Source: a virus. Taken from it: a DNA stretch of 46,791 nt. Where the stretch lies: the IMG/VR virus record IMGVR_UViG_3300027742_000003. One strand, written 5' to 3'. The notes beneath the pieces were generated by a model. The model saw nothing but the letters and a program-made list of their open reading frames with translations, was not told the origin of the DNA and did not search any database. Within the stretch, counting starts at the first letter, position 1; every line of letters begins with the position of its first letter. This document shows, one piece after another, positions 1-46,791 of this stretch. The position numbers and the translations under genes are program-made.

Positions 1-99
1 GGAAGTCTCGGTAGCATAGTGAAATACCTGAACGAGTCTTTTTAAAACAGAACGCTGGCGAGAATGCTACAACCTCCAAATCACCAGCCTTAATCTTAC
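1..99. repeat. 99-bp exact terminal direct repeat, copy 1 (identical to 46693-46791); most likely a circular-assembly overlap
   Basis: Read directly: ggaagtctcggtagcatagtgaaatacc...ccagccttaatcttac occurs verbatim at both ends. A minus-strand ORF reads continuously through the join. Confidence 0.95.
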
Positions 100-424
100 T
101 AAACGCATCCATCATGCTTGGGTATGTTGTTTCAAGGGATTCCATAATACGGCTAATAGACGCCGAAGAACTGCGGCGGTAACGTCCATCATTCATTGTA
201 ATGTTTCGTTCACGAAGCCCCTGTCTCCAATCTTCACGCATAGGCATTCTTGACAAGTACACACAACCGTCTGCATTGTTAGCGTAGCCAAGCTTAAAAC
301 CACGGATAGTAAACTCCTCAATAGGGGCTTCTATACGCTGGCTCTCTCTTGTCTCTGTAACAAGGATAATATTGTCATCAGAGCCAATAACATCAAGCAC
401 AATAACAGACTTCTCATTGTGCAT
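1..424 (-). CDS. hypothetical protein; 5' part of a 174-aa ORF split by the contig ends
   Basis: ATG at 424 (MHNEKSVIVLDVIGSDD...). The frame is open to position 1. Through the 99-bp overlap it continues to a TGA at 46592-46594. Confidence 0.6.
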   Translation of the reverse strand, partial: MHNEKSVIVLDVIGSDDNIILVTETRESQRIEAPIEEFTIRGFKLGYANNADGCVYLSRMPMREDWRQGLRERNITMNDGRYRRSSSASISRIMESLETTYPSMMDAFSKIKAGDLEVVAFSPAFCFKKTRSGISLCYRDF

Positions 425-464
425 AACAACAGTGCGCCTTAGTTTTTGATGTGCATATTCTAAA

Positions 465-1319
465 CTACCGTACATAAAAATTCTCCCCCACTGTTGGTGG
501 CAAGATAATGCCGCGAGTCTCAAGCCAGTTTAAAACACCGTGACGATTACCTTTAAAAATATCAGACAAAGATTTAGCTGAGTGAGATGCCTTGATTAAA
601 CTTGTATTACCCATAAGAAGTTTTGCAAAAGCGTTTTTTGTAGATTTAAACACCCAATCGATAAGCTTCTCATCTTTAAGCCAAGCATTAGATAAGACAC
701 GATACTCCATGCCATAAGGTTTTGGTCTAAAGCAGCCGAAATCCCCGTAAAGAGATTGTCTTTCAACATCATTATCATAAGACATAGCAGCTACGCCAAG
801 GTGGTAGTCTAATTGCATAGCTAACATACGACAATCATTAAAATGTTTTGTAGAGAATGGGTCGAAACCCTCCCCCCAACCTATGTGTACATGTCCTGCG
901 CCAGTTCTAAATGGTGTGTCTGCATTAGGTCGCGGATTTTCCTTACCTGTGTACGCATTGTAATCAGGCTCACAACCAAGCTCTCTTGCAGATGCAGGTT
1001 GCTTTGCAATAAGCTCAGCTCCAAAGTGTGCAGTTGGTACAGCACCGAGACGATAGTCGCCTATAATACCTTTTAATGTTGATAATACAGACTGTATGTT
1101 TGCATTAAACTGCTCAGGATTTTTAGCAGGGTCAATATTAAACTCTGCTGCCATGCCATCTAACTGTACAGCACCATTGTCCACCTTAAAAGGCTCTGCT
1201 TTTGTTCCCGGCACTAAACCAACAGCACTGATAGGATTTTCACCATCAAATACAAATACTTCTGGGTCAGCACCTAGTTGTAAGTTTTCTAATATAGAAT
1301 TTATGTCGAGCTTACTCAT
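465..1319 (-). CDS. carboxylate-amine ligase, phiEco32-like COOH-NH2 ligase type 2 family
   Basis: 284 aa with DPEVFVFD, MAAEFNI, GAGHVHIGWG and MEYRVLSNAW segments typical of this phage ligase family. ATGA start/stop overlap with the upstream amidotransferase. Confidence 0.8.
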   Translation of the reverse strand: MSKLDINSILENLQLGADPEVFVFDGENPISAVGLVPGTKAEPFKVDNGAVQLDGMAAEFNIDPAKNPEQFNANIQSVLSTLKGIIGDYRLGAVPTAHFGAELIAKQPASARELGCEPDYNAYTGKENPRPNADTPFRTGAGHVHIGWGEGFDPFSTKHFNDCRMLAMQLDYHLGVAAMSYDNDVERQSLYGDFGCFRPKPYGMEYRVLSNAWLKDEKLIDWVFKSTKNAFAKLLMGNTSLIKASHSAKSLSDIFKGNRHGVLNWLETRGIILPPTVGENFYVR

Positions 1320-2599
1320 AAATTATACCCCATGTTAATTAATGTTTGTCGTGTTTGAGCATCTTCAACACAACTGTTACAGAATTTATTTCCAACGGCA
1401 TCCTCAACAACCGTTTCAGGTGTGAGTGGGTCAGAACACCAAGAACAGTCACCCAAGTTTGTTGCAGGTTCACCTAAATCTTCGTCGCCAAGGTCTAACT
1501 CTTCTTCAACGATAGTGCGCCAATCAATAACTAGGTAAGGGTTGCCACTGTTGTAGCAAATCTTTTTAACCTCGCCAGTGAAGTAGTTGACGCTTTCAGC
1601 AAGAAGTGTTGCACAAGCAGCTTTCTTTTTGTTGCTCATTAAATCTTTCTGAGCCATATAGACACGAAGATTTGTACTAGAATCAACAAGTAAGCTACAG
1701 TCAAAGTATTCTTGACCATTATGAGCCTTACTGTATTGAGGTGTAGCATCAACAGCAAAAGTAACCTGCTTACCTTTTAGACTAAGCATGTTTTTAAACA
1801 CACGTTGACGTTCTTGTAGTGTGCTTTTGTCAGGGTTTAACGGAACAACTTTTTTATCCGCCTCAACCACCACTTTAGGAGAGGGTGTACGTACCATTTT
1901 AGTTCTTACAAACGAAACAGCTTCCCCCTTAGCCTTTGGCAACTGAATCTCATAATGCTCGCCAACATTTGTTATGTAAACTGTATTATGAGCAATACCA
2001 TTGCGCCATAAAGCGCCCTCAAGCATCCACCACTCAGATGCAAAGAACATTGTCTTGCCATCTTTAGAGAAACAATAACACATAGGGCGGTCTTCGTTTC
2101 TAAGTAGGTTTAAGGTGTTTTTAACATTATCAAGCCACACCAAAGACCAAGCATTTTGGACGCTAGAAGACATTTTATCAAACGTGTCTTGTAAACCAAG
2201 GTTGTTCATGTTGTGATAAAGATTTTCACTATCCACAGCAAAGTCTTTATAATCTAACAAAGAAGCTCTTGATTTGAGCGTACCATTATGGAATCCTAAC
2301 AAATTACCACATTCAAAAGGGTGGGCTGTGTTATTGTTAACCTTTCCAACTGTAGCGTAACGGTTATGGCCAATAAGACAATTGTTTGAATTATCGTTAA
2401 TAACCTCACCAGTAAGTTTTAACTCAAAGAAGTCACTTGGCAGCATTGCTCTTTTATGATGATTAAGCTCGCCAAACAGGTTTGAAGAAGCAACACCGAT
2501 AGAGTGAGCGCCACGAAGAATGTCCATATGAAGCATATCTTTAAAAGCCTTACGAGCCTTATAATCAATATCACCAACTACACCAACTATTCCACACAA
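1316..2599 (-). CDS. class II (Ntn) glutamine amidotransferase with a C-terminal extension ending in a CxxC...CxxC zinc-ribbon-like motif
   Basis: N-terminus M-CGIVGV (Cys2 nucleophile), HNRYAT, FHNGTL. C-terminus CSWCSD...CNSC. TTG start 8 nt after GGAGG. Confidence 0.85.
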   Translation of the reverse strand: MCGIVGVVGDIDYKARKAFKDMLHMDILRGAHSIGVASSNLFGELNHHKRAMLPSDFFELKLTGEVINDNSNNCLIGHNRYATVGKVNNNTAHPFECGNLLGFHNGTLKSRASLLDYKDFAVDSENLYHNMNNLGLQDTFDKMSSSVQNAWSLVWLDNVKNTLNLLRNEDRPMCYCFSKDGKTMFFASEWWMLEGALWRNGIAHNTVYITNVGEHYEIQLPKAKGEAVSFVRTKMVRTPSPKVVVEADKKVVPLNPDKSTLQERQRVFKNMLSLKGKQVTFAVDATPQYSKAHNGQEYFDCSLLVDSSTNLRVYMAQKDLMSNKKKAACATLLAESVNYFTGEVKKICYNSGNPYLVIDWRTIVEEELDLGDEDLGEPATNLGDCSWCSDPLTPETVVEDAVGNKFCNSCVEDAQTRQTLINMGYNL

Positions 2600-2659
2600 A
2601 ATAAACCTCCAAAATATTTTCTAAATAAAATTATTGTAAATCATCACCCTAAAACAAGG

Positions 2660-3727
2660 CTAAATACCAACTGGCTTAGTACCATTTCTTAAGTGCTTTT
2701 CAAACTGTATTAAGAATAGACAAAGTTTTTTAATATTCTCTTCTGAATAGTCAATAGAATCACCCTTACCAATACCCATGTACCTTTCAAAAGCCTTGTT
2801 AAATAGGTTACAGCCTTGCTCCTCTGTAGCACTTATGCTGTCAATAAATGATTTAACGTATGTCATGACATTAAACTTGGGATTATCAACATACCCACCC
2901 CAACCTTTTGAAACACTGCCAGAGATGAACCCACCAACCTTAGAGAAAGTGAGGATATTTGGCTCTTCGCGGTCGATAATCTTACGATAACTATTAATCT
3001 CAGTATACCTGTTAATGTAGTCTGACTTAGGTTGTTTTAACATACGACCTACACAAACAAACCTTGCTAATGTATCGCTATTTAACATGTTGTCTTGTGG
3101 TGCACTGTGCCCCCAAGAGCTGTATGCTTTTAGTGTGGTGTCTGACTGTTTTAAGAAGTATGTCATCTGCCACGCCATATTACCACTAACACCGCCATCA
3201 ACTAAATCACTAAACAACTTACAAAAATTTCTACACCAACTTTCCCAGATGTAACGAGTACACATAAGGGCTTCTGCCACAATACGGTTATCTAAGTCAG
3301 CACGTACTATAATCTGTCCAATCTTAATAGCCTTGTCAACACTTTTTACAACATAAGCTTCTTTGTAAGGGCTTTCATTAAATAGCCAATGATAATAGGC
3401 ATAAGCCTCTTTATGCAAACCAGTTTTCTTATTAAACATTTCTAATGTTCTTGTTGGCAATTCTGATGTAACGTATTCTATAACATCATCATCACCAAGT
3501 TTAAAGTCCAGTATTGGTGTTGGGAATATCGCACCAGCAGTACAACCAGTAGAGTTAGATACGTTAACAGTGAGCGGTGTTCTTTTACCCTTACTAACAA
3601 GGAATCGAAGCTTCATTAGATTAGACCCCCCATCTATGCGGTTATTCTTACCACTGTCCAATATGGAATCAATTGCCTTGCTCAATCTTTTATTAAGACC
3701 AAACTTATTACGTTTTTTAAAACTCAT
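2660..3727 (-). CDS. hypothetical protein (355 aa), immediately upstream of the amidotransferase on the minus strand
   Basis: Long ORF with GGAGGG 6 nt before the ATG. No motif recognised. Confidence 0.75.
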   Translation of the reverse strand: MSFKKRNKFGLNKRLSKAIDSILDSGKNNRIDGGSNLMKLRFLVSKGKRTPLTVNVSNSTGCTAGAIFPTPILDFKLGDDDVIEYVTSELPTRTLEMFNKKTGLHKEAYAYYHWLFNESPYKEAYVVKSVDKAIKIGQIIVRADLDNRIVAEALMCTRYIWESWCRNFCKLFSDLVDGGVSGNMAWQMTYFLKQSDTTLKAYSSWGHSAPQDNMLNSDTLARFVCVGRMLKQPKSDYINRYTEINSYRKIIDREEPNILTFSKVGGFISGSVSKGWGGYVDNPKFNVMTYVKSFIDSISATEEQGCNLFNKAFERYMGIGKGDSIDYSEENIKKLCLFLIQFEKHLRNGTKPVGI

Positions 3728-3903
3728 TGTAAGCCCTCCTAAGGCTGTTATTACTCTTACATATACATTGGTATTCTTTGCATATGTAAAAGCCCTGAGA
3801 ATGTGCCTCAGGAGCTTCTAAGCGTATTATTTAAACCAACCAAGCTCAATAGCTTTCTCAATACCTTTAATAACATCTAAGGCATGTTCCTTTGATACAA
3901 TCT

Positions 3904-4008
3904 TCAGTCTCTCCCCTCCCCAGCCCTCCCCTCAACACTGGCCCCAAAAACACGTATACGGTCTGGAGTAAGAGATTTATCTTTACGAATATTTATTTCA
4001 TTCGTCAT
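3904..4008 (-). CDS. possible 34-aa ORF ending inside a G-rich tract
   Basis: ATGA overlap with the stop of the upstream ORF (4005-4008). The -1 frame stays open for 28 more codons to a TAA at 3827. Confidence 0.25.
   Translation of the reverse strand: MTNEINIRKDKSLTPDRIRVFGASVEGRAGEGRD
3913..3945 (-). other. G-quadruplex-type tract on the minus strand that shares a 15-nt core with 8671-8687
   Basis: Minus strand reads GGGGccagtgttgaGGGGaGGGctGGGGaGGGGag. Shared core aGGGGaGGGc(a/t)GGGG. Confidence 0.7.
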
Positions 4009-4178
4009 AAGCACCTCTGAATATCTTCTATAATAAAGACATGCACAACTAGGCATACTGCAATTGCTACCGCCGAAAATGTAAACAAACCTATCTTATC
4101 CTCATACCAAGCCTTGATGCTAAGATAACAGCAAAATAGTTGAAACAGTAACATACAAAAAACTAATATAATTAACAC
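4005..4178 (-). CDS. small membrane protein (about 57 aa)
   Basis: GTG at 4178 lies 6 nt after GGGGGG. Hydrophobic LIILVFCMLLFQLFCCYL and FTFSAVAIAVCLVVHVFII. The longer track ORF (to 4232) would abut the tRNA. Confidence 0.45.
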   Translation of the reverse strand: MLIILVFCMLLFQLFCCYLSIKAWYEDKIGLFTFSAVAIAVCLVVHVFIIEDIQRCL

Positions 4179-4235
4179 AATAGACCCCCCTAAATATTTT
4201 CTAACATTAAATGATACAAACAAGCACCACAAAAC

Positions 4236-4312
4236 TGGCGCACCTAGTAGGATTCGAACCTACGACCTCCCCCTTAGGAGGGGGGCGCTCTATCCAACTG
4301 AGCTACAGGTGC
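4236..4312 (-). tRNA. tRNA-Arg (anticodon CCU)
   Basis: Canonical cloverleaf on the minus strand: GCACCTG / TA / GCTC-AGTTGGATA-GAGC / CCCCC-CTCCTAA-GGGGG / AGGTC / GTAGG-TTCGAAT-CCTAC / TAGGTGC-G-CCA. Confidence 0.92.
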
Positions 4313-4319
4313 ATAATAA

Positions 4320-4556
4320 TTACCAACCCCTTACATCTTCCTGTAAGAGTTCACAATCCTTTATAATACCTAAGGCTACTAACCCCTCAGCATTAGGATG
4401 AATCACTTTGTATTCGGCTATACACTTATCGTAGGCACGATTACCGTTCTCACTACTGTTAAGCGTGTACAATACAACACCTAAGGCAGCTAAATACATG
4501 AGCAAATATAAGAAGTTTATCTTGTAAGACGGTGGGTTGTCATGGTATTTAGGCAT
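4320..4556 (-). CDS. small membrane protein
   Basis: ATG at 4556 after GGGAGG (a TTG at 4568 is also possible). One TM segment, INFLYLLMYLAALGVVLY. Confidence 0.6.
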   Translation of the reverse strand: MPKYHDNPPSYKINFLYLLMYLAALGVVLYTLNSSENGNRAYDKCIAEYKVIHPNAEGLVALGIIKDCELLQEDVRGW

Positions 4557-4692
4557 ACATCCTCCCAAGCTTTCTTTTGTAAATCTTTAGTTGTTCTTCT
4601 ATCTCATACTTCTTACAGCGAGTTTCAAGAACAACCCCATTTAGTGTTAAGTGCCAGCACACACCTGTTACTGATTTAGATATAGTAAGCAT
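4549..4692 (-). CDS. possible 47-aa protein
   Basis: ATG at 4692 to TAA at 4549. Fills the gap between neighbouring genes and overlaps the next start by 8 nt. Confidence 0.35.
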   Translation of the reverse strand: MLTISKSVTGVCWHLTLNGVVLETRCKKYEIEEQLKIYKRKLGRMYA

Positions 4693-4695
4693 AGT

Positions 4696-4959
4696 TTAAT
4701 CATCGTCGTCATCGTAATTATAATAATTCACATGGTTATCTATGCCCGACCAATAAGTTTGCCCTTGTATTGTTTCAGACCACTCAAAAGCACTTTCCAA
4801 ACCTTTGTTCCAATCCCACATCATGTCCGTATTTGAATGGTTGTAAGAATCAAGCCCTCTAAGAAGCTCTTCTAAAGCTTCCTCTTCACCAACTACAGAG
4901 GCAACCTGCTTGAATAGCTTTGTATCTTCAACAACAAAATCTTTACTAAACTGAGGCAT
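4696..4959 (-). CDS. highly acidic small protein (87 aa, C-terminal DDDDD)
   Basis: About 22 D/E against about 6 K/R, Trp-rich, GGGGG-type SD upstream. Confidence 0.7.
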   Translation of the reverse strand: MPQFSKDFVVEDTKLFKQVASVVGEEEALEELLRGLDSYNHSNTDMMWDWNKGLESAFEWSETIQGQTYWSGIDNHVNYYNYDDDDD

Positions 4960-4971
4960 AACCTACCCCCC

Positions 4972-5244
4972 TTAATTAAACCAATCAATAAAAACATCTG
5001 GCCTTGTTACCTTGCCAGCCCTTACCTCTTTACGCCAATGCCTTGCTGCATTCAAGCAGTGCTTATGCTCTATGCTATCAACTAAGAACACAAAAGCCTT
5101 AGCAAAGTATGGGCGCTTACAATACTTACTTCTTAAATACATACGACCGCATAAGGAAGAACCCTTAGAGCCGCACGTAATCTTGTTTATGATTAGGCTA
5201 GGCCAACCACAAAGGAACTCATCTATTTTAAACAGCATAGCCAA
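4972..5244 (-). CDS. hypothetical basic Cys-containing protein (90 aa)
   Basis: ORF tightly packed with its neighbours. No motif recognised. Confidence 0.6.
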   Translation of the reverse strand: MAMLFKIDEFLCGWPSLIINKITCGSKGSSLCGRMYLRSKYCKRPYFAKAFVFLVDSIEHKHCLNAARHWRKEVRAGKVTRPDVFIDWFN

Positions 5245-5555
5245 CTATCCTTAACAACTTTTAATTTACTGTTGTCCATATTCTTAAACACTTCGTTACC
5301 AAACGAGTCGGTACAAACAGAGCTTTCTACTGAGTCAGTCTCAACAATAACGCCCTCAGAGTCAAGCTCATAAGAATACACCAAGTCACCCACCAAGAAG
5401 TGTTGTTCTGGGGGTCTTGTTAATACCTGTTTTGATGAACAACAAACTTCTACACTTTCATCATAGAAATTTACTAAGATTTCATTAAGCTTACGTAAGC
5501 CTATGACAATTAAGAAGATTATTACCACAAGCGCAATTAAGTTAAATACATACAT
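5223..5555 (-). CDS. hypothetical protein with an N-terminal TM anchor
   Basis: MYVFNLIALVVIIFLIVIGL followed by a soluble domain. Confidence 0.65.
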   Translation of the reverse strand: MYVFNLIALVVIIFLIVIGLRKLNEILVNFYDESVEVCCSSKQVLTRPPEQHFLVGDLVYSYELDSEGVIVETDSVESSVCTDSFGNEVFKNMDNSKLKVVKDSWLCCLK

Positions 5556-5571
5556 AAATTTATTTCCTAAA

Positions 5572-5682
5572 TAATTAAAATAATTTTGGTAAAACGCTCA
5601 AAAAAAGAGTATATACTAGTATAGGTCTTATTAATAGTGAACGTAGTGAACATTAATCAGTATTAAGAAAGACTAATAAGAA
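5572..5682 (+). repeat. R1: copy of a promoter-like repeat family (about 80% identical to R2)
   Basis: Aligns with 15845-15957: ...attttgg(t/g)aaaacgct(c)aaaaaaagagtatata...ttaata(g/a)tgaacg(t/a)agtgaa(c/t)attaat...taagaaaga(c/t)taataagaa. Confidence 0.85.
5586..5617 (+). promoter_or_regulatory. sigma70-like promoter inside R1, oriented antisense to the flanking minus-strand genes
   Basis: TTGGTA - 18 nt - TATATA(CT), with an A/T-rich UP-like tract upstream. Confidence 0.4.
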
Positions 5683-5806
5683 TAAAAGGATTAGAACTTC
5701 TTAGGGGTACTTCTTAGGTATCTTACTAAGAAATCCTAATCAAAACATCTAAGGGAATGTTATTCATAAAAGCCCCTCATCCATTGAGCAAGCTTTGAGT
5801 ATAACA

Positions 5807-5926
5807 CTAGTATTCTAGTGAGTATTTTATCTTATAGTTTTCAAGGGTTCTAATAAGGCGCTTACAAAACTTGCGTCTTACTTCTTGTTTATCTACTAGA
5901 TAGATTACAAACTTAGGTTTTTTCAT
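5807..5926 (-). CDS. possible 39-aa basic protein
   Basis: ATG at 5926 after AAGGGAG. MKKPKFVIYLVDKQEVRRKFCKRL... Confidence 0.3.
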   Translation of the reverse strand: MKKPKFVIYLVDKQEVRRKFCKRLIRTLENYKIKYSLEY

Positions 5927-5934
5927 AAGCTCCC

Positions 5935-6438
5935 TTAGTGGACGGTTTGACCAGCACTTGTTTCAGGCTTTTCAACATCAGCACTGTAGAACGTTATTGT
6001 ATCTTGTAAATCAAACAACGGTGCTTGCCAATCTTCTGCTAAGATAGTTTTATCTTCATCAGCGTAGATTGTGTAATACTTTGCAATTTCTTGTTTGTCG
6101 TTGATGTAGCCCTCGACATTATGACCTTTCATCATAAGCTGCACAGCTATGCTGCTAACATGTTCATCTAAGTTGTAATCATCAATAGGCTGTACAGAGT
6201 TAACTAGGCACACATTACCAACTTCGGCATCCATAACCATAATAAAGCTTTTAATTTCAAGCTCTTTTTCAACTGTGGTTGCTTCATCAGTGGCTGCAAC
6301 AGTTAAACCAGATTGGTCTTTTAAGATTGCGTTAGCAGCCTTAGTAAATTGTTCTTGGTTAATTGTATCAGGTACTGAGATTACTTCTACAACTTGTTCG
6401 CCAGCAGTGTTTTTGAAACTTACTTTAAATGTGTTCAT
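5935..6438 (-). CDS. hypothetical acidic protein (167 aa)
   Basis: ORF with TAAGGA upstream. No motif recognised. Confidence 0.75.
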   Translation of the reverse strand: MNTFKVSFKNTAGEQVVEVISVPDTINQEQFTKAANAILKDQSGLTVAATDEATTVEKELEIKSFIMVMDAEVGNVCLVNSVQPIDDYNLDEHVSSIAVQLMMKGHNVEGYINDKQEIAKYYTIYADEDKTILAEDWQAPLFDLQDTITFYSADVEKPETSAGQTVH

Positions 6439-6507
6439 TAAGTGTTTTTCCTTAGGTTAAATATTTTCTAGGTTAAATTGTTACAATGACGCACCACAAA
6501 ACTGTGG

Positions 6508-6708
6508 CTACGCCATATGTGGATTAATGTTATCTGGGGTTACTTTATCCAAACCAGATTGGTTAGTCATAAAGTTACTAACACACTTAGCACCAACTTG
6601 TAATACGTGCTTAGCAGGTCTTGCCAAGTGTTTCATACGTTGGTACGGTGTAAGGCTACCCATTGAGAAGTTGTTGCCTTGTGTTGTTTCAACTAGTAAG
6701 TGTCTCAT
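6508..6708 (-). CDS. hypothetical protein (66 aa)
   Basis: ORF with AAGGAAG 5 nt before the ATG. Confidence 0.5.
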   Translation of the reverse strand: MRHLLVETTQGNNFSMGSLTPYQRMKHLARPAKHVLQVGAKCVSNFMTNQSGLDKVTPDNINPHMA

Positions 6709-6861
6709 AGTGCTTCCTTAAAGAATATGATGTAGTATGAAAAGATTATGAATGTGAGGTTTACTAAAAGCATTGCTATACTTAATCTGGGCATATTGTT
6801 TTTAATAGCCCATGCTTGACAAATAAGGGTGATAAGTATGATGTTGCTCAGAGTATCCATA

Positions 6862-7422
6862 CTAAGCAGCCTTATCATCAGGCAGTGCATTAAGTACATC
6901 ATCAATGCTAATACCAGCTTCAAAAATAGCTTGAACGATTTGTTCGTGTGTCATACCACCTTTTTCAGGGTCAGTAGCTGCAATGATAGCAGACTTAACA
7001 CGCTTGCCATAGTCAAACTCTTTAGCAACTGTAGCTTTTTTACCATAGTCAAACCATGTTGATTCAGGCGATAAGTTATACATAAGCTTAACGTCTTTCT
7101 TAGACGTCTTGGTTAGCTTGTTTTCTTTCTTGTTCCAAGCAACTGTATTACAGCACAGAACTTCCTTAACATACTTAACAATCTTAGTAAGGTTAATACC
7201 TTGAGTGGTTTCAGCCACTACTAGGATGTTAGACAACCATGTTAGGTTATTACTTACTTGCCCACCAGCAGACAGTTTAGCTGCCTCATGCACAGCTAGG
7301 ATAAGCAGCTGTTGAACTTGCTCGTTACGTTGACTGATAGAGCCAAACACAACTGAACATGCTTTAGTGAAGTCTTTAGTGGTTTTTACGTTTGCTTGTG
7401 AATACTTAGTTAGTGTAGCCAT
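6862..7422 (-). CDS. hypothetical protein (186 aa)
   Basis: ATG at 7422 with GGAGG 5 nt upstream. Confidence 0.75.
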   Translation of the reverse strand: MATLTKYSQANVKTTKDFTKACSVVFGSISQRNEQVQQLLILAVHEAAKLSAGGQVSNNLTWLSNILVVAETTQGINLTKIVKYVKEVLCCNTVAWNKKENKLTKTSKKDVKLMYNLSPESTWFDYGKKATVAKEFDYGKRVKSAIIAATDPEKGGMTHEQIVQAIFEAGISIDDVLNALPDDKAA

Positions 7423-7439
7423 GATGGCCTCCTATTATT

Positions 7440-8250
7440 TTCAATATTTAATTACGGTGTAGACGTACCTCAATACTCAGGTACATATTTAATAAGTGGA
7501 TATAAGAAAGGCTACTAAGCAGTGATGCCTAATAGCCTTGATTTATTCACTGAATTAACGTTAACCTGTGCCCTGCCTTGCTATCGGCTGGCCTTGACTA
7601 GGTAAGAATGAGACAGCAAAACTAAGGTAAGTATATGTGGCTTAGTTTCAAGTAGCTGTCGTATCATCCAAACAGGTTAACGGGATTTTCAATTTACCCT
7701 CACAACATAGTGTTGCCAAGGAATCTCCGAGCTGTCACACCATCCGAACTAATGTGGTTGCTCACGTTGGCTATTACCTGCCACCGCTTCGACTTGTCTT
7801 GTTAGGTGTGCATCTGTCCCAGTCAACCAGCATAAGCTATTAAGAGGGATTAAAGAGCGTATTAGTACACACCATTTAGGTTTAAGTCTAGTAGCTGATT
7901 TGTACCGCTACCGTACGTGGATAATGTTTCAATCCGTATGTATTGACTTTTTTCAGAAGTCGGGGCGAATGTTACCGATGTTTGTTCCGTTTGTCAACAA
8001 CTTTGTGAGCATGTGGGTTTATGGTACTTAGCCCTACCACCACTTAACAGTCCGTACACGCCGCTGTACTTGTTTTATAACCTAGCATCAAGGTTACTGT
8101 TTAGTGTGCTTATTGTTAACGTATTAGGACACTATCCTACACACGCCTTTATTCTTTTACCGTGTAGTTTTTCCAAACCACGAGTGAAGTATACGCAGGT
8201 AATTTATAAAAATCATCAGGCAAAAGTATTATATTTTAAATTAATTTTCT
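7440..8250. ncRNA. candidate large structured RNA or long structured leader (class and strand unresolved)
   Basis: No credible ORF. Nested perfect helices: 7559-7569/7672-7682 (11 bp) encloses 7612-7617/7655-7660 (6 bp) and 7619-7626/7641-7648 (8 bp). An extended hairpin at 7496-7550 has a tandem GA/AG internal loop. Further hairpins at 7465-7484, 7891-7911, 7945-7961, 8078-8096 and 8104-8143. Confidence 0.3.
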
Positions 8251-8310
8251 AATCGTTGGTTAAGTTGTTGTTTTATAAGGAATAATAAAGAGAGCTTTTT
8301 AATAAAAATA

Positions 8311-8574
8311 TTAAATTAATTTACATCTTATTGTTTTTATTAAAGATTTATTTGTATTAGTAGAAAGCCTATTAGGTATACATCTATATGCAATACACGC
8401 GTATATAACAGGTATACATAACATAGTCAACACCCCTAAGCATAATAGTACAAAGGGTAGTGTAAACAGTAGTATACATAGTAGCCCCAGTCGAAGACGT
8501 TTAGTTAGAGCGATTATCTTTATAATCAAGGGCTTATAAGCAGCATATTGGTGGTCATGGCCGTGAAAGGGCAC
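8311..8574 (-). CDS. doubtful ORF (87 aa, hydrophobic)
   Basis: GTG start with a weak SD. The body contains a near-consensus promoter and repeats, and the 3' end lies in about 80% A+T DNA. Confidence 0.3.
   Translation of the reverse strand: MPFHGHDHQYAAYKPLIIKIIALTKRLRLGLLCILLFTLPFVLLCLGVLTMLCIPVIYACIAYRCIPNRLSTNTNKSLIKTIRCKLI
8402..8430 (-). promoter_or_regulatory. sigma70-type promoter firing leftward into the ORF-free region
   Basis: Minus strand reads TTGACT (8430-8425) - 17 nt - TATATA (8407-8402). Confidence 0.5.
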
Positions 8575-8659
8575 TGCCCCTACATAGTAAGTCTACCTAA
8601 TCCTAACTAATTGGCCCACTACTTGCATAACATGCAGGGAACATGCCAACTCTTCCTAA

Positions 8660-8696
8660 GGGGGATTTGTAGGGGAGGGCAGGGGGGTTAGGGGGG
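8660..8696 (+). other. G-quadruplex-type tract (five G3-6 runs)
   Basis: GGGGGatttgtaGGGGaGGGcaGGGGGGttaGGGGGG. Confidence 0.7.
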
Positions 8697-8956
8697 TTGC
8701 CTTATTAGTGCATTACCCCTAAAAATTTTCTCGTAGTAATTCACCTAAATGGGTCTTACATAGTGATAGGTGCTTCTTAAAGGATTGACATAGTGTAAGC
8801 CCCTGTCCCTACGGGACGTTTAGTATCTCCTTAAGAGATAAGAGAACGCATTTAGGAGAAAAGAGAAAGAAGTAGTTATCTGTGGATGTGCCCTAGGTAG
8901 CTTGTAAAGGAGTTTGTAAAGGGAATGGATAATAACACAACTAAAGAGAGATAAGA

Positions 8957-9544
8957 ATGTCTGATATTCAATTAGATGAAATAAGAAGTGGGTATAACCT
9001 TAGTAAGATTAACTCAAACTTCGAAAAACTAGAAGAGGCAAATAATAATACGGTCTTACACAGGGATGGTGGTAACAACACCATGTTACAAGACATTGAC
9101 CTTAATTCAAATAAGATTATTAATGCTGGTGCCCCTGAAACTGACTACGACCTTGTAAGGGGCGTTGATGTAGTAGAGATAGCCAAGAAGATTAAGGGTG
9201 CTTCTTTTGTTACACAAACTGAGCAAGAGGTTCCAACAGTGGGTCTGTTTAATGGCGCTCGTTGGTACATCATAGATAATAATGAAACATTCTCTTATGT
9301 TATTGAGGATGGAGAGTCAGTGGGTCAATGGGTTCAAGAGGGTGTTTATGGAGATGATAAATCTGTAATACTGTCAAATACAATTGACTTAGATAATGTC
9401 TTAAGCGTGATTAATGCTATAGATAAGTTCACTGGAAAGCGTGTGATGAATACGGATACTAATAAGCAGGTATATGCTGGTGGCTCTTTGGCTATAGATG
9501 TTTGGTATGATGCTTTGGGTGCAGTTGAACACTCACCTAGTTAA
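8957..9544 (+). CDS. tail fibre / tailspike-adaptor-like protein
   Basis: N-terminal segment ...MLQDIDLNSNKIINAGAPETDYDLVRGVDV is typical of phage fibre N-termini. First gene of the plus arm. Confidence 0.6.
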   Translation: MSDIQLDEIRSGYNLSKINSNFEKLEEANNNTVLHRDGGNNTMLQDIDLNSNKIINAGAPETDYDLVRGVDVVEIAKKIKGASFVTQTEQEVPTVGLFNGARWYIIDNNETFSYVIEDGESVGQWVQEGVYGDDKSVILSNTIDLDNVLSVINAIDKFTGKRVMNTDTNKQVYAGGSLAIDVWYDALGAVEHSPS

Positions 9545-9553
9545 GGAGATATA

Positions 9554-11644
9554 ATGAGTATATATAGCAATTCACCAAGCGTAGGTGATGAGGTCACTGT
9601 AGGTGGAACTGTCAAGCGTTGGGACGGAGATAAGTGGGTTAACCGTAGTTTTGGTAATCATGAAATAAGGTTGGTTGAGTTAGAGAAGAGTAAGTTGAAC
9701 ATCTTTGGCTCTGACGACTTCTACGACATGCTACAAGGGAGAACATCTAGCGGTGGTTTTGTAGACCATGCTGTTGGTCAGAAGTGGTCTTCTGGGGTTG
9801 GTACTTGGATAGTTGATGAAAGCAGTGGTACACCTATCCCATCAACAGTCCCTCAACTGTACCTAAGGGCGCTTAACGGCTTATGGTTAGTTGACTTCGG
9901 CGTTGTTTCTGGTGATGCAGCTTTAGGTGAGAATAACTTCAACATCCTTAATTACGTATCAACAATCTTGTATAATTGCGCTGTAATTAACTTTAGTCAG
10001 GGTGAGACTCACTTGGCACACACATTGCCTTATGACATAAACCATCCGTTTGGAAGAACTGCACTACCACTAATGTCTTTAGAGAATATTAAGATAAACG
10101 GTAATGGCAGCACAGTAAAAGTTGTAGACCACGACATTGCTTCCTATAACCACCTAACTGTTATTAGCCATGATGCTGTACAGTCGCTAAGTGTTAAAGG
10201 TTTTACTTTTGACCTTTCTTACGTTGGTAGGAATAATGATGAAAACTACTACCCACAAGGCGGTGCAATAAGGGGGGTTGACTCATTAGGTACGGCTGGT
10301 GCAAGAACAAAAGAACAGTTGTCTTGCAACACTAGGGTTAATGAAAACAACTTCAAAGTGTTTCACCCTGAGGGATGTTACGGTAAGGCGCTTAATCCAT
10401 ACGTCTTAGATGGCGACCCTAACAACGGATTCAAGAATTACTCTTATACGTTCTTGGGAGATGCTGCTGCTACTGAACAGCAATACCAAAACAACGACTG
10501 TGAATTTATTGGAAATACTTTCCTAGAGGGGCACAACTGTTATGGCGTTTGGGTTTGGGCTGTTGGTAACTTTATCGCGGACAACAACAAGGCGACCCAT
10601 TGGATAGCTGGTGTTACTGATGAAACTGGTACTTTTCTAGGGAAGGCATCAATACCTATGATTAGGTATATAAAGTTCTACACCACTGGTGCTTCTATAG
10701 GCGCTGGCAATAGGTGTGTATCGCTTGAGACAAGTAAAAGGGTTGGGGCGTTCCAAGGTGGTGCTATCTACTGTCACGTAGTTGATAACATGAGCGTAGA
10801 TATTGATGTTGGTGGTGTAACTAAAGTAGATGGTTACATGAAGATGGGTACTGGCGATGTAGGTATCCTAGTTGGCGTATATGGAACAGCACACATCAAA
10901 GGAGACTTTGAGGCTTGGAGCATAGACGACAGACCTACAGCAGCAATAGACGTACAACCTTTAGAGGGCGGCAATGCCGATTACCACTTAAGGGATGTGT
11001 CAGTGTGTAAGAACTTTAGCGGCCCCACTGTACGTGGTGACGTTGGTTCTAGTACACTTGCAAAGCGGAGGCTAAGTAAGCTTACAATGCAGGGCGTTAC
11101 ATCTGGCAACAGCCTATCGTCGCCAGTGTTGTTTATAAACAACCGTGGTAATCCTGTGTTTGGTATAAGCAACTTAGTGGTGTCGTCTTGTGTCTTAGAT
11201 GGCAGAGACAGCCAATTCAGTATGGCCAACACAAATAAGGTGGCCATTGATGCAAACCTGTTTAATGTTGCTACAGATGTTGTTAGTATTAGAGATAATG
11301 AAATTAGGGGGTTCTACAACCTAGAGCGAACTGGTTCAGCCATTCCTAGGGTAGAGGGTAACTACGGTTCACAAGTAACCTCAAGCATTAACTACAACTA
11401 CTTAGCTTCACCAGAGCAGACAGTGGCACCTAAGACTGTATCTGCTGGCGTTGTACCTCGTGTAGGTGTTTCTAATGCAGATTTGTTTGACTATACAGCT
11501 CAGCGAGTAGACACAACAACTGGAGGAATACTGCAATACACTGCTGGTCGAGTCTCTGGTGGTGGTTCTATTGCTGGTGCTACCCCTGCTGGTCAGGCGT
11601 GGTACATAACAGAGAAGTTGGTGGCATCCAAAGGATTGGTTTAA
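9554..11644 (+). CDS. tailspike-like protein (probable right-handed beta-helix)
   Basis: 696 aa, Gly/Asn/Val-rich repetitive turns (NGNGSTVKV..., GNRCV...). Follows the fibre gene. Confidence 0.55.
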   Translation: MSIYSNSPSVGDEVTVGGTVKRWDGDKWVNRSFGNHEIRLVELEKSKLNIFGSDDFYDMLQGRTSSGGFVDHAVGQKWSSGVGTWIVDESSGTPIPSTVPQLYLRALNGLWLVDFGVVSGDAALGENNFNILNYVSTILYNCAVINFSQGETHLAHTLPYDINHPFGRTALPLMSLENIKINGNGSTVKVVDHDIASYNHLTVISHDAVQSLSVKGFTFDLSYVGRNNDENYYPQGGAIRGVDSLGTAGARTKEQLSCNTRVNENNFKVFHPEGCYGKALNPYVLDGDPNNGFKNYSYTFLGDAAATEQQYQNNDCEFIGNTFLEGHNCYGVWVWAVGNFIADNNKATHWIAGVTDETGTFLGKASIPMIRYIKFYTTGASIGAGNRCVSLETSKRVGAFQGGAIYCHVVDNMSVDIDVGGVTKVDGYMKMGTGDVGILVGVYGTAHIKGDFEAWSIDDRPTAAIDVQPLEGGNADYHLRDVSVCKNFSGPTVRGDVGSSTLAKRRLSKLTMQGVTSGNSLSSPVLFINNRGNPVFGISNLVVSSCVLDGRDSQFSMANTNKVAIDANLFNVATDVVSIRDNEIRGFYNLERTGSAIPRVEGNYGSQVTSSINYNYLASPEQTVAPKTVSAGVVPRVGVSNADLFDYTAQRVDTTTGGILQYTAGRVSGGGSIAGATPAGQAWYITEKLVASKGLV

Positions 11645-11720
11645 TAAGCTCTAATAAACCTTAACAATGGGCCACTATAGGTGGCTCTAAGGGTTGTTAT
11701 CAACACACAAGGATAATTTA

Positions 11721-12218
11721 ATGATTAACAAATCAAAACTAAAGGACTCAGGAGGTAGGCCGCTTACACAGGGCCTATTTCTTGAGGTAGGTTACAACTA
11801 CGATACTGCGGTATACTCCTTAAAAGATGAAGACCATAAGGCAGAAAACGGAACAGTTTATCCGAGCCTTAAGAAACTATATTTAGAGTTGGAAGACCCA
11901 ACTGAATATGCTTTTGCTACGACTTACCTATTAGGGTGGTCACAGTGGAAACGTATACTCAAAAACAAAAATTTGCGAAAACATGTTGACGAATGGCGGG
12001 AGGAGCTTGAACTTAAACTACGCTCTCAGGCTGTTCAAGATATTATTCAAATGTCTGCTGACGACAAAGGGTTTCAAGCTGCCAAGTGGCTAGCTGACAG
12101 AGGTTGGGACAAGAAAGGCGCTGGCCGTCCTAAGAAAGATACCTCAGAGCATGATGCTAAGATGGAAAAGAGACTTGATGATGAGTTTACAGCGGACATC
12201 CTAAGGTTGGAGAGGTAA
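11721..12218 (+). CDS. terS: putative terminase small subunit
   Basis: Sits directly upstream of terL. Basic C-terminal GAGRPKKD. ATG 7 nt after AAGGA. Confidence 0.5.
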   Translation: MINKSKLKDSGGRPLTQGLFLEVGYNYDTAVYSLKDEDHKAENGTVYPSLKKLYLELEDPTEYAFATTYLLGWSQWKRILKNKNLRKHVDEWREELELKLRSQAVQDIIQMSADDKGFQAAKWLADRGWDKKGAGRPKKDTSEHDAKMEKRLDDEFTADILRLER

Positions 12219-12221
12219 CGT

Positions 12222-13823
12222 ATGGAAGATTGGCTACAGGAAGCTTATAAGAAGCTTGACAAGATGCCTAAGAAAGCCTTGGAGATTAGGGAAAGGGCTA
12301 TGGTTGACCTAGAGTTCTTTGCCCGCCTAGTTAATCCGGGGTACATGTATGGCTCAGTTCACAGGGAAATATTCAGGTGGATGCAGGAGTATGACCTATA
12401 CGGCAAGGGTGAAGAGCTTACAAGTAACAAACTTATAATGCTTCCTCGTGCCCATCTTAAGAGTCACATGGTTGCAACTTGGTGTGCTTGGATTATTACA
12501 CGCCACCCAGAAGTTACTATGCTATACGTATCAGCTACTGCTGAATTAGCAGAGACACAGCTATATGCAATCCAAAACATACTTGGTAGTAGCCTTTATC
12601 AAAGGTTCTTCCCAGAATACATCCATCCTCAAGAGGGTAAGCGCGACAAGTGGGCTTCTAAGAAGATTAACGTAGACCACCCTAAGCGTTCTAAAGAGGG
12701 TATACGGGATGCTACTGTGGCAACCGCAGGTCTAACAACTAACACTACAGGTTGGCACGCTGACATTGTTGTAGCGGACGATTTGGTTGTTCCAGAGAAT
12801 GCCTACACAGAAGATGGCCGAGAAGCAGTTTCTAAGAAAGCTTCACAGTTTACTTCTATACGTAACTCAGGTGGCTTCACAATGGCTTGTGGTACACGAT
12901 ACCACCCAACTGATATATACCACACTTGGAAGAATCAAGTATTCGACATATTCGATAGTGAGGGCATCAAGGTTGACCAAAAACCTGTTTGGGATATTAA
13001 GGAGTACGTTGTTGAAATAGATAACCTATTTACTTGGCCACGTACAATCAGGGAGGATGGCAAGGCTTTTGGCTTTGACATGCAGACCCTATCACGTATT
13101 AAGGCGGAGTATTCGGACAGGGTTCAGTTCTATGCACAGTATTATAATGACCCTAATGACCCCGGCTCAGAACGTATATCAAGAGACAAGTTTCAATACT
13201 ACAGCCCAAGGATGCTTAAGAAAGAGGGCAGCAGGTGGTTCTACAACGGTAAGAAGCTTAACGTATATGCAGCAGTGGATTTTGCATTCTCATTATCAAA
13301 AGCAGCCGACTTTACAGCAATCGTTGTAATAGGTGTTGACTCAGATGGCAACTACTACGTACTGGATATAGATAGGTTTAAGACTGACAAAACGTTAGAA
13401 TATTTTAAACACGTACTGGCCTTGCACACTAAATGGCGCTTCAACAAGCTCCGTGCTGAGGTGAGTGTTGCCCAAAAGGTAATCGTAAACAGTATTAAAG
13501 AATATGCCAAGAGAGAGGGTCTGAGCCTGTCTGTGGATGAATACAGGCCAACTCGTTCAGAGGGTTCTAAAGAAGAGCGGATAGAAGCCGCCCTAGGTCA
13601 CTTGTACGACAACTTACAAATGTGGCACTTAGAGGGTGGTTGGACAAGCATTCTCGAAGAGGAATTAGTATTAGCAAGACCATCTCACGATGATATTAAA
13701 GATGCGTTAGCGTCAGCAGTAACAATAGCAATCGCACCAGCTAACAAGAGTTCGTCTGGTATAAACGATTTCTTTACAAAAACTAGTAATACCCATCCAA
13801 GATTTGGTGGGGTTTCATTCTAA
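12222..13823 (+). CDS. terL: terminase large subunit
   Basis: 533 aa. Walker-B-like DIVVADDLV, a coupling motif in the ATPase domain, and a nuclease half with AAVDFAFS. Confidence 0.88.
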   Translation: MEDWLQEAYKKLDKMPKKALEIRERAMVDLEFFARLVNPGYMYGSVHREIFRWMQEYDLYGKGEELTSNKLIMLPRAHLKSHMVATWCAWIITRHPEVTMLYVSATAELAETQLYAIQNILGSSLYQRFFPEYIHPQEGKRDKWASKKINVDHPKRSKEGIRDATVATAGLTTNTTGWHADIVVADDLVVPENAYTEDGREAVSKKASQFTSIRNSGGFTMACGTRYHPTDIYHTWKNQVFDIFDSEGIKVDQKPVWDIKEYVVEIDNLFTWPRTIREDGKAFGFDMQTLSRIKAEYSDRVQFYAQYYNDPNDPGSERISRDKFQYYSPRMLKKEGSRWFYNGKKLNVYAAVDFAFSLSKAADFTAIVVIGVDSDGNYYVLDIDRFKTDKTLEYFKHVLALHTKWRFNKLRAEVSVAQKVIVNSIKEYAKREGLSLSVDEYRPTRSEGSKEERIEAALGHLYDNLQMWHLEGGWTSILEEELVLARPSHDDIKDALASAVTIAIAPANKSSSGINDFFTKTSNTHPRFGGVSF

Positions 13824-13831
13824 GGATAATT

Positions 13832-15616
13832 ATGTCAACTAAAGTAGCAGAAATTGTAGCCCTAGTCGGTCAAGAAGATGGGGCTGCTTGGGTAGCTAAC
13901 CTGTGGGACAAGTTTAACAGTCAACGTAGACAGTGGATTGAGGAGAAAAAAGAACTCCGAAACTATATTTTTGCGACAGACACCCGCTCAACAAGTAACT
14001 CAACACTGCCTTGGAAGAACTCAACAACTCTTCCTAAGCTGTGTCAAATACGAGACAACTTGCATTCAAACTACATTACAGCTTTGTTTCCTAATGAGGA
14101 TTGGCTACAGTGGGAATCTTTCTCACTAGATTCAGCCAGCAAGGAAAAGGCATCAGTAATAGAAAACTATATGGCCACCAAATGCCGTAGGAGCGGCTAC
14201 AGGGCACAAGTAAGTAAGATGCTATACGATTACATTGATTATGGTAATGCGTTCGCTGTGGCTTCATTTGAGAGCCGTCACAAGCTATCCCCAATGGGGC
14301 AAAGGATGGTTGATTATGTTGGCCCAACAGCTCAACGCCTAAGTCCACTAGATATTGTTTTTGACCCAACAGCAGAGAGCTTTGAAAAGAGCTTTAAAAT
14401 TGTTCGTACTATAAAAACTATTGGTGAGCTTATGCTTATGGCTGAGCAAGACCCTGACCAAGGTTTCTGGGTTGATGCACTAGAAAAGCGTCTAGCACTA
14501 CAAAGCAAGATGGGTGGGTACTCAATAGAAGATTTTGACAAAGCAATCGGCTATTCTGTTGATGGCTTTGGTAACTATCACGAATACCTACAATCAAACT
14601 ACGTAGAGGTGCTAGAATTTTGGGGAGACTACCACAACCCTGAAACTGGGCGAGTAGAGCAGAATCGCCTCCTAACGGTCGTAGACAGGTCTACACTAGT
14701 AAGGAATGCTGAGATACCAACCTACTCAGGAAAAGCTCCTATACGTCATGTGGGGTGGAGATTAAGGGATGATAACCTGTGGGCAATGGGGCCACTTGAT
14801 AATCTTGTTGGTATGCAATACCGAATCGACCACCTAGAGAATGCTAAGTCAGATGCTGTTGATTTAATCATTCAGCCACCACTTAAGATTAAGGGTGAGG
14901 TGGAGCAGTTTGTATGGGGGCCGGGTGAGGCTATACATCTTGACGAGAACGGTGACGTAGGTGAAGTAAGTAAAAGCCTTGCAGGTATGTTACAGGCAGG
15001 TAATGATATACGTGAGCTTGAAGATAAGATGGAGCTTTATGCTGGTGCGCCTCGTGAGGCCATGGGTGTACGTAGTCCGGGTGAGAAGACTGCTTTCGAA
15101 GTGGGTCAGCTACAAGCTGCTGCTGGACGTATCTTCCAAGAAAAGGTAAGTACGTTTGAGCTTATGTTGCTTGAGCCAAACCTTAATGATATGCTTGAGC
15201 AAGCGCACAGGAATATGAATGAACCAGAAACCTTAGGCATCTTTGATGATGAACTTGAGGTAAGTATCTTCCAAGAGATTACACGTAACGACTTGGTAGG
15301 TGATGGTGTTATTCACCCTGTAGGTGCTAGGCACTTTGCTGAACAAGCTAAGTTTGTACAAGAAATGGTTAACTTGTCTAACAGTAATGTAATGAGCTTA
15401 ATTGCTCCACACATCTCTGGTAAGGCACTTGCACAATCGTTTAGTTCTGCACTTAATGTAGAAAACCTAGGCATCTTCCAACCTAACATTGCTGTCCAAG
15501 AACAAATGGAGTCTGAGAGGCTTGCTAAGGCTGCTCAAGAGCAAATGGCTGTAGAGGATGGCCAAGAGTCACCTGAACTTATGGGAGCCGTAGAGGATGA
15601 AGGAAGCTCTAATTAA
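13832..15616 (+). CDS. portal protein
   Basis: 594 aa immediately after terL, acidic C-terminus, T7-like gene order. Confidence 0.8.
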   Translation: MSTKVAEIVALVGQEDGAAWVANLWDKFNSQRRQWIEEKKELRNYIFATDTRSTSNSTLPWKNSTTLPKLCQIRDNLHSNYITALFPNEDWLQWESFSLDSASKEKASVIENYMATKCRRSGYRAQVSKMLYDYIDYGNAFAVASFESRHKLSPMGQRMVDYVGPTAQRLSPLDIVFDPTAESFEKSFKIVRTIKTIGELMLMAEQDPDQGFWVDALEKRLALQSKMGGYSIEDFDKAIGYSVDGFGNYHEYLQSNYVEVLEFWGDYHNPETGRVEQNRLLTVVDRSTLVRNAEIPTYSGKAPIRHVGWRLRDDNLWAMGPLDNLVGMQYRIDHLENAKSDAVDLIIQPPLKIKGEVEQFVWGPGEAIHLDENGDVGEVSKSLAGMLQAGNDIRELEDKMELYAGAPREAMGVRSPGEKTAFEVGQLQAAAGRIFQEKVSTFELMLLEPNLNDMLEQAHRNMNEPETLGIFDDELEVSIFQEITRNDLVGDGVIHPVGARHFAEQAKFVQEMVNLSNSNVMSLIAPHISGKALAQSFSSALNVENLGIFQPNIAVQEQMESERLAKAAQEQMAVEDGQESPELMGAVEDEGSSN

Positions 15617-15836
15617 GGGGCTTGGTAAGGATGAAGCTCGGGAACTGGAGTTGGCATTTAAGTCAGCTCTGGTTCTTAGGGAACGCCTTGCCAAAGTTCT
15701 TGAAGAAAAACAAAGAAAGAAAATTAACGCATCTCTTAATGATAAAGCTTATGATTCACCTAATTGGGTTTATAAACAAGCAGATAGGCAGGGTTATGCT
15801 ACCGCTATTAAGGATGTTTTAGCACTCCTAGAATAA
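15597..15836 (+). CDS. hypothetical protein (79 aa)
   Basis: ORF overlapping the portal stop by 20 nt. Confidence 0.5.
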   Translation: MKEALIKGLGKDEARELELAFKSALVLRERLAKVLEEKQRKKINASLNDKAYDSPNWVYKQADRQGYATAIKDVLALLE

Positions 15837-15844
15837 TTATTTTA

Positions 15845-15957
15845 AATTATTTTCATTTATTTTTGGGAAAAACGCTAAAAAAAGAGTATATATAAGTATA
15901 TACATTAATAATGAACGAAGTGAATATTAATAAGATAGTAAGAAAGATTAATAAGAA
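15845..15957 (+). repeat. R2: copy of the promoter-like repeat family
   Basis: Aligns with R1 (5572-5682). Its 5' core also matches R3 (31801-31850, minus strand). Confidence 0.85.
15863..15896 (+). promoter_or_regulatory. sigma70-like promoter inside R2, upstream of the tRNAs and capsid genes
   Basis: TTGGGA - 18 nt - TATATA(TAAG), with an A/T-rich upstream tract. Confidence 0.45.
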
Positions 15958-15996
15958 GTTCCTTAAGGGGTCTTACTAATAGTCTTTCTTATTTTA
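15939..15996 (+). terminator. long A/U-rich imperfect hairpin followed by TTTT (terminator- or attenuator-like)
   Basis: taagaaag+attaataaga ... tcttactaat+(agt)+ctttctta, then ttttatt. Confidence 0.35.
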
Positions 15997-16023
15997 TTCT
16001 CTTAATATCTACAGCGTATTATT

Positions 16024-16096
16024 GGGTGTGGGACATTGGGTGTCAGTCAGATTCCAAACCTGTACTTGTGGGGTTCGAATCCTCACATGCCCGCCA
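16024..16096 (+). tRNA. tRNA-like gene, best read as tRNA-Trp (CCA), with non-canonical D and anticodon arms
   Basis: Acceptor GGGTGTG/CATGCCC, T arm TGGGG-TTCGAAT-CCTCA, encoded G-CCA end, loop TTCCAAA. The anticodon stem has only 3 WC pairs and the D loop is about 5 nt. Confidence 0.5.
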
Positions 16097-16102
16097 AACA
16101 AT

Positions 16103-16180
16103 CTCCGTGTAGTCTCAGTCTGGTAGAGATGCCGCTTTGGAAGCGGGCTGTCGTAGGTTCAAATCCTGCCTCGGAGACCA
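16103..16180 (+). tRNA. tRNA-Pro (UGG)
   Basis: CTCCGTG/CTCGGAG acceptor (one T-T mismatch), D arm TCTC-AGTCTGGTA-GAGA, GCCGC-TTTGGAA-GCGGG, T arm GTAGG-TTCAAAT-CCTGC, A-CCA. Confidence 0.75.
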
Positions 16181-16204
16181 AATTAAAAACATCAAGGATA
16201 ATAA

Positions 16205-16942
16205 ATGACAGACCAGTCTTTATTCACAGATAATCAAGAAAATCCTCAGGCAACCCCTGAACAATCTAATCAAAATCCTAGTTCTACTGAAAACCCATTT
16301 GCCGACCAGCTTGGAAGTATCAGGAATGAAAAAGGTGAGCCTAAGTACAACAGCGTAGAAACTGCATTAGAAGCTTTGAAGCATTCGCAAGATTATATCC
16401 CTAAGCTCTCTCAGGAGAAGCAACAATTAGAGGAGCAGCTCTCTGAGCTACGAGCGAAGTTAGAAGCTACAGACAAACTACAAGATGCACTTAGACAACC
16501 TCCACAAGAATCAGCTGAGCCACAAGCTAGCAATGGTTTAAGTGAGAGTGACTTTGACAAACTATTAGAGGCTAGGCTAGCAGAGCGAGAAGCACAAGCA
16601 GCTAAGCAATCTAATGCGTCACGAGTCGACCAAGAGTTATCAGCACGTTTTGGAGCTAACGCTCAAGCAGAGGTTCAAAAGAAAGCCTCAGAGCTTGGTA
16701 TGACAGCATCAGAACTTGGTGAAATGGCTCAATCAAAACCTGAACTGGTACTATCCTTATTTGGCGCTGGTGGCAATGTTAAGCCAACAGTTTCTGGTGG
16801 ATACTTACCTAACAACACTAATGATGAACCACTTAAAGCACCTACTAAAAGCTTACTAGCGGGCGCTTCTACTAAAGAGCAATTAGAGTTCTTGGCCAAG
16901 GTTCGTCAGGAAGTTTACAAGAAACATGGGATTACAGGATAA
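16205..16942 (+). CDS. scaffolding protein
   Basis: Q/E/A-rich predicted coiled coil directly upstream of the capsid gene. Confidence 0.65.
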   Translation: MTDQSLFTDNQENPQATPEQSNQNPSSTENPFADQLGSIRNEKGEPKYNSVETALEALKHSQDYIPKLSQEKQQLEEQLSELRAKLEATDKLQDALRQPPQESAEPQASNGLSESDFDKLLEARLAEREAQAAKQSNASRVDQELSARFGANAQAEVQKKASELGMTASELGEMAQSKPELVLSLFGAGGNVKPTVSGGYLPNNTNDEPLKAPTKSLLAGASTKEQLEFLAKVRQEVYKKHGITG

Positions 16943-16947
16943 TATAA

Positions 16948-17889
16948 ATGCAATTAACTTCTAACACTCGTTCGTTTATTGAAGCAGAGCAATACAGTTC
17001 GTTTATTCTATTAAACTTACATGATGGCTTACTGCCAGAAACGTTCTATCGTAATGTATCAGACTTTGGCTCTGGTGAGACGTTACACATTAAAACCGTT
17101 GGTTCAGTTACTATTCAAGAAGCTGCCGAAGACACTCCATTAGATTACAACCCAATTGAATCTGGTGAGGTTACTTTGCAGATTACCGACTACGTTGGTG
17201 ATGCTTGGTCAGTAAGTGATAAACTACGTGAAGACGGTTCTCAGGTTGACCAGTTAATGGTTGCCCGTTCTACAGAGTCTACTCGCGCACTTCAAGAGTA
17301 TTTTGAGACTCGCTTCTTATCTACTGCACAAGCAGCTCAGGTTAATGCTGACCCTAACTTAGTTAATGGTTTTGCTCACCGTATTGCTTCTGCTGAGACT
17401 AACAACATCTTCTCGCTTAAACATCTAATCGCTATGAAGCTTGCCTTTAATAAGGCTAACGTCCCGTCAGAGGGTCGTGTGTTCATCTGTGATAGTATTG
17501 TTGAAGCAGCGTTATCTAATCAGGTGACTATCACACAAGATGTGTCAGAGTTTGGTAAGATGATTATTGAGGGCGGTTTTGCACGAGGTCAACAATTCCT
17601 TATGCAGATTCACGGCTTCTCTGTTATCACATCTAACCGTCTGCCTGTTGGTGACTTCTCTGATGGTACAACTGCTATTACTGGCGGTGTTGCTAACATT
17701 GCAATGTGTATCTTAGATGACCAATGTAAGCCAGTTATGTCTGCATGGCGTCGTATGCCGTCTGTAGAGGGTGAACGTAATAAGGATTATGCTCGTGATG
17801 AGTATGTTACACGTTCTCGTTTCGGCTTTGGTGTACAACGTCGTGACACTCTTGGTGTAATCATTACATCAGCAACAGACTACGAATAA
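16948..17889 (+). CDS. major capsid protein
   Basis: 313 aa. Position after portal and scaffold, and followed by a strong terminator one gene later. Confidence 0.75.
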   Translation: MQLTSNTRSFIEAEQYSSFILLNLHDGLLPETFYRNVSDFGSGETLHIKTVGSVTIQEAAEDTPLDYNPIESGEVTLQITDYVGDAWSVSDKLREDGSQVDQLMVARSTESTRALQEYFETRFLSTAQAAQVNADPNLVNGFAHRIASAETNNIFSLKHLIAMKLAFNKANVPSEGRVFICDSIVEAALSNQVTITQDVSEFGKMIIEGGFARGQQFLMQIHGFSVITSNRLPVGDFSDGTTAITGGVANIAMCILDDQCKPVMSAWRRMPSVEGERNKDYARDEYVTRSRFGFGVQRRDTLGVIITSATDYE

Positions 17890-17899
17890 GGAATAAATA

Positions 17900-18286
17900 A
17901 TGTCTTATGAAACTTCTGCCTTTGGTAGTGGCGATGGCAGCAATGTAACGTCAGATGTGAGCAATCATTACGGCCAACGTGCCGTAGGTGGCCAGTCTGG
18001 CTCTACCCGTCAAACAGGTTTATACGGTGAGTTCAATATTAATGTTGATGCTGACGGCTTAAACTCAGACTTTCCTATTGTAACAGGCGCTCTCATTAAA
18101 GAGGTGGTGTCTGACTTTGCAACAGGTGCAATTACAACTCTGACAATCGGTGGTGTTGATATTTCAGCCGCTGATGGTTCTGCTCTTAATGATGTAGAAC
18201 TGGCAGATACAAATACAGGTGCTGTTGTACTTGCTGGCCCAACGGCTGGTACTGTTACAATTCGCTACCTTAAGTCTCCTGCATAA
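17900..18286 (+). CDS. hypothetical virion protein (possible capsid accessory)
   Basis: 128 aa, Gly/Thr/Ala-rich, GGAATAAATAATG context, last gene before the terminator. Confidence 0.6.
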   Translation: MSYETSAFGSGDGSNVTSDVSNHYGQRAVGGQSGSTRQTGLYGEFNINVDADGLNSDFPIVTGALIKEVVSDFATGAITTLTIGGVDISAADGSALNDVELADTNTGAVVLAGPTAGTVTIRYLKSPA

Positions 18287-18303
18287 GGGGCTTAGCTTAA
18301 AGG

Positions 18304-18336
18304 GCTGGTCAGTTTTTCTGGTCAGCTTTTTTTTTT
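18304..18336 (+). terminator. rho-independent terminator
   Basis: gctggtcag-ttttt-ctggtcagc (9 bp, two G-U pairs) followed by T10. Confidence 0.85.
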
Positions 18337-18349
18337 ATTGGGGTGCCCT

Positions 18350-18721
18350 ATGAGACCAACTTGTCAAGTAACAGGTTGTTTTAATCTTGCTAAGATTGGC
18401 AACAAAGGCAAGGACGGTAATCAGCTTTATAAGAAGTTTTGCAATAAGCATAATTCTGAAAGTTATGACAGTAAAGATTCAAAAGACAAGCAACTAGCTA
18501 AAGCTAGGGATTTGCGAAATAAGTATGATAAATCATCTGCTTGCAGGCATTTTAAAAAATCTTTTTGTGAGGTCTGTGGATTTGTTGCTAAGAACAAGTG
18601 TCAATTGGATGTTGACCACATAGATGGAAACCACGAAAACAATGAACCAAGTAATCTTCAAACCTTGTGCGCTAATTGCCACAGGCTCAAAACTTGGAAT
18701 AATAAGGATTGGATACGATGA
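18350..18721 (+). CDS. HNH homing endonuclease
   Basis: CEVCGF...LDVDHIDGNHENNEPSNLQTLCANCHRLKT. Confidence 0.88.
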   Translation: MRPTCQVTGCFNLAKIGNKGKDGNQLYKKFCNKHNSESYDSKDSKDKQLAKARDLRNKYDKSSACRHFKKSFCEVCGFVAKNKCQLDVDHIDGNHENNEPSNLQTLCANCHRLKTWNNKDWIR

Positions 18722-18766
18722 AAATTAATATTCAAAAGTTGATTAAGGTATTTGGAGGGCATCTTT

Positions 18767-19450
18767 ATGGCAGATATTCAACATAAAAATATCCCAGATA
18801 ATCAACTGCACGAACCTAAGGGGGTTGTAAGCGCATCAGCTAATACAGTTTACCTAGCAGATGGTTTAGGTAGTGGTTCTTGGCAAACGCCAAAAGTTAG
18901 TGGAGTTGATTCAGCGGATGAGGGAGCTGTCTTAAGGGCTAATGGTGATGGTACAGTTTCTTGGGTATTCTTACCAAGTGGCTATGGGTTCTACGTACAT
19001 AGTGGTGCTACACAAACATTCAACTCGACATTCTCTAAGTTGCTTATAAATGGTTCTGGTGCAGCAAGTGACAGCAGTAAGTTACCAAGGCAGATTAGGG
19101 GTGTTAGTGAGCTTTGGGACACAACTGATAATAAGATTACTCCAATAGATGTTGGTGATTCTTATGATGTTCGTATAGATATACCAGTAACAAGTGAGGT
19201 TGGCTCTGTAACAGATATAACAATCCAGCTTGATATTGGGGGTGGTGCAGCACCAACAGTACCTATTGTAACAAGGTTTGCCTCTGGTGGTAAGACAACA
19301 CCATATGTTATCAGTATAGCATTTCCAGTGTTTAGTGGTTCTACATTCTTATCTAACGGTGGACAGATTTTTGTCAAGACTGACGCTGGCAGTATTAATG
19401 TTTTAAACCCTCAAGTATATATTGGCAGGTCTAGCGGAGGTAATTTCTAA
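18767..19450 (+). CDS. hypothetical structural protein
   Basis: ATG 7 nt after GGAGGG. Lies within the tail module. Confidence 0.65.
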   Translation: MADIQHKNIPDNQLHEPKGVVSASANTVYLADGLGSGSWQTPKVSGVDSADEGAVLRANGDGTVSWVFLPSGYGFYVHSGATQTFNSTFSKLLINGSGAASDSSKLPRQIRGVSELWDTTDNKITPIDVGDSYDVRIDIPVTSEVGSVTDITIQLDIGGGAAPTVPIVTRFASGGKTTPYVISIAFPVFSGSTFLSNGGQIFVKTDAGSINVLNPQVYIGRSSGGNF

Positions 19451-20238
19451 TGAAACTTACACTACTGGATATAGTACAGGATATATTGAATGATATGGAT
19501 GGAGACGAAGTAAACAGTATTGATGACACTTTCGAGTCTACACAAGTAGCTCAGATTGTCAAGACCTGTTTCTTTGAGATGATGTCAAATAGAAACTGGC
19601 CTCACTTAAGGCGTTCTATTGGCTTAGTTGCTTCTGGTAACGCAGCTTATCCAACACACATGTCAATACAAGAAGATGTTAAAGAGCTTTGCTTTATTAA
19701 TTACAATAAGGCCAAGTCTGGTGAGACAAGGCGCGTCTATCAAGCTGTTAGGTGGGTAGAGCCAGATGACTTCTTAAGGGTTACAAACAACCGTAACAGT
19801 GATAAGGATGATGTTGATGTTATCCAAGACTACACTGGCGTAGAGTTGCTAATACTTAATAATACAGCACCAACATACTTCACATCTTTTGACGATAAAA
19901 ACTTAGTGTTTGACTCTTACGACAAAACTGTTGACTCAACACTGCAACAATCAAAAGTGCAAGCACAGGCATATGTAATGCCAACTTGGGAGTCTGTTGA
20001 CGACCATGTGCCAGACTTGCCCTCAGAGGCATTCTCAGCGTTGGTTGAAGAAGCTAAACGAACAGCAATGTTTAAGCTTAAGCAGGTTGTTGATGGTGTA
20101 GCTAGCTTAAAGGCTGATAGGCAACAAAGGTGGTTGTCCCGCAAGGCGTTCTCTGTAGAGGGGGGTATACAGTATCCAAACTACGGTCGAAGAGGTGCTT
20201 CAAGTCGAAGAGACACAACATTCAGAAAGGATTACTAA
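19450..20238 (+). CDS. tail tubular protein A-like / head-tail adaptor (by position)
   Basis: 262 aa preceding the large tubular-B-like protein. TAATG overlaps at both ends. Confidence 0.5.
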   Translation: MKLTLLDIVQDILNDMDGDEVNSIDDTFESTQVAQIVKTCFFEMMSNRNWPHLRRSIGLVASGNAAYPTHMSIQEDVKELCFINYNKAKSGETRRVYQAVRWVEPDDFLRVTNNRNSDKDDVDVIQDYTGVELLILNNTAPTYFTSFDDKNLVFDSYDKTVDSTLQQSKVQAQAYVMPTWESVDDHVPDLPSEAFSALVEEAKRTAMFKLKQVVDGVASLKADRQQRWLSRKAFSVEGGIQYPNYGRRGASSRRDTTFRKDY

Positions 20239-20423
20239 TGGAATATCAAGGTTACATGCTTGAGCATGATGGTACAATGGGTATGATTAATATTAAAGCT
20301 ATTGGTCGTGGCTCTGTTCCAGTAAAATTAAGGGGTGAATACACCTCAAGAACTTTTGCTAAGGTTGCAATAGACAGACATCTAGCGGAGAAGAAAACTA
20401 ATGGCAAGGCAAAATCAGACTAG
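20238..20423 (+). CDS. hypothetical protein (61 aa)
   Basis: TAATG overlap with the upstream stop. Confidence 0.5.
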   Translation: MEYQGYMLEHDGTMGMINIKAIGRGSVPVKLRGEYTSRTFAKVAIDRHLAEKKTNGKAKSD

Positions 20424-22746
20424 TGAACACAGTACATTCGTTGCTGGCCTTGTAACAGAGGCTAGTCCTCTAACGTTTCCTGAGAACGCTGCAATAGATA
20501 TAAATAACTTTGTACTATCTAAAACTGGTGAAGTTAGGCGTAGGTTAGGTATGAACTTTGAGCCCAACTACTCATTAGAGAATGGGCAGTATGCAACAGA
20601 TGCTGGTGAAGAGCCAGCTACCTCTGTGTACACTTGGGAGAATGCTGGTGGTATTGCTGGTAATAGGTTTATAGTTGTTCAGGTTGGTTATCAAATCAAT
20701 TTCTATAATGCTAATGAGTTTCCTATTTCAAACAACCTAGTATACTCATACCAGCTTGAGGATAGATACCAAGGCGTGTATGTTGACTTCGCCACAGTAG
20801 ATGGACTTCTTGTAATGGCTCATGGTGATGCTAATTTAAAAGTGTTTGAGTATAAGAGTGGTTCAATAAACCTATCAACTTTCAGGCTTAAGATTCGTGA
20901 TGTATTTGGCCTTGAGCACATTCAGAACGGCATAAATTATCGCGACCCAGAGAACATAAGTAAGCGTATAAAGGGCGAAGTGTTTCCAACGACAGTCCAT
21001 AATTATAATCTTAGGAATAGTGGGTGGGCTGCACTTAGGTATTCTGGTAATGAAGAGTTTTTATCAGACCCAATTACATTATTCTTCAATGAGACAACTG
21101 GCCCTGCTCTTGACAACTCTTTTGGTGGTGTTGGGGCACTGCCCTCTTACGCAGACAATGTGTCACTAGGTATATTGCCTGATGCGAACGATGGTGATAA
21201 CAGGCTGATTGACAGGTTTTTTGCAGATGTATTAATCTCAGCACAGACAGGTAACTTTCCTGTTCCATCTGGTTATTTTATTATAGATGCTTTGGATAGG
21301 GGTCAAGATAGATTTAATCAACTTAGTAGCCTGATTAGCGAATCTGCTAAGTATAATGGAAACCTAGACCCTGCTGACATACCTGCCGACAGAACCCCAA
21401 CAGGTGCAACTTGTGTATCAGAGTTTGCTGGTAGGGTGTTTTATTCTGGATTTAGTGGTGAGGTTATTAGTGGTGACGAGTATTCACCTAGGCTTTCTTC
21501 TTACGTGTTGTTTAGTAAGCTTATAGAAAGTAAACCTGACTTAGGTAGGTGTCATCAAGTTGGCGACCCAACATCAAGAGACAACTTTGAGCTGTTAGAT
21601 ACTGATGGTGGCTTCCTGCGTATAGACGGCGCTTATAATATTAAACGTCTTGTCAATATTGGCAGTGCGCTTATGGTGGTTGCTGAAAACGGTATTTGGG
21701 CTGTCTTAGGTGGCAGTGATTACGGATTTACAGCAACACAATCTAAGGTTGTTAAAGTTACCGACAAGGGTTGTTCTGGTGCTAAGTCGGTTGTGTTGGT
21801 TGATAACTCTTTTATGTACTGGGGTTATGACGGCATTTATAATGTGACCTATGACCAGTTCGGAGCGTTGGTTGCAACAAACATAACTACCGATACGATA
21901 CAATCTTTTTATGAAGAAATATCCTCATCAAACAAACTGTTTTGTCAGGGGTTTTATGACTCTTACGAAAGGAAAGTTAGGTGGGTTTATGGTAACAGGC
22001 TGACAGGTGAAGATGATAGTGTTGAGCTGGTTCTTGATATTGCACTTCCCTCATTCTATAAGCACACAATTCCGGGAAGTTCTAGTGGTAGGCCAAATGT
22101 AATCTGCCCGTTTGAAGTTCCTCCTTACCGCTCTGGTTTGGTTGTGTCTGATGTTGTTGTAGATTCAAGGGATGTTGTATCAGGCGCTGATAAGGTTGTA
22201 AGCACTACCTCAAGCCCAACAAGCAGGACTAAGGAAATATATTACCTAGTTGTAACTGGTATTGACGCTGGTATTGAGTACACTTTTGCGTACTATAATG
22301 ATGACTCCTATTTAGATTGGGGTGATACAGATGCAGAGGCGCACATAATTACAGGTTGGTCAGGTGGTGGTGATTACCAAAGGAATAAGCAAGCTCCTTA
22401 TGTAACGTTCCACTTTAGGCGCACTGAGGACGGTTTTGAGGAAGATGAGTTTGGTGACTTTTATCCAACTAATCCATCTTCTTGTAAGGTTCAGGCTCAG
22501 TGGGATTGGGCTAACTCAGCTAACTCCAACAGATGGGGTAAAGAGTTCCAAGCCTACCGTTATAAAAGGTTGTATATGCCAAGTGGTGTTAATGACCCTT
22601 ACGATAATGGGTTCTTGACAATAACAACAAAGAATAAACTGAGGGGCAAGGGTAAGGTGTTGTCGCTTAGGATTTCAACAGAACCTGCTAAGGATTGTAA
22701 ACTACTAGGGTGGTCTATGCTTACAGGTATTGCTACAAACGTATAG
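20401..22746 (+). CDS. tail tubular protein B-like (nozzle)
   Basis: 781 aa. Size and position match T7 gp12-type proteins. Confidence 0.6.
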   Translation: MARQNQTSEHSTFVAGLVTEASPLTFPENAAIDINNFVLSKTGEVRRRLGMNFEPNYSLENGQYATDAGEEPATSVYTWENAGGIAGNRFIVVQVGYQINFYNANEFPISNNLVYSYQLEDRYQGVYVDFATVDGLLVMAHGDANLKVFEYKSGSINLSTFRLKIRDVFGLEHIQNGINYRDPENISKRIKGEVFPTTVHNYNLRNSGWAALRYSGNEEFLSDPITLFFNETTGPALDNSFGGVGALPSYADNVSLGILPDANDGDNRLIDRFFADVLISAQTGNFPVPSGYFIIDALDRGQDRFNQLSSLISESAKYNGNLDPADIPADRTPTGATCVSEFAGRVFYSGFSGEVISGDEYSPRLSSYVLFSKLIESKPDLGRCHQVGDPTSRDNFELLDTDGGFLRIDGAYNIKRLVNIGSALMVVAENGIWAVLGGSDYGFTATQSKVVKVTDKGCSGAKSVVLVDNSFMYWGYDGIYNVTYDQFGALVATNITTDTIQSFYEEISSSNKLFCQGFYDSYERKVRWVYGNRLTGEDDSVELVLDIALPSFYKHTIPGSSSGRPNVICPFEVPPYRSGLVVSDVVVDSRDVVSGADKVVSTTSSPTSRTKEIYYLVVTGIDAGIEYTFAYYNDDSYLDWGDTDAEAHIITGWSGGGDYQRNKQAPYVTFHFRRTEDGFEEDEFGDFYPTNPSSCKVQAQWDWANSANSNRWGKEFQAYRYKRLYMPSGVNDPYDNGFLTITTKNKLRGKGKVLSLRISTEPAKDCKLLGWSMLTGIATNV

Positions 22747-22754
22747 GAGGTTAT

Positions 22755-23192
22755 ATGTCTATTGCAGCAGCAGTGGCGTTCGTAGCTGGCACAGCTATAA
22801 CAATTGATGCTAACAAGGCTTCTCAAAGGGCCAGTAAAAGAGCAGCAGAAACTAAAACAGCAAGCCAGAAGAACGCTGACGCAGCAGCCCTTAGACAGCA
22901 AGCGAGGGAGGCTAGACGGGAGAGGGCTAGGATAGTACAAATATCTGAGAACCTTGGGACGTCTGGCTCCTCTGGCGAGATTGGGGCTACTGGAAGTATA
23001 TCAGGGCAGGTTGCATCAAGTTTTGCAAACGTGTCTTCACAACAAATGGCAGCGGCTGGTATAACAGCAGAGCAAAACAAAGCAGCAGATGCTAACCTGA
23101 AAGCTGGATACGGACAAGTGTTGTCTAGTGTTGGCTCTCAGGCGTTCTCTGCTACGGGCGGTTTTGATAAACTATTTAGTCAGGGTAAGTAA
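22755..23192 (+). CDS. internal virion protein (small, Ala/Ser/Gln-rich)
   Basis: ATG 5 nt after AGGAGG, N-terminal hydrophobic segment. Confidence 0.6.
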   Translation: MSIAAAVAFVAGTAITIDANKASQRASKRAAETKTASQKNADAAALRQQAREARRERARIVQISENLGTSGSSGEIGATGSISGQVASSFANVSSQQMAAAGITAEQNKAADANLKAGYGQVLSSVGSQAFSATGGFDKLFSQGK

Positions 23193-26100
23193 TGGAAGAT
23201 ATTGAACTAGGTATTAACACGGTAGATGCTGGTGAGAACATGTACGAAAATGTTGCTGGCTTTGCTGACAAGAATCAGAAGAAAGCTTTGGTGGCTGACA
23301 TGTCTGCGACAGTTATCTCAGAGGGTGGTGACTTAGTTCAAGCCGTTGAAGATACATCAAGCCTTTCTGCTGAACAAATGAAAGATAATGCAGCAGCCAC
23401 TTATGTACAAAAAGAAGCTGGCCGTATTGAGCAAGCCGTACAGACAGTGGCTATGGAGCAGCCTGAACAATTGCCAGTGGCTATCAAGGGTGCTAGAAAG
23501 TCTTTCCAAGATTTAGATGATGCACGTAAGTCTAAGATAGTTCCACACTTAAACTGGGTGGACTCTTTAGAGGGAAGTGAAAAACTTACTAAAGATGAGC
23601 GTGAAAGTATTGCTGTTGATTCAGCATTCCTACAGTCAATTATGCAAGGTGCTGATAAGCGTGCTTGGTATGAGACAGGTTGGGATATTCTTGGTATGAT
23701 GGCTGTTCCTGATGAGTCTTATAATGCTGCTGACGTAGAACAACAACTACTTGGCGATAAGCAAGGGTTAGAGGATTGGTTAGGTAGTTCTGATTCAATA
23801 AGTAATGTGGCTGAGTTTAGGGCAAGCTTGTCTTCTTCTGAGCGTGTTATGTTTGATGAGCGCCTTAAAGAAGTTATTACAAACGTTGATGATAACAAGT
23901 TACAACAAATCATGCTCGCCTTGGGTGTCCTTGGTAGGGATGAGAATAGTAGAAGCTTCCAAGCATTAGAAAAGTTTGAGGCATTGGCTGTTGGTGCTAA
24001 TATTGGTCGTGGGCTTCTTAAGGGGCTACGTTCGGTTAATGTGTTAAACAGGACAGCTAGGGCTGGTGATGAGATGGCCGCTGGCAAGATTGCTGATGCA
24101 GTTGCTAGTGACCCTAAAATAGCCAAGGAAGCTGGTGTACCACAAATTGATGCTGCTACAGTAGGTAATCCAGTTAAGCCAGAGGGAGTCTTTACAGGCG
24201 CTCCTGATGGTGTTCAGAAGAAGTATCGCGCACATAAAGAGAACATACAAGAGGCTTTAGATAGGGCTAACAATGTTCTTGGTTATGTTGTAGATATTGA
24301 TTCTAAGGATGCTGATGAGATAGTGTCTGCAATGAATAAGAGTTTTGCTAAGAACGATGATGTTGAAAACATCAAAGTGTTTAGAAGCAAGGCTGGTGTT
24401 ACCTTTGAGTATGATGTAGTTGATGCTGAGGGAACAACCCTTACAAGGGAAACAAAACTATTTACACTAGACGACTTAAACGGCTTCAAGCAGAAAGAGT
24501 CTGGTTTCGTAGGTGCTACATTACGTGGTGTTGTTAGTCCTAATACATTAACAGGCCAAGACAGAGACTTCTTCGTACAAGCTGCTGAGGCAACGTTGTA
24601 TGCAAAAGGTCGTATAGGTAAAGGCTTAGGTGATTCGATTGACGAAGCTTTAAAACCTGTTAAAGGTAATGTTAAGAAGCTTACTAACGTATCTGATATG
24701 TTGACGTTGATGGATGGTCGTTCTGAGTTACCGTCTTACGAGCGTTTAGTTTTAGAGGGTGTTGGTGGTAAAAGGTTAACAGAGGATGAGTGGATTGCTT
24801 TCACTGGTGTTCGTAAGGTGCTTGATGATACATACTTCCTAAACAATGACGTATTACGCCGTGAGATGGAACTCAAGGGTGTTAAAGCAGTTAGTATAGA
24901 GGATGGTATTACTTCTTATGCAAAACCTGCTGGCGACCCTGACACAGCTTATAAGATGTTCTCTGCTGATGTTGATAATACTATCATAGCTGACGGTGAG
25001 CGCACACTAAAAGGTGCTGGTTTAGATGAACTACAAGCAGCTTATAAAGAGGGTAAGGTACTGGTTAAGTCTGAGGCAAGCTCTCCTCAAGAGTGGTTTG
25101 ATTCTTCTGAGGGCTTAGTTAAATACGCTTTAGTTGATAAACGTGATGTATCAGAACTTCCAAATATTGTTCTTAATAGGCAACCTAACTACTTACCTAA
25201 ACTAAGGGAAGATGCTAACTGGTTTGTTAAAGGCCAAAAACAAATCGTAGTTAATGGCGCTATTAAAAATGTTGAGACAACTCTTGCTTATGCAGCCACT
25301 AAGACACAGGCACAAGCTTGGTTAAACAGGTTGGCTAAGGCAGCAGAGAAAGCTGGTGATACTTTTGACCCATCTAAGTTTGACATTCGCTTTGACCGTG
25401 AGGTTAGTAAGGGTGTTGACAACTCTGATGTACTAACTATTAATGGTGGCCTTGTACGTGGTAAACGTAAGAGCAGCGAGTTAGAGTGGGCTGGTAAGTA
25501 TGATGAGGGTGGTCGTACAGATGCACTTGATTCAATCCAACGTTATATGGGTATTACTGCTGACAGGGCTGCACTATCTGAATGGCGTATGGAAGCTCGT
25601 ACACGTATTATGAATGAAGCTGCTTCTAATGCGGAGATTGGTGACAAAGCTAAACAATTAGGTTGGGCGGCTCTTAGGAGTGAGATAGCAGACAGCGGTA
25701 TTGGTTTGCAACGTCGTTCTAAACTGTTAGCTGCTTATGACCAAGTAAATGAAATGTCAAGTATTCCAAGCTCAACAGACCAACGTATGCAAAGTTGGGT
25801 TAGGGCTGTAGGTGAAAAGTTTGATGAGAAAGGTTTTGAGGGTACAGCTAAATACTTCTACCACATGCACGATAAGTCACTTGTTGACATCCTTAAGGGT
25901 GCTACATTTAACTTGACGCTTGGTATGTTTAACGTTGTACAAATACCTGTTCAGCTTCTTGGTGCTAGTGTAGCTGTAAGTATTGCACCTAAAGCAGCTT
26001 TGAAAGCTTCTCCTAAATGGTTGGTTGCATCAACACTAGACTTCGTAACAAACGAGAAATCTGCTAAAGCTTTTATTAGGAAGATGAGCAGTGACCTTGA

Positions 26101-27484
26101 TATTGATGAGAAGAACCTAGCTGGTGACTATAACTTTTGGAAGAAGTCTGGTATGTATGAGAGTGTTGTAAGGGGTAGTGCTGATGCTTCAAGTATCACT
26201 AACCGTCTTCCTTATGATGCTGGTGTATTACGTAGGGGCTTTAGTGGGCTAGTTGACAAAGGTCAAACGCCTTATAAGATGGGTGAGCTAGCTAACATGC
26301 GTATCTCATTCTTCACAGCCTTAGAGGAAATCAAAGACCTTAAGGGTAAGACGTTTAAGTATAACGACCAAACCTTGCAGCAAGTTATTGCTAGGGCAGA
26401 GCAGTTTAGGTTGAACATGAGTGGTGCTAACAAAGCAGCCTTTCAGAAAGGTATTTGGGCGCTACCAACACAGTTTAAACAAATCTACGGCAAATACATT
26501 GAGTCTATTGCAGGTAGTCACTTCACTGGTAAAGAGAAGATTAAACTTGCAGTTGGACAAATGGCCTTGTTTGGGGCGGCTGGTGTTCCTATTATGAATC
26601 ACTTCCAAGACCAAATGCTTGATATGGTTGGGGTTGATAAACTTGAACTTAGTTCAGAAGAGTTGATTACAATTAAACGTGGTGCTATTGGTTGGATGTT
26701 TAATCATGAGCTTGACATTGACGCTCTTATCTCAGGACGTTTAACAGTTAGTGCTGATGTTATAGAAGATTTCCGTAGGGCGCTTCTTGACACAAACACA
26801 CCAGCTATTAAATCTGCCTTTGGTGCTTCATTCACATCTGGTGATAAGGCTATTGACTTAATAACAAACTTAGCATTCTTTGGTAATCTTGTTGTTGACG
26901 ACTACCTTAATGACGAAGAACTTAATCCATCCCTTAAGAGCGCTGGTGAGAAGTTGGCAAGAAGTATTGCTAACCTACCATCATCTTCTCGTAAGTGGTT
27001 GGCTGCTTGGGACTTGTCAGAGGGCATGGTTCGTACAAGTGACGGACAACCTTTGTATTCGGTTCATCCTGAATTAGGTGATGTCTATGCTAGGGCTGTT
27101 GGTTTTGGTAGCCAAGAAATGGACGACCTATATAAGCTTAGGCAATCGGACGTTAAGAAGAATGAAAAGATTAGGGCATTAGCTGAAAGGTTTATTGCTC
27201 TAATGTATGATATGGAGAACGCAGTAACAAATCAGGATGAGGCTGATGTAGAACAACATCAAATAGCAGCAGCTTTTGTTAAGCGCCATATTTACTCTTT
27301 AGGCGAACAGGACGGACAAGCAGTTATGGATTTAGTTCATAGTCGTCTAGCAAGACCTAGGGACTTTAAAGAAGAAACTCTTCAAAAGGCTATTGATGGT
27401 AGTCTTAGTGAATCAACAACCAGTGCTAACAAACTTAGTATTATTAGACAAAAATATGTAGAGGAAAATAATCTTGGCAGGTAA
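23192..27484 (+). CDS. large internal virion / DNA-ejection protein (1430 aa)
   Basis: Giant ORF in the T7 gp15/gp16 position. No enzymatic motif recognised. Confidence 0.65.
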   Translation: MEDIELGINTVDAGENMYENVAGFADKNQKKALVADMSATVISEGGDLVQAVEDTSSLSAEQMKDNAAATYVQKEAGRIEQAVQTVAMEQPEQLPVAIKGARKSFQDLDDARKSKIVPHLNWVDSLEGSEKLTKDERESIAVDSAFLQSIMQGADKRAWYETGWDILGMMAVPDESYNAADVEQQLLGDKQGLEDWLGSSDSISNVAEFRASLSSSERVMFDERLKEVITNVDDNKLQQIMLALGVLGRDENSRSFQALEKFEALAVGANIGRGLLKGLRSVNVLNRTARAGDEMAAGKIADAVASDPKIAKEAGVPQIDAATVGNPVKPEGVFTGAPDGVQKKYRAHKENIQEALDRANNVLGYVVDIDSKDADEIVSAMNKSFAKNDDVENIKVFRSKAGVTFEYDVVDAEGTTLTRETKLFTLDDLNGFKQKESGFVGATLRGVVSPNTLTGQDRDFFVQAAEATLYAKGRIGKGLGDSIDEALKPVKGNVKKLTNVSDMLTLMDGRSELPSYERLVLEGVGGKRLTEDEWIAFTGVRKVLDDTYFLNNDVLRREMELKGVKAVSIEDGITSYAKPAGDPDTAYKMFSADVDNTIIADGERTLKGAGLDELQAAYKEGKVLVKSEASSPQEWFDSSEGLVKYALVDKRDVSELPNIVLNRQPNYLPKLREDANWFVKGQKQIVVNGAIKNVETTLAYAATKTQAQAWLNRLAKAAEKAGDTFDPSKFDIRFDREVSKGVDNSDVLTINGGLVRGKRKSSELEWAGKYDEGGRTDALDSIQRYMGITADRAALSEWRMEARTRIMNEAASNAEIGDKAKQLGWAALRSEIADSGIGLQRRSKLLAAYDQVNEMSSIPSSTDQRMQSWVRAVGEKFDEKGFEGTAKYFYHMHDKSLVDILKGATFNLTLGMFNVVQIPVQLLGASVAVSIAPKAALKASPKWLVASTLDFVTNEKSAKAFIRKMSSDLDIDEKNLAGDYNFWKKSGMYESVVRGSADASSITNRLPYDAGVLRRGFSGLVDKGQTPYKMGELANMRISFFTALEEIKDLKGKTFKYNDQTLQQVIARAEQFRLNMSGANKAAFQKGIWALPTQFKQIYGKYIESIAGSHFTGKEKIKLAVGQMALFGAAGVPIMNHFQDQMLDMVGVDKLELSSEELITIKRGAIGWMFNHELDIDALISGRLTVSADVIEDFRRALLDTNTPAIKSAFGASFTSGDKAIDLITNLAFFGNLVVDDYLNDEELNPSLKSAGEKLARSIANLPSSSRKWLAAWDLSEGMVRTSDGQPLYSVHPELGDVYARAVGFGSQEMDDLYKLRQSDVKKNEKIRALAERFIALMYDMENAVTNQDEADVEQHQIAAAFVKRHIYSLGEQDGQAVMDLVHSRLARPRDFKEETLQKAIDGSLSESTTSANKLSIIRQKYVEENNLGR

Positions 27485-29381
27485 TCTATTCAGCCCTGAA
27501 CTGGGCACAGTAAACTCATCTGTCACTCCAGCAGCACCTGTGAACAAAAGCGCTAACGTGCAACTGTTCGCAGATGTTCTTAATGTTGCCACAGAAGCCT
27601 CTTTTGCTTATGCTGGTCAACAGGAGCTTGACAGCCTTAAAAAGAAATTTAGTAATATTGCACAAGCTAGGATGCAGGGTGGTAAGTCTTCTGCCTTGCA
27701 AGCTAAGGCTAGGGCAGCATTAGATGAAGCTAAAGCTAATTCACCTTGGATAGCTAAGAAAGCTGACTCACTGTTCCAAACAAGTTTTGGTGGTGGTAGT
27801 GGTGGTGTGTTTGAGAAAACCCCACAAGAGAAAGCTGAGGAAGCTTACCAAGCCGATGTATCTGAGAAAGCTATTCGTCTTGGTGTTTCTAACGAAGAGG
27901 CTGCTAAACGTATTGCTATGGAAGAAAATGCAGCCAGTGCTAAGGTGTTGGCTGATTCTCAGAAAGATGTTAGGGAGTATAATGGTGAGCTTGTGTTTTC
28001 TAATACACAGGTTCAGGTGAACAATAAGAGTGTGCAGCTTATGGACGCCGCTAAGAGGGCTATGAAGAATGGTGGTGGGACAATATCACTTGACGACAAA
28101 CGTTCCTTAGAGTTCACTATAGACGCTACAGTGGCACAATTAAAAGGTGAGTTAGCCTCTCAAGTACGCGACCCTAACTCAGGGCATCTTCTTATTGGTA
28201 AAGCTGAGTATGATGATTCCTTATCTGAGATTGAAGAGTGGGCTGCAACAAGCAAGCAGCTTATTGGTGACAACTCTTACCTGAAAGTAATACAAGATGT
28301 TAACAGCTCTGACCAAGCTGAGATACAGGCTTTGGCCACTAGGGACTATAGGCTTATTAAGATTCTTAATGAGGCTGGTGGACAAGCTACAGTACAAGAC
28401 TTTATTGCTGCGGTAAATAGGAAAGAGGGTCAAGCTAAACAAAGCTTAATAAACAGAAACCCAATCCTTAAACAAGCGTTTAAACAACAAGGTAGCTTTA
28501 ACCAAGCCTCTAAGACAGCTCTTGATAAGATTATGGTTCCTAGTGATGATGCCTTTAGTCTTGTTGACAACGAGGCATACGCCTTAGGTACTGTAGTAAA
28601 TGACCCACGTAATAGTAGGCTTGCTCAGACAGTTGTAGAAAAGGCAGCTACTGAACCACAAGCACAGAAAGTTGTAGGGCAGATGGTACAGAAGAACCCT
28701 GATTCAGCAGCTATTGTGTGGAGTGATAGGTATAAAGCTTGGGCACAGGCTAATGAGGGTAAGGCTAAACGTGTTAATGAGACAGCTTTATCAGGTCTTA
28801 AGAAAGGTTTCTTGTCTACCTATGCGGCTGATAACCAAGCGCTTCCTACTGATTTCTCAATAGGCTCTGCGCCAGCCCCAACAAGTAGGCTTGCAAGTAG
28901 CAAACAACGAGCGCCAAAACCAAACACTATTACTGGTGATGGCATGACCCCTGAGTCTGCTGTATTCTTACGTAATATGTTAGCTGTTTATTCGTTTAAT
29001 CCTAAGGAGCTTGAAAAGGTACGTAGTGAATCTGGTGTTTCTGACATGACACCACAAGAAGCTGTTCCGTATTTTGTGTTAGGTAAATTGCCCGAAAGAT
29101 TTTCTAACAATAATTCAGACAAACCAGACCCACAAACCAAGCCAGAGGTTGACGGCTTTACTGGGGCTTCTGTAACAACTGATGAAGAAGTTTCTGCAAG
29201 TGGTGAGCCTGATGCACCAGCACCAGTAGGCCCTGCTATGAAGCGCTTTATTAGTAAGGCTAAGGAGCTTAATTGGTCTGAGAGTGATGTTGATTCCTTT
29301 GTTAAGGATTTAGGTCTTGCAGATAATGCACAAACAAAATCTATTAGCGAGCAGATTAAAAACAACATGAGGGATAATTAA
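27474..29381 (+). CDS. internal virion protein (635 aa)
   Basis: TTG start 8 nt after GAGGA, Ala/Gln/Lys-rich. Confidence 0.6.
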   Translation: MAGNLFSPELGTVNSSVTPAAPVNKSANVQLFADVLNVATEASFAYAGQQELDSLKKKFSNIAQARMQGGKSSALQAKARAALDEAKANSPWIAKKADSLFQTSFGGGSGGVFEKTPQEKAEEAYQADVSEKAIRLGVSNEEAAKRIAMEENAASAKVLADSQKDVREYNGELVFSNTQVQVNNKSVQLMDAAKRAMKNGGGTISLDDKRSLEFTIDATVAQLKGELASQVRDPNSGHLLIGKAEYDDSLSEIEEWAATSKQLIGDNSYLKVIQDVNSSDQAEIQALATRDYRLIKILNEAGGQATVQDFIAAVNRKEGQAKQSLINRNPILKQAFKQQGSFNQASKTALDKIMVPSDDAFSLVDNEAYALGTVVNDPRNSRLAQTVVEKAATEPQAQKVVGQMVQKNPDSAAIVWSDRYKAWAQANEGKAKRVNETALSGLKKGFLSTYAADNQALPTDFSIGSAPAPTSRLASSKQRAPKPNTITGDGMTPESAVFLRNMLAVYSFNPKELEKVRSESGVSDMTPQEAVPYFVLGKLPERFSNNNSDKPDPQTKPEVDGFTGASVTTDEEVSASGEPDAPAPVGPAMKRFISKAKELNWSESDVDSFVKDLGLADNAQTKSISEQIKNNMRDN

Positions 29382-29734
29382 TGGGAGATTTAACAGCAAA
29401 CTTTAGTCGTAAGGAGTTTGCTTGTAAGTGTGGCTGTGGGTTTGATGACGTAAGTCTTGAACTCGTAGCTGTGCTACAAGACCTTAGGGAACATTTTGGA
29501 CTGCCTATTGTAATTAATTCTGCTTGTCGTTGTGAGGAGCATAATGACAGGGTTGGTGGTTCTAAGGGTTCTAAACATAAAGAGGGTATTGCTGCGGATA
29601 TAGTTGTACGTGGTAAGACACCTAAGGAGGTTCATGCTTACTTGATTGACAAGTATGATGGTAAGTATGGTATTGGTAGATATAACACGTTCACTCATAT
29701 CGATGTGAGGAAAACAGTTGGTAGGTGGGGGTAG
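29381..29734 (+). CDS. endolysin, peptidase M15 (zinc D-Ala-D-Ala carboxypeptidase-like) family
   Basis: FSRKEFACKCGCG...INSACRCEEHNDRVGGSKGSKHKEGIAADI...FTHIDV. Confidence 0.85.
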   Translation: MGDLTANFSRKEFACKCGCGFDDVSLELVAVLQDLREHFGLPIVINSACRCEEHNDRVGGSKGSKHKEGIAADIVVRGKTPKEVHAYLIDKYDGKYGIGRYNTFTHIDVRKTVGRWG

Positions 29735-29735
29735 T

Positions 29736-30158
29736 ATGTGGAGTTTAATATTAGGTAAGTTATTTGGTATGGGTGAGAGCTGGTTGGATGCTAAGAATAA
29801 GCAAGCCACAGCTAAGGTGGAGGCAGATACAGAAGTTATTGTAGCTAAGGCTAAGAGTAAGGTTACAATCGCTGAGAAAGACGCTGAGGCGGCTAATGAT
29901 ATTGACTTGATTACTGTTAAGAATAAGAACGAAACCTATATGGATAACTTCGTTATATTTACATTCTTAGGTACGTATGTAGCAATGTTCATTCCACCAC
30001 TACAACCTTATGTAGCGCAAGGATTTGAAAACTTTAAGGACGCCCCTGAGTGGTTCCAGTATATTATGTATGGAATTGTTATCAGTGAGCTTGGCCTTAG
30101 GCGTATGTTCATGCGTTTTATGGATGCTATTATAACAATGAGAACAGGAGTGAAGTAA
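29736..30158 (+). CDS. holin-like membrane protein
   Basis: Directly after the endolysin. Charged N-terminal helix plus C-terminal TM segments FVIFTFLGTYVAMFIPPL and WFQYIMYGIVISELGL. Confidence 0.55.
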   Translation: MWSLILGKLFGMGESWLDAKNKQATAKVEADTEVIVAKAKSKVTIAEKDAEAANDIDLITVKNKNETYMDNFVIFTFLGTYVAMFIPPLQPYVAQGFENFKDAPEWFQYIMYGIVISELGLRRMFMRFMDAIITMRTGVK

Positions 30159-30842
30159 GTGTCTGTTAATAATAAAATTATGGATAAGCTTGGTGAGCAG
30201 GGTTATACAGGAAGTATTAATGAGAGAATACAAGCAAACCTCTTTGACCTGTATGGCACTACTAATATTAATGTGGGGCTATCTAAGGCGGGGGGTTTTA
30301 AGAGTTATGTTAGTGGGCTGATTGGTGTTGAATACGTGGCTAAGTTGAATGGTGTCGACCAGTATTGGCAGCTAACAGAAGAGATAACAGTGCCTGACGG
30401 CGGCTCTATAGAGTTGGATTTAATGTACGATAGCTCAAATCAATCAAGCACTGAATATGTACTTACTAGTGAAGATAACTCTGATACGTCACTGTTCTTT
30501 GCCTCGCGTGAGGCTATACAAGCAGGTTCAAGCGGATACATATCAAATGTACTTGTGGACGGCGAACTCTCAAGCATGCTGCCGTACGATAATGTGTTTC
30601 ACACAATTAAGTGTATTGCCAGTGGTGGGTTAACAATGGTAGGTATACTAGCTGCTAGGTTTAGTTATACAAGGAATAGTAGCGGGACAATTAAGATGTT
30701 TAGAGTTAGAGATTCAGGTGGAGTTGTTGTTAACGAAATCCCCCTAACAAATAAATCACAAGGTGCCACACAACTAGCAACGGTTGGAAGTGTTAACGCT
30801 ACTATGGTTGGGTATGACCCGTCAGTATGGATTATTAAATAA
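30159..30842 (+). CDS. hypothetical protein (227 aa), possibly a structural or lectin-like accessory
   Basis: GTG start 8 nt after AGGAG. No motif recognised with confidence. Confidence 0.55.
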   Translation: MSVNNKIMDKLGEQGYTGSINERIQANLFDLYGTTNINVGLSKAGGFKSYVSGLIGVEYVAKLNGVDQYWQLTEEITVPDGGSIELDLMYDSSNQSSTEYVLTSEDNSDTSLFFASREAIQAGSSGYISNVLVDGELSSMLPYDNVFHTIKCIASGGLTMVGILAARFSYTRNSSGTIKMFRVRDSGGVVVNEIPLTNKSQGATQLATVGSVNATMVGYDPSVWIIK

Positions 30843-30856
30843 CAAGGTAGGTGTTT

Positions 30857-31189
30857 ATGTCAGTAAGTGTTAGTTATCAGGCAGTAGGGTTGCTGTTAAC
30901 TTCTTTACTTGTATGCGGGGGCGGTGTAGCTGCTTATGTAGATGTTAAGAGCGACATTGCTGTAGTTGAAACTAAGTTGGATGCTGCTAGGGATAATAAG
31001 AAAGAGTTGTCTAACTATGACTCCTCACTACAGCGTCAAGTAGATAATAATAGGGAGAGTATTGTTAAGACTGAGGCTAGGCAGGAGGGTATTGAAAAGA
31101 CGCAGAATAGGCTTGAGCGTACAATGGATGAGATACTAAAGGAGATGAAACTAATGAACGATAATCTTATTCGGCTTGAGCCTAAGTAA
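30857..31189 (+). CDS. TM-anchored coiled-coil protein (i-spanin-like)
   Basis: N-terminal TM AVGLLLTSLLVCGGGVAAYV followed by heptad-rich sequence. Confidence 0.5.
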   Translation: MSVSVSYQAVGLLLTSLLVCGGGVAAYVDVKSDIAVVETKLDAARDNKKELSNYDSSLQRQVDNNRESIVKTEARQEGIEKTQNRLERTMDEILKEMKLMNDNLIRLEPK

Positions 31190-31193
31190 ACGC

Positions 31194-31230
31194 AAAAAAA
31201 AGGAGGGGGTAAGCCGCTAAGCCTACCCCC
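31194..31230 (-). terminator. rho-independent terminator at the convergence point of the two arms
   Basis: Minus strand reads GGGGGTA-12 nt-TACCCCC, then tcc and T8. The same hairpin follows the last plus-strand gene, but with no T tract on that strand. Confidence 0.75.
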
Positions 31231-31239
31231 AAGGTTGTT

Positions 31240-31521
31240 CTAACTGAACTCAATCTTTGAATCAATAAATCTCTGCTTAAGTGCTTCCATAGCTCCTATT
31301 AGAGTGTACACATCCTTGTTACAATACCAACAGTCAACAACAGTACCATCAGCACAAGTCATGGTTATTGCAATTGTCTCAGCACCAGACTCCTTAGCTA
31401 TCTTAGTGATGTCCTCAAGTCTGCTTAACACACCCTGCTCTACACAGTCAGATGGGTCTGGCAATAAAGAGACAACACTAGATTGCACAAGCCCCTCCGT
31501 CACATCCGTCTCCTCGCTCAT
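31240..31521 (-). CDS. hypothetical acidic protein (93 aa)
   Basis: Internal ATG (MSEETDV...) chosen because the longer form overlaps the upstream ORF extensively. Confidence 0.5.
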   Translation of the reverse strand: MSEETDVTEGLVQSSVVSLLPDPSDCVEQGVLSRLEDITKIAKESGAETIAITMTCADGTVVDCWYCNKDVYTLIGAMEALKQRFIDSKIEFS

Positions 31522-31705
31522 CTTCACCCCACTTAGGCATATCTGCCTTTTGTCCAAATAGATAACCCTTGTTACCAACCTCAGTACCACACCTAGGCGC
31601 TTCATACTTAAACCAGTATTCATCAGACATATAATCAGGCTTCTTCATAACCACCCCATTACGTCTAACAGTGTAACCATCAGGACTTATTTCTAAACTG
31701 CTCAA
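31478..31705 (-). CDS. hypothetical protein (75 aa; start uncertain)
   Basis: TTG at 31705 or ATG at 31648. Downstream of the R3 promoter-like element. Confidence 0.45.
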   Translation of the reverse strand: MSSLEISPDGYTVRRNGVVMKKPDYMSDEYWFKYEAPRCGTEVGNKGYLFGQKADMPKWGEDERGDGCDGGACAI

Positions 31706-31800
31706 TACAACACCTATAATAATAAAATAATAAGATAAGCCTCCTAAGACTTCCTTGTCTTAATACAAATACTCCCTTACTAAAACTCCTAAGGCACACC

Positions 31801-31850
31801 TTATATACTCCGATTTTAGGTGTTTTTCCCAAAATTATTTTAATTATTTT
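31801..31850 (-). repeat. R3: partial copy (promoter core) of the R1/R2 family
   Basis: Minus strand reads aaataattaaaataattttgggaaaaacacctaaaatcggagtatataagg. Confidence 0.7.
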
Positions 31851-32835
31851 ATAAGACGTTCATATTTAAGGACTTTCTTTTCTCCTTAGAAAGCAGGTTA
31901 ACACGGCCACGTTTCTCAGCCCCACAACTATCACACTTAAACTTATCAAACTTACTTAGGTTTGTATAAGCATAACCACTGTGCGTCCAACTTGTACTTC
32001 CACAGAAGCAAACGTTGTCTGTTTCATTGTGGTACATATCAAGGTTAGGAATTTGGTTAGACCAAGGTGCAAGCTTGAATGCTAGTTCCTCAAGAGATAA
32101 TACGTCATACTGGTTGTACTCTCGCATCTCCTCCCAAGCAGCTTCATTACCAATCATACACTCTTTCCAAAGGTCAAACCCCGGAAACTTGCCATGCTTC
32201 AACTTCTTATACTTAACACAAAATTTATCGGTCATGTATTCAAGCTTATTGCTAGTAAACCCGAAATGACGCTTAGCGATTTGTAATGTATCAATATGCT
32301 TATAAGAACTTGGTGGTTGTAGGCCATGCCTTAAGAACCTAGCATTAAGTTTACGAACATCAAACTTCTTACCATTCTGCGTGATAACAATATCAGCTTT
32401 GTCTAGCAAGTTCCATATGCCAACAACTAGGTCGTGGTCGTCAATCTCATTAAAGATGCTGCTTGCACTTCCATCAAAGAACCCACGACAGTCATCGTAA
32501 AGCACTTCATCAGAATCAAGCCACTTAGCAGACCATGATATAACAGCCCAATCTCGGACAGTCATGTTTAAGCCAATATTCTGTTGCCACAATCCCCAGT
32601 GATAACTTAAGCAAGGTGCTGTCTCTATATCAAATGTTAGGATATTTGGAGCTGTAAGCTTCTTAGAGGGCCTTTCTTCACCACCCCCTACCAATCCTCT
32701 TCTCTTTAATATATAATGCACTGTAGACGCCCTAGAGCGCGTTCCAAATACAGCCTCACTTATGTCCCTGTGCTTGGCACCAGCTAGTTTAAGTTCACAA
32801 ACAGCAAGCTCTTGCTTCTCTGTTGTTTTTCTCAT
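31849..32835 (-). CDS. DEDD-type 3'-5' exonuclease (PolB-exo-like / RNase H fold) with an N-terminal HTH
   Basis: LTFDIETAP (Exo I), ...ITQNGKKFD (Exo II). N-terminal AGAKHRDISEAV... is HTH-like. Confidence 0.7.
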   Translation of the reverse strand: MRKTTEKQELAVCELKLAGAKHRDISEAVFGTRSRASTVHYILKRRGLVGGGEERPSKKLTAPNILTFDIETAPCLSYHWGLWQQNIGLNMTVRDWAVISWSAKWLDSDEVLYDDCRGFFDGSASSIFNEIDDHDLVVGIWNLLDKADIVITQNGKKFDVRKLNARFLRHGLQPPSSYKHIDTLQIAKRHFGFTSNKLEYMTDKFCVKYKKLKHGKFPGFDLWKECMIGNEAAWEEMREYNQYDVLSLEELAFKLAPWSNQIPNLDMYHNETDNVCFCGSTSWTHSGYAYTNLSKFDKFKCDSCGAEKRGRVNLLSKEKRKSLNMNVL

Positions 32836-33083
32836 TAAGTTTCCTTATGTATTTTTCTATATGCAAACATAGAGGCAACAATTCCTAATGAAGCCCCTAG
32901 TCCGACATAGATAGCAGACACCATATCTGCATTCTTACTAACCTCAACAATAACTAAGACATCCAATATCGCCATTATATATGAGACAACAAAGGCAGCT
33001 TTAAACTTACCGCCTATAATATTCTGACTTTGGAATCCTTTACAGAACACCGATAGAAAGCTTGCTAGTGCGAGGTATATCAT
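32835..33083 (-). CDS. small multi-pass membrane protein
   Basis: 82 aa with 2-3 hydrophobic segments. Confidence 0.55.
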   Translation of the reverse strand: MIYLALASFLSVFCKGFQSQNIIGGKFKAAFVVSYIMAILDVLVIVEVSKNADMVSAIYVGLGASLGIVASMFAYRKIHKET

Positions 33084-33091
33084 AATAACCC

Positions 33092-33439
33092 TTAAATATC
33101 GTCTATATAAATAACAGTTTTACCAATTGACTTGGCGTATTCAATCTCAGCAGTTATGCCAACACTGTCTTCCCAGCCTTTCATCATAAGAACCCAAACA
33201 GCATCACAAGCATCTATGTAAGCTTTGTCAAGTTTCTCCCAAAAAGAGAAGTCCTTAGGCAGCCCATAGATATTTGCCATTGGGTGACAATGTACAATAG
33301 GTGAGAACACACATAAACCACCCTTAAGCAGTTCATTAGTCTTCTCCATCACCCTTAGGTAACGCTCCTCACGAATCTTCTTATCTTTGTCACTATCAGT
33401 CTTAGCATTTAAGCTATATACACTGCATAAATATATCAT
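33092..33439 (-). CDS. DUF1937-like protein (nucleoside 2-deoxyribosyltransferase-like fold)
   Basis: [10 protein letters not shown]...[30 protein letters not shown] pattern. Confidence 0.6.
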
Positions 33440-33831
33440 ATCATTTGTTCCTCATACTCACTTGATTTAATACCTGCTATTGTCATAACACTTTTCTCTT
33501 GTGTAAGCTCCTTACTTCTATCATCTAACTCTGGGTGAGTACGTACACCCTCAGCTAAAAACATTGCATTACACAACATGTGGTCAACATGCCTAAGGCC
33601 ACTTTCTGGGTCAATGTCTTCGCCAGCTAAGAAAGCCGACATGTGCCTAGCCAAGCTGTCGCATATCTCTGTATGATTAAGACCTTTGTGCCAATTACCC
33701 CTTGCGTATTTCTTTGCCCCGAACTGTAAGACAGAGGCACAACCTGTTAAAGCGTGCCTTGCCTCAAGAACCATAGACAAAGGGGACTTGTCAGTATTAA
33801 ACCGCATAGCCCCTTGTTCTGGTTTAGTCAT
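33436..33831 (-). CDS. DUF5664-like all-alpha dNTP diphosphohydrolase-like protein
   Basis: [13 protein letters not shown]...[35 protein letters not shown]. Confidence 0.6.
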
Positions 33832-33840
33832 AATTACCTC

Positions 33841-34110
33841 TTAGTGGATTGAAGCTGAATCAGCAAATGTATTACCGCTTAGCATTTCTCTTCGAACTAC
33901 CTCAGCACCCCTTACTTTGATGTATTGCAACATCATAAAGATTTTAGTGGCGTCGCCCTTAGAGAACTTCTCAGCATACTCTCTTGCCATCTTCTCATTA
34001 AACTTCTCGTTGATATTGGCCATAGTTACAGCACGATTCCAAGTTTGAAGTTTAGTGTCTTCAACATCGTTGAAAAGTGAATAGCCTTTGTACGAATTAT
34101 TATTGTCCAT
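33841..34110 (-). CDS. hypothetical protein (89 aa)
   Basis: Internal ATG (MDNNNSYKG...) just after the HNH stop. Confidence 0.55.
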   Translation of the reverse strand: MDNNNSYKGYSLFNDVEDTKLQTWNRAVTMANINEKFNEKMAREYAEKFSKGDATKIFMMLQYIKVRGAEVVRREMLSGNTFADSASIH

Positions 34111-34555
34111 TCTTTTCTCTCTCTCTTCTTTGCTTAGCAATTAGTTTTTCTTCTTCGGTTTTCTTGTCGTGACAATCCCCACACAATACTTGTAGGTTAT
34201 CAAGCTCACAAAACATTCTGTTTATACAGTCGTCCCAAGTGGTAAACCCAACTGCGGGGTCTATGATTGGCTTAATGTGGTCAACGTGTACATTCTTAAC
34301 ACGCCGCCTACTGCCATCCTTTTTAACAGATACAGGAACCTCCTGCTTACAGCCAGCACACATTTTAAAGCCACGCCTAGTTGAAGCAAGCTTAAGGCAC
34401 TCACCAATCGGCCCCCACTTCATTGTGCATCGCCTTAAGTTTCCTTTTATAAAGCTGTTAAATCTGGCCTCAGTCCACTGACCAGAACACCTAGTTTTCT
34501 CACCACTGGGACGCCCTCCTTTATTTTTTGTTGCCAATGTCCAACTCCTCCTCAT
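34100..34555 (-). CDS. HNH endonuclease (second copy type)
   Basis: CAGCKQE...VHVDHIKPI...LQVLCGDCHDKKT. The start could instead be the TTG at 34537 (AGGAGG upstream). Confidence 0.85.
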   Translation of the reverse strand: MRRSWTLATKNKGGRPSGEKTRCSGQWTEARFNSFIKGNLRRCTMKWGPIGECLKLASTRRGFKMCAGCKQEVPVSVKKDGSRRRVKNVHVDHIKPIIDPAVGFTTWDDCINRMFCELDNLQVLCGDCHDKKTEEEKLIAKQRREREKNGQ

Positions 34556-34784
34556 TTAGGTAAGCCCTTATGATATAGTCGTCAGTTACTTGGGCAAGGT
34601 CTCTAAAATGCTCTATACTCTTAATACAAAAACCAGCAAGCTCTTCCTTAAGGATGTTCTCCAACTCTTGTTGTGCAGCAGCCATGTGCTTGTCAACAAT
34701 CCTCTTAATGACAGAAGACTTAACCTTTTCCTCTAGCCCTGCTTTTAAGAGCGCCTCTATGGGTAGGCTCTTGTTTAAAGGCAT
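34521..34784 (-). CDS. hypothetical protein (87 aa)
   Basis: ATG 8 nt after GGGAGGA. Confidence 0.6.
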   Translation of the reverse strand: MPLNKSLPIEALLKAGLEEKVKSSVIKRIVDKHMAAAQQELENILKEELAGFCIKSIEHFRDLAQVTDDYIIRAYLNEEELDIGNKK

Positions 34785-34829
34785 ATAATCCTCCCGTATG
34801 TTTGTATTTGTAATAAGTAATACATGTGA

Positions 34830-35786
34830 CTACCTCTCATCAAACATAACATAATTAACTATCTCCTCATCGTCAGTAAGTTCACACACCATCCAAGCCA
34901 GCTTACACTGCTCAAGCATCTCTGCTCTGTAGTCGTGTTCCTCTCCATGCGACTTTAGGTATGTGTCTCTGTAAGCTCCTAAGACAGCCTCAAACATCTC
35001 ACCCTCTGTGTTGGTATTATCCAACAGGTCAAATGCTTTCACAGGGCCACATGAGGGCAATCCGGGGTAGTTATCAGTAACATCCCCTGTCAACACTTGC
35101 GAATAGAAGAACTTTAAGCCAGTTCCACTAACTTTATTACGTCTTTTGTTAAGCTCAACATGTCCAAGCTCATCAACCTGCATAGGGCCAATCTCACGCT
35201 GGAAGCCGCTCTCCCAACCATAGTGCATACCTTGGATAATCTTTAAATCCTTATCCCTAGAGCATATGATTGTTGATAATGGCTCAGCTTTTGTTTGGTA
35301 AACACCCAACAGGTCATCTGCTTCAAGCCCTTTGGCCATAACACATTCGTAATTACCACGCATGTACTCTACCAAGTTTAGATAATGTAGAGGCTTATCT
35401 GACTTACGATTACCCTTGTACACTTTCTTCTTAGCCACTGCCTCACGGAAGTTAGCATCATACTTCTCTGGTTGAAGTTCTTTGGCCTCCTCTTCAAGAG
35501 CAATCTTATCTTTGCCCTTTGATTTGTCCAACCTCCTTTCAACTGTCTTAAGTTTCTTGGCTTTCTTTTTCTCGTCATTCTTAAATAAGAGTTTATTGTA
35601 AGATAAGAATAGTAGCGGCGGCTCAGTTGCCCAAACCGCTGCACAAATATCCTTAATCTTAGCGTCTAGCTTCTCAGCCACATAATCAAAAGAGCGCATA
35701 CGGGTTTCCCCTGTCTCATCATCAATGTATTGGCCTTGAACCCCAATCTCATAAGCAAGAATGTCCGCGTCGATTAATGGTTTAAT
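34830..35786 (-). CDS. 5'-3' exonuclease / flap endonuclease (T7 gp6-like), probably initiated at ATT 35786
   Basis: EADDLLGV, CSRDKDLKII, LTGDVTDNYPGL. The conserved KPLIDADILAYE segment lies upstream of the first ATG (35699). AAGGAG-6 nt-ATT. Confidence 0.8.
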   Translation of the reverse strand: MKPLIDADILAYEIGVQGQYIDDETGETRMRSFDYVAEKLDAKIKDICAAVWATEPPLLFLSYNKLLFKNDEKKKAKKLKTVERRLDKSKGKDKIALEEEAKELQPEKYDANFREAVAKKKVYKGNRKSDKPLHYLNLVEYMRGNYECVMAKGLEADDLLGVYQTKAEPLSTIICSRDKDLKIIQGMHYGWESGFQREIGPMQVDELGHVELNKRRNKVSGTGLKFFYSQVLTGDVTDNYPGLPSCGPVKAFDLLDNTNTEGEMFEAVLGAYRDTYLKSHGEEHDYRAEMLEQCKLAWMVCELTDDEEIVNYVMFDER

Positions 35787-35789
35787 ACA

Positions 35790-35993
35790 TTACTCCTTAG
35801 CAACAACAACAGAGGCCCTAGTAACACTAACCTCCCTGCCGTTCTCATTACACTTAAACAGCCCACAAGAGTCTGACTTATCTTTAATAAGCACAGATGC
35901 GAACAGCCGTTTGTACTGGCTACCTGAGTGTGGGGTTGTAAGCACGTAAGCTGTATCCCCCTCCCTAATAATATTACCAACTATATCACGCAT
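35790..35993 (-). CDS. hypothetical protein (67 aa)
   Basis: ORF whose TAA is in frame with, and 3 nt upstream of, the exonuclease ATT. Confidence 0.5.
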   Translation of the reverse strand: MRDIVGNIIREGDTAYVLTTPHSGSQYKRLFASVLIKDKSDSCGLFKCNENGREVSVTRASVVVAKE

Positions 35994-35998
35994 AATAA

Positions 35999-36172
35999 CT
36001 ACTCCTTAGGCGATATTGCCATGATTACAAGGAAAGCTGCTAGCCCCATATATCCAACTAGGTCAAACTTAAGGACTAACATTTGGTTGCCACTTAGAGC
36101 AAAGAACTCTGAAAGAATCCAACCAAACATCCAAAGGAGGAATGCCATCCACTTAACAGTATTAACACCCAT
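35999..36172 (-). CDS. small membrane protein (57 aa)
   Basis: ATG overlaps the upstream stop region. WMAFLLWMFGWILSEFFAL and YMGLAAFLVIMAI. Confidence 0.45.
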   Translation of the reverse strand: MGVNTVKWMAFLLWMFGWILSEFFALSGNQMLVLKFDLVGYMGLAAFLVIMAISPKE

Positions 36173-36476
36173 CACTACCCCCTTGACTGTAATCATCCTC
36201 AAGAATCTTCTGTAAGCGTTCCTGAGCAGCTTTCTTAACAGGCTTGAGGTTTTTACCATCCACTGTGAAAGGCTTCTCAGATTCAACTACATGACGTTCT
36301 GCTGTCTTAGTAGCTAAGAAGATTTTACGGAATGCGTAAGGGTCTTCCTCACTAAGGGCGCTCATAAACTCCCCATAGACATACACTAAGTTGCCACGCT
36401 TAACCCCGTACTGGCAGTAGTCGCTTGTCTCAACAGTACAAAACATACCAGTTTCAATTGTTTTCTTACTAGCCAA
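36162..36476 (-). CDS. hypothetical protein (104 aa)
   Basis: TTG 6 nt after TAAGGAG, immediately after the SSB stop. Confidence 0.55.
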   Translation of the reverse strand: MASKKTIETGMFCTVETSDYCQYGVKRGNLVYVYGEFMSALSEEDPYAFRKIFLATKTAERHVVESEKPFTVDGKNLKPVKKAAQERLQKILEDDYSQGGSDGC

Positions 36477-36486
36477 ATCTTTCTCC

Positions 36487-37221
36487 TTAGTCGAGCCACT
36501 CTTCTTCTGTAGGTTCTTCATCACCTTTTGAATCAGGTTCATCCTCAGTTTCCTCTTCGTCCTGACTATCTTCATTGTCATTAGGCTTAGGCTCTTCTTC
36601 ACCGTTAAGACGCGCCTCAAGAACACTACCAGAGAACTCTAGGTTGCCCTTAATCTTGTCTTTAAGCCAATCAAAGAAGCTTTCAAATAGTTCCATATCT
36701 GGGTCATCCAGTAGGAACACTTGTGTATCGTTTACAAGAGGCGGAAGCTTGTCAGCCTTACGCTTAGTGATAGTTGATACGTTAGTAACCTCATTACCCT
36801 CTTTCAATTCACCATCTTTAGTGTAGCTGTATTCACCAATAGTAACCATACAAGGCATACCAACCAACTTAATGAAATCACCATCACAAGTGTCCTCTGG
36901 GTCGATAGCTCGGTAACGCTTGGTTGATTTAGCTAGGTCAACATCAAGGTTGTTGAAAGGAATTTCCTCAGATAACCAACGTGGCTTATCCTCTACATCA
37001 TTACCCTCTTCATCTATAATGAATAGATTAGGAAACTCGTATGTAATACGAATCATACGAATAGGGGCTTTCTCCTGACCCTTGTAAGGGCGCTGCTTTT
37101 GCAAACCTAGGTCTATAATACCAACAACACGAGCTTCCTCAGTACCAACCTCCATCAGTGGCTGTTGAACCTTGTTGCTATTGCTTTTAGGCTTAGGTGC
37201 TTTTTTAGCGTTTAATCCCAT
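36487..37221 (-). CDS. ssDNA-binding protein (T7 gp2.5-like) with an acidic C-terminal tail
   Basis: 244 aa. The tail ...EDSQDEEETEDEPDSKGDEEPTEEEWLD ends with an aromatic-acidic motif. Lies next to the polymerase module. Confidence 0.65.
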   Translation of the reverse strand: MGLNAKKAPKPKSNSNKVQQPLMEVGTEEARVVGIIDLGLQKQRPYKGQEKAPIRMIRITYEFPNLFIIDEEGNDVEDKPRWLSEEIPFNNLDVDLAKSTKRYRAIDPEDTCDGDFIKLVGMPCMVTIGEYSYTKDGELKEGNEVTNVSTITKRKADKLPPLVNDTQVFLLDDPDMELFESFFDWLKDKIKGNLEFSGSVLEARLNGEEEPKPNDNEDSQDEEETEDEPDSKGDEEPTEEEWLD

Positions 37222-37223
37222 AG

Positions 37224-37445
37224 TTATTCTACCTCTTTTTTAAGTTCATCTAGTTGTTCTTTAACTATTGAAGCTTGGAAATCTGAGCCGCCGTCGCTGC
37301 AATGGGCGTCTTCATAACCCTCTTCATAAGCTTCTTCTACAAGAGCCTCTAAGCTTTGAATAATCTCAATAAACTTAGCACGCTCCCCCATTTGATTGCA
37401 GCAATTAAACCTTACAAAACTTTCTAAGTCATTATCCATTGGCAA
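37224..37445 (-). CDS. hypothetical acidic protein (73 aa)
   Basis: Tightly packed ORF. Confidence 0.55.
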   Translation of the reverse strand: MPMDNDLESFVRFNCCNQMGERAKFIEIIQSLEALVEEAYEEGYEDAHCSDGGSDFQASIVKEQLDELKKEVE

Positions 37446-37659
37446 TACTATCTAAGATTTGTTCTGCCTTAAGGTTCTCCTCAATGCGTTCCAGTTTCTC
37501 TTTAGCACAAGATGCCTCCACCTTTTTAATACCAGAGATAACATCATGATTAACCTTTAACCTTGCACCAAGAGCCTTAACATAGCTTTGGTCAAGTTCG
37601 TCCCTTTCTTTTCTATACTTTTTAGTTAGCCCATCCACATTACTAGTGAATATCTGCAT
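37432..37659 (-). CDS. hypothetical coiled-coil protein
   Basis: ATG at 37659 overlaps the polymerase 3' end by 17 nt. Confidence 0.5.
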   Translation of the reverse strand: MQIFTSNVDGLTKKYRKERDELDQSYVKALGARLKVNHDVISGIKKVEASCAKEKLERIEENLKAEQILDSIANG

Positions 37660-39529
37660 AACTCTCGCCAAATTGAACATCAATATCTAACTCCCGATTC
37701 ATTTTAAGTTTATCATTAACACGTTTGATTGCATCTTTAAATGCAGCTACACACTTCTCTTGCCTACCCTTTTTAATAAGGGCAATAACTTCGTCGTGCA
37801 TTTGACCTATAAGGGGGATACCCTTGGCCTTAAGTTCCATAACCCACATATCAAAACAGTATACACCACTACCCTGATTAAGCGTAGAGAACCTGTCCTT
37901 GTCACTACGTAAGCTATACCAAAATCCACTAATAGGGTTCTTAAGCCACTTCTGACCTGAGAACGTCCTAACAACCTGCTCCTCAGCAATCACCTTAACA
38001 GACCAATTACGCTGCCAGTATATCTCATTAAGAGCTTTCGCCTGAGATAGAGGCATCCCTGTTTCACGAGCCAATCCCTCTGGCCCTTGTCCATAAACAC
38101 CTCCGTAGTTAACTGGCTTAGCTGTCTTACGACCAGCTTTGATAATCTTCTTATCTTCGGAGTCTATGAAATCACCCGTCTTGTGTCTTGCTTCTTGCTC
38201 TGGTGTAAGATAGCCAGCTAGTACAGCAATATCAACATGAGGACAATACCCCTCTTCAAGCATGGTTTCAACATACTCAGGGTCATGCTCCCACATAAAG
38301 TGCTGCTTAGTTCTGTCTTCTAGTGCCGCCATATCAGAGCCACAAAGCTCATAACCATCTGGCGCTATTAAACAACCCCTTAGTTCCTCACCGTAAGGTT
38401 TATCAACTCCGGGAAGATTAACAACTACCCGATGCTTAAACCTTAGCGTATTGGTAAATCCTTGTATCCTAGCTTGTACAAATCCGTTGCTATCCATGTT
38501 TTCTAAGAAGCCACTAACTACATCTAGTCTGTGCTTAATAACACCAACTTCTTTAAGGAATATTACAGACGGCTCTACCTCACATAGCCTCTCAACGCTT
38601 GGTGTAAGTTCTGGCTCATTGTCATCATTCTTTCTACGTACTTGTGGTATTTGGCGTAAGTCGCCTGTATCTTTATTACGTTTGAATTTGAATGTACAAG
38701 GAACCCAACCCAACCCTGCTAACCACGCCTTAATCTGCGGGTCTGAGGCTGCATTTGGCTCATTATAAGAAGATATGTAAGACATTTCCTCAGTGTCTTC
38801 TGGTAAACCATGCTCCTTAAGAAGAGCAAACCATTTCTCACCTAATGCACTTAACGTACTATCTTGCTTATAACATTTCTTAGGTTTTGTCTTAGTGGTA
38901 TAGACAGCCACCTTAGGCATCACTTCCTCAAGCTTAGCAACAGCATTATCATGCAGCGCTGTTAACCTCTCTTTAAGTTCCTTTGCCTTAGGTACATTTA
39001 GCTTCCAACCTCTTGCCTCTTGCTCCCTAGCACACTGCATTTTAAACATGAGGTAATCAATCAACTTCCAAGCTTCTTCCTCAGTTTCATACATCCTAAG
39101 TAGTTTAGCCCATTGTTTTTCCCAAAGGGTGGTATTGATTTTCACGTCTTCTTTACAGCGGTGCTTGTACTCATCAGGAGATAACCCCTCCCAATCAGTA
39201 ACCTTTGGCTTAGGAACTCCGAAGTCAACACCGTAGTCTTCAAGCCCGTGTGTTAACCTTGTTGGTTCCAAATACCAAGACAGTGCTAAGGTATCTACTA
39301 GCTTTGCTTTTATCTTAATGCCAAGCATTTTCTCAACAGCAGGTATGTCAAACCTGTAAATGTTGTGCCCAACAAGAAGCGTAGCATTGCTAAAGTAGTT
39401 CCTCATCATGTCATAAGAACAGGTTGCTCCAAGTTTCTTGCCGTTGTCTACTGCTATACAGTGGATTTTAGTGTAATCAAAGCCATCAGTTTCAATATCA
39501 AATACATCACCTGACGCTTTTCTTTTCAT
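37643..39529 (-). CDS. DNA polymerase, family A, with a 3'-5' exonuclease domain
   Basis: VFDIETDG (Exo I), RKTAKPVNYGGVYGQG (motif B), GQMHDEVI (motif C). Confidence 0.93.
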   Translation of the reverse strand: MKRKASGDVFDIETDGFDYTKIHCIAVDNGKKLGATCSYDMMRNYFSNATLLVGHNIYRFDIPAVEKMLGIKIKAKLVDTLALSWYLEPTRLTHGLEDYGVDFGVPKPKVTDWEGLSPDEYKHRCKEDVKINTTLWEKQWAKLLRMYETEEEAWKLIDYLMFKMQCAREQEARGWKLNVPKAKELKERLTALHDNAVAKLEEVMPKVAVYTTKTKPKKCYKQDSTLSALGEKWFALLKEHGLPEDTEEMSYISSYNEPNAASDPQIKAWLAGLGWVPCTFKFKRNKDTGDLRQIPQVRRKNDDNEPELTPSVERLCEVEPSVIFLKEVGVIKHRLDVVSGFLENMDSNGFVQARIQGFTNTLRFKHRVVVNLPGVDKPYGEELRGCLIAPDGYELCGSDMAALEDRTKQHFMWEHDPEYVETMLEEGYCPHVDIAVLAGYLTPEQEARHKTGDFIDSEDKKIIKAGRKTAKPVNYGGVYGQGPEGLARETGMPLSQAKALNEIYWQRNWSVKVIAEEQVVRTFSGQKWLKNPISGFWYSLRSDKDRFSTLNQGSGVYCFDMWVMELKAKGIPLIGQMHDEVIALIKKGRQEKCVAAFKDAIKRVNDKLKMNRELDIDVQFGESYADIH

Positions 39530-40020
39530 TAATCCTCCTCATCAAACAGGTTAGACATTTCTGCCTTAAACACATTGACAATGTAGTTAATACGCTTACT
39601 GTTAGTGTCAAGTATGCACATTATCTCTCTTGGTTTGTATTGCTCAATGAAGTATAAGTGTAAGATTGTTCTATCATCACCAGACTTGTCAGCAATAGCT
39701 TCTTTAATCCTGTTAATAGTATCTTCACTTGTTTGAGACATCTCATTTGTCTCAGCTAACTCCTCATCAAACTCTACGTAAGTACCACAAGAACGTTCAT
39801 CACGCTTAAAACTTTTTAGCGTATTGTTCATGATAGTATTAAACCAAGCACCTAACTCTTGGCGCTCAGGGTCGAAGCTAGAAATATACCTGAGGGCACG
39901 CTCAAAGGACTCTTGTAAAATGTCCTCAGCGTTCTCTGGTGTACCAGCTCGATTAGCCAGCTTCTTTAGCAGCAGCTTACGCTCACTGACGTAGAAGTCT
40001 TCTATTTGTTGAAATGACAA
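39529..40020 (-). CDS. ECF-type sigma-70 family sigma factor
   Basis: Region 2: AEDILQESFERALRYISSFDPERQELGAWFNTIMNNTLKSFKRDE. Region 4: DRTILHLYFIEQYKPREIMCILDTNSKRINYIV. TTG start 6 nt after GAGGAG. TAATG overlap with the polymerase. Confidence 0.85.
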   Translation of the reverse strand: MSFQQIEDFYVSERKLLLKKLANRAGTPENAEDILQESFERALRYISSFDPERQELGAWFNTIMNNTLKSFKRDERSCGTYVEFDEELAETNEMSQTSEDTINRIKEAIADKSGDDRTILHLYFIEQYKPREIMCILDTNSKRINYIVNVFKAEMSNLFDEED

Positions 40021-40203
40021 CTAACTCTCCTCGAAAAACTTTTGTTTAAGATTGCGTATTGCATCCATTGGTGTCTTGCCAGTGGCCTCCACAAAGGACT
40101 CACTTCCAATCCTTGTTGAAGCTCTCCATAAAGACCCTTGCCTTTGCCTGTTCACCTCCGCATCAAAAATAACGCCAGACTGACCTAGTTCAACTTGAAT
40201 CAT
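40021..40203 (-). CDS. hypothetical protein (60 aa)
   Basis: ORF immediately upstream of the sigma gene. Confidence 0.5.
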   Translation of the reverse strand: MIQVELGQSGVIFDAEVNRQRQGSLWRASTRIGSESFVEATGKTPMDAIRNLKQKFFEES

Positions 40204-40212
40204 TATTCCCCC

Positions 40213-40374
40213 TTAACAACTACCGTCACAAGGAGCGTCCAAACATGTATTACACATGATAGGGCTATACCCACATATTTCTGCTGAGTACCCGCCATAG
40301 GTAAGTGCCCCACAATCAGGACACTCTCCCTCTTCACCATCACAAGGTTGACCACTTTGATTATCACAACACAT
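40213..40374 (-). CDS. Cys-rich small protein (53 aa, 10 Cys), probably zinc-binding
   Basis: Translated by hand: MCCDNQSGQPCDGEEGECPDCGALTYGGYSAEICGYSPIMCNTCLDAPCDGSC. GGAGGG 7 nt upstream. Below the ORF-track cutoff. Confidence 0.55.
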   Translation of the reverse strand: MCCDNQSGQPCDGEEGECPDCGALTYGGYSAEICGYSPIMCNTCLDAPCDGSC

Positions 40375-40376
40375 AA

Positions 40377-40550
40377 TTATACCCTCCCAGTCCTGATTTT
40401 AAAATCCTCAATAACTTTTATAACATAATACTCAGATACACCCAAATCTCTGGCTATGTAGTCTGTACTATACCCCCTGTAGTAAATAGATACAATACCC
40501 TTGTCAAGGTCGTCACAACTAAACTTACCAACAGCCCTAAAAGTATCCAT
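40377..40550 (-). CDS. small HTH protein (57 aa)
   Basis: Translated by hand: MDTFRAVGKFSCDDLDKGIVSIYYRGYSTDYIARDLGVSEYYVIKVIEDFKIRTGRV. TAATG overlap with the primase stop. Confidence 0.55.
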   Translation of the reverse strand: MDTFRAVGKFSCDDLDKGIVSIYYRGYSTDYIARDLGVSEYYVIKVIEDFKIRTGRV

Positions 40551-42208
40551 TATGCCTCCGTAAATAAATGGTTAGTTTTATTCCAATACAGTGGTACTGT
40601 ACCGCCCTCACCAAACTCCCTGTCTGCAAGAACAACAAGCTTACGCATGTTACGTTCCTCAGCAGTTAGCTCTGGGTCTTTATTACCCTCAAGACCAATC
40701 GCATAGTTGCATGAACGAGCCATTGCACTACTACCTGCGAAGTAATCTGTGGTAATCTTACCACCCCTGTCCCAAGGTGTTGCACCCTTAGCTGGTTTGT
40801 TTAGGTGACAAAAGAAGAAGATAGCTATATCTAAATCCATTGCCATTGCAGCAGCCTCCTGAGCCACGCCCTTAAGATGTGAGTCAATATCGCTATTACT
40901 CATGCCGTTTGTCAGGTTGGTGATTGGGTCGATAAACACAACCTTAACACCAGCCGCAGCAGCAGCACGTATATCTAGCTTAAGAGTCTCCCAACCTATG
41001 TGCTGATAAAGGTTAAGCATACAGATGCGGTCTGCAACTTCCTGACCAGCTTTCTCATAAGCTTCCTCATCAAAAGCAACCTTAGGGTCATGGAACACCT
41101 TACCACAAACCTTAGACAACACCATTTTATAGGTTTTGTTATTGGCCTCTTCTGGCTTAGCAAACATACAAGGCAGGTTATGCTCTTTCATGAACCAAGC
41201 GCCAAGAGCGTTAACTATCTCACTCTTACCCATCTTCTCACCAGCGGCTATATAGTATGTCTCACCAAACCTCAAACCACGGGTGATAGCTGTAAGACCA
41301 TCCCAAGGGAACGACAAGCCCCACTCAGCAGGTTTCTTAGCCTCTTCATGAACATCCTTACCCCATACAAGTCGAGTGTTCTTAGGCTTCTTAGCCTTAA
41401 ACATAACAGCTTTGAATGCAGCTTTAGCACAACCTTTCAACAAACAATCATTAGCATCCTTTTCAGGGAGCGTAATAACCCTTGCATCAGGGAACACCTT
41501 GATACAATCATCAGTAGCTTTCTTACCAGCGTCATCATTATCAAAACAGAAATCAACCTGTTTGAAGTGCTTACGTATTTTACTAGCAAGCCTTGATAAG
41601 TCACGATAAGCTGATGCTGCGCCATGAGGCAAACTACATACAGCAGGAGCGTAGTCCTTATACTTCTCGTCTTGGAACCTGTCTATGATTTGCTTAAGTG
41701 ATGGGGCATCTAACTCACCCTCAACAATAATAAGCCTATCAGAGCCAGACTGTATTGCTTGCTCCCAACCAAATAAATCAACGTCTGATTGGTCGCCTGT
41801 AGACCATATACGCTTACCCTCAACTAACCTAGTTTTGTAAGATTTAAGTTCGCCATCAAGCTTATAAGGATAATGGTGGAATGCGACAGTCTTGCCGTCC
41901 TCCTCACTAAACCCAATCTTAATGCCGTAATAGTCCAAAGACTTACTGCCTAGCTTTCTATCTGGCAAGTTGACTACGCCTAACGTATTAATAAATGCTA
42001 TGCGTTCTTCAACTTCCTCAGGTGTTAAGCCAGTACGTTCTTTCTTAGGAATGTCCTCATACTTACGTTCATCACCAAATGGGTGCCTTACATATGTGTT
42101 ACAGGAGTAACAATAGCCATCCACACCCCCATCTTCTCTGGCAAACACTTGTAAGCCTTGACGACTACCACAAGCTTCATGCCTAACTTTTTGAATACAT
42201 TGACCTAT
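40550..42208 (-). CDS. bifunctional primase-helicase (T7 gp4-like); the 5' end is probably upstream of the track start (42148)
   Basis: TOPRIM IIVEGELDAPS, Walker A AAGEKMGKSE. The zinc motif HEACGSRQGLQVF..DGYCYSC begins upstream of GTG 42148. The only candidates there are ATA 42208 and ATT 42196. Confidence 0.85.
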   Translation of the reverse strand: MGQCIQKVRHEACGSRQGLQVFAREDGGVDGYCYSCNTYVRHPFGDERKYEDIPKKERTGLTPEEVEERIAFINTLGVVNLPDRKLGSKSLDYYGIKIGFSEEDGKTVAFHHYPYKLDGELKSYKTRLVEGKRIWSTGDQSDVDLFGWEQAIQSGSDRLIIVEGELDAPSLKQIIDRFQDEKYKDYAPAVCSLPHGAASAYRDLSRLASKIRKHFKQVDFCFDNDDAGKKATDDCIKVFPDARVITLPEKDANDCLLKGCAKAAFKAVMFKAKKPKNTRLVWGKDVHEEAKKPAEWGLSFPWDGLTAITRGLRFGETYYIAAGEKMGKSEIVNALGAWFMKEHNLPCMFAKPEEANNKTYKMVLSKVCGKVFHDPKVAFDEEAYEKAGQEVADRICMLNLYQHIGWETLKLDIRAAAAAGVKVVFIDPITNLTNGMSNSDIDSHLKGVAQEAAAMAMDLDIAIFFFCHLNKPAKGATPWDRGGKITTDYFAGSSAMARSCNYAIGLEGNKDPELTAEERNMRKLVVLADREFGEGGTVPLYWNKTNHLFTEA

Positions 42209-42372
42209 AACACACCCCCTTTGTTTTCTATGATAAATATTGTAATAGTACCAATAATATTAAACAACATCATAATGGCAAATATGCCAAGCTTGCGCTT
42301 ATACACACTTATAATACCAACACAACAACAGAAAAGTTGAAATAATAAAATGTAAAACAAGAAAACTAACAC
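42205..42372 (-). CDS. small two-TM membrane protein (55 aa)
   Basis: GTG 6 nt after GGAGG. MLVFLFYILLFQLFCCCVGII...MMLFNIIGTITIFII. Confidence 0.45.
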   Translation of the reverse strand: MLVFLFYILLFQLFCCCVGIISVYKRKLGIFAIMMLFNIIGTITIFIIENKGGVL

Positions 42373-42424
42373 AATTAACCTCCAAATTATTTTCTAATAA
42401 AAATTACAGCAAATGAGTACCACA

Positions 42425-42550
42425 TTACTCCACCATAAAAGCCAGCACAGTGTTGATGACGGCACACAGTATTGCCAACTCCATATTACCCTTACGTGCA
42501 AAGTGTATTAGAAAGCCTAACACAATAAGCATAACTATAATAATTGACAT
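42425..42550 (-). CDS. small membrane protein (41 aa)
   Basis: ATG after GGAG. MSIIIVMLIVLGFLIHF... Confidence 0.4.
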   Translation of the reverse strand: MSIIIVMLIVLGFLIHFARKGNMELAILCAVINTVLAFMVE

Positions 42551-42552
42551 AA

Positions 42553-42753
42553 CTACTCCAAATTTAATACCCAACCACCAAGGGTCATAACTAACAACAC
42601 GCCAGCAGCAATACCATACATACCGTGGGCCTCCCAAGCAACAGCACCGAAGTAGAAACAGTGCGTACCTGTGTGGGCCTTGTGGTACAGGCAGCCAGTG
42701 TGCAACTTATTAGAAACTTTAGCCGACAATCGGCTTAATACAGACTTATGCAT
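42553..42753 (-). CDS. small membrane protein (66 aa)
   Basis: C-terminal hydrophobic segment GIAAGVLLVMTLGGWVL. Confidence 0.5.
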   Translation of the reverse strand: MHKSVLSRLSAKVSNKLHTGCLYHKAHTGTHCFYFGAVAWEAHGMYGIAAGVLLVMTLGGWVLNLE

Positions 42754-42810
42754 AACTCTTCCTATTTAATTAAAATCACAATAGGCACTCCGAAGAATGC
42801 CTATTAGGAA

Positions 42811-43017
42811 TTAACTTCTTTTCTTAAGGAAATCTTTAGTATCCATACCCCTAACCTTAGTTGTTCTTAGGTAGGTAGTTTTTGTATTATAAACTTTCTT
42901 ACAATCACTTATGAAAAACTGCTCAGCTATAAAGCTGTCTATAACCCTTGGAACACTTGTGCCATCCACAACCTCACATAAGTACAACTGCTGCTCGCCA
43001 TAGCCTGACTTATCCAT
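42811..43017 (-). CDS. hypothetical protein (68 aa)
   Basis: Internal ATG chosen downstream of the upstream stop. Confidence 0.5.
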   Translation of the reverse strand: MDKSGYGEQQLYLCEVVDGTSVPRVIDSFIAEQFFISDCKKVYNTKTTYLRTTKVRGMDTKDFLKKRS

Positions 43018-43027
43018 ATCAATACCC

Positions 43028-43585
43028 TTAACTAAGTAGTTTACGAATCTCAGCAGCTTCTTTCTCAAGTGCTGCTAAACGTTCACGAGCTTGAGACTTA
43101 GCATCATCTTCGTATACAAAATTAACCAGCTTTTTAACATCACCCTTAAGTACGATTGACTGAGGTAATACGCCAGAACTAATACCACTGGGGATGAAAG
43201 AGCCTTGCTTACTTACAGACAATTCGTAGTTGTTAAACATATCCCCACTAGTCTTATCTTTCAAATCACGTTGTAACTTACGTATAACCTCAAGCGCATT
43301 CTGAACTTGCGCCACAGTTAATTTATTACTCATTTTATGTTCCTTTTTAATCCTAAATTGTCTGTGTTGTTGTTCTGTTACAACACCACCAGTACGCCAT
43401 TTTGTAACCTCAGGTAAAATACCTACCTTTATAAACTCAACACGAACCCTAACATCATCACCAAATATACTACGAACTTCTGTTAAATCACCAACAGAAA
43501 GCTTTGACATAGTTGCAAAGTAGTACACCTTAATTGTATTTGGGAAGCGTATGCCCACAGTGTAGGCTTGACCTGCTCTATACAT
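43028..43585 (-). CDS. hypothetical protein (185 aa)
   Basis: ATG at 43585 after GAGGA. The longer track form overlaps the GGCT-like gene. Confidence 0.6.
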   Translation of the reverse strand: MYRAGQAYTVGIRFPNTIKVYYFATMSKLSVGDLTEVRSIFGDDVRVRVEFIKVGILPEVTKWRTGGVVTEQQHRQFRIKKEHKMSNKLTVAQVQNALEVIRKLQRDLKDKTSGDMFNNYELSVSKQGSFIPSGISSGVLPQSIVLKGDVKKLVNFVYEDDAKSQARERLAALEKEAAEIRKLLS

Positions 43586-43592
43586 AACGTCC

Positions 43593-43988
43593 TCACTCTT
43601 TGGTTTTGTACTTGAACCAATCCCCATCCTTGACAGGCATTGTCTTATCTTCGTCGATATGGTATATCCAAGCACGAACCGTCTCACCACTATCATCAAG
43701 TACAACATCCACCTGACTCCTATTATAAAAAGTTGGGTAGCCCTCTAAGCCATCAAGAGGCCCTGTAAGACCTTGCTCATCAGTGCGGTACACTTCTACT
43801 ACTAAGGGTGTTTCATGGCTGCTGTGTTCCAATGAGACGCTAGGAAACGCACCTAAGGAGTACATGTTGTAGTTGTTTACAGTTTTACCTGTATCAACCA
43901 GCTCAGCATTAGCAAGACCAATAACATGGTGATTACCTAAGCCCTGTCTTAAGCTACCGTACACAGCTACAAGAATATCTTTATCCAC
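43593..43988 (-). CDS. gamma-glutamyl cyclotransferase-like (AIG2/GGCT fold) protein
   Basis: N-terminal VAVYGSLRQGLGNHHVI signature. Confidence 0.7.
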   Translation of the reverse strand: MDKDILVAVYGSLRQGLGNHHVIGLANAELVDTGKTVNNYNMYSLGAFPSVSLEHSSHETPLVVEVYRTDEQGLTGPLDGLEGYPTFYNRSQVDVVLDDSGETVRAWIYHIDEDKTMPVKDGDWFKYKTKE

Positions 43989-44473
43989 TACTTCTCTCCT
44001 AGGGGCTTACAATAAACAGTTTCATAATTAAACAAACCTAATTGGTCTGCTAGCTTAGCATGATTAACAGCGTTCTTAAACGTCACCATCATATGAGAAG
44101 CGCCACGCTTAGTAACATACTCCTCAGCCTTGCTTAATAATGTACGACCAACGCCAGTACCACGGGCGCTTTGAACTACGTAGATAGTGTCCGTAAGGGC
44201 AGTAAGCTCCCCAGTGTGCATTGATGGGCACAAGAACATTGACACATAGCCAAGTATGTCTTCTTGATTACCCTCTTCATCATATTGAATAGCAAGCAAC
44301 CAGAAGTGCATACGATTATCGTCTGCTGCCTTATAAGATTGCCACTGAACATTAAGCTCAGAAGTTTTACGTCTATCGTCTACCTCATCCCACTGATTAA
44401 GAAGAAGTTCATTAAAGCGTGCATTCTTCTCAAGCTCAGATGACTCAACAAATTGATATTTTAAATTACTCAT
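43988..44473 (-). CDS. GNAT-family N-acetyltransferase
   Basis: VVQSARGTGVGRTLLSKAEEYVTKRG (motif A, Q/RxxGxG). Confidence 0.75.
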   Translation of the reverse strand: MSNLKYQFVESSELEKNARFNELLLNQWDEVDDRRKTSELNVQWQSYKAADDNRMHFWLLAIQYDEEGNQEDILGYVSMFLCPSMHTGELTALTDTIYVVQSARGTGVGRTLLSKAEEYVTKRGASHMMVTFKNAVNHAKLADQLGLFNYETVYCKPLGEK

Positions 44474-44930
44474 TACGGAGTTCCTTAAGTTGACCTTGTG
44501 CTTCTTTAAGCTGTTCTTCAAGCTTGTTAACAAGGCACTCTAACTTGTCTTCTTTAGGACAAGGTTCTGGTTTAATACGGTATTCAAAATCTTTATCAAA
44601 TGTAGGCAACATCGTTACCCCCTTATCGTGACAATTTTTAACTGTCAGCCACTTCCCTATAGAGTCTTTAACCTGAATAACCTTACCTTGCATCCAAGCA
44701 ATAACAATATCGTAATGCTTGTAGTAGTTTGAGGTGTCTTCCTCTACAAGAGAAAACCTTTCTTTTGACCAATTATAGTGTAATCCCGACAGCTTCATGT
44801 TGAGGGTTCCCACTATATCAACAACAGTAAACACCTCCCCAGACATAAACCGTCTAGCTATATCTGGCTCAACACAGCTCAAATCCATATCTGTTCTTCG
44901 AACCTTATCACCAACTTTAAAATCACTCAT
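44466..44930 (-). CDS. hypothetical protein (154 aa) inside the ligase operon
   Basis: ATG 6 nt after GGAG, overlapping the ATP-grasp stop. Confidence 0.6.
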   Translation of the reverse strand: MSDFKVGDKVRRTDMDLSCVEPDIARRFMSGEVFTVVDIVGTLNMKLSGLHYNWSKERFSLVEEDTSNYYKHYDIVIAWMQGKVIQVKDSIGKWLTVKNCHDKGVTMLPTFDKDFEYRIKPEPCPKEDKLECLVNKLEEQLKEAQGQLKELRNE

Positions 44931-45720
44931 CACCATCTCCAAACATTGTTTTAAAGCGCTCAGCATAGCCAGTTAAGGTAGAGCCTGTTAAGCCGGGTGC
45001 TGTATTAATTTCCAATACAATTGCATACTCATTGTGCTCGTTATAGATGATGTCAACAGCACCAAAGTCAAGGTTAATAGCTTGAACAGCACGTACTGCT
45101 TGCTCTAACACTTGGTGTGGTGGCTCAACACCCTCATTACGAGCATAGATAAAGCCGTTGTCATGGTTACGTACAAGCCAATTGACCTGCTCATTTGGAA
45201 CACTACGGTCACGAGCCTTACGCTGTACATCCACAACTTCACCATTAAGTACGTGAATACGCCATTCAGACTTCTTCTTAACATACATTACGTACAGTGG
45301 ACAATCTTCTAAAACATCTTCACCAGTTTTAATCTTAATACCAGCGCCAGAGTGCCCGCTTAATTCATGACGTTCAACAACAGTACGCCCTAAGTACAAC
45401 CAACGTTGAGCTTCTCGCTTATCTTTAGTGTGCTGAGGAACCGCTACAGCTTCATCGTGACCGCAATAATTGTTGTATTCTAAAATACTGTCAAAGAATG
45501 CCAGCTTATTAGCTGCAACAGCAACGGCACTAGGCGTATTAATAACGCGACAACTATTAACTTCATCAGGTAGCTTAGTACAACCCCAATTAATAACCGT
45601 CTTTTCTTCATCCCCTGCAAAGCGGCTAGCAGAGCGTCTAATACGTTTTGCATCTAACTCCTCCGATAAAGCCTTAACAGACTTACTTCCAGCTTTGTAT
45701 GGATATATAAATAAAGACAT
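44923..45720 (-). CDS. ATP-grasp ligase (RimK-like, phage type)
   Basis: 265 aa with ...HSGAGIKI..., WRIHVLNGEVV and AIVLEINTAPGL. Confidence 0.8.
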   Translation of the reverse strand: MSLFIYPYKAGSKSVKALSEELDAKRIRRSASRFAGDEEKTVINWGCTKLPDEVNSCRVINTPSAVAVAANKLAFFDSILEYNNYCGHDEAVAVPQHTKDKREAQRWLYLGRTVVERHELSGHSGAGIKIKTGEDVLEDCPLYVMYVKKKSEWRIHVLNGEVVDVQRKARDRSVPNEQVNWLVRNHDNGFIYARNEGVEPPHQVLEQAVRAVQAINLDFGAVDIIYNEHNEYAIVLEINTAPGLTGSTLTGYAERFKTMFGDGDE

Positions 45721-46595
45721 TAGAAATCCTCCATAGGCTCATCAGGCCATTCAATATTAGATGGGAAAGATAACCCACCAATAACTTGTTCATTAAAGCT
45801 GTTCCAATCAACAGCGTGTGCAATAGGTAGTGCATACTCAAGACCAACCTCAAGCTCTGCAACTATATTAACATCATTAAGAAGTTCACCAGCACAATCA
45901 CCAAGCATCTTGTAAACAAAAGACTCAGGAGCTTCCAGTGCCATACTTACTACATCAAGTGGTGACTCAAACGTTTGTGCTTGTTCACGCATGTTGTACA
46001 ACACATTACACCACACCTTAAGAACTTCAAAGTCTGCTGTGCTTCGCATTGCTCGGTACTCAAGAGAGCCATACTTACTCAAAGAGTTTAGGTTTAAGGC
46101 TGAATAACGTATCATACTAGAGGCAAGTGGTCTTAGACTACCCTTTACTATAGACTCTTCAAGAACTTTTGCTTGGTAGTCTGCATCACAAACACGTAAG
46201 CAGAATAGGTTGCCCTCTCTATAAGCCCCACAATAACGTGTTAAGATTGTTTCAAGCAAGTATGTAGACAAGATTAAGTTATACATATGCACAACGTTAA
46301 GCTCTTGAACATTAACATGAACATGCACACCTGCTCTTGGTGTCTCGTAGTAAGCAGAGTTTGACAAAGCTTCCTTAAGGTTGTTTAAGCAAGTGACTGT
46401 CTCATCAAGTGAGCGTGGTTCTCGCATAACATACTCATTAGACTCACCTCTAAGACTGTGGTCAATCTCAGTACGCCAATCATCATTATCAAAGTTTGGC
46501 AGGTTCTCACCCTCAACCTCTACCTCTACACCTAATGCACCAGCCTTAAGCTTGTGGTTGGGCATGTTTAGTTTCTGTGCCACCGTTGGTATCAT
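45720..46595 (-). CDS. Amidoligase_2-like carboxylate-amine ligase (GCS2 / glutamine-synthetase-like fold)
   Basis: GVEVEVEG..., RGESNEYV, AGVHVHVN, GSLEYRAM. Confidence 0.75.
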   Translation of the reverse strand: MIPTVAQKLNMPNHKLKAGALGVEVEVEGENLPNFDNDDWRTEIDHSLRGESNEYVMREPRSLDETVTCLNNLKEALSNSAYYETPRAGVHVHVNVQELNVVHMYNLILSTYLLETILTRYCGAYREGNLFCLRVCDADYQAKVLEESIVKGSLRPLASSMIRYSALNLNSLSKYGSLEYRAMRSTADFEVLKVWCNVLYNMREQAQTFESPLDVVSMALEAPESFVYKMLGDCAGELLNDVNIVAELEVGLEYALPIAHAVDWNSFNEQVIGGLSFPSNIEWPDEPMEDF

Positions 46596-46791
46596 GCGGC
46601 CCCCTGTTCAAGCTTCTTAATAAACATATTTAGGAAAGAGAACTTATCAGACAGCTTATAAGAGCCATCGTCATTAACCTCACCAATCTTACGGAAGTCT
46701 CGGTAGCATAGTGAAATACCTGAACGAGTCTTTTTAAAACAGAACGCTGGCGAGAATGCTACAACCTCCAAATCACCAGCCTTAATCTTAC
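46592..46791 (-). CDS. 3' part of the 174-aa junction-spanning ORF (see 1-424)
   Basis: ...SYKLSDKFSFLNMFIKKLEQGAA-TGA, with an ATGA overlap with the amidoligase start. Confidence 0.6.
   Translation of the reverse strand, partial: KIKAGDLEVVAFSPAFCFKKTRSGISLCYRDFRKIGEVNDDGSYKLSDKFSFLNMFIKKLEQGAA
46693..46791. repeat. 99-bp exact terminal direct repeat, copy 2
   Basis: Identical to positions 1-99. Confidence 0.95.

Follow-up and report, generated by a model that had tools for sequence, protein, structure and literature searches.

What has been termed a "gamma-glutamyl / unusual peptide bond" cassette was described in 2009 and 2013 for the phages phiEco32, LUZ24, PA11, CW02 and RIO-1, and the hypothesis that it remodels peptidoglycan is given in two later papers (PMC5498523, section 16; PMC10580990), citing Iyer et al. 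(2009) and Hardies et al. (2013). The name "peptidoglycan modification cassette" was used by Duhaime et al. (2017), while an auxiliary metabolic role was proposed for such genes in Phage-ZRK32 (PMC10945688), which has the same COOH-NH2 ligase family as the phage described here. The cassette is already known, with Pfam and PHROG families carrying its name and papers describing it, and neither an experiment on its function nor a report of its product, acceptor or protein complex was found in the literature searched.

The window, that is the whole stretch of 46,791 nucleotides of viral DNA that was analysed, encodes a cassette of this kind. It shares PF14395, PF12224, an R2K ATP-grasp protein, a class II glutaminase and GGACT with the cassettes of phiEco32, LUZ24/tf/PaP3, PA11/O4, CW02, RIO-1 and HP1. 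As in phiEco32-type cassettes it lies upstream of the primase-helicase, sigma factor and DNA polymerase genes, and its gene order is that of Zobellviridae members; it also matches that of Pseudomonas phage O4 and of the oyster phage PQ867842. The features are collected in Table 1.

Table 1. Features of the cassette and of the ends of the window.
Feature	Position	Strand	Basis or remark
Terminal overlap, copy 1 (99 bp)	1..99	.	Exact repeat; single internal copy in other assemblies
Junction protein J, N-terminal 158 codons	1..475	-	ATG 475-473 with GGGGAG ribosome-binding site; 11-nt overlap with ligase stop
COOH-NH2 ligase type 2, phiEco32-type (PF14395), 284 aa	465..1319	-	Pfam/PHROG matches, invariant residues
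Acidic four-Cys zinc ribbon, terminal helices and stop codon of glutaminase	1316..1453	-	C385, C388, C407, C410
Helix and OB-fold barrel of glutaminase, ~residues 259-366	1502..1825	-	Models with pLDDT 87 and 90; PDB matches
Class II (Ntn) glutaminase domain of 427-aa protein, ~residues 1-235	1895..2599	-	Pfam, alignment, model
47-nt intergenic element, one of five copies	2611..2657	-	Directly upstream of glutaminase ribosome-binding site
Protein U, 355 aa, cassette-linked family	2660..3727	-	Conserved motifs, locus survey
Terminator-like hairpin	3793..3813	-	Upstream of 355-aa gene
Accessory genes: 156-166-aa unknown, GNAT acetyltransferase, GGACT	43593..44966	-	Pfam/PHROG
GGACT (gamma-glutamylamine cyclotransferase)	43593-43988	-	Pfam/PHROG
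R2K-clade, RimK-like ATP-grasp ligase, 265 aa	44923..45720	-	Pfam/PHROG, NCBIfam
Amidoligase_2 (PF12224), 291 aa, second glutamine-synthetase-like ligase	45720..46595	-	Pfam/PHROG
J, C-terminal part and stop codon	46592..46692	-	Stop overlaps Amidoligase_2 start by 4 nt
Terminal overlap, copy 2 (99 bp)	46693..46791	.	Exact repeat

Circular genome and the junction gene

The first-pass annotation had taken the contig to be circular, with an operon crossing its ends, and independent assemblies bear this out. The 99-bp repeat at the ends of the window is an artefact that arose when a circular or circularly permuted genome, of 46,692 bp unique sequence, was assembled. The junction is internal in ENA contig k141_1092548 (46,833 bp) and in Logan contig SRR1313318_11939 (46,722 bp), which match the circularised junction without gaps at 100% identity over 12,000 and 11,320 nt, respectively. 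The overlaps in these three assemblies of the same genome are of 99, 141 and 30 bp with differing start points. The ENA and Logan contigs are longer than the unique sequence of 46,692 bp by 141 and 30 bp, so that the length of each overlap was probably set by the word size of the assembler and not by biology. Collinearity across the junction is also seen in the related contigs L006 and L007 (93–94% identity), and five diverged relatives keep the contiguous gene order together with a 191-aa junction protein. Short direct terminal repeats do occur in related podophages, such as the 186-bp repeats of phage tf (PMC3517423), but it is hardly conceivable that the genome is linear with the 99 bp as its true terminal repeat, or that the ends were joined chimerically, so that the junction ORF would be an artefact; this was rejected on the evidence of the three assemblies and the five relatives.

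With one copy of the repeat removed, a minus-strand ORF spans the junction and links the contig ends as had been proposed, although not at the proposed length. The ATG at 424–422 gives the 174 aa first reported, whereas the earlier ATG preceded by GGGGAG gives 191 aa. The latter is the length called by gene callers on independent contigs and that of homologue P0128 (97% identity, 100% coverage), homologues in general being of 185–191 aa, and the additional N-terminal residues align with the family. The expectation that annotation of the linear contig would break this gene also proved right, since the linear ORF list holds only a spurious 59-aa fragment at 46592–46771.

Gene order and distribution of the cassette

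On the minus strand the order is U, glutaminase, COOH-NH2 ligase, J, Amidoligase_2 and R2K ATP-grasp, followed by GNAT and GGACT; the first four had been placed in this order from the start, and the three ligases adjoin the glutaminase as stated. The five genes from the glutaminase through the ATP-grasp ligase overlap successively by 4, 11, 4 and 1 nt and are translationally coupled, with U just upstream. The repeated 47-nt element that separates U from the glutaminase gene is promoter-like or terminator-like and contains a small hairpin followed by TTTACA-like and TTAGAAAATATTT motifs. The 355-aa gene may form a transcription unit of its own.

In GenBank, 319 phage records were matched by the glutaminase and again 319 by the COOH-NH2 ligase, the counts per organism being nearly the same for both. 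Across 87 related phage loci the order is conserved, with the COOH-NH2 ligase and J present in all 87, Amidoligase_2 in 85, R2K in 81 and U in 76, so that co-occurrence with the COOH-NH2 ligase is complete for J, whose gene sits between the two glutamine-synthetase-like ligases in every case, but not for the 355-aa family. Neither J nor U gave a match when known families were searched; U has an invariant Cys62, the motifs WLxNxSPY, RxxWE and GH, and a C-terminal NPF. This lineage differs from most relatives in lacking the class I Peptidase_C26 gene (present in 72/87) and in carrying a GNAT gene (5/87). It also lacks the small ORF found after Peptidase_C26 in three PA11/O4-group records (O4 gp57).

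The ATGA overlap at 1319–1316, noted earlier between the glutaminase stop and the COOH-NH2 ligase start, is present. In some other phages, however, the glutaminase follows Amidoligase_2 instead of preceding the COOH-NH2 ligase, while the trio of COOH-NH2 ligase, J and Amidoligase_2 stays intact even where the glutaminase has relocated. As adjacency of glutaminase and COOH-NH2 ligase is not universal, the overlap names no ligase partner.

The cassette families are essentially phage-restricted. A survey of 185,579 representative genomes gave only 52 matches, almost all of these on contigs of 45–50 kb with the look of phage genomes binned with bacteria, and the cassette proteins score far below all cellular equivalog cut-offs.

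Ligases, glutaminase and the glutaminase tail

Family searches agreed with the domain calls made at first sight. The COOH-NH2 ligase matches phrog_3815 (1.8e-81) and PF14395, the latter matching 39/39 members of its family, and has 31.6% identity to the ligase of phiEco32 itself. Its invariant residues include D18, E20, H143, H145, E205 and R207, and the invariant acidic, HxH and ExR positions are retained in both glutamine-synthetase-like ligases. The ATP-grasp protein resembles the alpha-L-glutamate/amino-acid ligases RimK, MptN and LysX in matching R2K_2 and RimK, with MptN as its best NCBIfam model, but falls far below the family cut-offs (28 vs 143 bits for rimK_fam), and no LysW-like carrier ending in a conserved Glu was found.

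The glutaminase starts at TTG 2599, with the Cys codon next and a GGAGG ribosome-binding site, and matches GATase_6 (E 9.6e-13). The Cys2 nucleophile reported earlier is one of a complete set of class II amidotransferase residues for catalysis and glutamine binding: C2, R80, N105, G106 and D123 align with PurF and are conserved in 40 homologues. This N-terminal Cys, Arg, Asn-Gly and Asp set on an Ntn fold is shared with PurF and GlmS, and also with AsnB and GltS, and the fold matches the glutaminase domains of GlmS and PurF. The protein is nevertheless far below the equivalog cut-offs of both (purF 39 vs 350 bits, glmS 29.5 vs 418). It has no synthase domain; an OB fold and a zinc ribbon stand where such a domain would be, and any ammonia transfer would need to occur in trans, unlike in PurF and GlmS with their fused synthase/acceptor domains.

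This C-terminal extension of about 200 aa, ending in CSWCSD...CNSC (the four cysteines of Table 1), lies outside the PurF, GlmS and AsnB architectures, as the first-pass annotation had stated. It is conserved: all four cysteines are invariant in the 40 homologues and present in 77/84 related phage loci. Among distant variants of the cassette roughly one in three lacks the ribbon, which counts against the overall explanation preferred below. The best viral structural matches to the tail are the tails of other phage glutaminases. In the PDB it is best matched by OB folds, among them SSBs, the OB-plus-zinc domain of MCM10, PriB and the anticodon-binding domains of AsnRS and AspRS; toxin B subunits match as well. 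With MCM10-ID, SSB and PriB it shares the topology beta1-3, helix, beta4-5 and then a zinc-binding element (Foldseek probability 0.84–0.98), a likeness at the level of fold only (E at least 9e-3, 10–15% identity), and the phage tail differs in being acidic, not basic. Mean net charge is -1.1 for the OB domain, -3.6 for the linker and -3.8 for the ribbon, the pI of which is typically near 4–5. This acidity suggests a protein-docking module.

Possible functions of the cassette

As a whole the cassette is best explained, with a probability of roughly 0.55, as one that makes and edits unusual amide bonds of the gamma-glutamyl type. The three ATP-dependent carboxylate-amine ligases would work one after the other to assemble a short product with amide linkages on an acceptor, with the glutaminase working in trans on this pathway, most likely by giving glutamine-derived ammonia to one ligase. 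The acidic tail would dock the glutaminase on a core of ligases and J or on the target, and J, judged from its gene position, may serve as an adaptor or present the substrate, without catalysis of its own. GNAT, GGACT (in this phage) and Peptidase_C26 (in most relatives) could cap or recycle gamma-glutamyl intermediates. Delivery of ammonia to a ligase is a plausible hypothesis, and channelling is only one reading for the glutaminase. Characterised free-standing proteins of the class II glutaminase fold, such as EgtC, are hydrolases and not ammonia donors, which counts against ammonia delivery.

A tentative alternative is that the glutaminase-fold protein is itself an EgtC-like gamma-glutamyl amide hydrolase, removing a gamma-glutamyl carrier or protecting group added by a glutamine-synthetase-like ligase while the tail holds the substrate. 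In ergothioneine biosynthesis, the GCS-type gamma-glutamyl ligase EgtA is paired with the free-standing Ntn hydrolase EgtC, and the phage pairing parallels this. EgtC was found by fold search nearly as well as GlmS and PurF (E 7.9e-10, TM ~0.72), and the lack of a synthase domain and the presence of other gamma-glutamyl-cleaving enzymes (GGACT, and Peptidase_C26 in relatives) also suit a hydrolase. However, identity to EgtC is about 14–15%, the NCBIfam score is lower (20 bits against a cut-off of 218) than for PurF or GlmS (39 and 38 bits), and the Pfam match is to GATase_6 and not to a YafJ/EgtC-type family. EgtC lacks an OB or zinc tail, and counterparts of EgtB or EgtD are absent from the phage cassette. 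From the conserved residues, glutamine and gamma-glutamyl amides cannot be told apart as substrates.

It is rather unlikely, although already published, that the stem peptides of peptidoglycan, or the cytoplasmic precursors of these, are the target of the cassette and are remodelled by, for example, amidation or the addition of amino acids. Gamma-glutamyl and D-iso-glutamate chemistry would suit peptidoglycan, and MurT/GatD, a ligase with a separate, trans-acting glutaminase that gives ammonia to a carboxylate, amidates lipid II. GatD is a class I glutaminase and MurT a Mur ligase, though, and no sequence relationship of the cassette proteins to either was detected. The case is inferential throughout; no Mur-ligase or cell-wall-binding domain was found in any cassette protein and, within the window, there is no tie between the cassette and genes for lysis or the envelope, its neighbours being replication genes.

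Those neighbours, together with a nearby tRNA gene and the SSB, MCM10, PriB and AsnRS/AspRS matches of the tail, would suit a nucleic-acid-binding tail (ssDNA, tRNA or mRNA) and modification of a nucleic acid or aminoacyl-tRNA-like substrate, as in tRNA-dependent amidation or DNA hypermodification. This is improbable, as the fold matches are weak and include toxin B subunits, the charges are unlike those of typical nucleic-acid binders, and the conserved core has no base-modification or nucleotide-metabolism enzyme. Auxiliary metabolic genes boosting nitrogen, glutamate or glutathione-type metabolism of the host during infection, the role suggested for Phage-ZRK32, are quite improbable too: phage restriction, scores far below the cut-offs and linkage to J and U, cassette-specific proteins found in all or most loci, are not what a metabolic gene taken from a host would show.

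The start of the window encodes the upstream half of a cassette that is conserved and specific to phages; in this Zobellviridae-like podophage genome, the cassette belongs to the early or replication arm. While the making and editing of amide bonds is the preferred reading of this cassette, if peptidoglycan were indeed its target, the cell surface would be altered after infection and superinfecting phages would be excluded.

Gene layout and closure of the genome

An ATP-grasp ligase of the R2K type, two glutamine-synthetase-like ligases and a class II glutaminase were found to be co-located in the early/replication region of this tailed phage. They are accompanied on the minus strand by two further proteins, designated U and J, the latter encoded across the contig ends (see the table below). 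The genes running from the glutaminase through the COOH-NH2 ligase, J and Amidoligase_2 to the ATP-grasp protein overlap by 4, 11, 4 and 1 nt, respectively. The first of these overlaps, an ATGA at 1319–1316 pointed out in the first-pass annotation, is present and supports co-translation of the glutaminase and the COOH-NH2 ligase in this genome. As adjacency of these two genes is not universal, the overlap does not name this ligase as the partner of the glutaminase.

Positions of features in the window
Feature	Position	Strand	Remarks
U, 355 aa	3727–2660	minus	gene 1 in cassette order
Class II glutaminase, 427 aa	2599–1316	minus	gene 2
COOH-NH2 ligase, 284 aa	1319–465	minus	gene 3
J, 191 aa	475–1 + 46692–46592	minus	gene 4
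Amidoligase_2, 291 aa	46595–45720	minus	gene 5
R2K ATP-grasp, 265 aa	45720–44923	minus	gene 6
Unknown, 156–166 aa		minus	gene 7
GNAT acetyltransferase		minus	gene 8
Gamma-glutamylamine cyclotransferase (GGACT)		minus	gene 9; Pfam E 1.5e-20
T7 gp4-like primase-helicase	40550–42148	minus	other side of sigma factor gene from the polymerase
Sigma-70-family factor (Sigma70_r2)	39529–40020	minus	56% identical to O4 sigma factor
Family A DNA polymerase	37643–39529	minus	adjoins sigma factor gene
tRNA-Arg(CCT)	4236–4312	minus	just upstream of cassette
tRNA-Trp(CCA)	16024–16096	plus	structural arm
tRNA-Pro(TGG)	16103–16180	plus	structural arm
47-nt element, five copies	2611–2657, 4191–4237, 6458–6504, 29094–29140, 42384–42430	minus	
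Terminator-like hairpin	3793–3813	minus	8-bp stem then CTTTT, ~65 nt upstream of U gene

Following the cassette on the minus strand are the genes for a primase-helicase, a sigma factor and a DNA polymerase. The first two of these and the cassette proteins share 30–60% identity with their counterparts in Pseudomonas phage O4 (genus Paundecimvirus, family Zobellviridae), in the same order, and the same proteins occur at 30–60% identity and in identical order in an oyster-associated Zobellviridae phage (PQ867842). The cassette gene order is shared with O4, with PQ867842 and with 80 IMG/VR loci. The cassette of phage O4 likewise has a tRNA-Arg gene upstream. The primase-helicase and sigma factor genes are separated by a 53-aa ORF (40213–40374, minus strand) with 10 cysteines (MCCDNQSGQPCDGEEGECPDCG...CNTCLDAPCDGSC), which was also called as a gene in an independent assembly (L140).

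Bases 1–99 of the window are identical to its last 99, and removal of one copy gives a circle of 46,692 bp. In two further public assemblies of this genome the junction region is internal, matching at 100% identity with no gaps over 12,000 and 11,320 nt, and relatives at 77–94% identity are collinear across the junction too. These two assemblies are 46,833 and 46,722 bp in length, i.e., 46,692 + 141 and + 30, and as the overlap is of unequal size among the three assemblies, assembler word size is the simplest explanation for it. The contig had been proposed to be circular, and its ends do join with no sequence gained or lost, giving a complete circular (or circularly permuted) phage genome.

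A minus-strand ORF crosses the rejoined junction from the left to the right end of the window. The first-pass annotation had correctly recognized this ORF as linking the contig ends, while the length of 174 aa that it gave was not upheld. Its arithmetic was correct for a start at ATG 424–422; an earlier ATG at 475–473, with GGGGAG in front, gives a protein of 191 aa. Gene callers also give 191 aa on independent contigs, J homologues range from 185 to 191 aa (one of these, P0128, is 191 aa with 97% identity over its full length), and the additional N-terminal residues align with 40 relatives. The linear ORF list contains only a 59-aa fragment (46592–46771) over the C-terminal part of J, and the gene is consequently lost from linear annotation, as had been anticipated. 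The practical lesson is that this contig, when annotated as linear, drops J, a cassette gene that is kept universally.

With regard to transcription signals, the 47-nt element has the consensus aGTTTTGTGGTGc, N4, TTTGTA, ~9 nt and TTAGAAAATATTT, and its 13-mer core was found five times against 0.3 expected by chance. Four of the five copies are positioned 1–8 nt upstream of an RBS and start codon, that of the glutaminase included. The 5' half is able to fold into a small hairpin, behind which comes a T-rich run; RNA folding gave z-scores near zero, which are not significant, and for this reason no structured-RNA claim is made for the element. The element may act as a combined terminator and promoter or be recognized by the phage sigma factor. 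Given the terminator-like hairpin upstream of the U gene, the cassette may start a new transcription unit there. Two small hydrophobic ORFs of 75 aa (4005–4232) and 55 aa (42205–42372), both on the minus strand, each lie directly downstream of a copy of the 47-nt element, and the LLFQLFCC common to both suggests that they are paralogous small membrane proteins.

The class II glutaminase and its C-terminal tail

The glutaminase gene begins with a TTG start immediately before the Cys codon TGT, behind the RBS GGAGG. The N-terminus in homologues is MCG(I/L)VG, and C2 is near-invariant among them, in agreement with the Cys2 nucleophile predicted earlier. In an alignment of 40 homologues (lowest identity 29%), the invariant or near-invariant residues are C2, R29, G30, R80 (GHNRxAT), N105 and G106 (HNG) and D123 (DSE). 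Of these, R80, N105, G106 and D123 are invariant. The motifs GHNRYAT and HNGTL align with GHVRYPT and HNGNL of PurF, in which R73, N101/G102 and D127 are the equivalent glutamine-binding/oxyanion residues. Judged from these alignments, the catalytic residues are intact.

When the glutaminase was compared with PDB sequences in a profile search, only its first 115–190 positions matched (PurF, GlmS, AsnB). An AlphaFold model of the protein (pLDDT 87.4) was matched by Foldseek to the glutaminase domain of GlmS (1xff) with an E value of 4e-12 and a target-normalised TM score of 0.71; matches to PurF and EgtC were about as good, indicating the four-layer alpha-beta-beta-alpha Ntn fold. Scores for the whole protein against the NCBIfam models were far under the cut-offs for purF (39.4/350), glmS (29.5/418) and EgtC (20.2/218.65), which places the glutaminase in the superfamily and in none of those enzyme families.

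The first-pass annotation had described a tail foreign to PurF, GlmS and AsnB and ending CSWCSD...CNSC, and both points are borne out: residues 236–427 have no PDB-sequence match, and the cysteines of the ending (C385, C388, C407, C410) are invariant in the 40 homologues. No synthase or acceptor domain was found in these residues with Pfam or PDB sequences, and six glutaminase tails compared with Pfam at E <= 10 gave nothing but noise. Matches to the N-terminal domain swamped the fold search when the complete model was used, and the tail was re-predicted alone (pLDDT 90). This model has in order a helix, three strands, a helical hairpin, two long strands, an acidic linker, two CxxC hairpins and two helices. 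Its DSSP assignment (E21–33, E39–46, E53–57, H60–78, E82–93, E96–101, numbered from 258) agrees with the OB-fold pattern, in which five strands form a barrel and a helix separates the third strand from the fourth. OB folds make up most of the top 50 PDB matches, with fold-level significance only (E >= 9e-3), among them SSB, PriB, PrgE, Teb1, the anticodon-binding domains of AsnRS and AspRS, toxin B subunits and the OB-plus-zinc of MCM10. The best viral matches are the glutaminase tails of Cronobacter phage GAP52, Salinivibrio phage CW02 and Aeromonas phage LAh_9.

A CxxC...CxxC arrangement at the C-terminus was present in 77/84 full-length glutaminases from phage loci and in 23/35 from distant binned contigs, and in the tail model short strands lie on either side of each CxxC knuckle, forming a predicted zinc ribbon. 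Mean net charge is -1.1 for the OB domain, -3.6 for the linker and -3.8 for the ribbon, the pI of the ribbon being typically near 4–5. This acidic charge makes nucleic-acid binding less likely, and we read the tail as serving protein docking instead. The possibility that it is a LysW-like carrier was dropped, as its C-terminus is not conserved.

Ligases, U and J, and the spread of the cassette

The COOH-NH2 ligase of the window alone scored 22.9 bits against PF14395 (named "Phage phiEco32-like COOH.NH2 ligase-type 2" in Pfam), under the 25-bit gathering score; PF14395 was matched by all 39 of the aligned relatives (best E 1.3e-13), and the protein matched phrog_3815 with an E value of 1.8e-81. 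The Amidoligase_2 protein scored 30.4 bits against PF12224 (cut-off 22), with E24, E26, E28, H91, H93, E179 and R181 invariant. Among the 39 COOH-NH2 ligase sequences, D18, E20, H143, H145, E205 and R207 are invariant, and D18, E20, HxH and ExR presumably have catalytic roles as in ligases of the glutamine-synthetase/GCS2 type. PDB profile searches identified no solved relative of either of these ligases, and profile-profile comparison found no relationship between the two, the only shared stretch being a 16-column RTxGHVH (probability 0.6%). The ATP-grasp protein matched PF18299 (30.0 bits, cut-off 26.2), RimK (21 vs 21) and phrog_2599 (E 1.3e-86), and is of the RimK/MptN alpha-L-glutamate-ligase type. 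Every cassette enzyme has a PHROGs family.

For U and J, nothing credible was found in Pfam, NCBIfam, PADLOC or PDB sequences, using single sequences or profiles of 41–48 relatives. The lone PDB match, a designed pentatricopeptide repeat, involved a short repeated motif only and was judged spurious. Profile-profile comparison showed no relationship of J to either glutamine-synthetase-like ligase or of U to J, and U did not match the ligases. The J alignment has invariant G63 and R76 and the motif LGyvN...R.P.R..W.QGL, with no conserved set of Cys, His or Asp. The U family comprises ~297 clusters at 50% identity with a typical size of ~290 aa, and conserves an invariant Cys (mostly within CHAGL), WLxNxSPY, RxxWE, GH and a C-terminal NPF, a pattern which looks enzymatic.

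Of 50,697 GenBank phage records, 319 were matched by the glutaminase and equally many by the COOH-NH2 ligase, the organism counts of the two being nearly identical. Phage phiEco32 is among the matches of the ligase (31.6% identity, E 4e-30, tblastn), and carriers include Pseudomonas PA11-like and LUZ24-like phages, E. coli phiEco32-like phages and many marine phage genomes. Cassette families were counted with iterated family profiles in 87 phage loci, 80 from IMG/VR (fetched by the glutaminase profile) and seven others. The COOH-NH2 ligase and J were present in 87/87, Amidoligase_2 in 85/87, ATP-grasp in 81/87, U in 76/87, the class I glutaminase Peptidase_C26 in 72/87, GGCT in 18/87 and GNAT in 5/87, the gaps being mostly at contig ends. 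The question raised in the first-pass annotation, whether U and J always accompany the ligases, is thus answered positively for J in every phage locus examined; for U, which always lies upstream, co-occurrence is usual but not universal. U and J are true members of the cassette.

The commonest order is U, C26, (ATP-grasp), glutaminase, ligase, J, Amidoligase_2, ATP-grasp. Peptidase_C26, whose usual site in relatives is between U and the glutaminase, was not found anywhere in the window genome; this lineage has GNAT and GGACT downstream and lacks C26.

A search of 185,579 representative genomes of bacteria and archaea gave only 52 matches to the ligase (L088–L139). By one count nearly all of these lie on 45–50-kb metagenome-bin contigs bearing the cassette; by another, roughly half lie on contigs of 40–55 kb, assigned to very diverse bacteria (Saccharibacteria, Flavobacteriia, Cellvibrionaceae, cyanobacteria). 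This suggests complete phage genomes binned with bacteria. In distant binned variants the glutaminase may follow Amidoligase_2, some contigs having the order ligase, J, Amidoligase_2, glutaminase, ATP-grasp; ligase-J-Amidoligase_2 remain together, and ligase-J-ligase is the invariant core of the cassette. A minimal variant (L120, L121, L126, L128, L129) consists of the COOH-NH2 ligase, two C26 genes and GGCT, without J, Amidoligase_2 or class II glutaminase. The cassette families are essentially confined to phages, a distribution that speaks against a simple role in host metabolism.

Possible function of the cassette

The cassette is already known and the window is a further carrier of it. It has been recognized since 2009 (Iyer 2009 and Hardies 2013, as quoted in later papers), and the 2009 prediction of cell-wall modification and superinfection exclusion is echoed in later genome papers (PMC10580990). 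It has been termed a "peptidoglycan modification cassette" that is kept in RIO-1, phiEco32, 7-11, PA11, tf, LUZ24, PaP3 and CW02 (PMC5498523). One paper speculates on a role in nitrogen metabolism (PMC10945688) and other later genome papers merely list the genes. No experimental test of cassette function was found in the literature searched. This analysis documents the conserved glutaminase tail with its OB fold and predicted zinc ribbon, the ligase-J-ligase core, the phage-only spread and the C26-less, GNAT-bearing variant.

In the general picture that we favor, at a probability of roughly 0.55, three ATP-dependent ligases would build a short amide-linked product stepwise on an acceptor, with ammonia supplied in trans by the glutaminase docked via its tail. 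J would bridge, or present substrate to, the two ligases that always flank it, and GNAT, GGACT and C26 would cap or recycle intermediates. The coupled genes, the intact glutaminase residues, the invariant acidic, HxH and ExR positions of the two glutamine-synthetase-like ligases, the RimK/MptN-type ATP-grasp protein and the presence of enzymes cleaving gamma-glutamyl amides are consistent with this. Candidates for the acceptor are peptidoglycan precursors, as guessed in print, proteins of either host or phage, and small molecules.

The main rival holds that the protein of glutaminase fold is instead an EgtC-like gamma-glutamyl amide hydrolase. Characterised free-standing proteins of this fold are hydrolases, and the conserved residues fit free glutamine and gamma-glutamyl amide substrates alike; we regard this explanation as less likely than the picture above.

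Within the stepwise-ligation picture, a more specific proposal, and one we hold to be less probable still, is an unrecognised amidotransferase machine, in which a trans glutaminase would plug by its docking tail into the ligase-J-ligase core and channel ammonia to the product. Here, the fused synthase domain would have been swapped for the acidic OB and zinc-ribbon module, phage-only J would bridge the two glutamine-synthetase-like ligases, and the outcome would be a phage-specific amide-linked product or protein tag required early in infection. To our knowledge, all ammonia-donating class II amidotransferases characterised so far are fused in cis to a synthase domain, and so a trans glutaminase with a docking domain, if true, would be a new architecture.

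The window leaves the function of the cassette as it was before, and the analysis sharpens the question by setting out its core, the intact glutaminase with its tail, the membership of U and J and the phage-only families. The cassette is widespread, including in therapy-relevant Pseudomonas phages, and the constructs and partners are now concrete for tests in culturable relatives.

Follow-up and report, generated by a model that had tools for sequence, protein, structure and literature searches.

To our knowledge, RNAs from bacteria and phages that exceed 400 nt and have a complex conserved fold are rare, and nearly all of those studied that we know of are ribozymes, ribonucleoprotein cores or unusual RNA-only assemblies. 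The locus analysed here, a gene-free gap in the genome of a marine phage, invites comparison with several described systems. GOLLD and ROOL resemble the RNA that we describe in being longer than 400 nt, phage-borne and multi-helical, with pseudoknot-level complexity, conserved unpaired nucleotides and no known function. However, both are larger, they come from Lactobacillales, rumen or lake sequences rather than marine podophages, and their Rfam models match our RNA neither in sequence nor in structure; the RNA described here also occupies a fixed place at the start of an early operon. The pRNA of phi29 is another product of a non-coding RNA gene near the end of a linear podophage genome, with an early host-type promoter. 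It is 174 nt long and belongs to a terminase-less, protein-primed packaging system, whereas the present phage encodes a large terminase of conventional type (12222–13823) and probably has direct terminal repeats. The two RNAs showed no relation in sequence or structure.

The early end of T7 offers a different parallel. Dunn and Studier are said to have described in 1983 tandem host promoters (A1–A3) near the entering end of T7 and an RNase III site, R0.3, that precedes its early genes. The present phage shares with T7 a linear genome with short direct terminal repeats, approximately 0.7–1 kb of non-coding DNA at the early-gene end, strong inward promoters for the host sigma70 polymerase (a tandem of three in several relatives) and, immediately ahead of the first early ORF, a hairpin in two parts with an internal loop. 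In T7, however, the leader is not known to be a conserved and covarying multi-domain RNA, whereas here the leader is the most conserved sequence of the region; moreover, RNase III cleavage is only inferred here and the phage lacks its own polymerase. The possession of a phage-encoded sigma factor is a likeness to phiEco32. Finally, the put RNAs of HK022 and the nut RNAs of lambda, of about 70 nt or less, are comparable as RNA elements that stand right after early promoters and act on host polymerase; they differ in size and in that the boxA-like motif found here is not conserved.

Genome organization and the gene-free gap

The window, i.e. the whole stretch of 46 791 nt that was analysed, is a roughly complete genome of a marine, Zobellviridae-like podophage. 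Its two gene arms, the early and replication genes on the minus strand (23 kb) and the structural genes on the plus strand, diverge from a gap of 1534 nt (7423–8956) that carries no genes and only short mechanical ORFs. An equivalent gap of 1.4–1.75 kb without any called gene is present in every related contig. The original prediction, made from the sequence of the window alone, had singled out 7423–8310 as free of ORFs; the gap is real and extends further, to 8956. Lacking its own RNA polymerase, the phage depends on the host enzyme, together with a sigma factor that it encodes.

The first early gene (6862–7422, minus strand) served as the anchor for gathering homologous loci. It codes for an uncharacterized protein of 186 aa (phrog_14737), for which no Pfam hit and no PDB fold match (with a confident AlphaFold2 model, pLDDT 87.8) were obtained and whose matches are all uncharacterized phage proteins, one of them from Vibrio phage ICP2. 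The leader immediately preceding it (7428–7484, minus strand) comprises a hairpin (7484–7465) and a ribosome-binding site, AGGAGG (7433–7428), ahead of the ATG at 7422. The hairpin is kept in the UViG relative, with one double and one single change; the leader segment as a whole is not conserved in contigs L014 and L012.

A conserved multi-domain RNA on the minus strand

Sequence comparison leaves us highly confident that the minus strand from 7962 to 7495 is a gene for a structured non-coding RNA of about 470 nt. The RNA as delimited here (approx. 468 nt) comprises 17 conserved helices, including one pseudoknot; its 5′ end is inferred from the promoter and its 3′ boundary is placed at the foot of the two-part hairpin discussed below. 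The minus strand at 7962–7490 folds with −142.5 kcal/mol (z = −4.64), and none of 100 shuffled sequences folded as well. For 7965–7423, the z-score is −4.97 on the minus strand and only −1.84 on the plus strand, and the segment 7998–8300 folds no better than shuffled sequences (z = −0.31). These scores by segment limit the structure to approximately 7495–7962, about half of 7423–8310. The large structured RNA or leader originally predicted for the entire interval is thus supported at 7495–7962 and not at 8000–8310.

The same 17-helix architecture is kept in ten related marine phage contigs. The RNA is matched by nhmmer in relatives with E = 1e-112 to 1e-142. Of the 115 pairs in an RNAalifold consensus, 43 show compensatory changes. 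Ninety-four per cent of pair cells (94.0%) are paired, versus 84.4% in shuffled alignments and 33–38% when the partners are slid along the alignment. Double changes occur in 42 of 112 pairs, as against 20.9 ± 2.6 in shuffled alignments (none of 500 as high) and 7–14 pairs in the slid controls. The covariation analysis that the original prediction had proposed as a check therefore came out in its favour, pairing being maintained by compensatory changes beyond both kinds of control.

The coding strand of the RNA had been left undecided. On the minus strand, G·U cells number 113 and A·C cells 17, from which we conclude that this is the RNA strand; the share of paired cells (94.0%, against 83.2% on the opposite strand) and the fold z-scores agree. 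The plus-strand option, under which an internal loop at 7496–7550 would have had tandem sheared G·A geometry, can be abandoned, and the geometry with it, because it presupposed a plus-strand RNA. Read on the plus strand, the stem at 7508–7539, which was found as predicted, contains C·A mismatches; on the minus strand these are G·U pairs.

Some caution is needed in reading the counts. The homologues amount to about ten distinct sequences of uncultivated marine phages, all from one clade, and consequently some of the covariation reflects shared ancestry. Alignments derived from covariance models (A7, A9) are biased towards the structure in the model, and the divergent contig L031, misaligned by MAFFT, was placed by model-based alignment.

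From 5′ to 3′, the RNA begins with a hairpin, GACUUCUGAAAAAAGUC (7945–7961), lying between the promoter and the conserved core and recovered in alignments A2 and A5 and in the minimum free energy fold. This hairpin had been predicted and is real, but it is lineage-specific, being limited to the window and L020. The segment 7890–7935 holds hairpin P1 (7935–7932/7922–7919) and, 3′ of it, an H-type pseudoknot formed by the stems 7916–7913/7905–7902 and 7912–7907/7895–7890. P1 covaries from GGAU/AUCC to AGGU/ACCU, the first stem of the pseudoknot from GUAC/GUAC to GAGC/GCUC and the second from GGUAGC/GCUACU to GGUAAC/GUUACU. A hairpin noticed earlier at 7891–7911 forms part of this consensus.

Domain 1 (7764–7888) is the most conserved block: the window and the UViG relative are approximately 93% identical here and approximately 75% identical in the adjacent coding DNA. 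Its core is a long-range helix (7888–7884/7795–7791) closed around a nested stack (7873–7805) and followed by a hairpin (7787–7764), and its joining strands, ACUAGACUUAAACCUAAAUGGU and CACCUAACAAGACAAGUCGAA, are invariant. In the set aligned with the covariance model (n = 10), 28 of the 44 pairs of this domain show double changes, compared with 8.1 ± 2.1 in shuffled alignments, and four of the five pairs of the long-range helix covary once L031 and L026 are added. Domain 2 (7684–7756), directly 5′ of which relatives carry insertions of 27–40 nt, consists of a variable hairpin (7756–7750/7742–7736) and the helices 7730–7727/7692–7689 and 7721–7712/7706–7697; double changes affect five of seven pairs in helix 10 and four of nine in helix 12. 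It includes a 16-mer, GGUAAAUUGAAAAUCC (7699–7684), that is invariant in all eight sequences.

Domain 3 (7559–7682) is closed by the 11-bp helix 7682–7672/7569–7559, which had been recognized as a perfect helix in the window alone and was found exactly so. Seven of its 11 pairs carry compensatory changes, with up to four pair types per position; the window and the UViG relative alone differ by five double changes. Inside it lie the helix 7649–7643/7624–7618, corresponding to the predicted 8-bp helix at 7619–7626/7641–7648, and a short helix at 7592–7587/7576–7570. This inner part is 17–24 nt shorter in L015, L018 and L020.

Promoter, 3′ hairpin and the case for a cis-acting leader

A sigma70-type early promoter stands directly upstream of the RNA on the minus strand (7997–7969), with the −35 hexamer TTGACA at 7997–7992, a spacer of 17 nt and the −10 hexamer TAACAT at 7974–7969. 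It scored 10 of 12 in the promoter scan, and from its position we infer a transcription start at approximately 7962. Such a promoter (TTGACA, a spacer of 17–18 nt and a −10 hexamer of the form TAnnnT) directly precedes the RNA in eight of the nine homologues examined, the exception being L018, in which the only promoter is a distant one, 315 nt upstream. In UViG/L015, the hexamers and their spacing are kept and the spacer sequence differs. The consensus is perfect (TTGACA-17-TATAAT) in L014, L012, L019 and L023, where the −10 hexamer ends 14–16 nt before the first hairpin of the RNA, and two further TTGACA promoters lie about 100 and 240 nt upstream in L014, L012, L019 and L015. The minus-strand promoter originally proposed to fire into the region (TTGACT-17-TATATA, 8430–8402) does exist as a sequence, but the relevant and better conserved promoter is that at 7997–7969. 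The scan did not list the former, its −10 hexamer lacking T at position 6. It is kept in L012 and L020, is altered at −10 in L019 and at −35 in the UViG relative, and was dropped as a candidate.

The 3′ boundary of the RNA is marked by a two-part hairpin (7495–7551, minus strand), in which a lower stem of 8 bp (7551–7544/7502–7495) and an upper stem of 13 bp (7539–7527/7520–7508) are parted by a 4/5 internal loop. The extended hairpin predicted at 7496–7550 is accordingly part of the consensus structure, with a loop that is asymmetric rather than symmetric. All cells of the upper stem are paired (100%), with double changes in five of 13 pairs and three conserved G·U pairs. The U-rich sequence UUUCUUAUAUCC follows and overlaps the hairpin. 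In a terminator scan, 7551–7495 appeared terminator-like on the minus strand, with a stem of 14 pairs and the tail UCUUAUAUCC, which is invariant in eight homologues. L026 and L031 keep the two-part hairpin with a different sequence, and L031 lacks the U-tract. Termination at this site may be weak or absent, because the U-tract is only moderate and is missing in L031. Furthermore, the promoter scan revealed no independent promoter for the first early gene 3′ of the hairpin, so read-through is required and termination cannot be complete.

The hairpin also has the features of a T7-type RNase III signal, for which two coaxial stems of some 20 bp in all, an asymmetric internal loop between them and a position between transcript units are expected: its conserved and covarying arrangement is one of 8 bp, a 4/5 loop and 13 bp, and it separates the RNA from the first ORF. 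The T7 early precursor contains five RNase III signals of the internal-loop kind, and such loops steer the enzyme to single-strand cleavage that leaves stabilizing 3′ hairpins (PMC3867540). We infer that 7551–7495 is an intrinsic terminator and/or an RNase III processing signal of this type, although there are no cleavage data.

These features raise the question of whether the RNA is anything more than the 5′ leader of the early operon, acting purely in cis and without function in trans. The fold might then protect an untranslated stretch of some 470 nt against Rho and RNases, and might also modify the host polymerase by put- or nut-like processive antitermination so that it reads through the hairpin and along the 23-kb arm. 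The RNA always shares the orientation of the first early ORF and stands between it and the early promoter or promoters, an arrangement that a leader would explain equally well, as it would the missing promoter of the first gene, the terminator-like hairpin between the RNA and the genes, and the reliance of the phage on host polymerase and a phage sigma factor. A boxA-like string, CGCUCUUUAAUCC, is present at 7859–7847. The boxA consensus is GCUCUUUAACAA-like; the site reads GCUCUUUAA in the window, L014, L012, L020 and L019, GUUCUUUAA in L015 and L018, and GUUCUUUCG in L023. The string is thus not kept in L023 and is absent from L031 and L026, and we dropped antitermination by BoxA and Nus factors since the motif is not conserved across the family. 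At 470 nt, the RNA far exceeds the known put and nut elements, and its pseudoknot and long stretches of invariant unpaired sequence point to a particular ligand or protein more than to a generic shield. In addition, what follows the RNA varies, even in gene content, while the RNA itself stays constant: conservation stops at the 3′ hairpin, L014 being 96% identical through the RNA and unrelated downstream, and L031 has two small ORFs between the RNA and a 189-aa gene. On balance, we regard a purely cis-acting leader as unlikely, while acknowledging that it remains a serious alternative.

Probable genome end and other elements of the gap

The ORF-free region between the two modules of this phage family holds short direct terminal repeats, of 74–173 bp according to the report consulted (PMC9960094, PMC6775973). 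The record of Pseudomonas phage O4 has an identical 74 bp at both ends, and this repeat aligns with positions 8641–8712 of the window, where the element has the G-rich core GGGGGGTTAGGGGGG. The records of TC6 and IME180 begin inside the same element, and the Logan contig L012 ends at the position equivalent to 8711. Judging from these alignments, 8641–8712 is probably the physical genome end, present as one collapsed copy in the assembly. A genome end or packaging region had been considered as an alternative reading of 7423–8310; the repeat shares the gap with that interval but is some 330 nt away from it.

Upstream of the promoter is a small conserved element (8011–8127, minus strand; nhmmer E = 1e-34 to 1e-37), which is confined to the window, L012, L019 and L020. 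It contains a covarying hairpin, GUACA-GCGGCG-UGUAC, the arms of which change to GCUAG/CUAGC and GCACU/AGUGC. The hairpin predicted at 8078–8096 also lies in this separate element.

Could the conserved sequence act as DNA, i.e. as a replication origin or as a signal for packaging, for the processing of concatemers or for stepwise genome ejection? The distance of the region from the inferred physical end is 0.75–1.2 kb, the cumulative GC skew reaches its minimum in the gap, and the gap also contains an AT-rich conserved block (8296–8360) and clustered heptamer repeats (8421–8794). However, neither the terminal repeat nor the AT-rich block nor any of the heptamers falls within 7495–7962. A DNA signal would not account for 17 helices, long-range ones included, whose pairing is preserved by compensatory changes, for the strand-specific excess of G·U over A·C, which is what an RNA predicts, or for a consensus promoter placed exactly at the 5′ edge. 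We consider such a function very improbable as the explanation of the conserved segment. A replication origin, also suggested for 7423–8310, finds no support there, as the interval lacks an AT-rich element accompanied by initiator repeats: the AT-rich block overlaps its right edge by about 15 nt, the heptamers are wholly outside, and no tandem or iteron-like repeat family was found within it. On origin function itself there are no data.

The RNA shares a 9–10-mer, ACCTAAATGG, with the rest of the gap, and no long complementarity between the two was detected. A telomerase-like reading, pairing CCUAA of the RNA with the repeat core GGGTTAGGG, was set aside as unsupported speculation; no reverse transcriptase was found among the 20 proteins scanned.

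Distribution and relation to known RNA classes

The class of the RNA had been left open, with GOLLD and ROOL named as phage-borne precedents. A cmscan search of the whole window against Rfam 15 (4227 families) returned only two tRNAs at the gathering score. When 7300–9100 was compared with Rfam at E values up to 10, six chance-level matches were obtained (three snoRNA families, a miRNA precursor, an lncRNA exon and a plant-virus pseudoknot), the best with 24 bits against a gathering score of 45. Neither GOLLD, ROOL nor any other family was matched. No homologue of the RNA was found by blastn of 7300–9000 against 50 697 phage records, the sole match being a 73-nt stretch in the G-rich terminal-repeat element. 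Large ornate RNAs are known to be associated with phages (PMC12286853), and the present RNA is of a comparable size. In view of these searches, there is nevertheless scarcely any room for a divergent member of a described class (GOLLD, ROOL, HEARO, OLE, 6S, tmRNA, RNase P or group I/II intron).

Scans with exact matches to conserved 21- to 24-mers through viral, metagenome and genome contig collections recovered one UViG/TARA contig type only, and an exact-pattern scan of 185 579 bacterial and archaeal genomes gave no match. Three rounds of search with covariance models of domain 1 added L031/L032 (62 bits, second model) and L026/L028 (18 bits, E ~0.01). With these models, nothing significant was found in PA11-like Pseudomonas phages, Salinivibrio CW02, two oyster-metagenome Zobellviridae, L024, L025 or L029. 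The covariance searches suggest that the RNA class is confined to one subclade or has diverged past detection.

A hidden small ORF or a decayed or unrecognized protein gene can virtually be discarded: some indels are multiples of three (e.g. 24 and 27 nt), but each of the six frames contains at least four stops in all eight homologues and none is consistently open, variable columns fall evenly over the codon phases (29/23/26) without 3-periodicity, and no contig has a called gene there. The absence of an ORF thus agrees with the covariation in 8–10 independent homologues, the G·U excess and the upstream sigma70 promoter in supporting the central proposal of the original prediction, a structured RNA or leader of open class served by a minus-strand promoter.

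A model for the RNA at the early end of the genome

We propose that the genome end at approximately 8712 would enter the cell first, and that the host sigma70 polymerase would then start at the TTGACA-type promoter some 0.72 kb from the entering end. The first 470 nt or so of the transcript would fold into the 5′ hairpin, the pseudoknot, the core closed by a long-range helix and the domain closed by the 11-bp helix. The 3′ end would be set at 7551–7495, either by partial intrinsic termination or by an RNase III-type cut in the 4/5 loop, yielding a discrete RNA protected by its hairpin, and read-through transcripts would continue into the early genes. Once released, the RNA would most likely be more than a passive leader and serve early in infection as a protein-binding scaffold, for takeover of the host or against its defences.

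As a whole, an RNA gene at the early end working in this manner appears to us a probable explanation. Its parts are not equally secure. That a discrete RNA is released is somewhat favoured, whereas for a role in trans we would claim rather less than an even chance. Without expression data, the transcript start, the 3′ end and the abundance of the RNA remain inferred or undetermined, and no partner protein or target has been identified.

In the window, the seemingly empty 1.5 kb that separates the gene arms in many Zobellviridae-type genomes can now be annotated: besides the RNA gene, it contains a single early promoter of the host type, candidate late promoters and the terminal repeat. The RNA is probably the first product that the phage makes on infection. 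What makes it useful for further work is that its structure is supported by covariation and its position is sharply defined, at a host promoter, near the inferred entering end and ahead of the early genes, in a family of phages that lack their own polymerase and switch from one sigma factor to another. It is possible, though we hold it with considerable reserve, that it represents an undescribed class of large ornate RNA, made by the host polymerase from the entering end before any phage protein and acting in trans. If so, it might neutralize a host defence, nucleate an RNA–protein or RNA-only assembly, or sequester or reprogramme a host protein, for example the sigma70 polymerase before the switch to the phage sigma factor. 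The locus thereby opens the question of whether the first weapon or control device of a phage may be an RNA instead of a protein like Ocr of T7.

Genome organization

The window is essentially a complete podophage genome. The large terminase it encodes (12222-13823) shares ~77% identity with its counterparts in Pseudomonas PA11-like phages, Vibrio PS32B phages and Salinivibrio phage CW02, all Zobellviridae. The genes form two arms: a minus-strand arm running leftward from 7422 and wrapping round the window ends, with family A DNA polymerase, primase-helicase, exonuclease, phage sigma factor and phiEco32-like amidoligase genes, and a plus-strand structural arm from 8957 to 31189. The 1534-nt gap between them (7423-8956) houses the region 7423-8310, which the original prediction had described as ORF-free; indeed, no credible ORF was found across the entire gap. 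Each of the related contigs recovered has a comparable gap of 1.4-1.75 kb without genes, and equivalent ones are present in CW02 and in Pseudomonas phage O4.

The sigma factor gene (39529-40020, minus strand; Pfam Sigma70_r2, E = 6.5e-12), which sits between the genes for the primase-helicase and the DNA polymerase, implies that host sigma70 gives way to the phage sigma factor in a phiEco32-like switch. Lack of a phage RNA polymerase and possible phiEco32-like sigma switching have been reported for Zobellviridae (PMC9960094; PMC6775973). Two tRNA genes (Rfam RF00005) were detected, at 4239-4312 on the minus strand (69.8 bits) and at 16103-16177 on the plus strand (44.5 bits), the latter in the gap that separates the portal gene from the head genes downstream of it. 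A minus-strand cluster at 465-2599 and 43988-46595, encoding a phiEco32-like COOH-NH2 ligase, an amidoligase, an ATP-grasp protein, a glutamine amidotransferase and a GNAT acetyltransferase, is a module for modifying peptides or metabolites, of a kind known in phiEco32-type phages.

Homologues and extent of the element

Almost no relatives emerged when phage records were searched at the DNA level and contig collections were scanned for patterns. The flanking 186-aa early protein (6862-7422) has 23 homologues (94-45% identity), and their contigs were fetched as loci L011-L033; examination of the protein itself gave no clue to function. A profile of the region found the element in L011-L023 and in IMG/VR and TARA contigs (E = 1e-54 to 1e-142), directly upstream of the homologous gene and in unchanged orientation. 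Block 7763-7935 is ~93% identical to a related contig (UViG), compared with ~75% for neighbouring coding DNA. The conserved stretch starts just past a promoter and ends at the base of a long hairpin; L014 matches the whole element at 96% identity but is unrelated directly after it, and L031 has an insertion of two small ORFs between the element and a 189-aa gene. Judged from these comparisons, the element is a discrete module of ~450-470 nt.

With covariance models of the RNA core, domain 1 (7764-7888, minus strand), two further, distant homologues came to light, L031/L032 (26 bits, then 62 bits) and L026/L028 (18 bits, E ~0.01), both in the position and on the strand expected. The RNA was not detected in PA11-like phages, in CW02 or in other deposited Zobellviridae, and its class seems confined to a single marine subclade for which there are metagenomic contigs only. 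The first 17 nt of the public contigs L028, L031 and L027 are GTTTCCCAGTCACGATC, which we take to resemble a random-amplification primer and which may be adaptor contamination at contig ends.

Secondary structure and strand

The minus strand of 7962-7490 folds at -142.5 kcal/mol, against -114.7 ± 6.0 for shuffled sequences (z = -4.64, 0/100 as good), and segment 7965-7423 reaches z = -4.97 on the minus strand versus only -1.84 on the plus strand. The upstream part, 7998-8300, folds no better than shuffles (z = -0.31); structure had been proposed over the whole of 7423-8310 and is thus retained for about 7495-7962 only. The helices originally named are present in the sequence. For eight sequences RNAalifold predicted 115 pairs, 43 with compensatory double changes. 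The structure tested comprises 112 pairs in 17 helices, with a pseudoknot added by inspection. Standard pairs fill 94.0% of its cells (shuffles 84.4 ± 0.6%, slid partners 33-38%), double changes occur at 42 pairs (shuffles 20.9 ± 2.6, 0/500; slid controls 7-14), and the covariation score is 0.342 (0.157 and 0.05-0.07, respectively). The 11-bp helix 7682-7672/7569-7559, already recognized in the single sequence, covaries at 7 of its 11 positions with up to four pair types, five double changes separating the window from UViG alone. When the distant homologues (L031/L032, L026/L028) are added, formerly invariant domain 1 helices also covary (28/44 pairs versus 8.1 ± 2.1), in an alignment, it must be said, fitted to the covariance model. 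All sequences come from one clade and the counts are not independent events; slid controls retain this relatedness yet stay far below the observed covariation.

G·U cells number 113 in the structure and A·C cells only 17, several of the G·U pairs show no variation, and pairing reaches 94.0% on the minus strand versus 83.2% on the plus strand. These features place the putative RNA on the minus strand, co-oriented with the early genes; a G-A motif suggested on condition of a plus-strand RNA is therefore not applicable. Each of the six frames carries at least four stops in 8/8 homologues, and variable columns are evenly spread over the three codon phases (29/23/26). An Rfam 15 search gave no family at gathering score and only chance-level matches at E up to 10. 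The RNA lies outside every catalogued family, its class remaining open as first stated.

Promoter and inferred transcript ends

A sigma70-type promoter, TTGACA-17-TAACAT (7997-7969, minus strand), lies 33 nt before the first conserved hairpin and replaces the one initially chosen at 8430-8402. The UViG promoter shares its hexamers and spacing and differs in spacer sequence. In L014, L012, L019 and L023 the promoter is a perfect TTGACA-17-TATAAT that ends 14-16 nt short of the hairpin, and two extra TTGACA promoters are found ~100 and 240 nt further upstream in L014, L012, L019 and L015. For the window, transcription is inferred to start at ~7962.

At the 3' side, a two-part hairpin (7551-7495; 8-bp lower stem, 4/5 internal loop, 13-bp upper stem) is conserved with covariation and overlaps a U-rich tail. 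L026 and L031 keep it with a different sequence, L031 without the U-tract. Scanning from this hairpin to the first gene revealed no convincing promoter, so that some read-through or processing is required. The hairpin could be a leaky terminator or, with cleavage inferred, a T7-type RNase III signal, in which internal loops direct single-strand cleavage and leave a stabilising 3' hairpin (PMC3867540).

A small conserved element upstream of the RNA promoter (8011-8127, minus strand) is common only to the window, L012, L019 and L020. Its hairpin GUACA-GCGGCG-UGUAC has covarying arms (GCUAG/CUAGC, GCACU/AGUGC), and it has its own TTGACA-17-TATCAT promoter in L012 and L019.

Genome ends and the remainder of the gap

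The alternative that the ORF-free region marks the physical genome end is borne out by homology for the gap, at 8641-8712, and not for 7423-8310. The O4 record has an identical 74 bp at both ends, which aligns to 8641-8712; the records of phages TC6 and IME180 start inside this G-rich element, and a related Logan contig ends at 8711. The element (GGGGGATTTGTAGGGGAGGGCAGGGGGGTTAGGGGGG...) is a homologue of the O4 direct terminal repeat, looks telomere-like or quadruplex-prone and, alone in the gap, shows DNA-level conservation with Pseudomonas and Salinivibrio phages; its core GGGGGTTAGGGGG recurs in distant relatives. Short direct terminal repeats in an ORF-free region between two modules have been reported for Zobellviridae (PMC9960094; PMC6775973). 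The RNA promoter is ~0.72 kb from the inferred right genome end, and by analogy with established T7 biology this end (~8712 side) likely enters the cell first.

Five of the window's eight copies of the heptamer ACATAGT (8421, 8476, 8582, 8758 and 8788, plus strand) lie within 374 nt (8421-8794), flanking the terminal-repeat homologue at positions conserved in the UViG relative. One possibility is that the phage's own sigma factor uses them as promoters of the late plus-strand operon; another is that they form repeat arrays comparable to the heptamer arrays that adjoin the terminal repeats of T7. The sequence ACCUAAAUGG, invariant and unpaired in the RNA (7870-7879, minus strand), recurs on the plus strand as ACCTAAATGG at 8743-8752, where it lies 30 nt past the terminal repeat and immediately precedes an ACATAGT, likewise in L020 and L018. 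This could be a protein-binding site shared by the early RNA and a late leader, or an inverted DNA repeat. An AT-rich block of ~60 nt (8296-8360), ~98% identical in the window, L012, L020 and UViG between variable flanks, is of unknown function; an unwinding element, a UP-like element and a genome-entry signal are possibilities.

Nature of the RNA

The best-supported reading, in the absence of expression or functional evidence, is a new structured RNA gene transcribed by the host polymerase as the first early transcript. This agrees with the original prediction of a large structured RNA or leader, after correction of strand, extent and promoter. A specific molecular partner is favoured by the pseudoknot, by the long segments that are invariant and unpaired, and by the way the RNA stays constant while the context downstream changes; a cis role is favoured by its fixed place in front of the early operon. 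Whether the RNA is released and acts in trans or is purely a cis-acting leader is undecided. Nus-type antitermination is unsupported, since a boxA-like motif is not conserved. The RNA, narrow as its known distribution is, is a rare case of a large structured RNA with good support, and its position is biologically telling.

Follow-up and report, generated by a model that had tools for sequence, protein, structure and literature searches.

A new copy of a known phage amidoligase cassette, with an added GNAT gene, in a circular podophage genome

The window (the whole stretch of 46,791 nt that was analysed, IMG/VR record IMGVR_UViG_3300027742_000003) is the circularly assembled genome, of ~46.7 kb, of a podophage of the Zobellviridae type. 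It carries a new copy, to which an unusual GNAT gene has been added, of a cassette already described in many short-tailed phages. We consider it nearly certain that the operon is a member of this known phage amidoligase cassette. The data show directly which genes these are, that their catalytic motifs are intact, how the operon is built and that it is co-conserved. Our best explanation, to which we assign a probability of roughly 0.4, is that the cassette encodes a cytoplasmic, early-expressed pathway which would build a gamma-glutamyl-type peptide or amide on a small-molecule acceptor. The general amide-assembly logic is probable, and the small-molecule nature of the acceptor is a tentative assignment.

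The cassette was first noted in phiEco32 and has also been described in LUZ24, PA11, CW02, and RIO-1. A preliminary description of the window had missed that it is already named in the literature as conserved in podoviruses. The comparative-genomics predictions which that description mentioned do exist (Iyer 2008, PMC2588565; Burroughs 2015, PMC4431377; and, to the extent that they are cited in PMC5498523, Iyer 2009 and Hardies 2013). Its statement that product, substrate and role in infection lack experimental work agrees with our searches of the full-text literature other than Iyer 2009 and Hardies 2013, which returned no biochemical product, substrate or gene-level phenotype.

Layout of the operon across the assembly seam

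Bases 1-99 of the window are an exact duplicate of bases 46693-46791. When this 99-bp terminal duplicate is removed, a true circle of 46,692 bp results, in which the operon continues into positions 1-3727. The six minus-strand ORFs initially noted, all of which were recovered with every overlapping or abutting junction as described, are the downstream two-thirds of one early minus-strand operon of nine to ten genes (Table 1). It runs from 3727 to 1 and from 46692 to 43593, possibly on to 43028. That it continues over the seam, where a glutamine amidotransferase and one more ligase are encoded, had been proposed and is borne out by the exact duplicate and by a GATase_6 match (48.7 bits, cut-off 27). 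The genes are transcribed in the order 355-aa protein, class-II glutamine amidotransferase, phiEco32-type COOH-NH2 ligase, 191-aa protein, Amidoligase_2, RimK/R2K-type ATP-grasp, 154-aa protein, GNAT, and GGACT/AIG2.

Table 1. Features of the operon and its flanks (positions in the window)
Feature	Position	Strand	Basis
355-aa protein, first operon gene, orphan family phrog_34254/27195	2660..3727	minus	ORF, PHROG match
Class-II (Ntn) glutamine amidotransferase, 427 aa	1316..2599	minus	Pfam GATase_6, PHROG 4736/18128
COOH-NH2 ligase, phiEco32-type, 284 aa	465..1319	minus	PHROG 3815 and motifs
191-aa protein, N-terminal 158 codons, phrog_11055	1..475	minus	circular reconstruction
191-aa protein, C-terminal part and stop codon	46592..46791	minus	circular reconstruction
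Amidoligase_2, GS/GCS-like carboxylate-amine ligase, 291 aa	45720..46595	minus	Pfam PF12224, PHROG 7469
ATP-grasp ligase, RimK/R2K.2 type, 265 aa	44923..45720	minus	Pfam R2K_2, PHROG 2599
154-aa accessory protein, phrog_13152	44466..44930	minus	PHROG match
GNAT acyltransferase, 161 aa	43988..44473	minus	Pfam Acetyltransf_1
GGACT/AIG2-like gamma-glutamyl(amine) cyclotransferase, 131 aa	43593..43988	minus	Pfam GGACT, PHROG 2520
Possible tenth gene, 185 aa	43028..43585	minus	ORF; start 8 nt past the GGCT stop
Terminator-like hairpin, then T run	3793..3813	minus	consensus scan only; just 5' of the first operon gene
Terminator-like hairpin, 12-bp stem	42779..42806	minus	consensus scan only

Starts and stops overlap at seven consecutive junctions: 1316-1319 (amidotransferase stop/COOH-NH2 ligase, ATGA), 465-475 (COOH-NH2 ligase/191-aa gene, 11 nt), 46592-46595 (stop of the 191-aa seam ORF/Amidoligase_2 ATG, ATGA), 45720 (Amidoligase_2 stop/ATP-grasp ATG, one common base, TAATG), 44923-44930 (ATP-grasp stop/ATG of the 154-aa gene, ATGAGTGA), 44466-44473 (stop of the 154-aa gene/GNAT ATG, ATGAGTAA), and 43988 (GNAT stop/GGCT GTG start, one common base). 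The first gene has the Shine-Dalgarno sequence AGGAGGG. The possible tenth gene is clade-specific, with a similar-sized gene after GGACT in loci L006-L010, and had no match in PHROG and PADLOC searches. One terminator-like hairpin divides the cassette from the small early genes; the other follows the cassette and the small ORFs that trail it, ahead of the primase-helicase gene.

The gene map confirms the position previously given for the module, 3' of the small early genes and 5' of the genes for primase-helicase, sigma factor, and DNA polymerase, with the primase-helicase coming after the GGACT/AIG2 end. This constant site by the replication genes would be explained by DNA or nucleotide hypermodification, in which bases or nucleotide precursors would receive an amino acid from the ligases. 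The cassette is directly 5' of the primase-helicase in all lineages examined, and the zinc ribbon of the amidotransferase or the Arg-rich loop of the 191-aa protein could bind nucleic acid. However, a PHROG scan of the replication arm revealed no base-hydroxymethylase, DNA kinase, aGPT-Pplase or DpdA-type transglycosylase, and a native-versus-amplified nanopore comparison of Rembedalsseter (Vicosavirus) gave a nick-associated motif as its sole signal and no sign of modified bases (PMC11780129). We thus regard hypermodification as highly improbable. The nanopore comparison bears on the cassette by way of UFV-P2, a cassette-bearing close relative of Rembedalsseter.

Enzymes and orphan proteins of the cassette

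The GGCT-like, GNAT, ATP-grasp, and Amidoligase_2-like proteins had been recognized correctly, each having a Pfam match above cut-off, and the combination of two ATP-dependent ligase folds with an acetyltransferase and a GGCT-like enzyme is present as claimed (Pfam, PHROG, alignment to 3JUB). The ATP-grasp ligase matches Pfam R2K_2 (30.0 bits, cut-off 26.2; RimK 21.0) and PHROG 2599 (E 1.3e-86), the name of which refers to ribosomal protein S6 modification. It has weak NCBIfam matches to MptN, RimK, MvdC/D, and Ddl, carries an E-I-N metal-binding motif at its C-terminus, and has homologues in 312 phage records. Amidoligase_2 is supported by Pfam PF12224 (30.4 bits, cut-off 22) and PHROG 7469 (E 4e-62), and its motifs GVEVEVEG, GVHVHVN, and LEYR contain residues that are invariant in the homologue alignment.

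Beyond the seam, the preliminary description had announced a third ligase type. A further ligase is indeed encoded there: it matches PHROG 3815 'COOH.NH2 ligase' (E 1.8e-81) and, just under the 25-bit cut-off, Pfam PF14395 (COOH-NH2_lig, 22.9 bits), has invariant residues in its motifs GADPE, GHVHIG, and MEYR, and is classed from its sequence as glutamine-synthetase/GCS-like. It does not seem to represent a third fold, however. The ExE / HxH / E[YF]R pattern, common to both proteins, makes a second family with the glutamine-synthetase-like fold of Amidoligase_2 the probable reading; hhalign, applied to shallow alignments, gave no statistical support for this kinship.

The amidotransferase begins at a TTG with the nucleophilic Cys directly after the start (MCGIVG) and has weak NCBIfam matches to PurF, GlmS, and EgtC (EgtC E 2.9e-4). 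Its C-terminal orphan domain, which had no match in Pfam and PDB searches, ends in a C4 zinc ribbon (CSWC...CNSC) with cysteines near-invariant among 53 homologues. GNAT (Acetyltransf_1, 41.6 bits, cut-off 20.7) has the acetyl-CoA motif R-G-T-G-V-G. The cyclotransferase (Pfam GGACT, 74.4 bits, cut-off 22.8; PHROG 2520, E 1.5e-40; GTG start) conserves the YGSL motif and the catalytic Glu; when it is aligned with human GGACT (3JUB), the LDGLEGYP Glu coincides with the position of the E-to-Q mutation in 3JUD. None of the cassette proteins has a transmembrane segment or a signal-like N-terminus.

The family of the 355-aa protein is found 5' of amidotransferases in 45 of the 50 complete loci and comprises 297 representative clusters among 1.84 billion proteins. 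Pfam and PDB searches gave no relative, and the AF2 model is poor (pLDDT 54). With Cys62, Ser119, and Arg158 invariant and Glu162 and His207 near-invariant, it is possibly a thiol enzyme.

The ORF that runs over the seam, initially sized at 174 aa, has 191 aa: it starts at the ATG at 475, just after GGGGGAG, and its homologues (185-191 aa) all begin MYGSLEYA. A structure search, proposed earlier for this ORF, gave an AF2 model of small beta-barrels and helices (pLDDT 77) but no fold match in the PDB; BFVD returned only uncharacterised phage proteins, CW02 gp8 among them. By profile comparison (hhalign probability 94.5%, E 8e-8, against LUZ24 gp17/SU7 gp084), the protein is homologous across the Zobellviridae-type, LUZ24, and SU7 lineages. 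It has a conserved Arg-rich loop (P-x-R-x-D-W-R-Q-G-L-R-E-R-N), and invariance or near-invariance is limited to Gly, Arg, Ala, and Leu residues. The roles proposed here for the 191-aa and 355-aa proteins are guesses, neither protein having a recognisable fold.

The 191-aa protein also figures in a second explanation, protein tagging, in which a protein of host or phage would receive glutamate or a short peptide from the ligases, much as with RimK or Pup, so that translation or transcription is seized or a phage protein shielded. GGCT/C26 would reverse the modification, and the 191-aa protein would be adaptor or substrate. ATP-grasp enzymes of the R2K/RimK type are known or predicted mainly for modifying proteins (PMC4431377), and the R2K.2/RimK group is predicted to do so in phage-host conflicts (PMC4431377; PMC7824862); a protein target has to be considered, and the S6-related PHROG name points the same way. 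In pupylation, GS-like ligases conjugate proteins (PMC2588565), and here a conserved non-enzymatic protein is located between, and translationally coupled to, two GS-like ligases. Yet it is a folded protein, its alignment has neither a conserved C-terminal Gly-Gly-Gln/Glu nor an invariant Lys, Glu or Asp usable as conjugation site, and a Pup-ligase or proteasome-type partner is absent from the cassette. The authors who defined Amidoligase_2 favoured glutathione-like peptide metabolites over protein conjugation when reading its neighbourhoods (PMC2588565). On balance, we find tagging rather unlikely.

Conservation of the cassette in phages

Co-conservation was assessed in 50 complete related IMG/VR loci of the Zobellviridae type, and contiguity in 78 loci. 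The amidotransferase, COOH-NH2 ligase, 191-aa protein, Amidoligase_2, and ATP-grasp are each present in 50/50 loci. Since gene order and strand, beside the primase-helicase, are also shared by all 50, the arrangement is far beyond chance; the cassette is co-conserved and not scattered among related phages. COOH-NH2 ligase, 191-aa gene, and Amidoligase_2 are contiguous in this order in 77/78 loci. The 191-aa seam ORF is a universal core member, whereas GNAT and the 154-aa gene are accessory, a distinction missed in the preliminary description. GNAT is confined to the window's clade (L006-L013; one of the 50 complete loci); searches gave only two IMG/VR contigs and three weak matches in 50,697 phage records. 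The 154-aa protein (small beta domains and a C-terminal coiled coil) is found in L009-L012 but not in L006-L008 (6/50 loci overall). It is a clade-specific accessory that recurs next to the ATP-grasp gene: Pseudoalteromonas phage RIO-1 has a homologue immediately behind that gene (gp15, E 4e-16).

A class-I amidotransferase/Peptidase_C26 gene is present in 49/50 loci, and GGCT was detected in 13/50 as well as in CW02, LUZ24, and SU7. Trimming by GGCT is therefore not universal. All 50 loci have at least one of the two, which matches the bacterial Amidoligase_2 neighbourhoods, where the ligase is accompanied by one or the other of two enzymes, an AIG2 cyclotransferase or a thiol peptidase resembling amidotransferases (PMC2588565). 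The window's clade is a rare variant in which the class-I amidotransferase is absent while GNAT and GGCT are present.

LUZ24 and the phiEco32-like phage SU7 carry the same enzymes. Megablast detected no nucleotide similarity between the window and deposited phages, and protein identity to CW02 and PA11-group proteins is 37-57%. A scan of 185,579 species genomes yielded only 26 loci, almost all on phage-sized or short MAG contigs; the cassette is phage-restricted.

This distribution bears on two further explanations. The genes could be auxiliary metabolic genes that raise the host's metabolism of nitrogen, glutamine, glutamate or glutathione (gamma-glutamyl cycle) in support of phage production, as proposed for Phage-ZRK32 with its amidoligase, amidotransferase, ATP-grasp ('glutathione synthase'), and GGCT homologues (PMC10945688). 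Phage-ZRK32 was recovered among our cassette homologue matches, and a GCS-like ligase, an ATP-grasp synthetase, and a cyclotransferase are gamma-glutamyl cycle enzyme types. We nevertheless judge this very improbable: the enzymes are far from GshA/GshB (no NCBIfam equivalog match, scores far under the cut-offs), the cassette is not host-derived, its two orphan families are foreign to any housekeeping pathway, and the Phage-ZRK32 study reports a growth effect of a phage preparation, not of genes (PMC10945688).

The preliminary description had found the module's position to fit a host-takeover or counter-defence function, the latter being pure conjecture. Bacterial immunity might be neutralised by the product or the enzymes, for instance through consumption or mimicry of a signalling molecule; early expression, the position among host-takeover genes, and the proposed involvement of R2K families in phage-host conflicts (PMC4431377) are in line with this. 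But the cassette proteins showed no similarity to known anti-defence proteins and no PADLOC match (a library that does not test anti-defence roles), and retention in every genome of several virulent lineages with many host phyla resembles a core infection function, unlike a counter to one sporadic defence. Anti-defence is accordingly improbable.

Proposed pathway and comparison with known systems

For reaction order, substrates, and biological role, we infer the following scheme. Soluble cytoplasmic proteins would jointly assemble, and partly trim, a short gamma-glutamyl-type amide product on a cytoplasmic acceptor soon after infection. COOH-NH2_lig and Amidoligase_2 would each link a carboxylate, activated as its acyl-phosphate, to an amine, with one or both of the bonds probably being gamma-glutamyl amides; the ATP-grasp enzyme would add a further amino acid. 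Cys1 of the Ntn amidotransferase may release ammonia from glutamine for amidation or, like EgtC, hydrolyse a gamma-glutamyl amide. In the window's clade, GNAT would cap a free amine, and the GGACT-like enzyme would release 5-oxoproline by taking off a gamma-glutamyl group. The 191-aa protein would most likely be a non-catalytic substrate-binding or bridging subunit of the two ligases that flank it. As acceptor, a small molecule or peptide is favoured over a protein, perhaps a glutathione-like peptide or a peptidoglycan stem-peptide precursor. The presence of ligase and hydrolase for one bond in an operon could also mean a reversible modification, not a biosynthetic intermediate.

Peptidoglycan synthesis employs the ATP-grasp enzyme Ddl, gamma-glutamyl ligases, and GatD-like amidotransferases, and the cassette has parallel enzyme types. 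According to the published hypothesis, stem-peptide linkages (gamma-D-Glu, amidated iso-Gln, D-Ala-D-Ala-type) are rebuilt on cytoplasmic precursors, and the altered wall blocks superinfecting phages or alters lysis. This "peptidoglycan modification cassette" was predicted for PSA-HP1, RIO-1, PA11, CW02, LUZ24, PaP3, tf, and 7-11 (PMC5498523), a reading repeated in PMC10580990. It is a special case of our best explanation and does not contradict it. A universal target would suit the wide variety of hosts among cassette-bearing contigs, and the immediate expression of the cassette genes upon infection in the relative PSA-HP1 (PMC7082346) also speaks for the hypothesis. On the other hand, the proposal is purely predictive, with no muropeptide data found, the operon encodes only soluble proteins and no Mur-ligase, transpeptidase, flippase or membrane/periplasmic component, a lytic infection leaves little time for the wall to turn over and expose modified stem peptides, and stem peptides vary between the host phyla concerned. 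We consider this specific target unlikely.

The favoured amide-assembly pathway can be compared with several known systems. Like bacterial Amidoligase_2 neighbourhoods (PMC2588565), the cassette combines a GS/GCS-like ligase with a thiol peptidase or AIG2 cyclotransferase, but the phage version is phage-confined and adds a second GS-like ligase, an ATP-grasp, an Ntn amidotransferase, and two orphans. With the glutathione/gamma-glutamyl cycle (GshA, GshB, GGCT) it shares a GCS-like ligase, an ATP-grasp synthetase, and a cyclotransferase, and with EgtA/EgtC (ergothioneine) a stand-alone Ntn amidotransferase domain able to act as gamma-glutamyl amidohydrolase; unlike those enzymes, its proteins score far under the NCBIfam equivalog cut-offs and give no sign of Cys/Gly specificity.

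The butirosin side-chain pathway (BtrJ ATP-grasp, BtrI carrier protein, BtrG gamma-glutamyl cyclotransferase) uses a gamma-glutamyl group for transient protection: it is put on by an ATP-dependent ligase and later taken off as 5-oxoproline by an enzyme of the GGCT fold. The cassette likewise has a ligase, a GGCT-fold enzyme, and a small non-catalytic protein, a likeness drawn at the level of pathway logic; its 191-aa protein is not an acyl-carrier protein, and decarboxylase and monooxygenase genes are absent. Pupylation (Pup, PafA, Dop) resembles it in having two paralogous enzymes of the GS-like carboxylate-amine ligase type beside a small partner protein, but differs in that the cassette's partner is a folded protein of 191 aa lacking the GGQ/GGE end, with neither a Pup_ligase Pfam match nor proteasome genes.

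The phiEco32/RIO-1-type cassette has the class-II amidotransferase, COOH-NH2_lig, Amidoligase_2, ATP-grasp, and AIG2/GGCT in common with the window, as well as the strand, the site before the primase-helicase, and the intervening 191-aa-type protein. The window's clade differs from it in that the class-I amidotransferase/C26 gene is missing and that GNAT and the 154-aa gene are present.

Genome layout and operon junctions

Bases 1-99 of the window are identical to bases 46693-46791, and this exact terminal repeat indicates that the contig was assembled as a circle of 46,692 bp. Between ca. 8.9 and 31.2 kb, the plus strand holds structural genes for terminase, portal/adaptor, major head protein, tail appendage, and an internal virion protein; early and replication functions are encoded on the minus strand. 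The preliminary description had placed the ligase operon in this early/replication arm, upstream of the primase-helicase; this holds for the window and equally for all comparison loci. Beyond the primase-helicase, the minus strand codes for a sigma factor, a DNA polymerase, exonucleases, an HNH endonuclease, a MazG-like dNTP pyrophosphohydrolase, and a nucleoside 2-deoxyribosyltransferase-like protein (34100-34555 (-) and 33092-33831 (-) for the last three). Because megablast revealed no nucleotide-level relative of the window among 50,697 deposited phages, the comparison with relatives was made at the protein level, where the window groups with the Zobellviridae (CW02, PA11/O4/TC6, CVT22, and oyster-metagenome phages) with ca. 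45-55% identity.

The six ORFs and five junctions that had been reported for the contig end were recovered at the same positions (see Table). Closure of the circle adds two junctions, an 11-nt overlap (465-475) and an ATGA (1316-1319). The sole gapped junction in the operon is the first one, with 60 nt between the genes for the unknown protein of 355 aa (unk355) and the amidotransferase. The ORF described as running off the contig end with 174 aa proved to be a complete 191-aa gene (unk191). The shorter reading is refuted by an ATG at 475 with a GGGGGAG Shine-Dalgarno sequence and by the 185-191-aa homologues, all of which start with MYGSLEYA. The GC content is even (37-44% vs. 41% overall).

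Table. Features of the early and replication arm and frequency of the cassette genes in complete IMG/VR loci. Bit scores are followed by the cut-off.
Feature	Position	Strand	Basis or remark	Complete loci
Small early ORFs	7.4 -> 3.9 kb	minus	first in transcription order	
Terminator-like hairpin	3813-3793	minus	just upstream of first operon gene; consensus match only	
Ligase operon	3727 -> 1 / 46692 -> 43593	minus	after small early ORFs; a few small ORFs next	
unk355 family				45/50
Class-I amidotransferase / Peptidase_C26				49/50
Class-II (Ntn) amidotransferase	1316-2599	minus	GATase_6, 48.7 vs. 27 bits	50/50
phiEco32-type COOH-NH2 ligase	465-1319	minus	PHROG 3815, E 1.8e-81 over 247 residues	50/50
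unk191 family	1-475 + 46592-46692	minus	spans contig seam	50/50
Amidoligase_2 (PF12224)	45720-46595	minus	Pfam, 30.4 vs. 22 bits	50/50
ATP-grasp, R2K.2/RimK group	44923-45720	minus	Pfam	50/50
unk154 (unknown, 154 aa)				6/50
GNAT (PF00583)	43988-44473	minus	Pfam, 41.6 vs. 20.7 bits	1/50
GGACT/AIG2-like cyclotransferase, GGCT (PF06094)	43593-43988	minus	Pfam, 74.4 vs. 22.8 bits	13/50
Junction overlaps	43988; 44466-44473; 44923-44930; 45720; 46592-46595		1; 8; 8; 1; 4 nt	
Terminator-like hairpin	42806-42779	minus	downstream of block; consensus match only	
Primase-helicase	42148-40550	minus	downstream of ligase operon	

In a promoter scan, sigma-70-like sites were no commoner than in shuffled sequence. 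A gene for a sigma-70-family factor (39529-40020 (-)) is located between the primase-helicase and the DNA polymerase, likewise in CW02, RIO-1, and phiEco32, and thus the middle/late promoters probably deviate from the sigma-70 consensus. A 55-nt AT-rich direct repeat (75% identity, palindromic core TATATACTAGTATA), intergenic in both the early arm (5581-5635) and the structural arm (15858-15912), may act as a regulatory element or promoter specific to the phage. Two paralogous ORFs for small membrane proteins of 75 and 55 aa (4005-4232 (-) and 42205-42372 (-); BLASTP E 3e-8), which have LLFQLFCC in common, bracket the ligase operon, one upstream and the other downstream, just ahead of the primase-helicase. 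A 53-aa ORF with 11 cysteines (40213-40374 (-), phrog_13157) lies just downstream of the primase-helicase, before the sigma-factor gene.

Domain assignments of the operon proteins

The ligase, GNAT, and GGCT calls that had been made from the sequence were confirmed by HMM searches (Pfam, PHROG, NCBIfam). The ATP-grasp protein matches R2K_2 (PF18299; 30.0 bits, cut-off 26.2, residues 146-241) and RimK (PF08443; 21.0 bits, cut-off 21), and its C-terminal E-x-N metal-binding motif is present as LEINTAPG. In the Amidoligase_2 alignment, the active-site residues E24, E26, E28, H91, H93, E179, and R181 are invariant. The COOH-NH2 ligase, whose Pfam family name is taken from phiEco32, reaches 22.9 bits against PF14395 (phiEco32 type 2; cut-off 25); for an orthologue with 61% identity from the window's own clade (L009), an unmarked PF14395 match is on record. 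DPE, HxH, and EYR are invariant in the COOH-NH2 ligase alignment.

The preliminary description had counted this enzyme as a third ligase type. From its PHROG match it is a predicted ligase. The ExE/DPE, HxH, and E-Y-R motifs are common to it and Amidoligase_2, and both belong to the same Pfam clan. On this basis we read them as two families of one glutamine-synthetase-like fold; a comparison of the two, rather shallow, alignments by hhalign gave no significant match.

The class-II amidotransferase starts with TTG-TGT (MCGIVG), which places the nucleophilic Cys directly after the initiator. Its C-terminal domain of ca. 200 aa is an orphan with a C4 zinc ribbon (CxWC...CxxC) at its end and has no Pfam or PDB relative: profile searches of PDB sequences gave zinc-finger or repeat-protein noise, and a Pfam scan of 53 family members gave scattered single matches only. 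Across these 53 divergent homologues the ribbon, located in the C-terminal third of the protein (1316-1963 (-)), is near-invariant and is followed by a short conserved tail. The GGACT protein has the YGSL motif (VYGSLRQG); the Glu of its LDGLEGYP, the putative catalytic residue, falls in the alignment on the position at which 3JUB and 3JUD, two entries for human GGACT, are not identical. In the GNAT protein, the acetyl-CoA loop (R/Q-x-x-G-x-G/A) is present as RGTGVG, read in translation. None of the operon proteins has a predicted transmembrane segment or a close solved structure.

The AF2 model of unk191 (pLDDT 77) consists of helices and small beta-barrels. Foldseek found no significant fold match in the PDB; the best were weak Tudor/eIF5A-like barrels, none below E 0.07, which we rejected as functional evidence. 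Matches in BFVD are restricted to uncharacterised phage proteins, CW02 gp8 among them. Most conserved in unk191 is a loop (P-x-R-x-D-W-R-Q-G-L-R-E-R-N) that is flexible in the model and whose core, R...[RK]-x-G-[LV]...N, is kept even in LUZ24 gp17 and SU7 gp084, homologues according to profile comparison (hhalign 94.5%, E 8e-8). For RIO-1 gp12, the hhalign probability is 13%.

The unk355 family is a small orphan family (297 representative clusters in a set of 1.84 billion proteins; an alignment-based word search gave only 11 matches) with three invariant residues (Cys62, Ser119, and Arg158) and two near-invariant ones (Glu162 and His207). It may represent an enzyme. A PDB profile search and a Pfam scan of 60 members (scattered single matches) revealed no relative, and the AF2 model, built from a 7-sequence alignment, was unusable (pLDDT 54), its Foldseek matches being meaningless. 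Matches obtained in profile searches of PDB sequences with large family alignments of unk191 and unk355 were dismissed as repeat-protein or zinc-finger noise. Long members of the unk355 family (495-591 aa; comparison loci L073, L046, L053, L035, L084, L005, and L091) carry N-terminal tandem 'KVGDxV' beta-domain repeats, which resemble the N-terminus of unk154 (MSDFKVGDKVRR). In L009-L012, the gene for the latter follows that for the ATP-grasp enzyme immediately, as does its homologue in Pseudoalteromonas phage RIO-1 (gp15, E 4e-16). In RIO-1 a glutaredoxin gene (gp16, L118 7417-7638) comes after it, a weak hint at thiol chemistry around the cassette.

Conservation and distribution of the cassette

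An IMG/VR scan anchored on the COOH-NH2 ligase gave 306 relatives. The ORFs of the best 80 of these 306 loci were searched iteratively with each window protein, and a locus was counted as complete if it showed the primase-helicase and no less than 5 kb of upstream sequence, which left 50 loci. Since the 80 loci selected are the nearest relatives, the frequencies (see Table) describe Zobellviridae-type phages. This survey of gene neighbourhoods in related phages showed that five core genes occur together in each complete locus. All matches to cassette genes are on one strand, and the contiguous order COOH-NH2 ligase, unk191, Amidoligase_2 is seen in 77 of 78 loci. Amidotransferase, COOH-NH2 ligase, Amidoligase_2, and ATP-grasp are co-linear on one strand in the window, CW02, two oyster-metagenome phages, LUZ24, and SU7; LUZ24 and the phiEco32-like SU7 have the same five enzymes plus GGCT.

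A class-I amidotransferase with Peptidase_C26 (gamma-glutamyl hydrolase-like) as best score is present in nearly all Zobellviridae-type cassettes (L001 235-882, which is CW02 gp2; L005 6111-6743; most of L014-L091), where it separates the unk355-family gene from the class-II amidotransferase. It was found neither anywhere in the window nor in the window's clade (L006-L013), which is the exception in having GNAT and GGCT in its place. Only 2 IMG/VR contigs carry this rare GNAT variant.

Among 185,579 species genomes, the COOH-NH2 ligase occurs in only 26 loci, almost all on phage-sized or short MAG contigs, which indicates that the cassette is phage-restricted. Homologues of its ATP-grasp gene are present in 312 deposited phage genomes, among them phiEco32-like coliphages and the therapy-relevant LUZ24-like Pseudomonas phages, and few early gene blocks are as widespread in virulent short-tailed phages as the cassette. 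Duhaime et al. (2017; PMC5498523), citing Hardies 2013 and Iyer, named a seven-gene block the "peptidoglycan modification cassette", conserved in RIO-1, phiEco32, 7-11, PA11, tf, MR299-2, LUZ24, PaP3, and CW02; the peptidoglycan role is a prediction.

The preliminary description was correct in its observation and in most of its interpretation, and the window's operon is a new member of this known, named cassette with a rare accessory make-up. It contributes a divergent marine member and a GNAT-bearing variant. The parts list, useful for the design of experiments, becomes sharper: five invariant genes, including the unannotated unk191 family; a second orphan family (unk355) with conserved Cys, Arg, Glu, and His; and a C26-type peptidase or GGCT in every cassette (50/50 complete loci). 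More than 15 years after the cassette was first noticed, we found no product, substrate, structure, gene-level phenotype, or infection role for it in the full-text literature, in line with what had been stated before. Its function is better studied in cultured model phages than from a metagenomic contig.

Proposed pathway and comparison with known systems

Based on known family chemistry, on strict co-conservation and translational coupling, and on the universal gamma-glutamyl-cleaving enzyme (AIG2/GGCT or an amidotransferase-like thiol peptidase in phiEco32/RIO-1-type cassettes, the predicted GGACT in the window), we propose a cytoplasmic, early-expressed pathway by which a short gamma-glutamyl-type amide or peptide would be built and trimmed, the acceptor being a small molecule or peptide. 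Modification of peptidoglycan precursors would be a special case of this pathway. Immediate expression after infection is known for PSA-HP1 only (Howard-Varona et al., 2020; PMC7082346). Iyer et al. (2008; PMC2588565), who described the Amidoligase_2 family with an amidotransferase-like thiol peptidase or AIG2 cyclotransferase as neighbour, favoured glutathione-like peptide metabolites over protein conjugation. Protein tagging is a rival reading, and phage R2K ATP-grasp enzymes have been predicted to be protein modifiers (Burroughs et al., 2015; PMC4431377). The invariant or near-invariant residues of the unk191 family are Gly, Arg, Ala, and Leu; as conserved Lys, Glu, or Asp residues and a conserved C-terminus, by which it could be covalently conjugated, are both lacking, we take it for a subunit with a binding or bridging role.

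It seems improbable to us that the triad of COOH-NH2 ligase, unk191, and Amidoligase_2 forms a phage-specific conjugation machine. Here, unk191 would serve, via its Arg-rich loop, as dedicated scaffold or carrier on which the two ligases and the ATP-grasp enzyme build a peptide; in the early phase of infection, this peptide would then be passed on to a host target or directed against it, with the orphan, Cys/His-bearing unk355 family as transferase or hydrolase. Analogues of such a machine would be LysW and its partner LysX, or the Pup system of Pup, PafA, and Dop. In Pup-like conjugation systems, the tag is small and disordered and has a conserved Gly-Gly-Gln/Glu at its C-terminus, and the ligases are of the PafA/Dop family. 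By comparison, unk191 is predicted to be folded, its C-termini are not conserved, and the cassette has no Pup_ligase match in Pfam.

Metabolic support of infection is another rival, for which a role in nitrogen metabolism has been speculated from the growth effect of a phage preparation only (eLife 2024; PMC10945688). Anti-defence is a further rival; a scan of the cassette proteins against the PADLOC models of defence systems gave no matches. DNA modification is the weakest rival. A PHROG scan of ten replication-arm proteins revealed only the sigma factor, DNA polymerase, exonucleases, HNH, MazG-like, and deoxyribosyltransferase-like proteins, and no base hydroxymethylase, DNA kinase, pyrophosphorylase, or transglycosylase; native nanopore data from a close relative of the cassette-bearing UFV-P2 show nick signals only (PMC11780129). 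The marker enzymes of phage DNA hypermodification clusters (5-hmdU kinase/aGPT-Pplase, DpdA/7-deazaguanine) are thus not among these ten proteins.

For the gamma-glutamyl pathway, the universal presence of a gamma-glutamyl-cleaving enzyme suggests that the gamma-glutamyl group is a transient handle. Such a handle is used in the biosynthesis of butirosin (BtrJ/BtrG) and ergothioneine (EgtA/EgtC).
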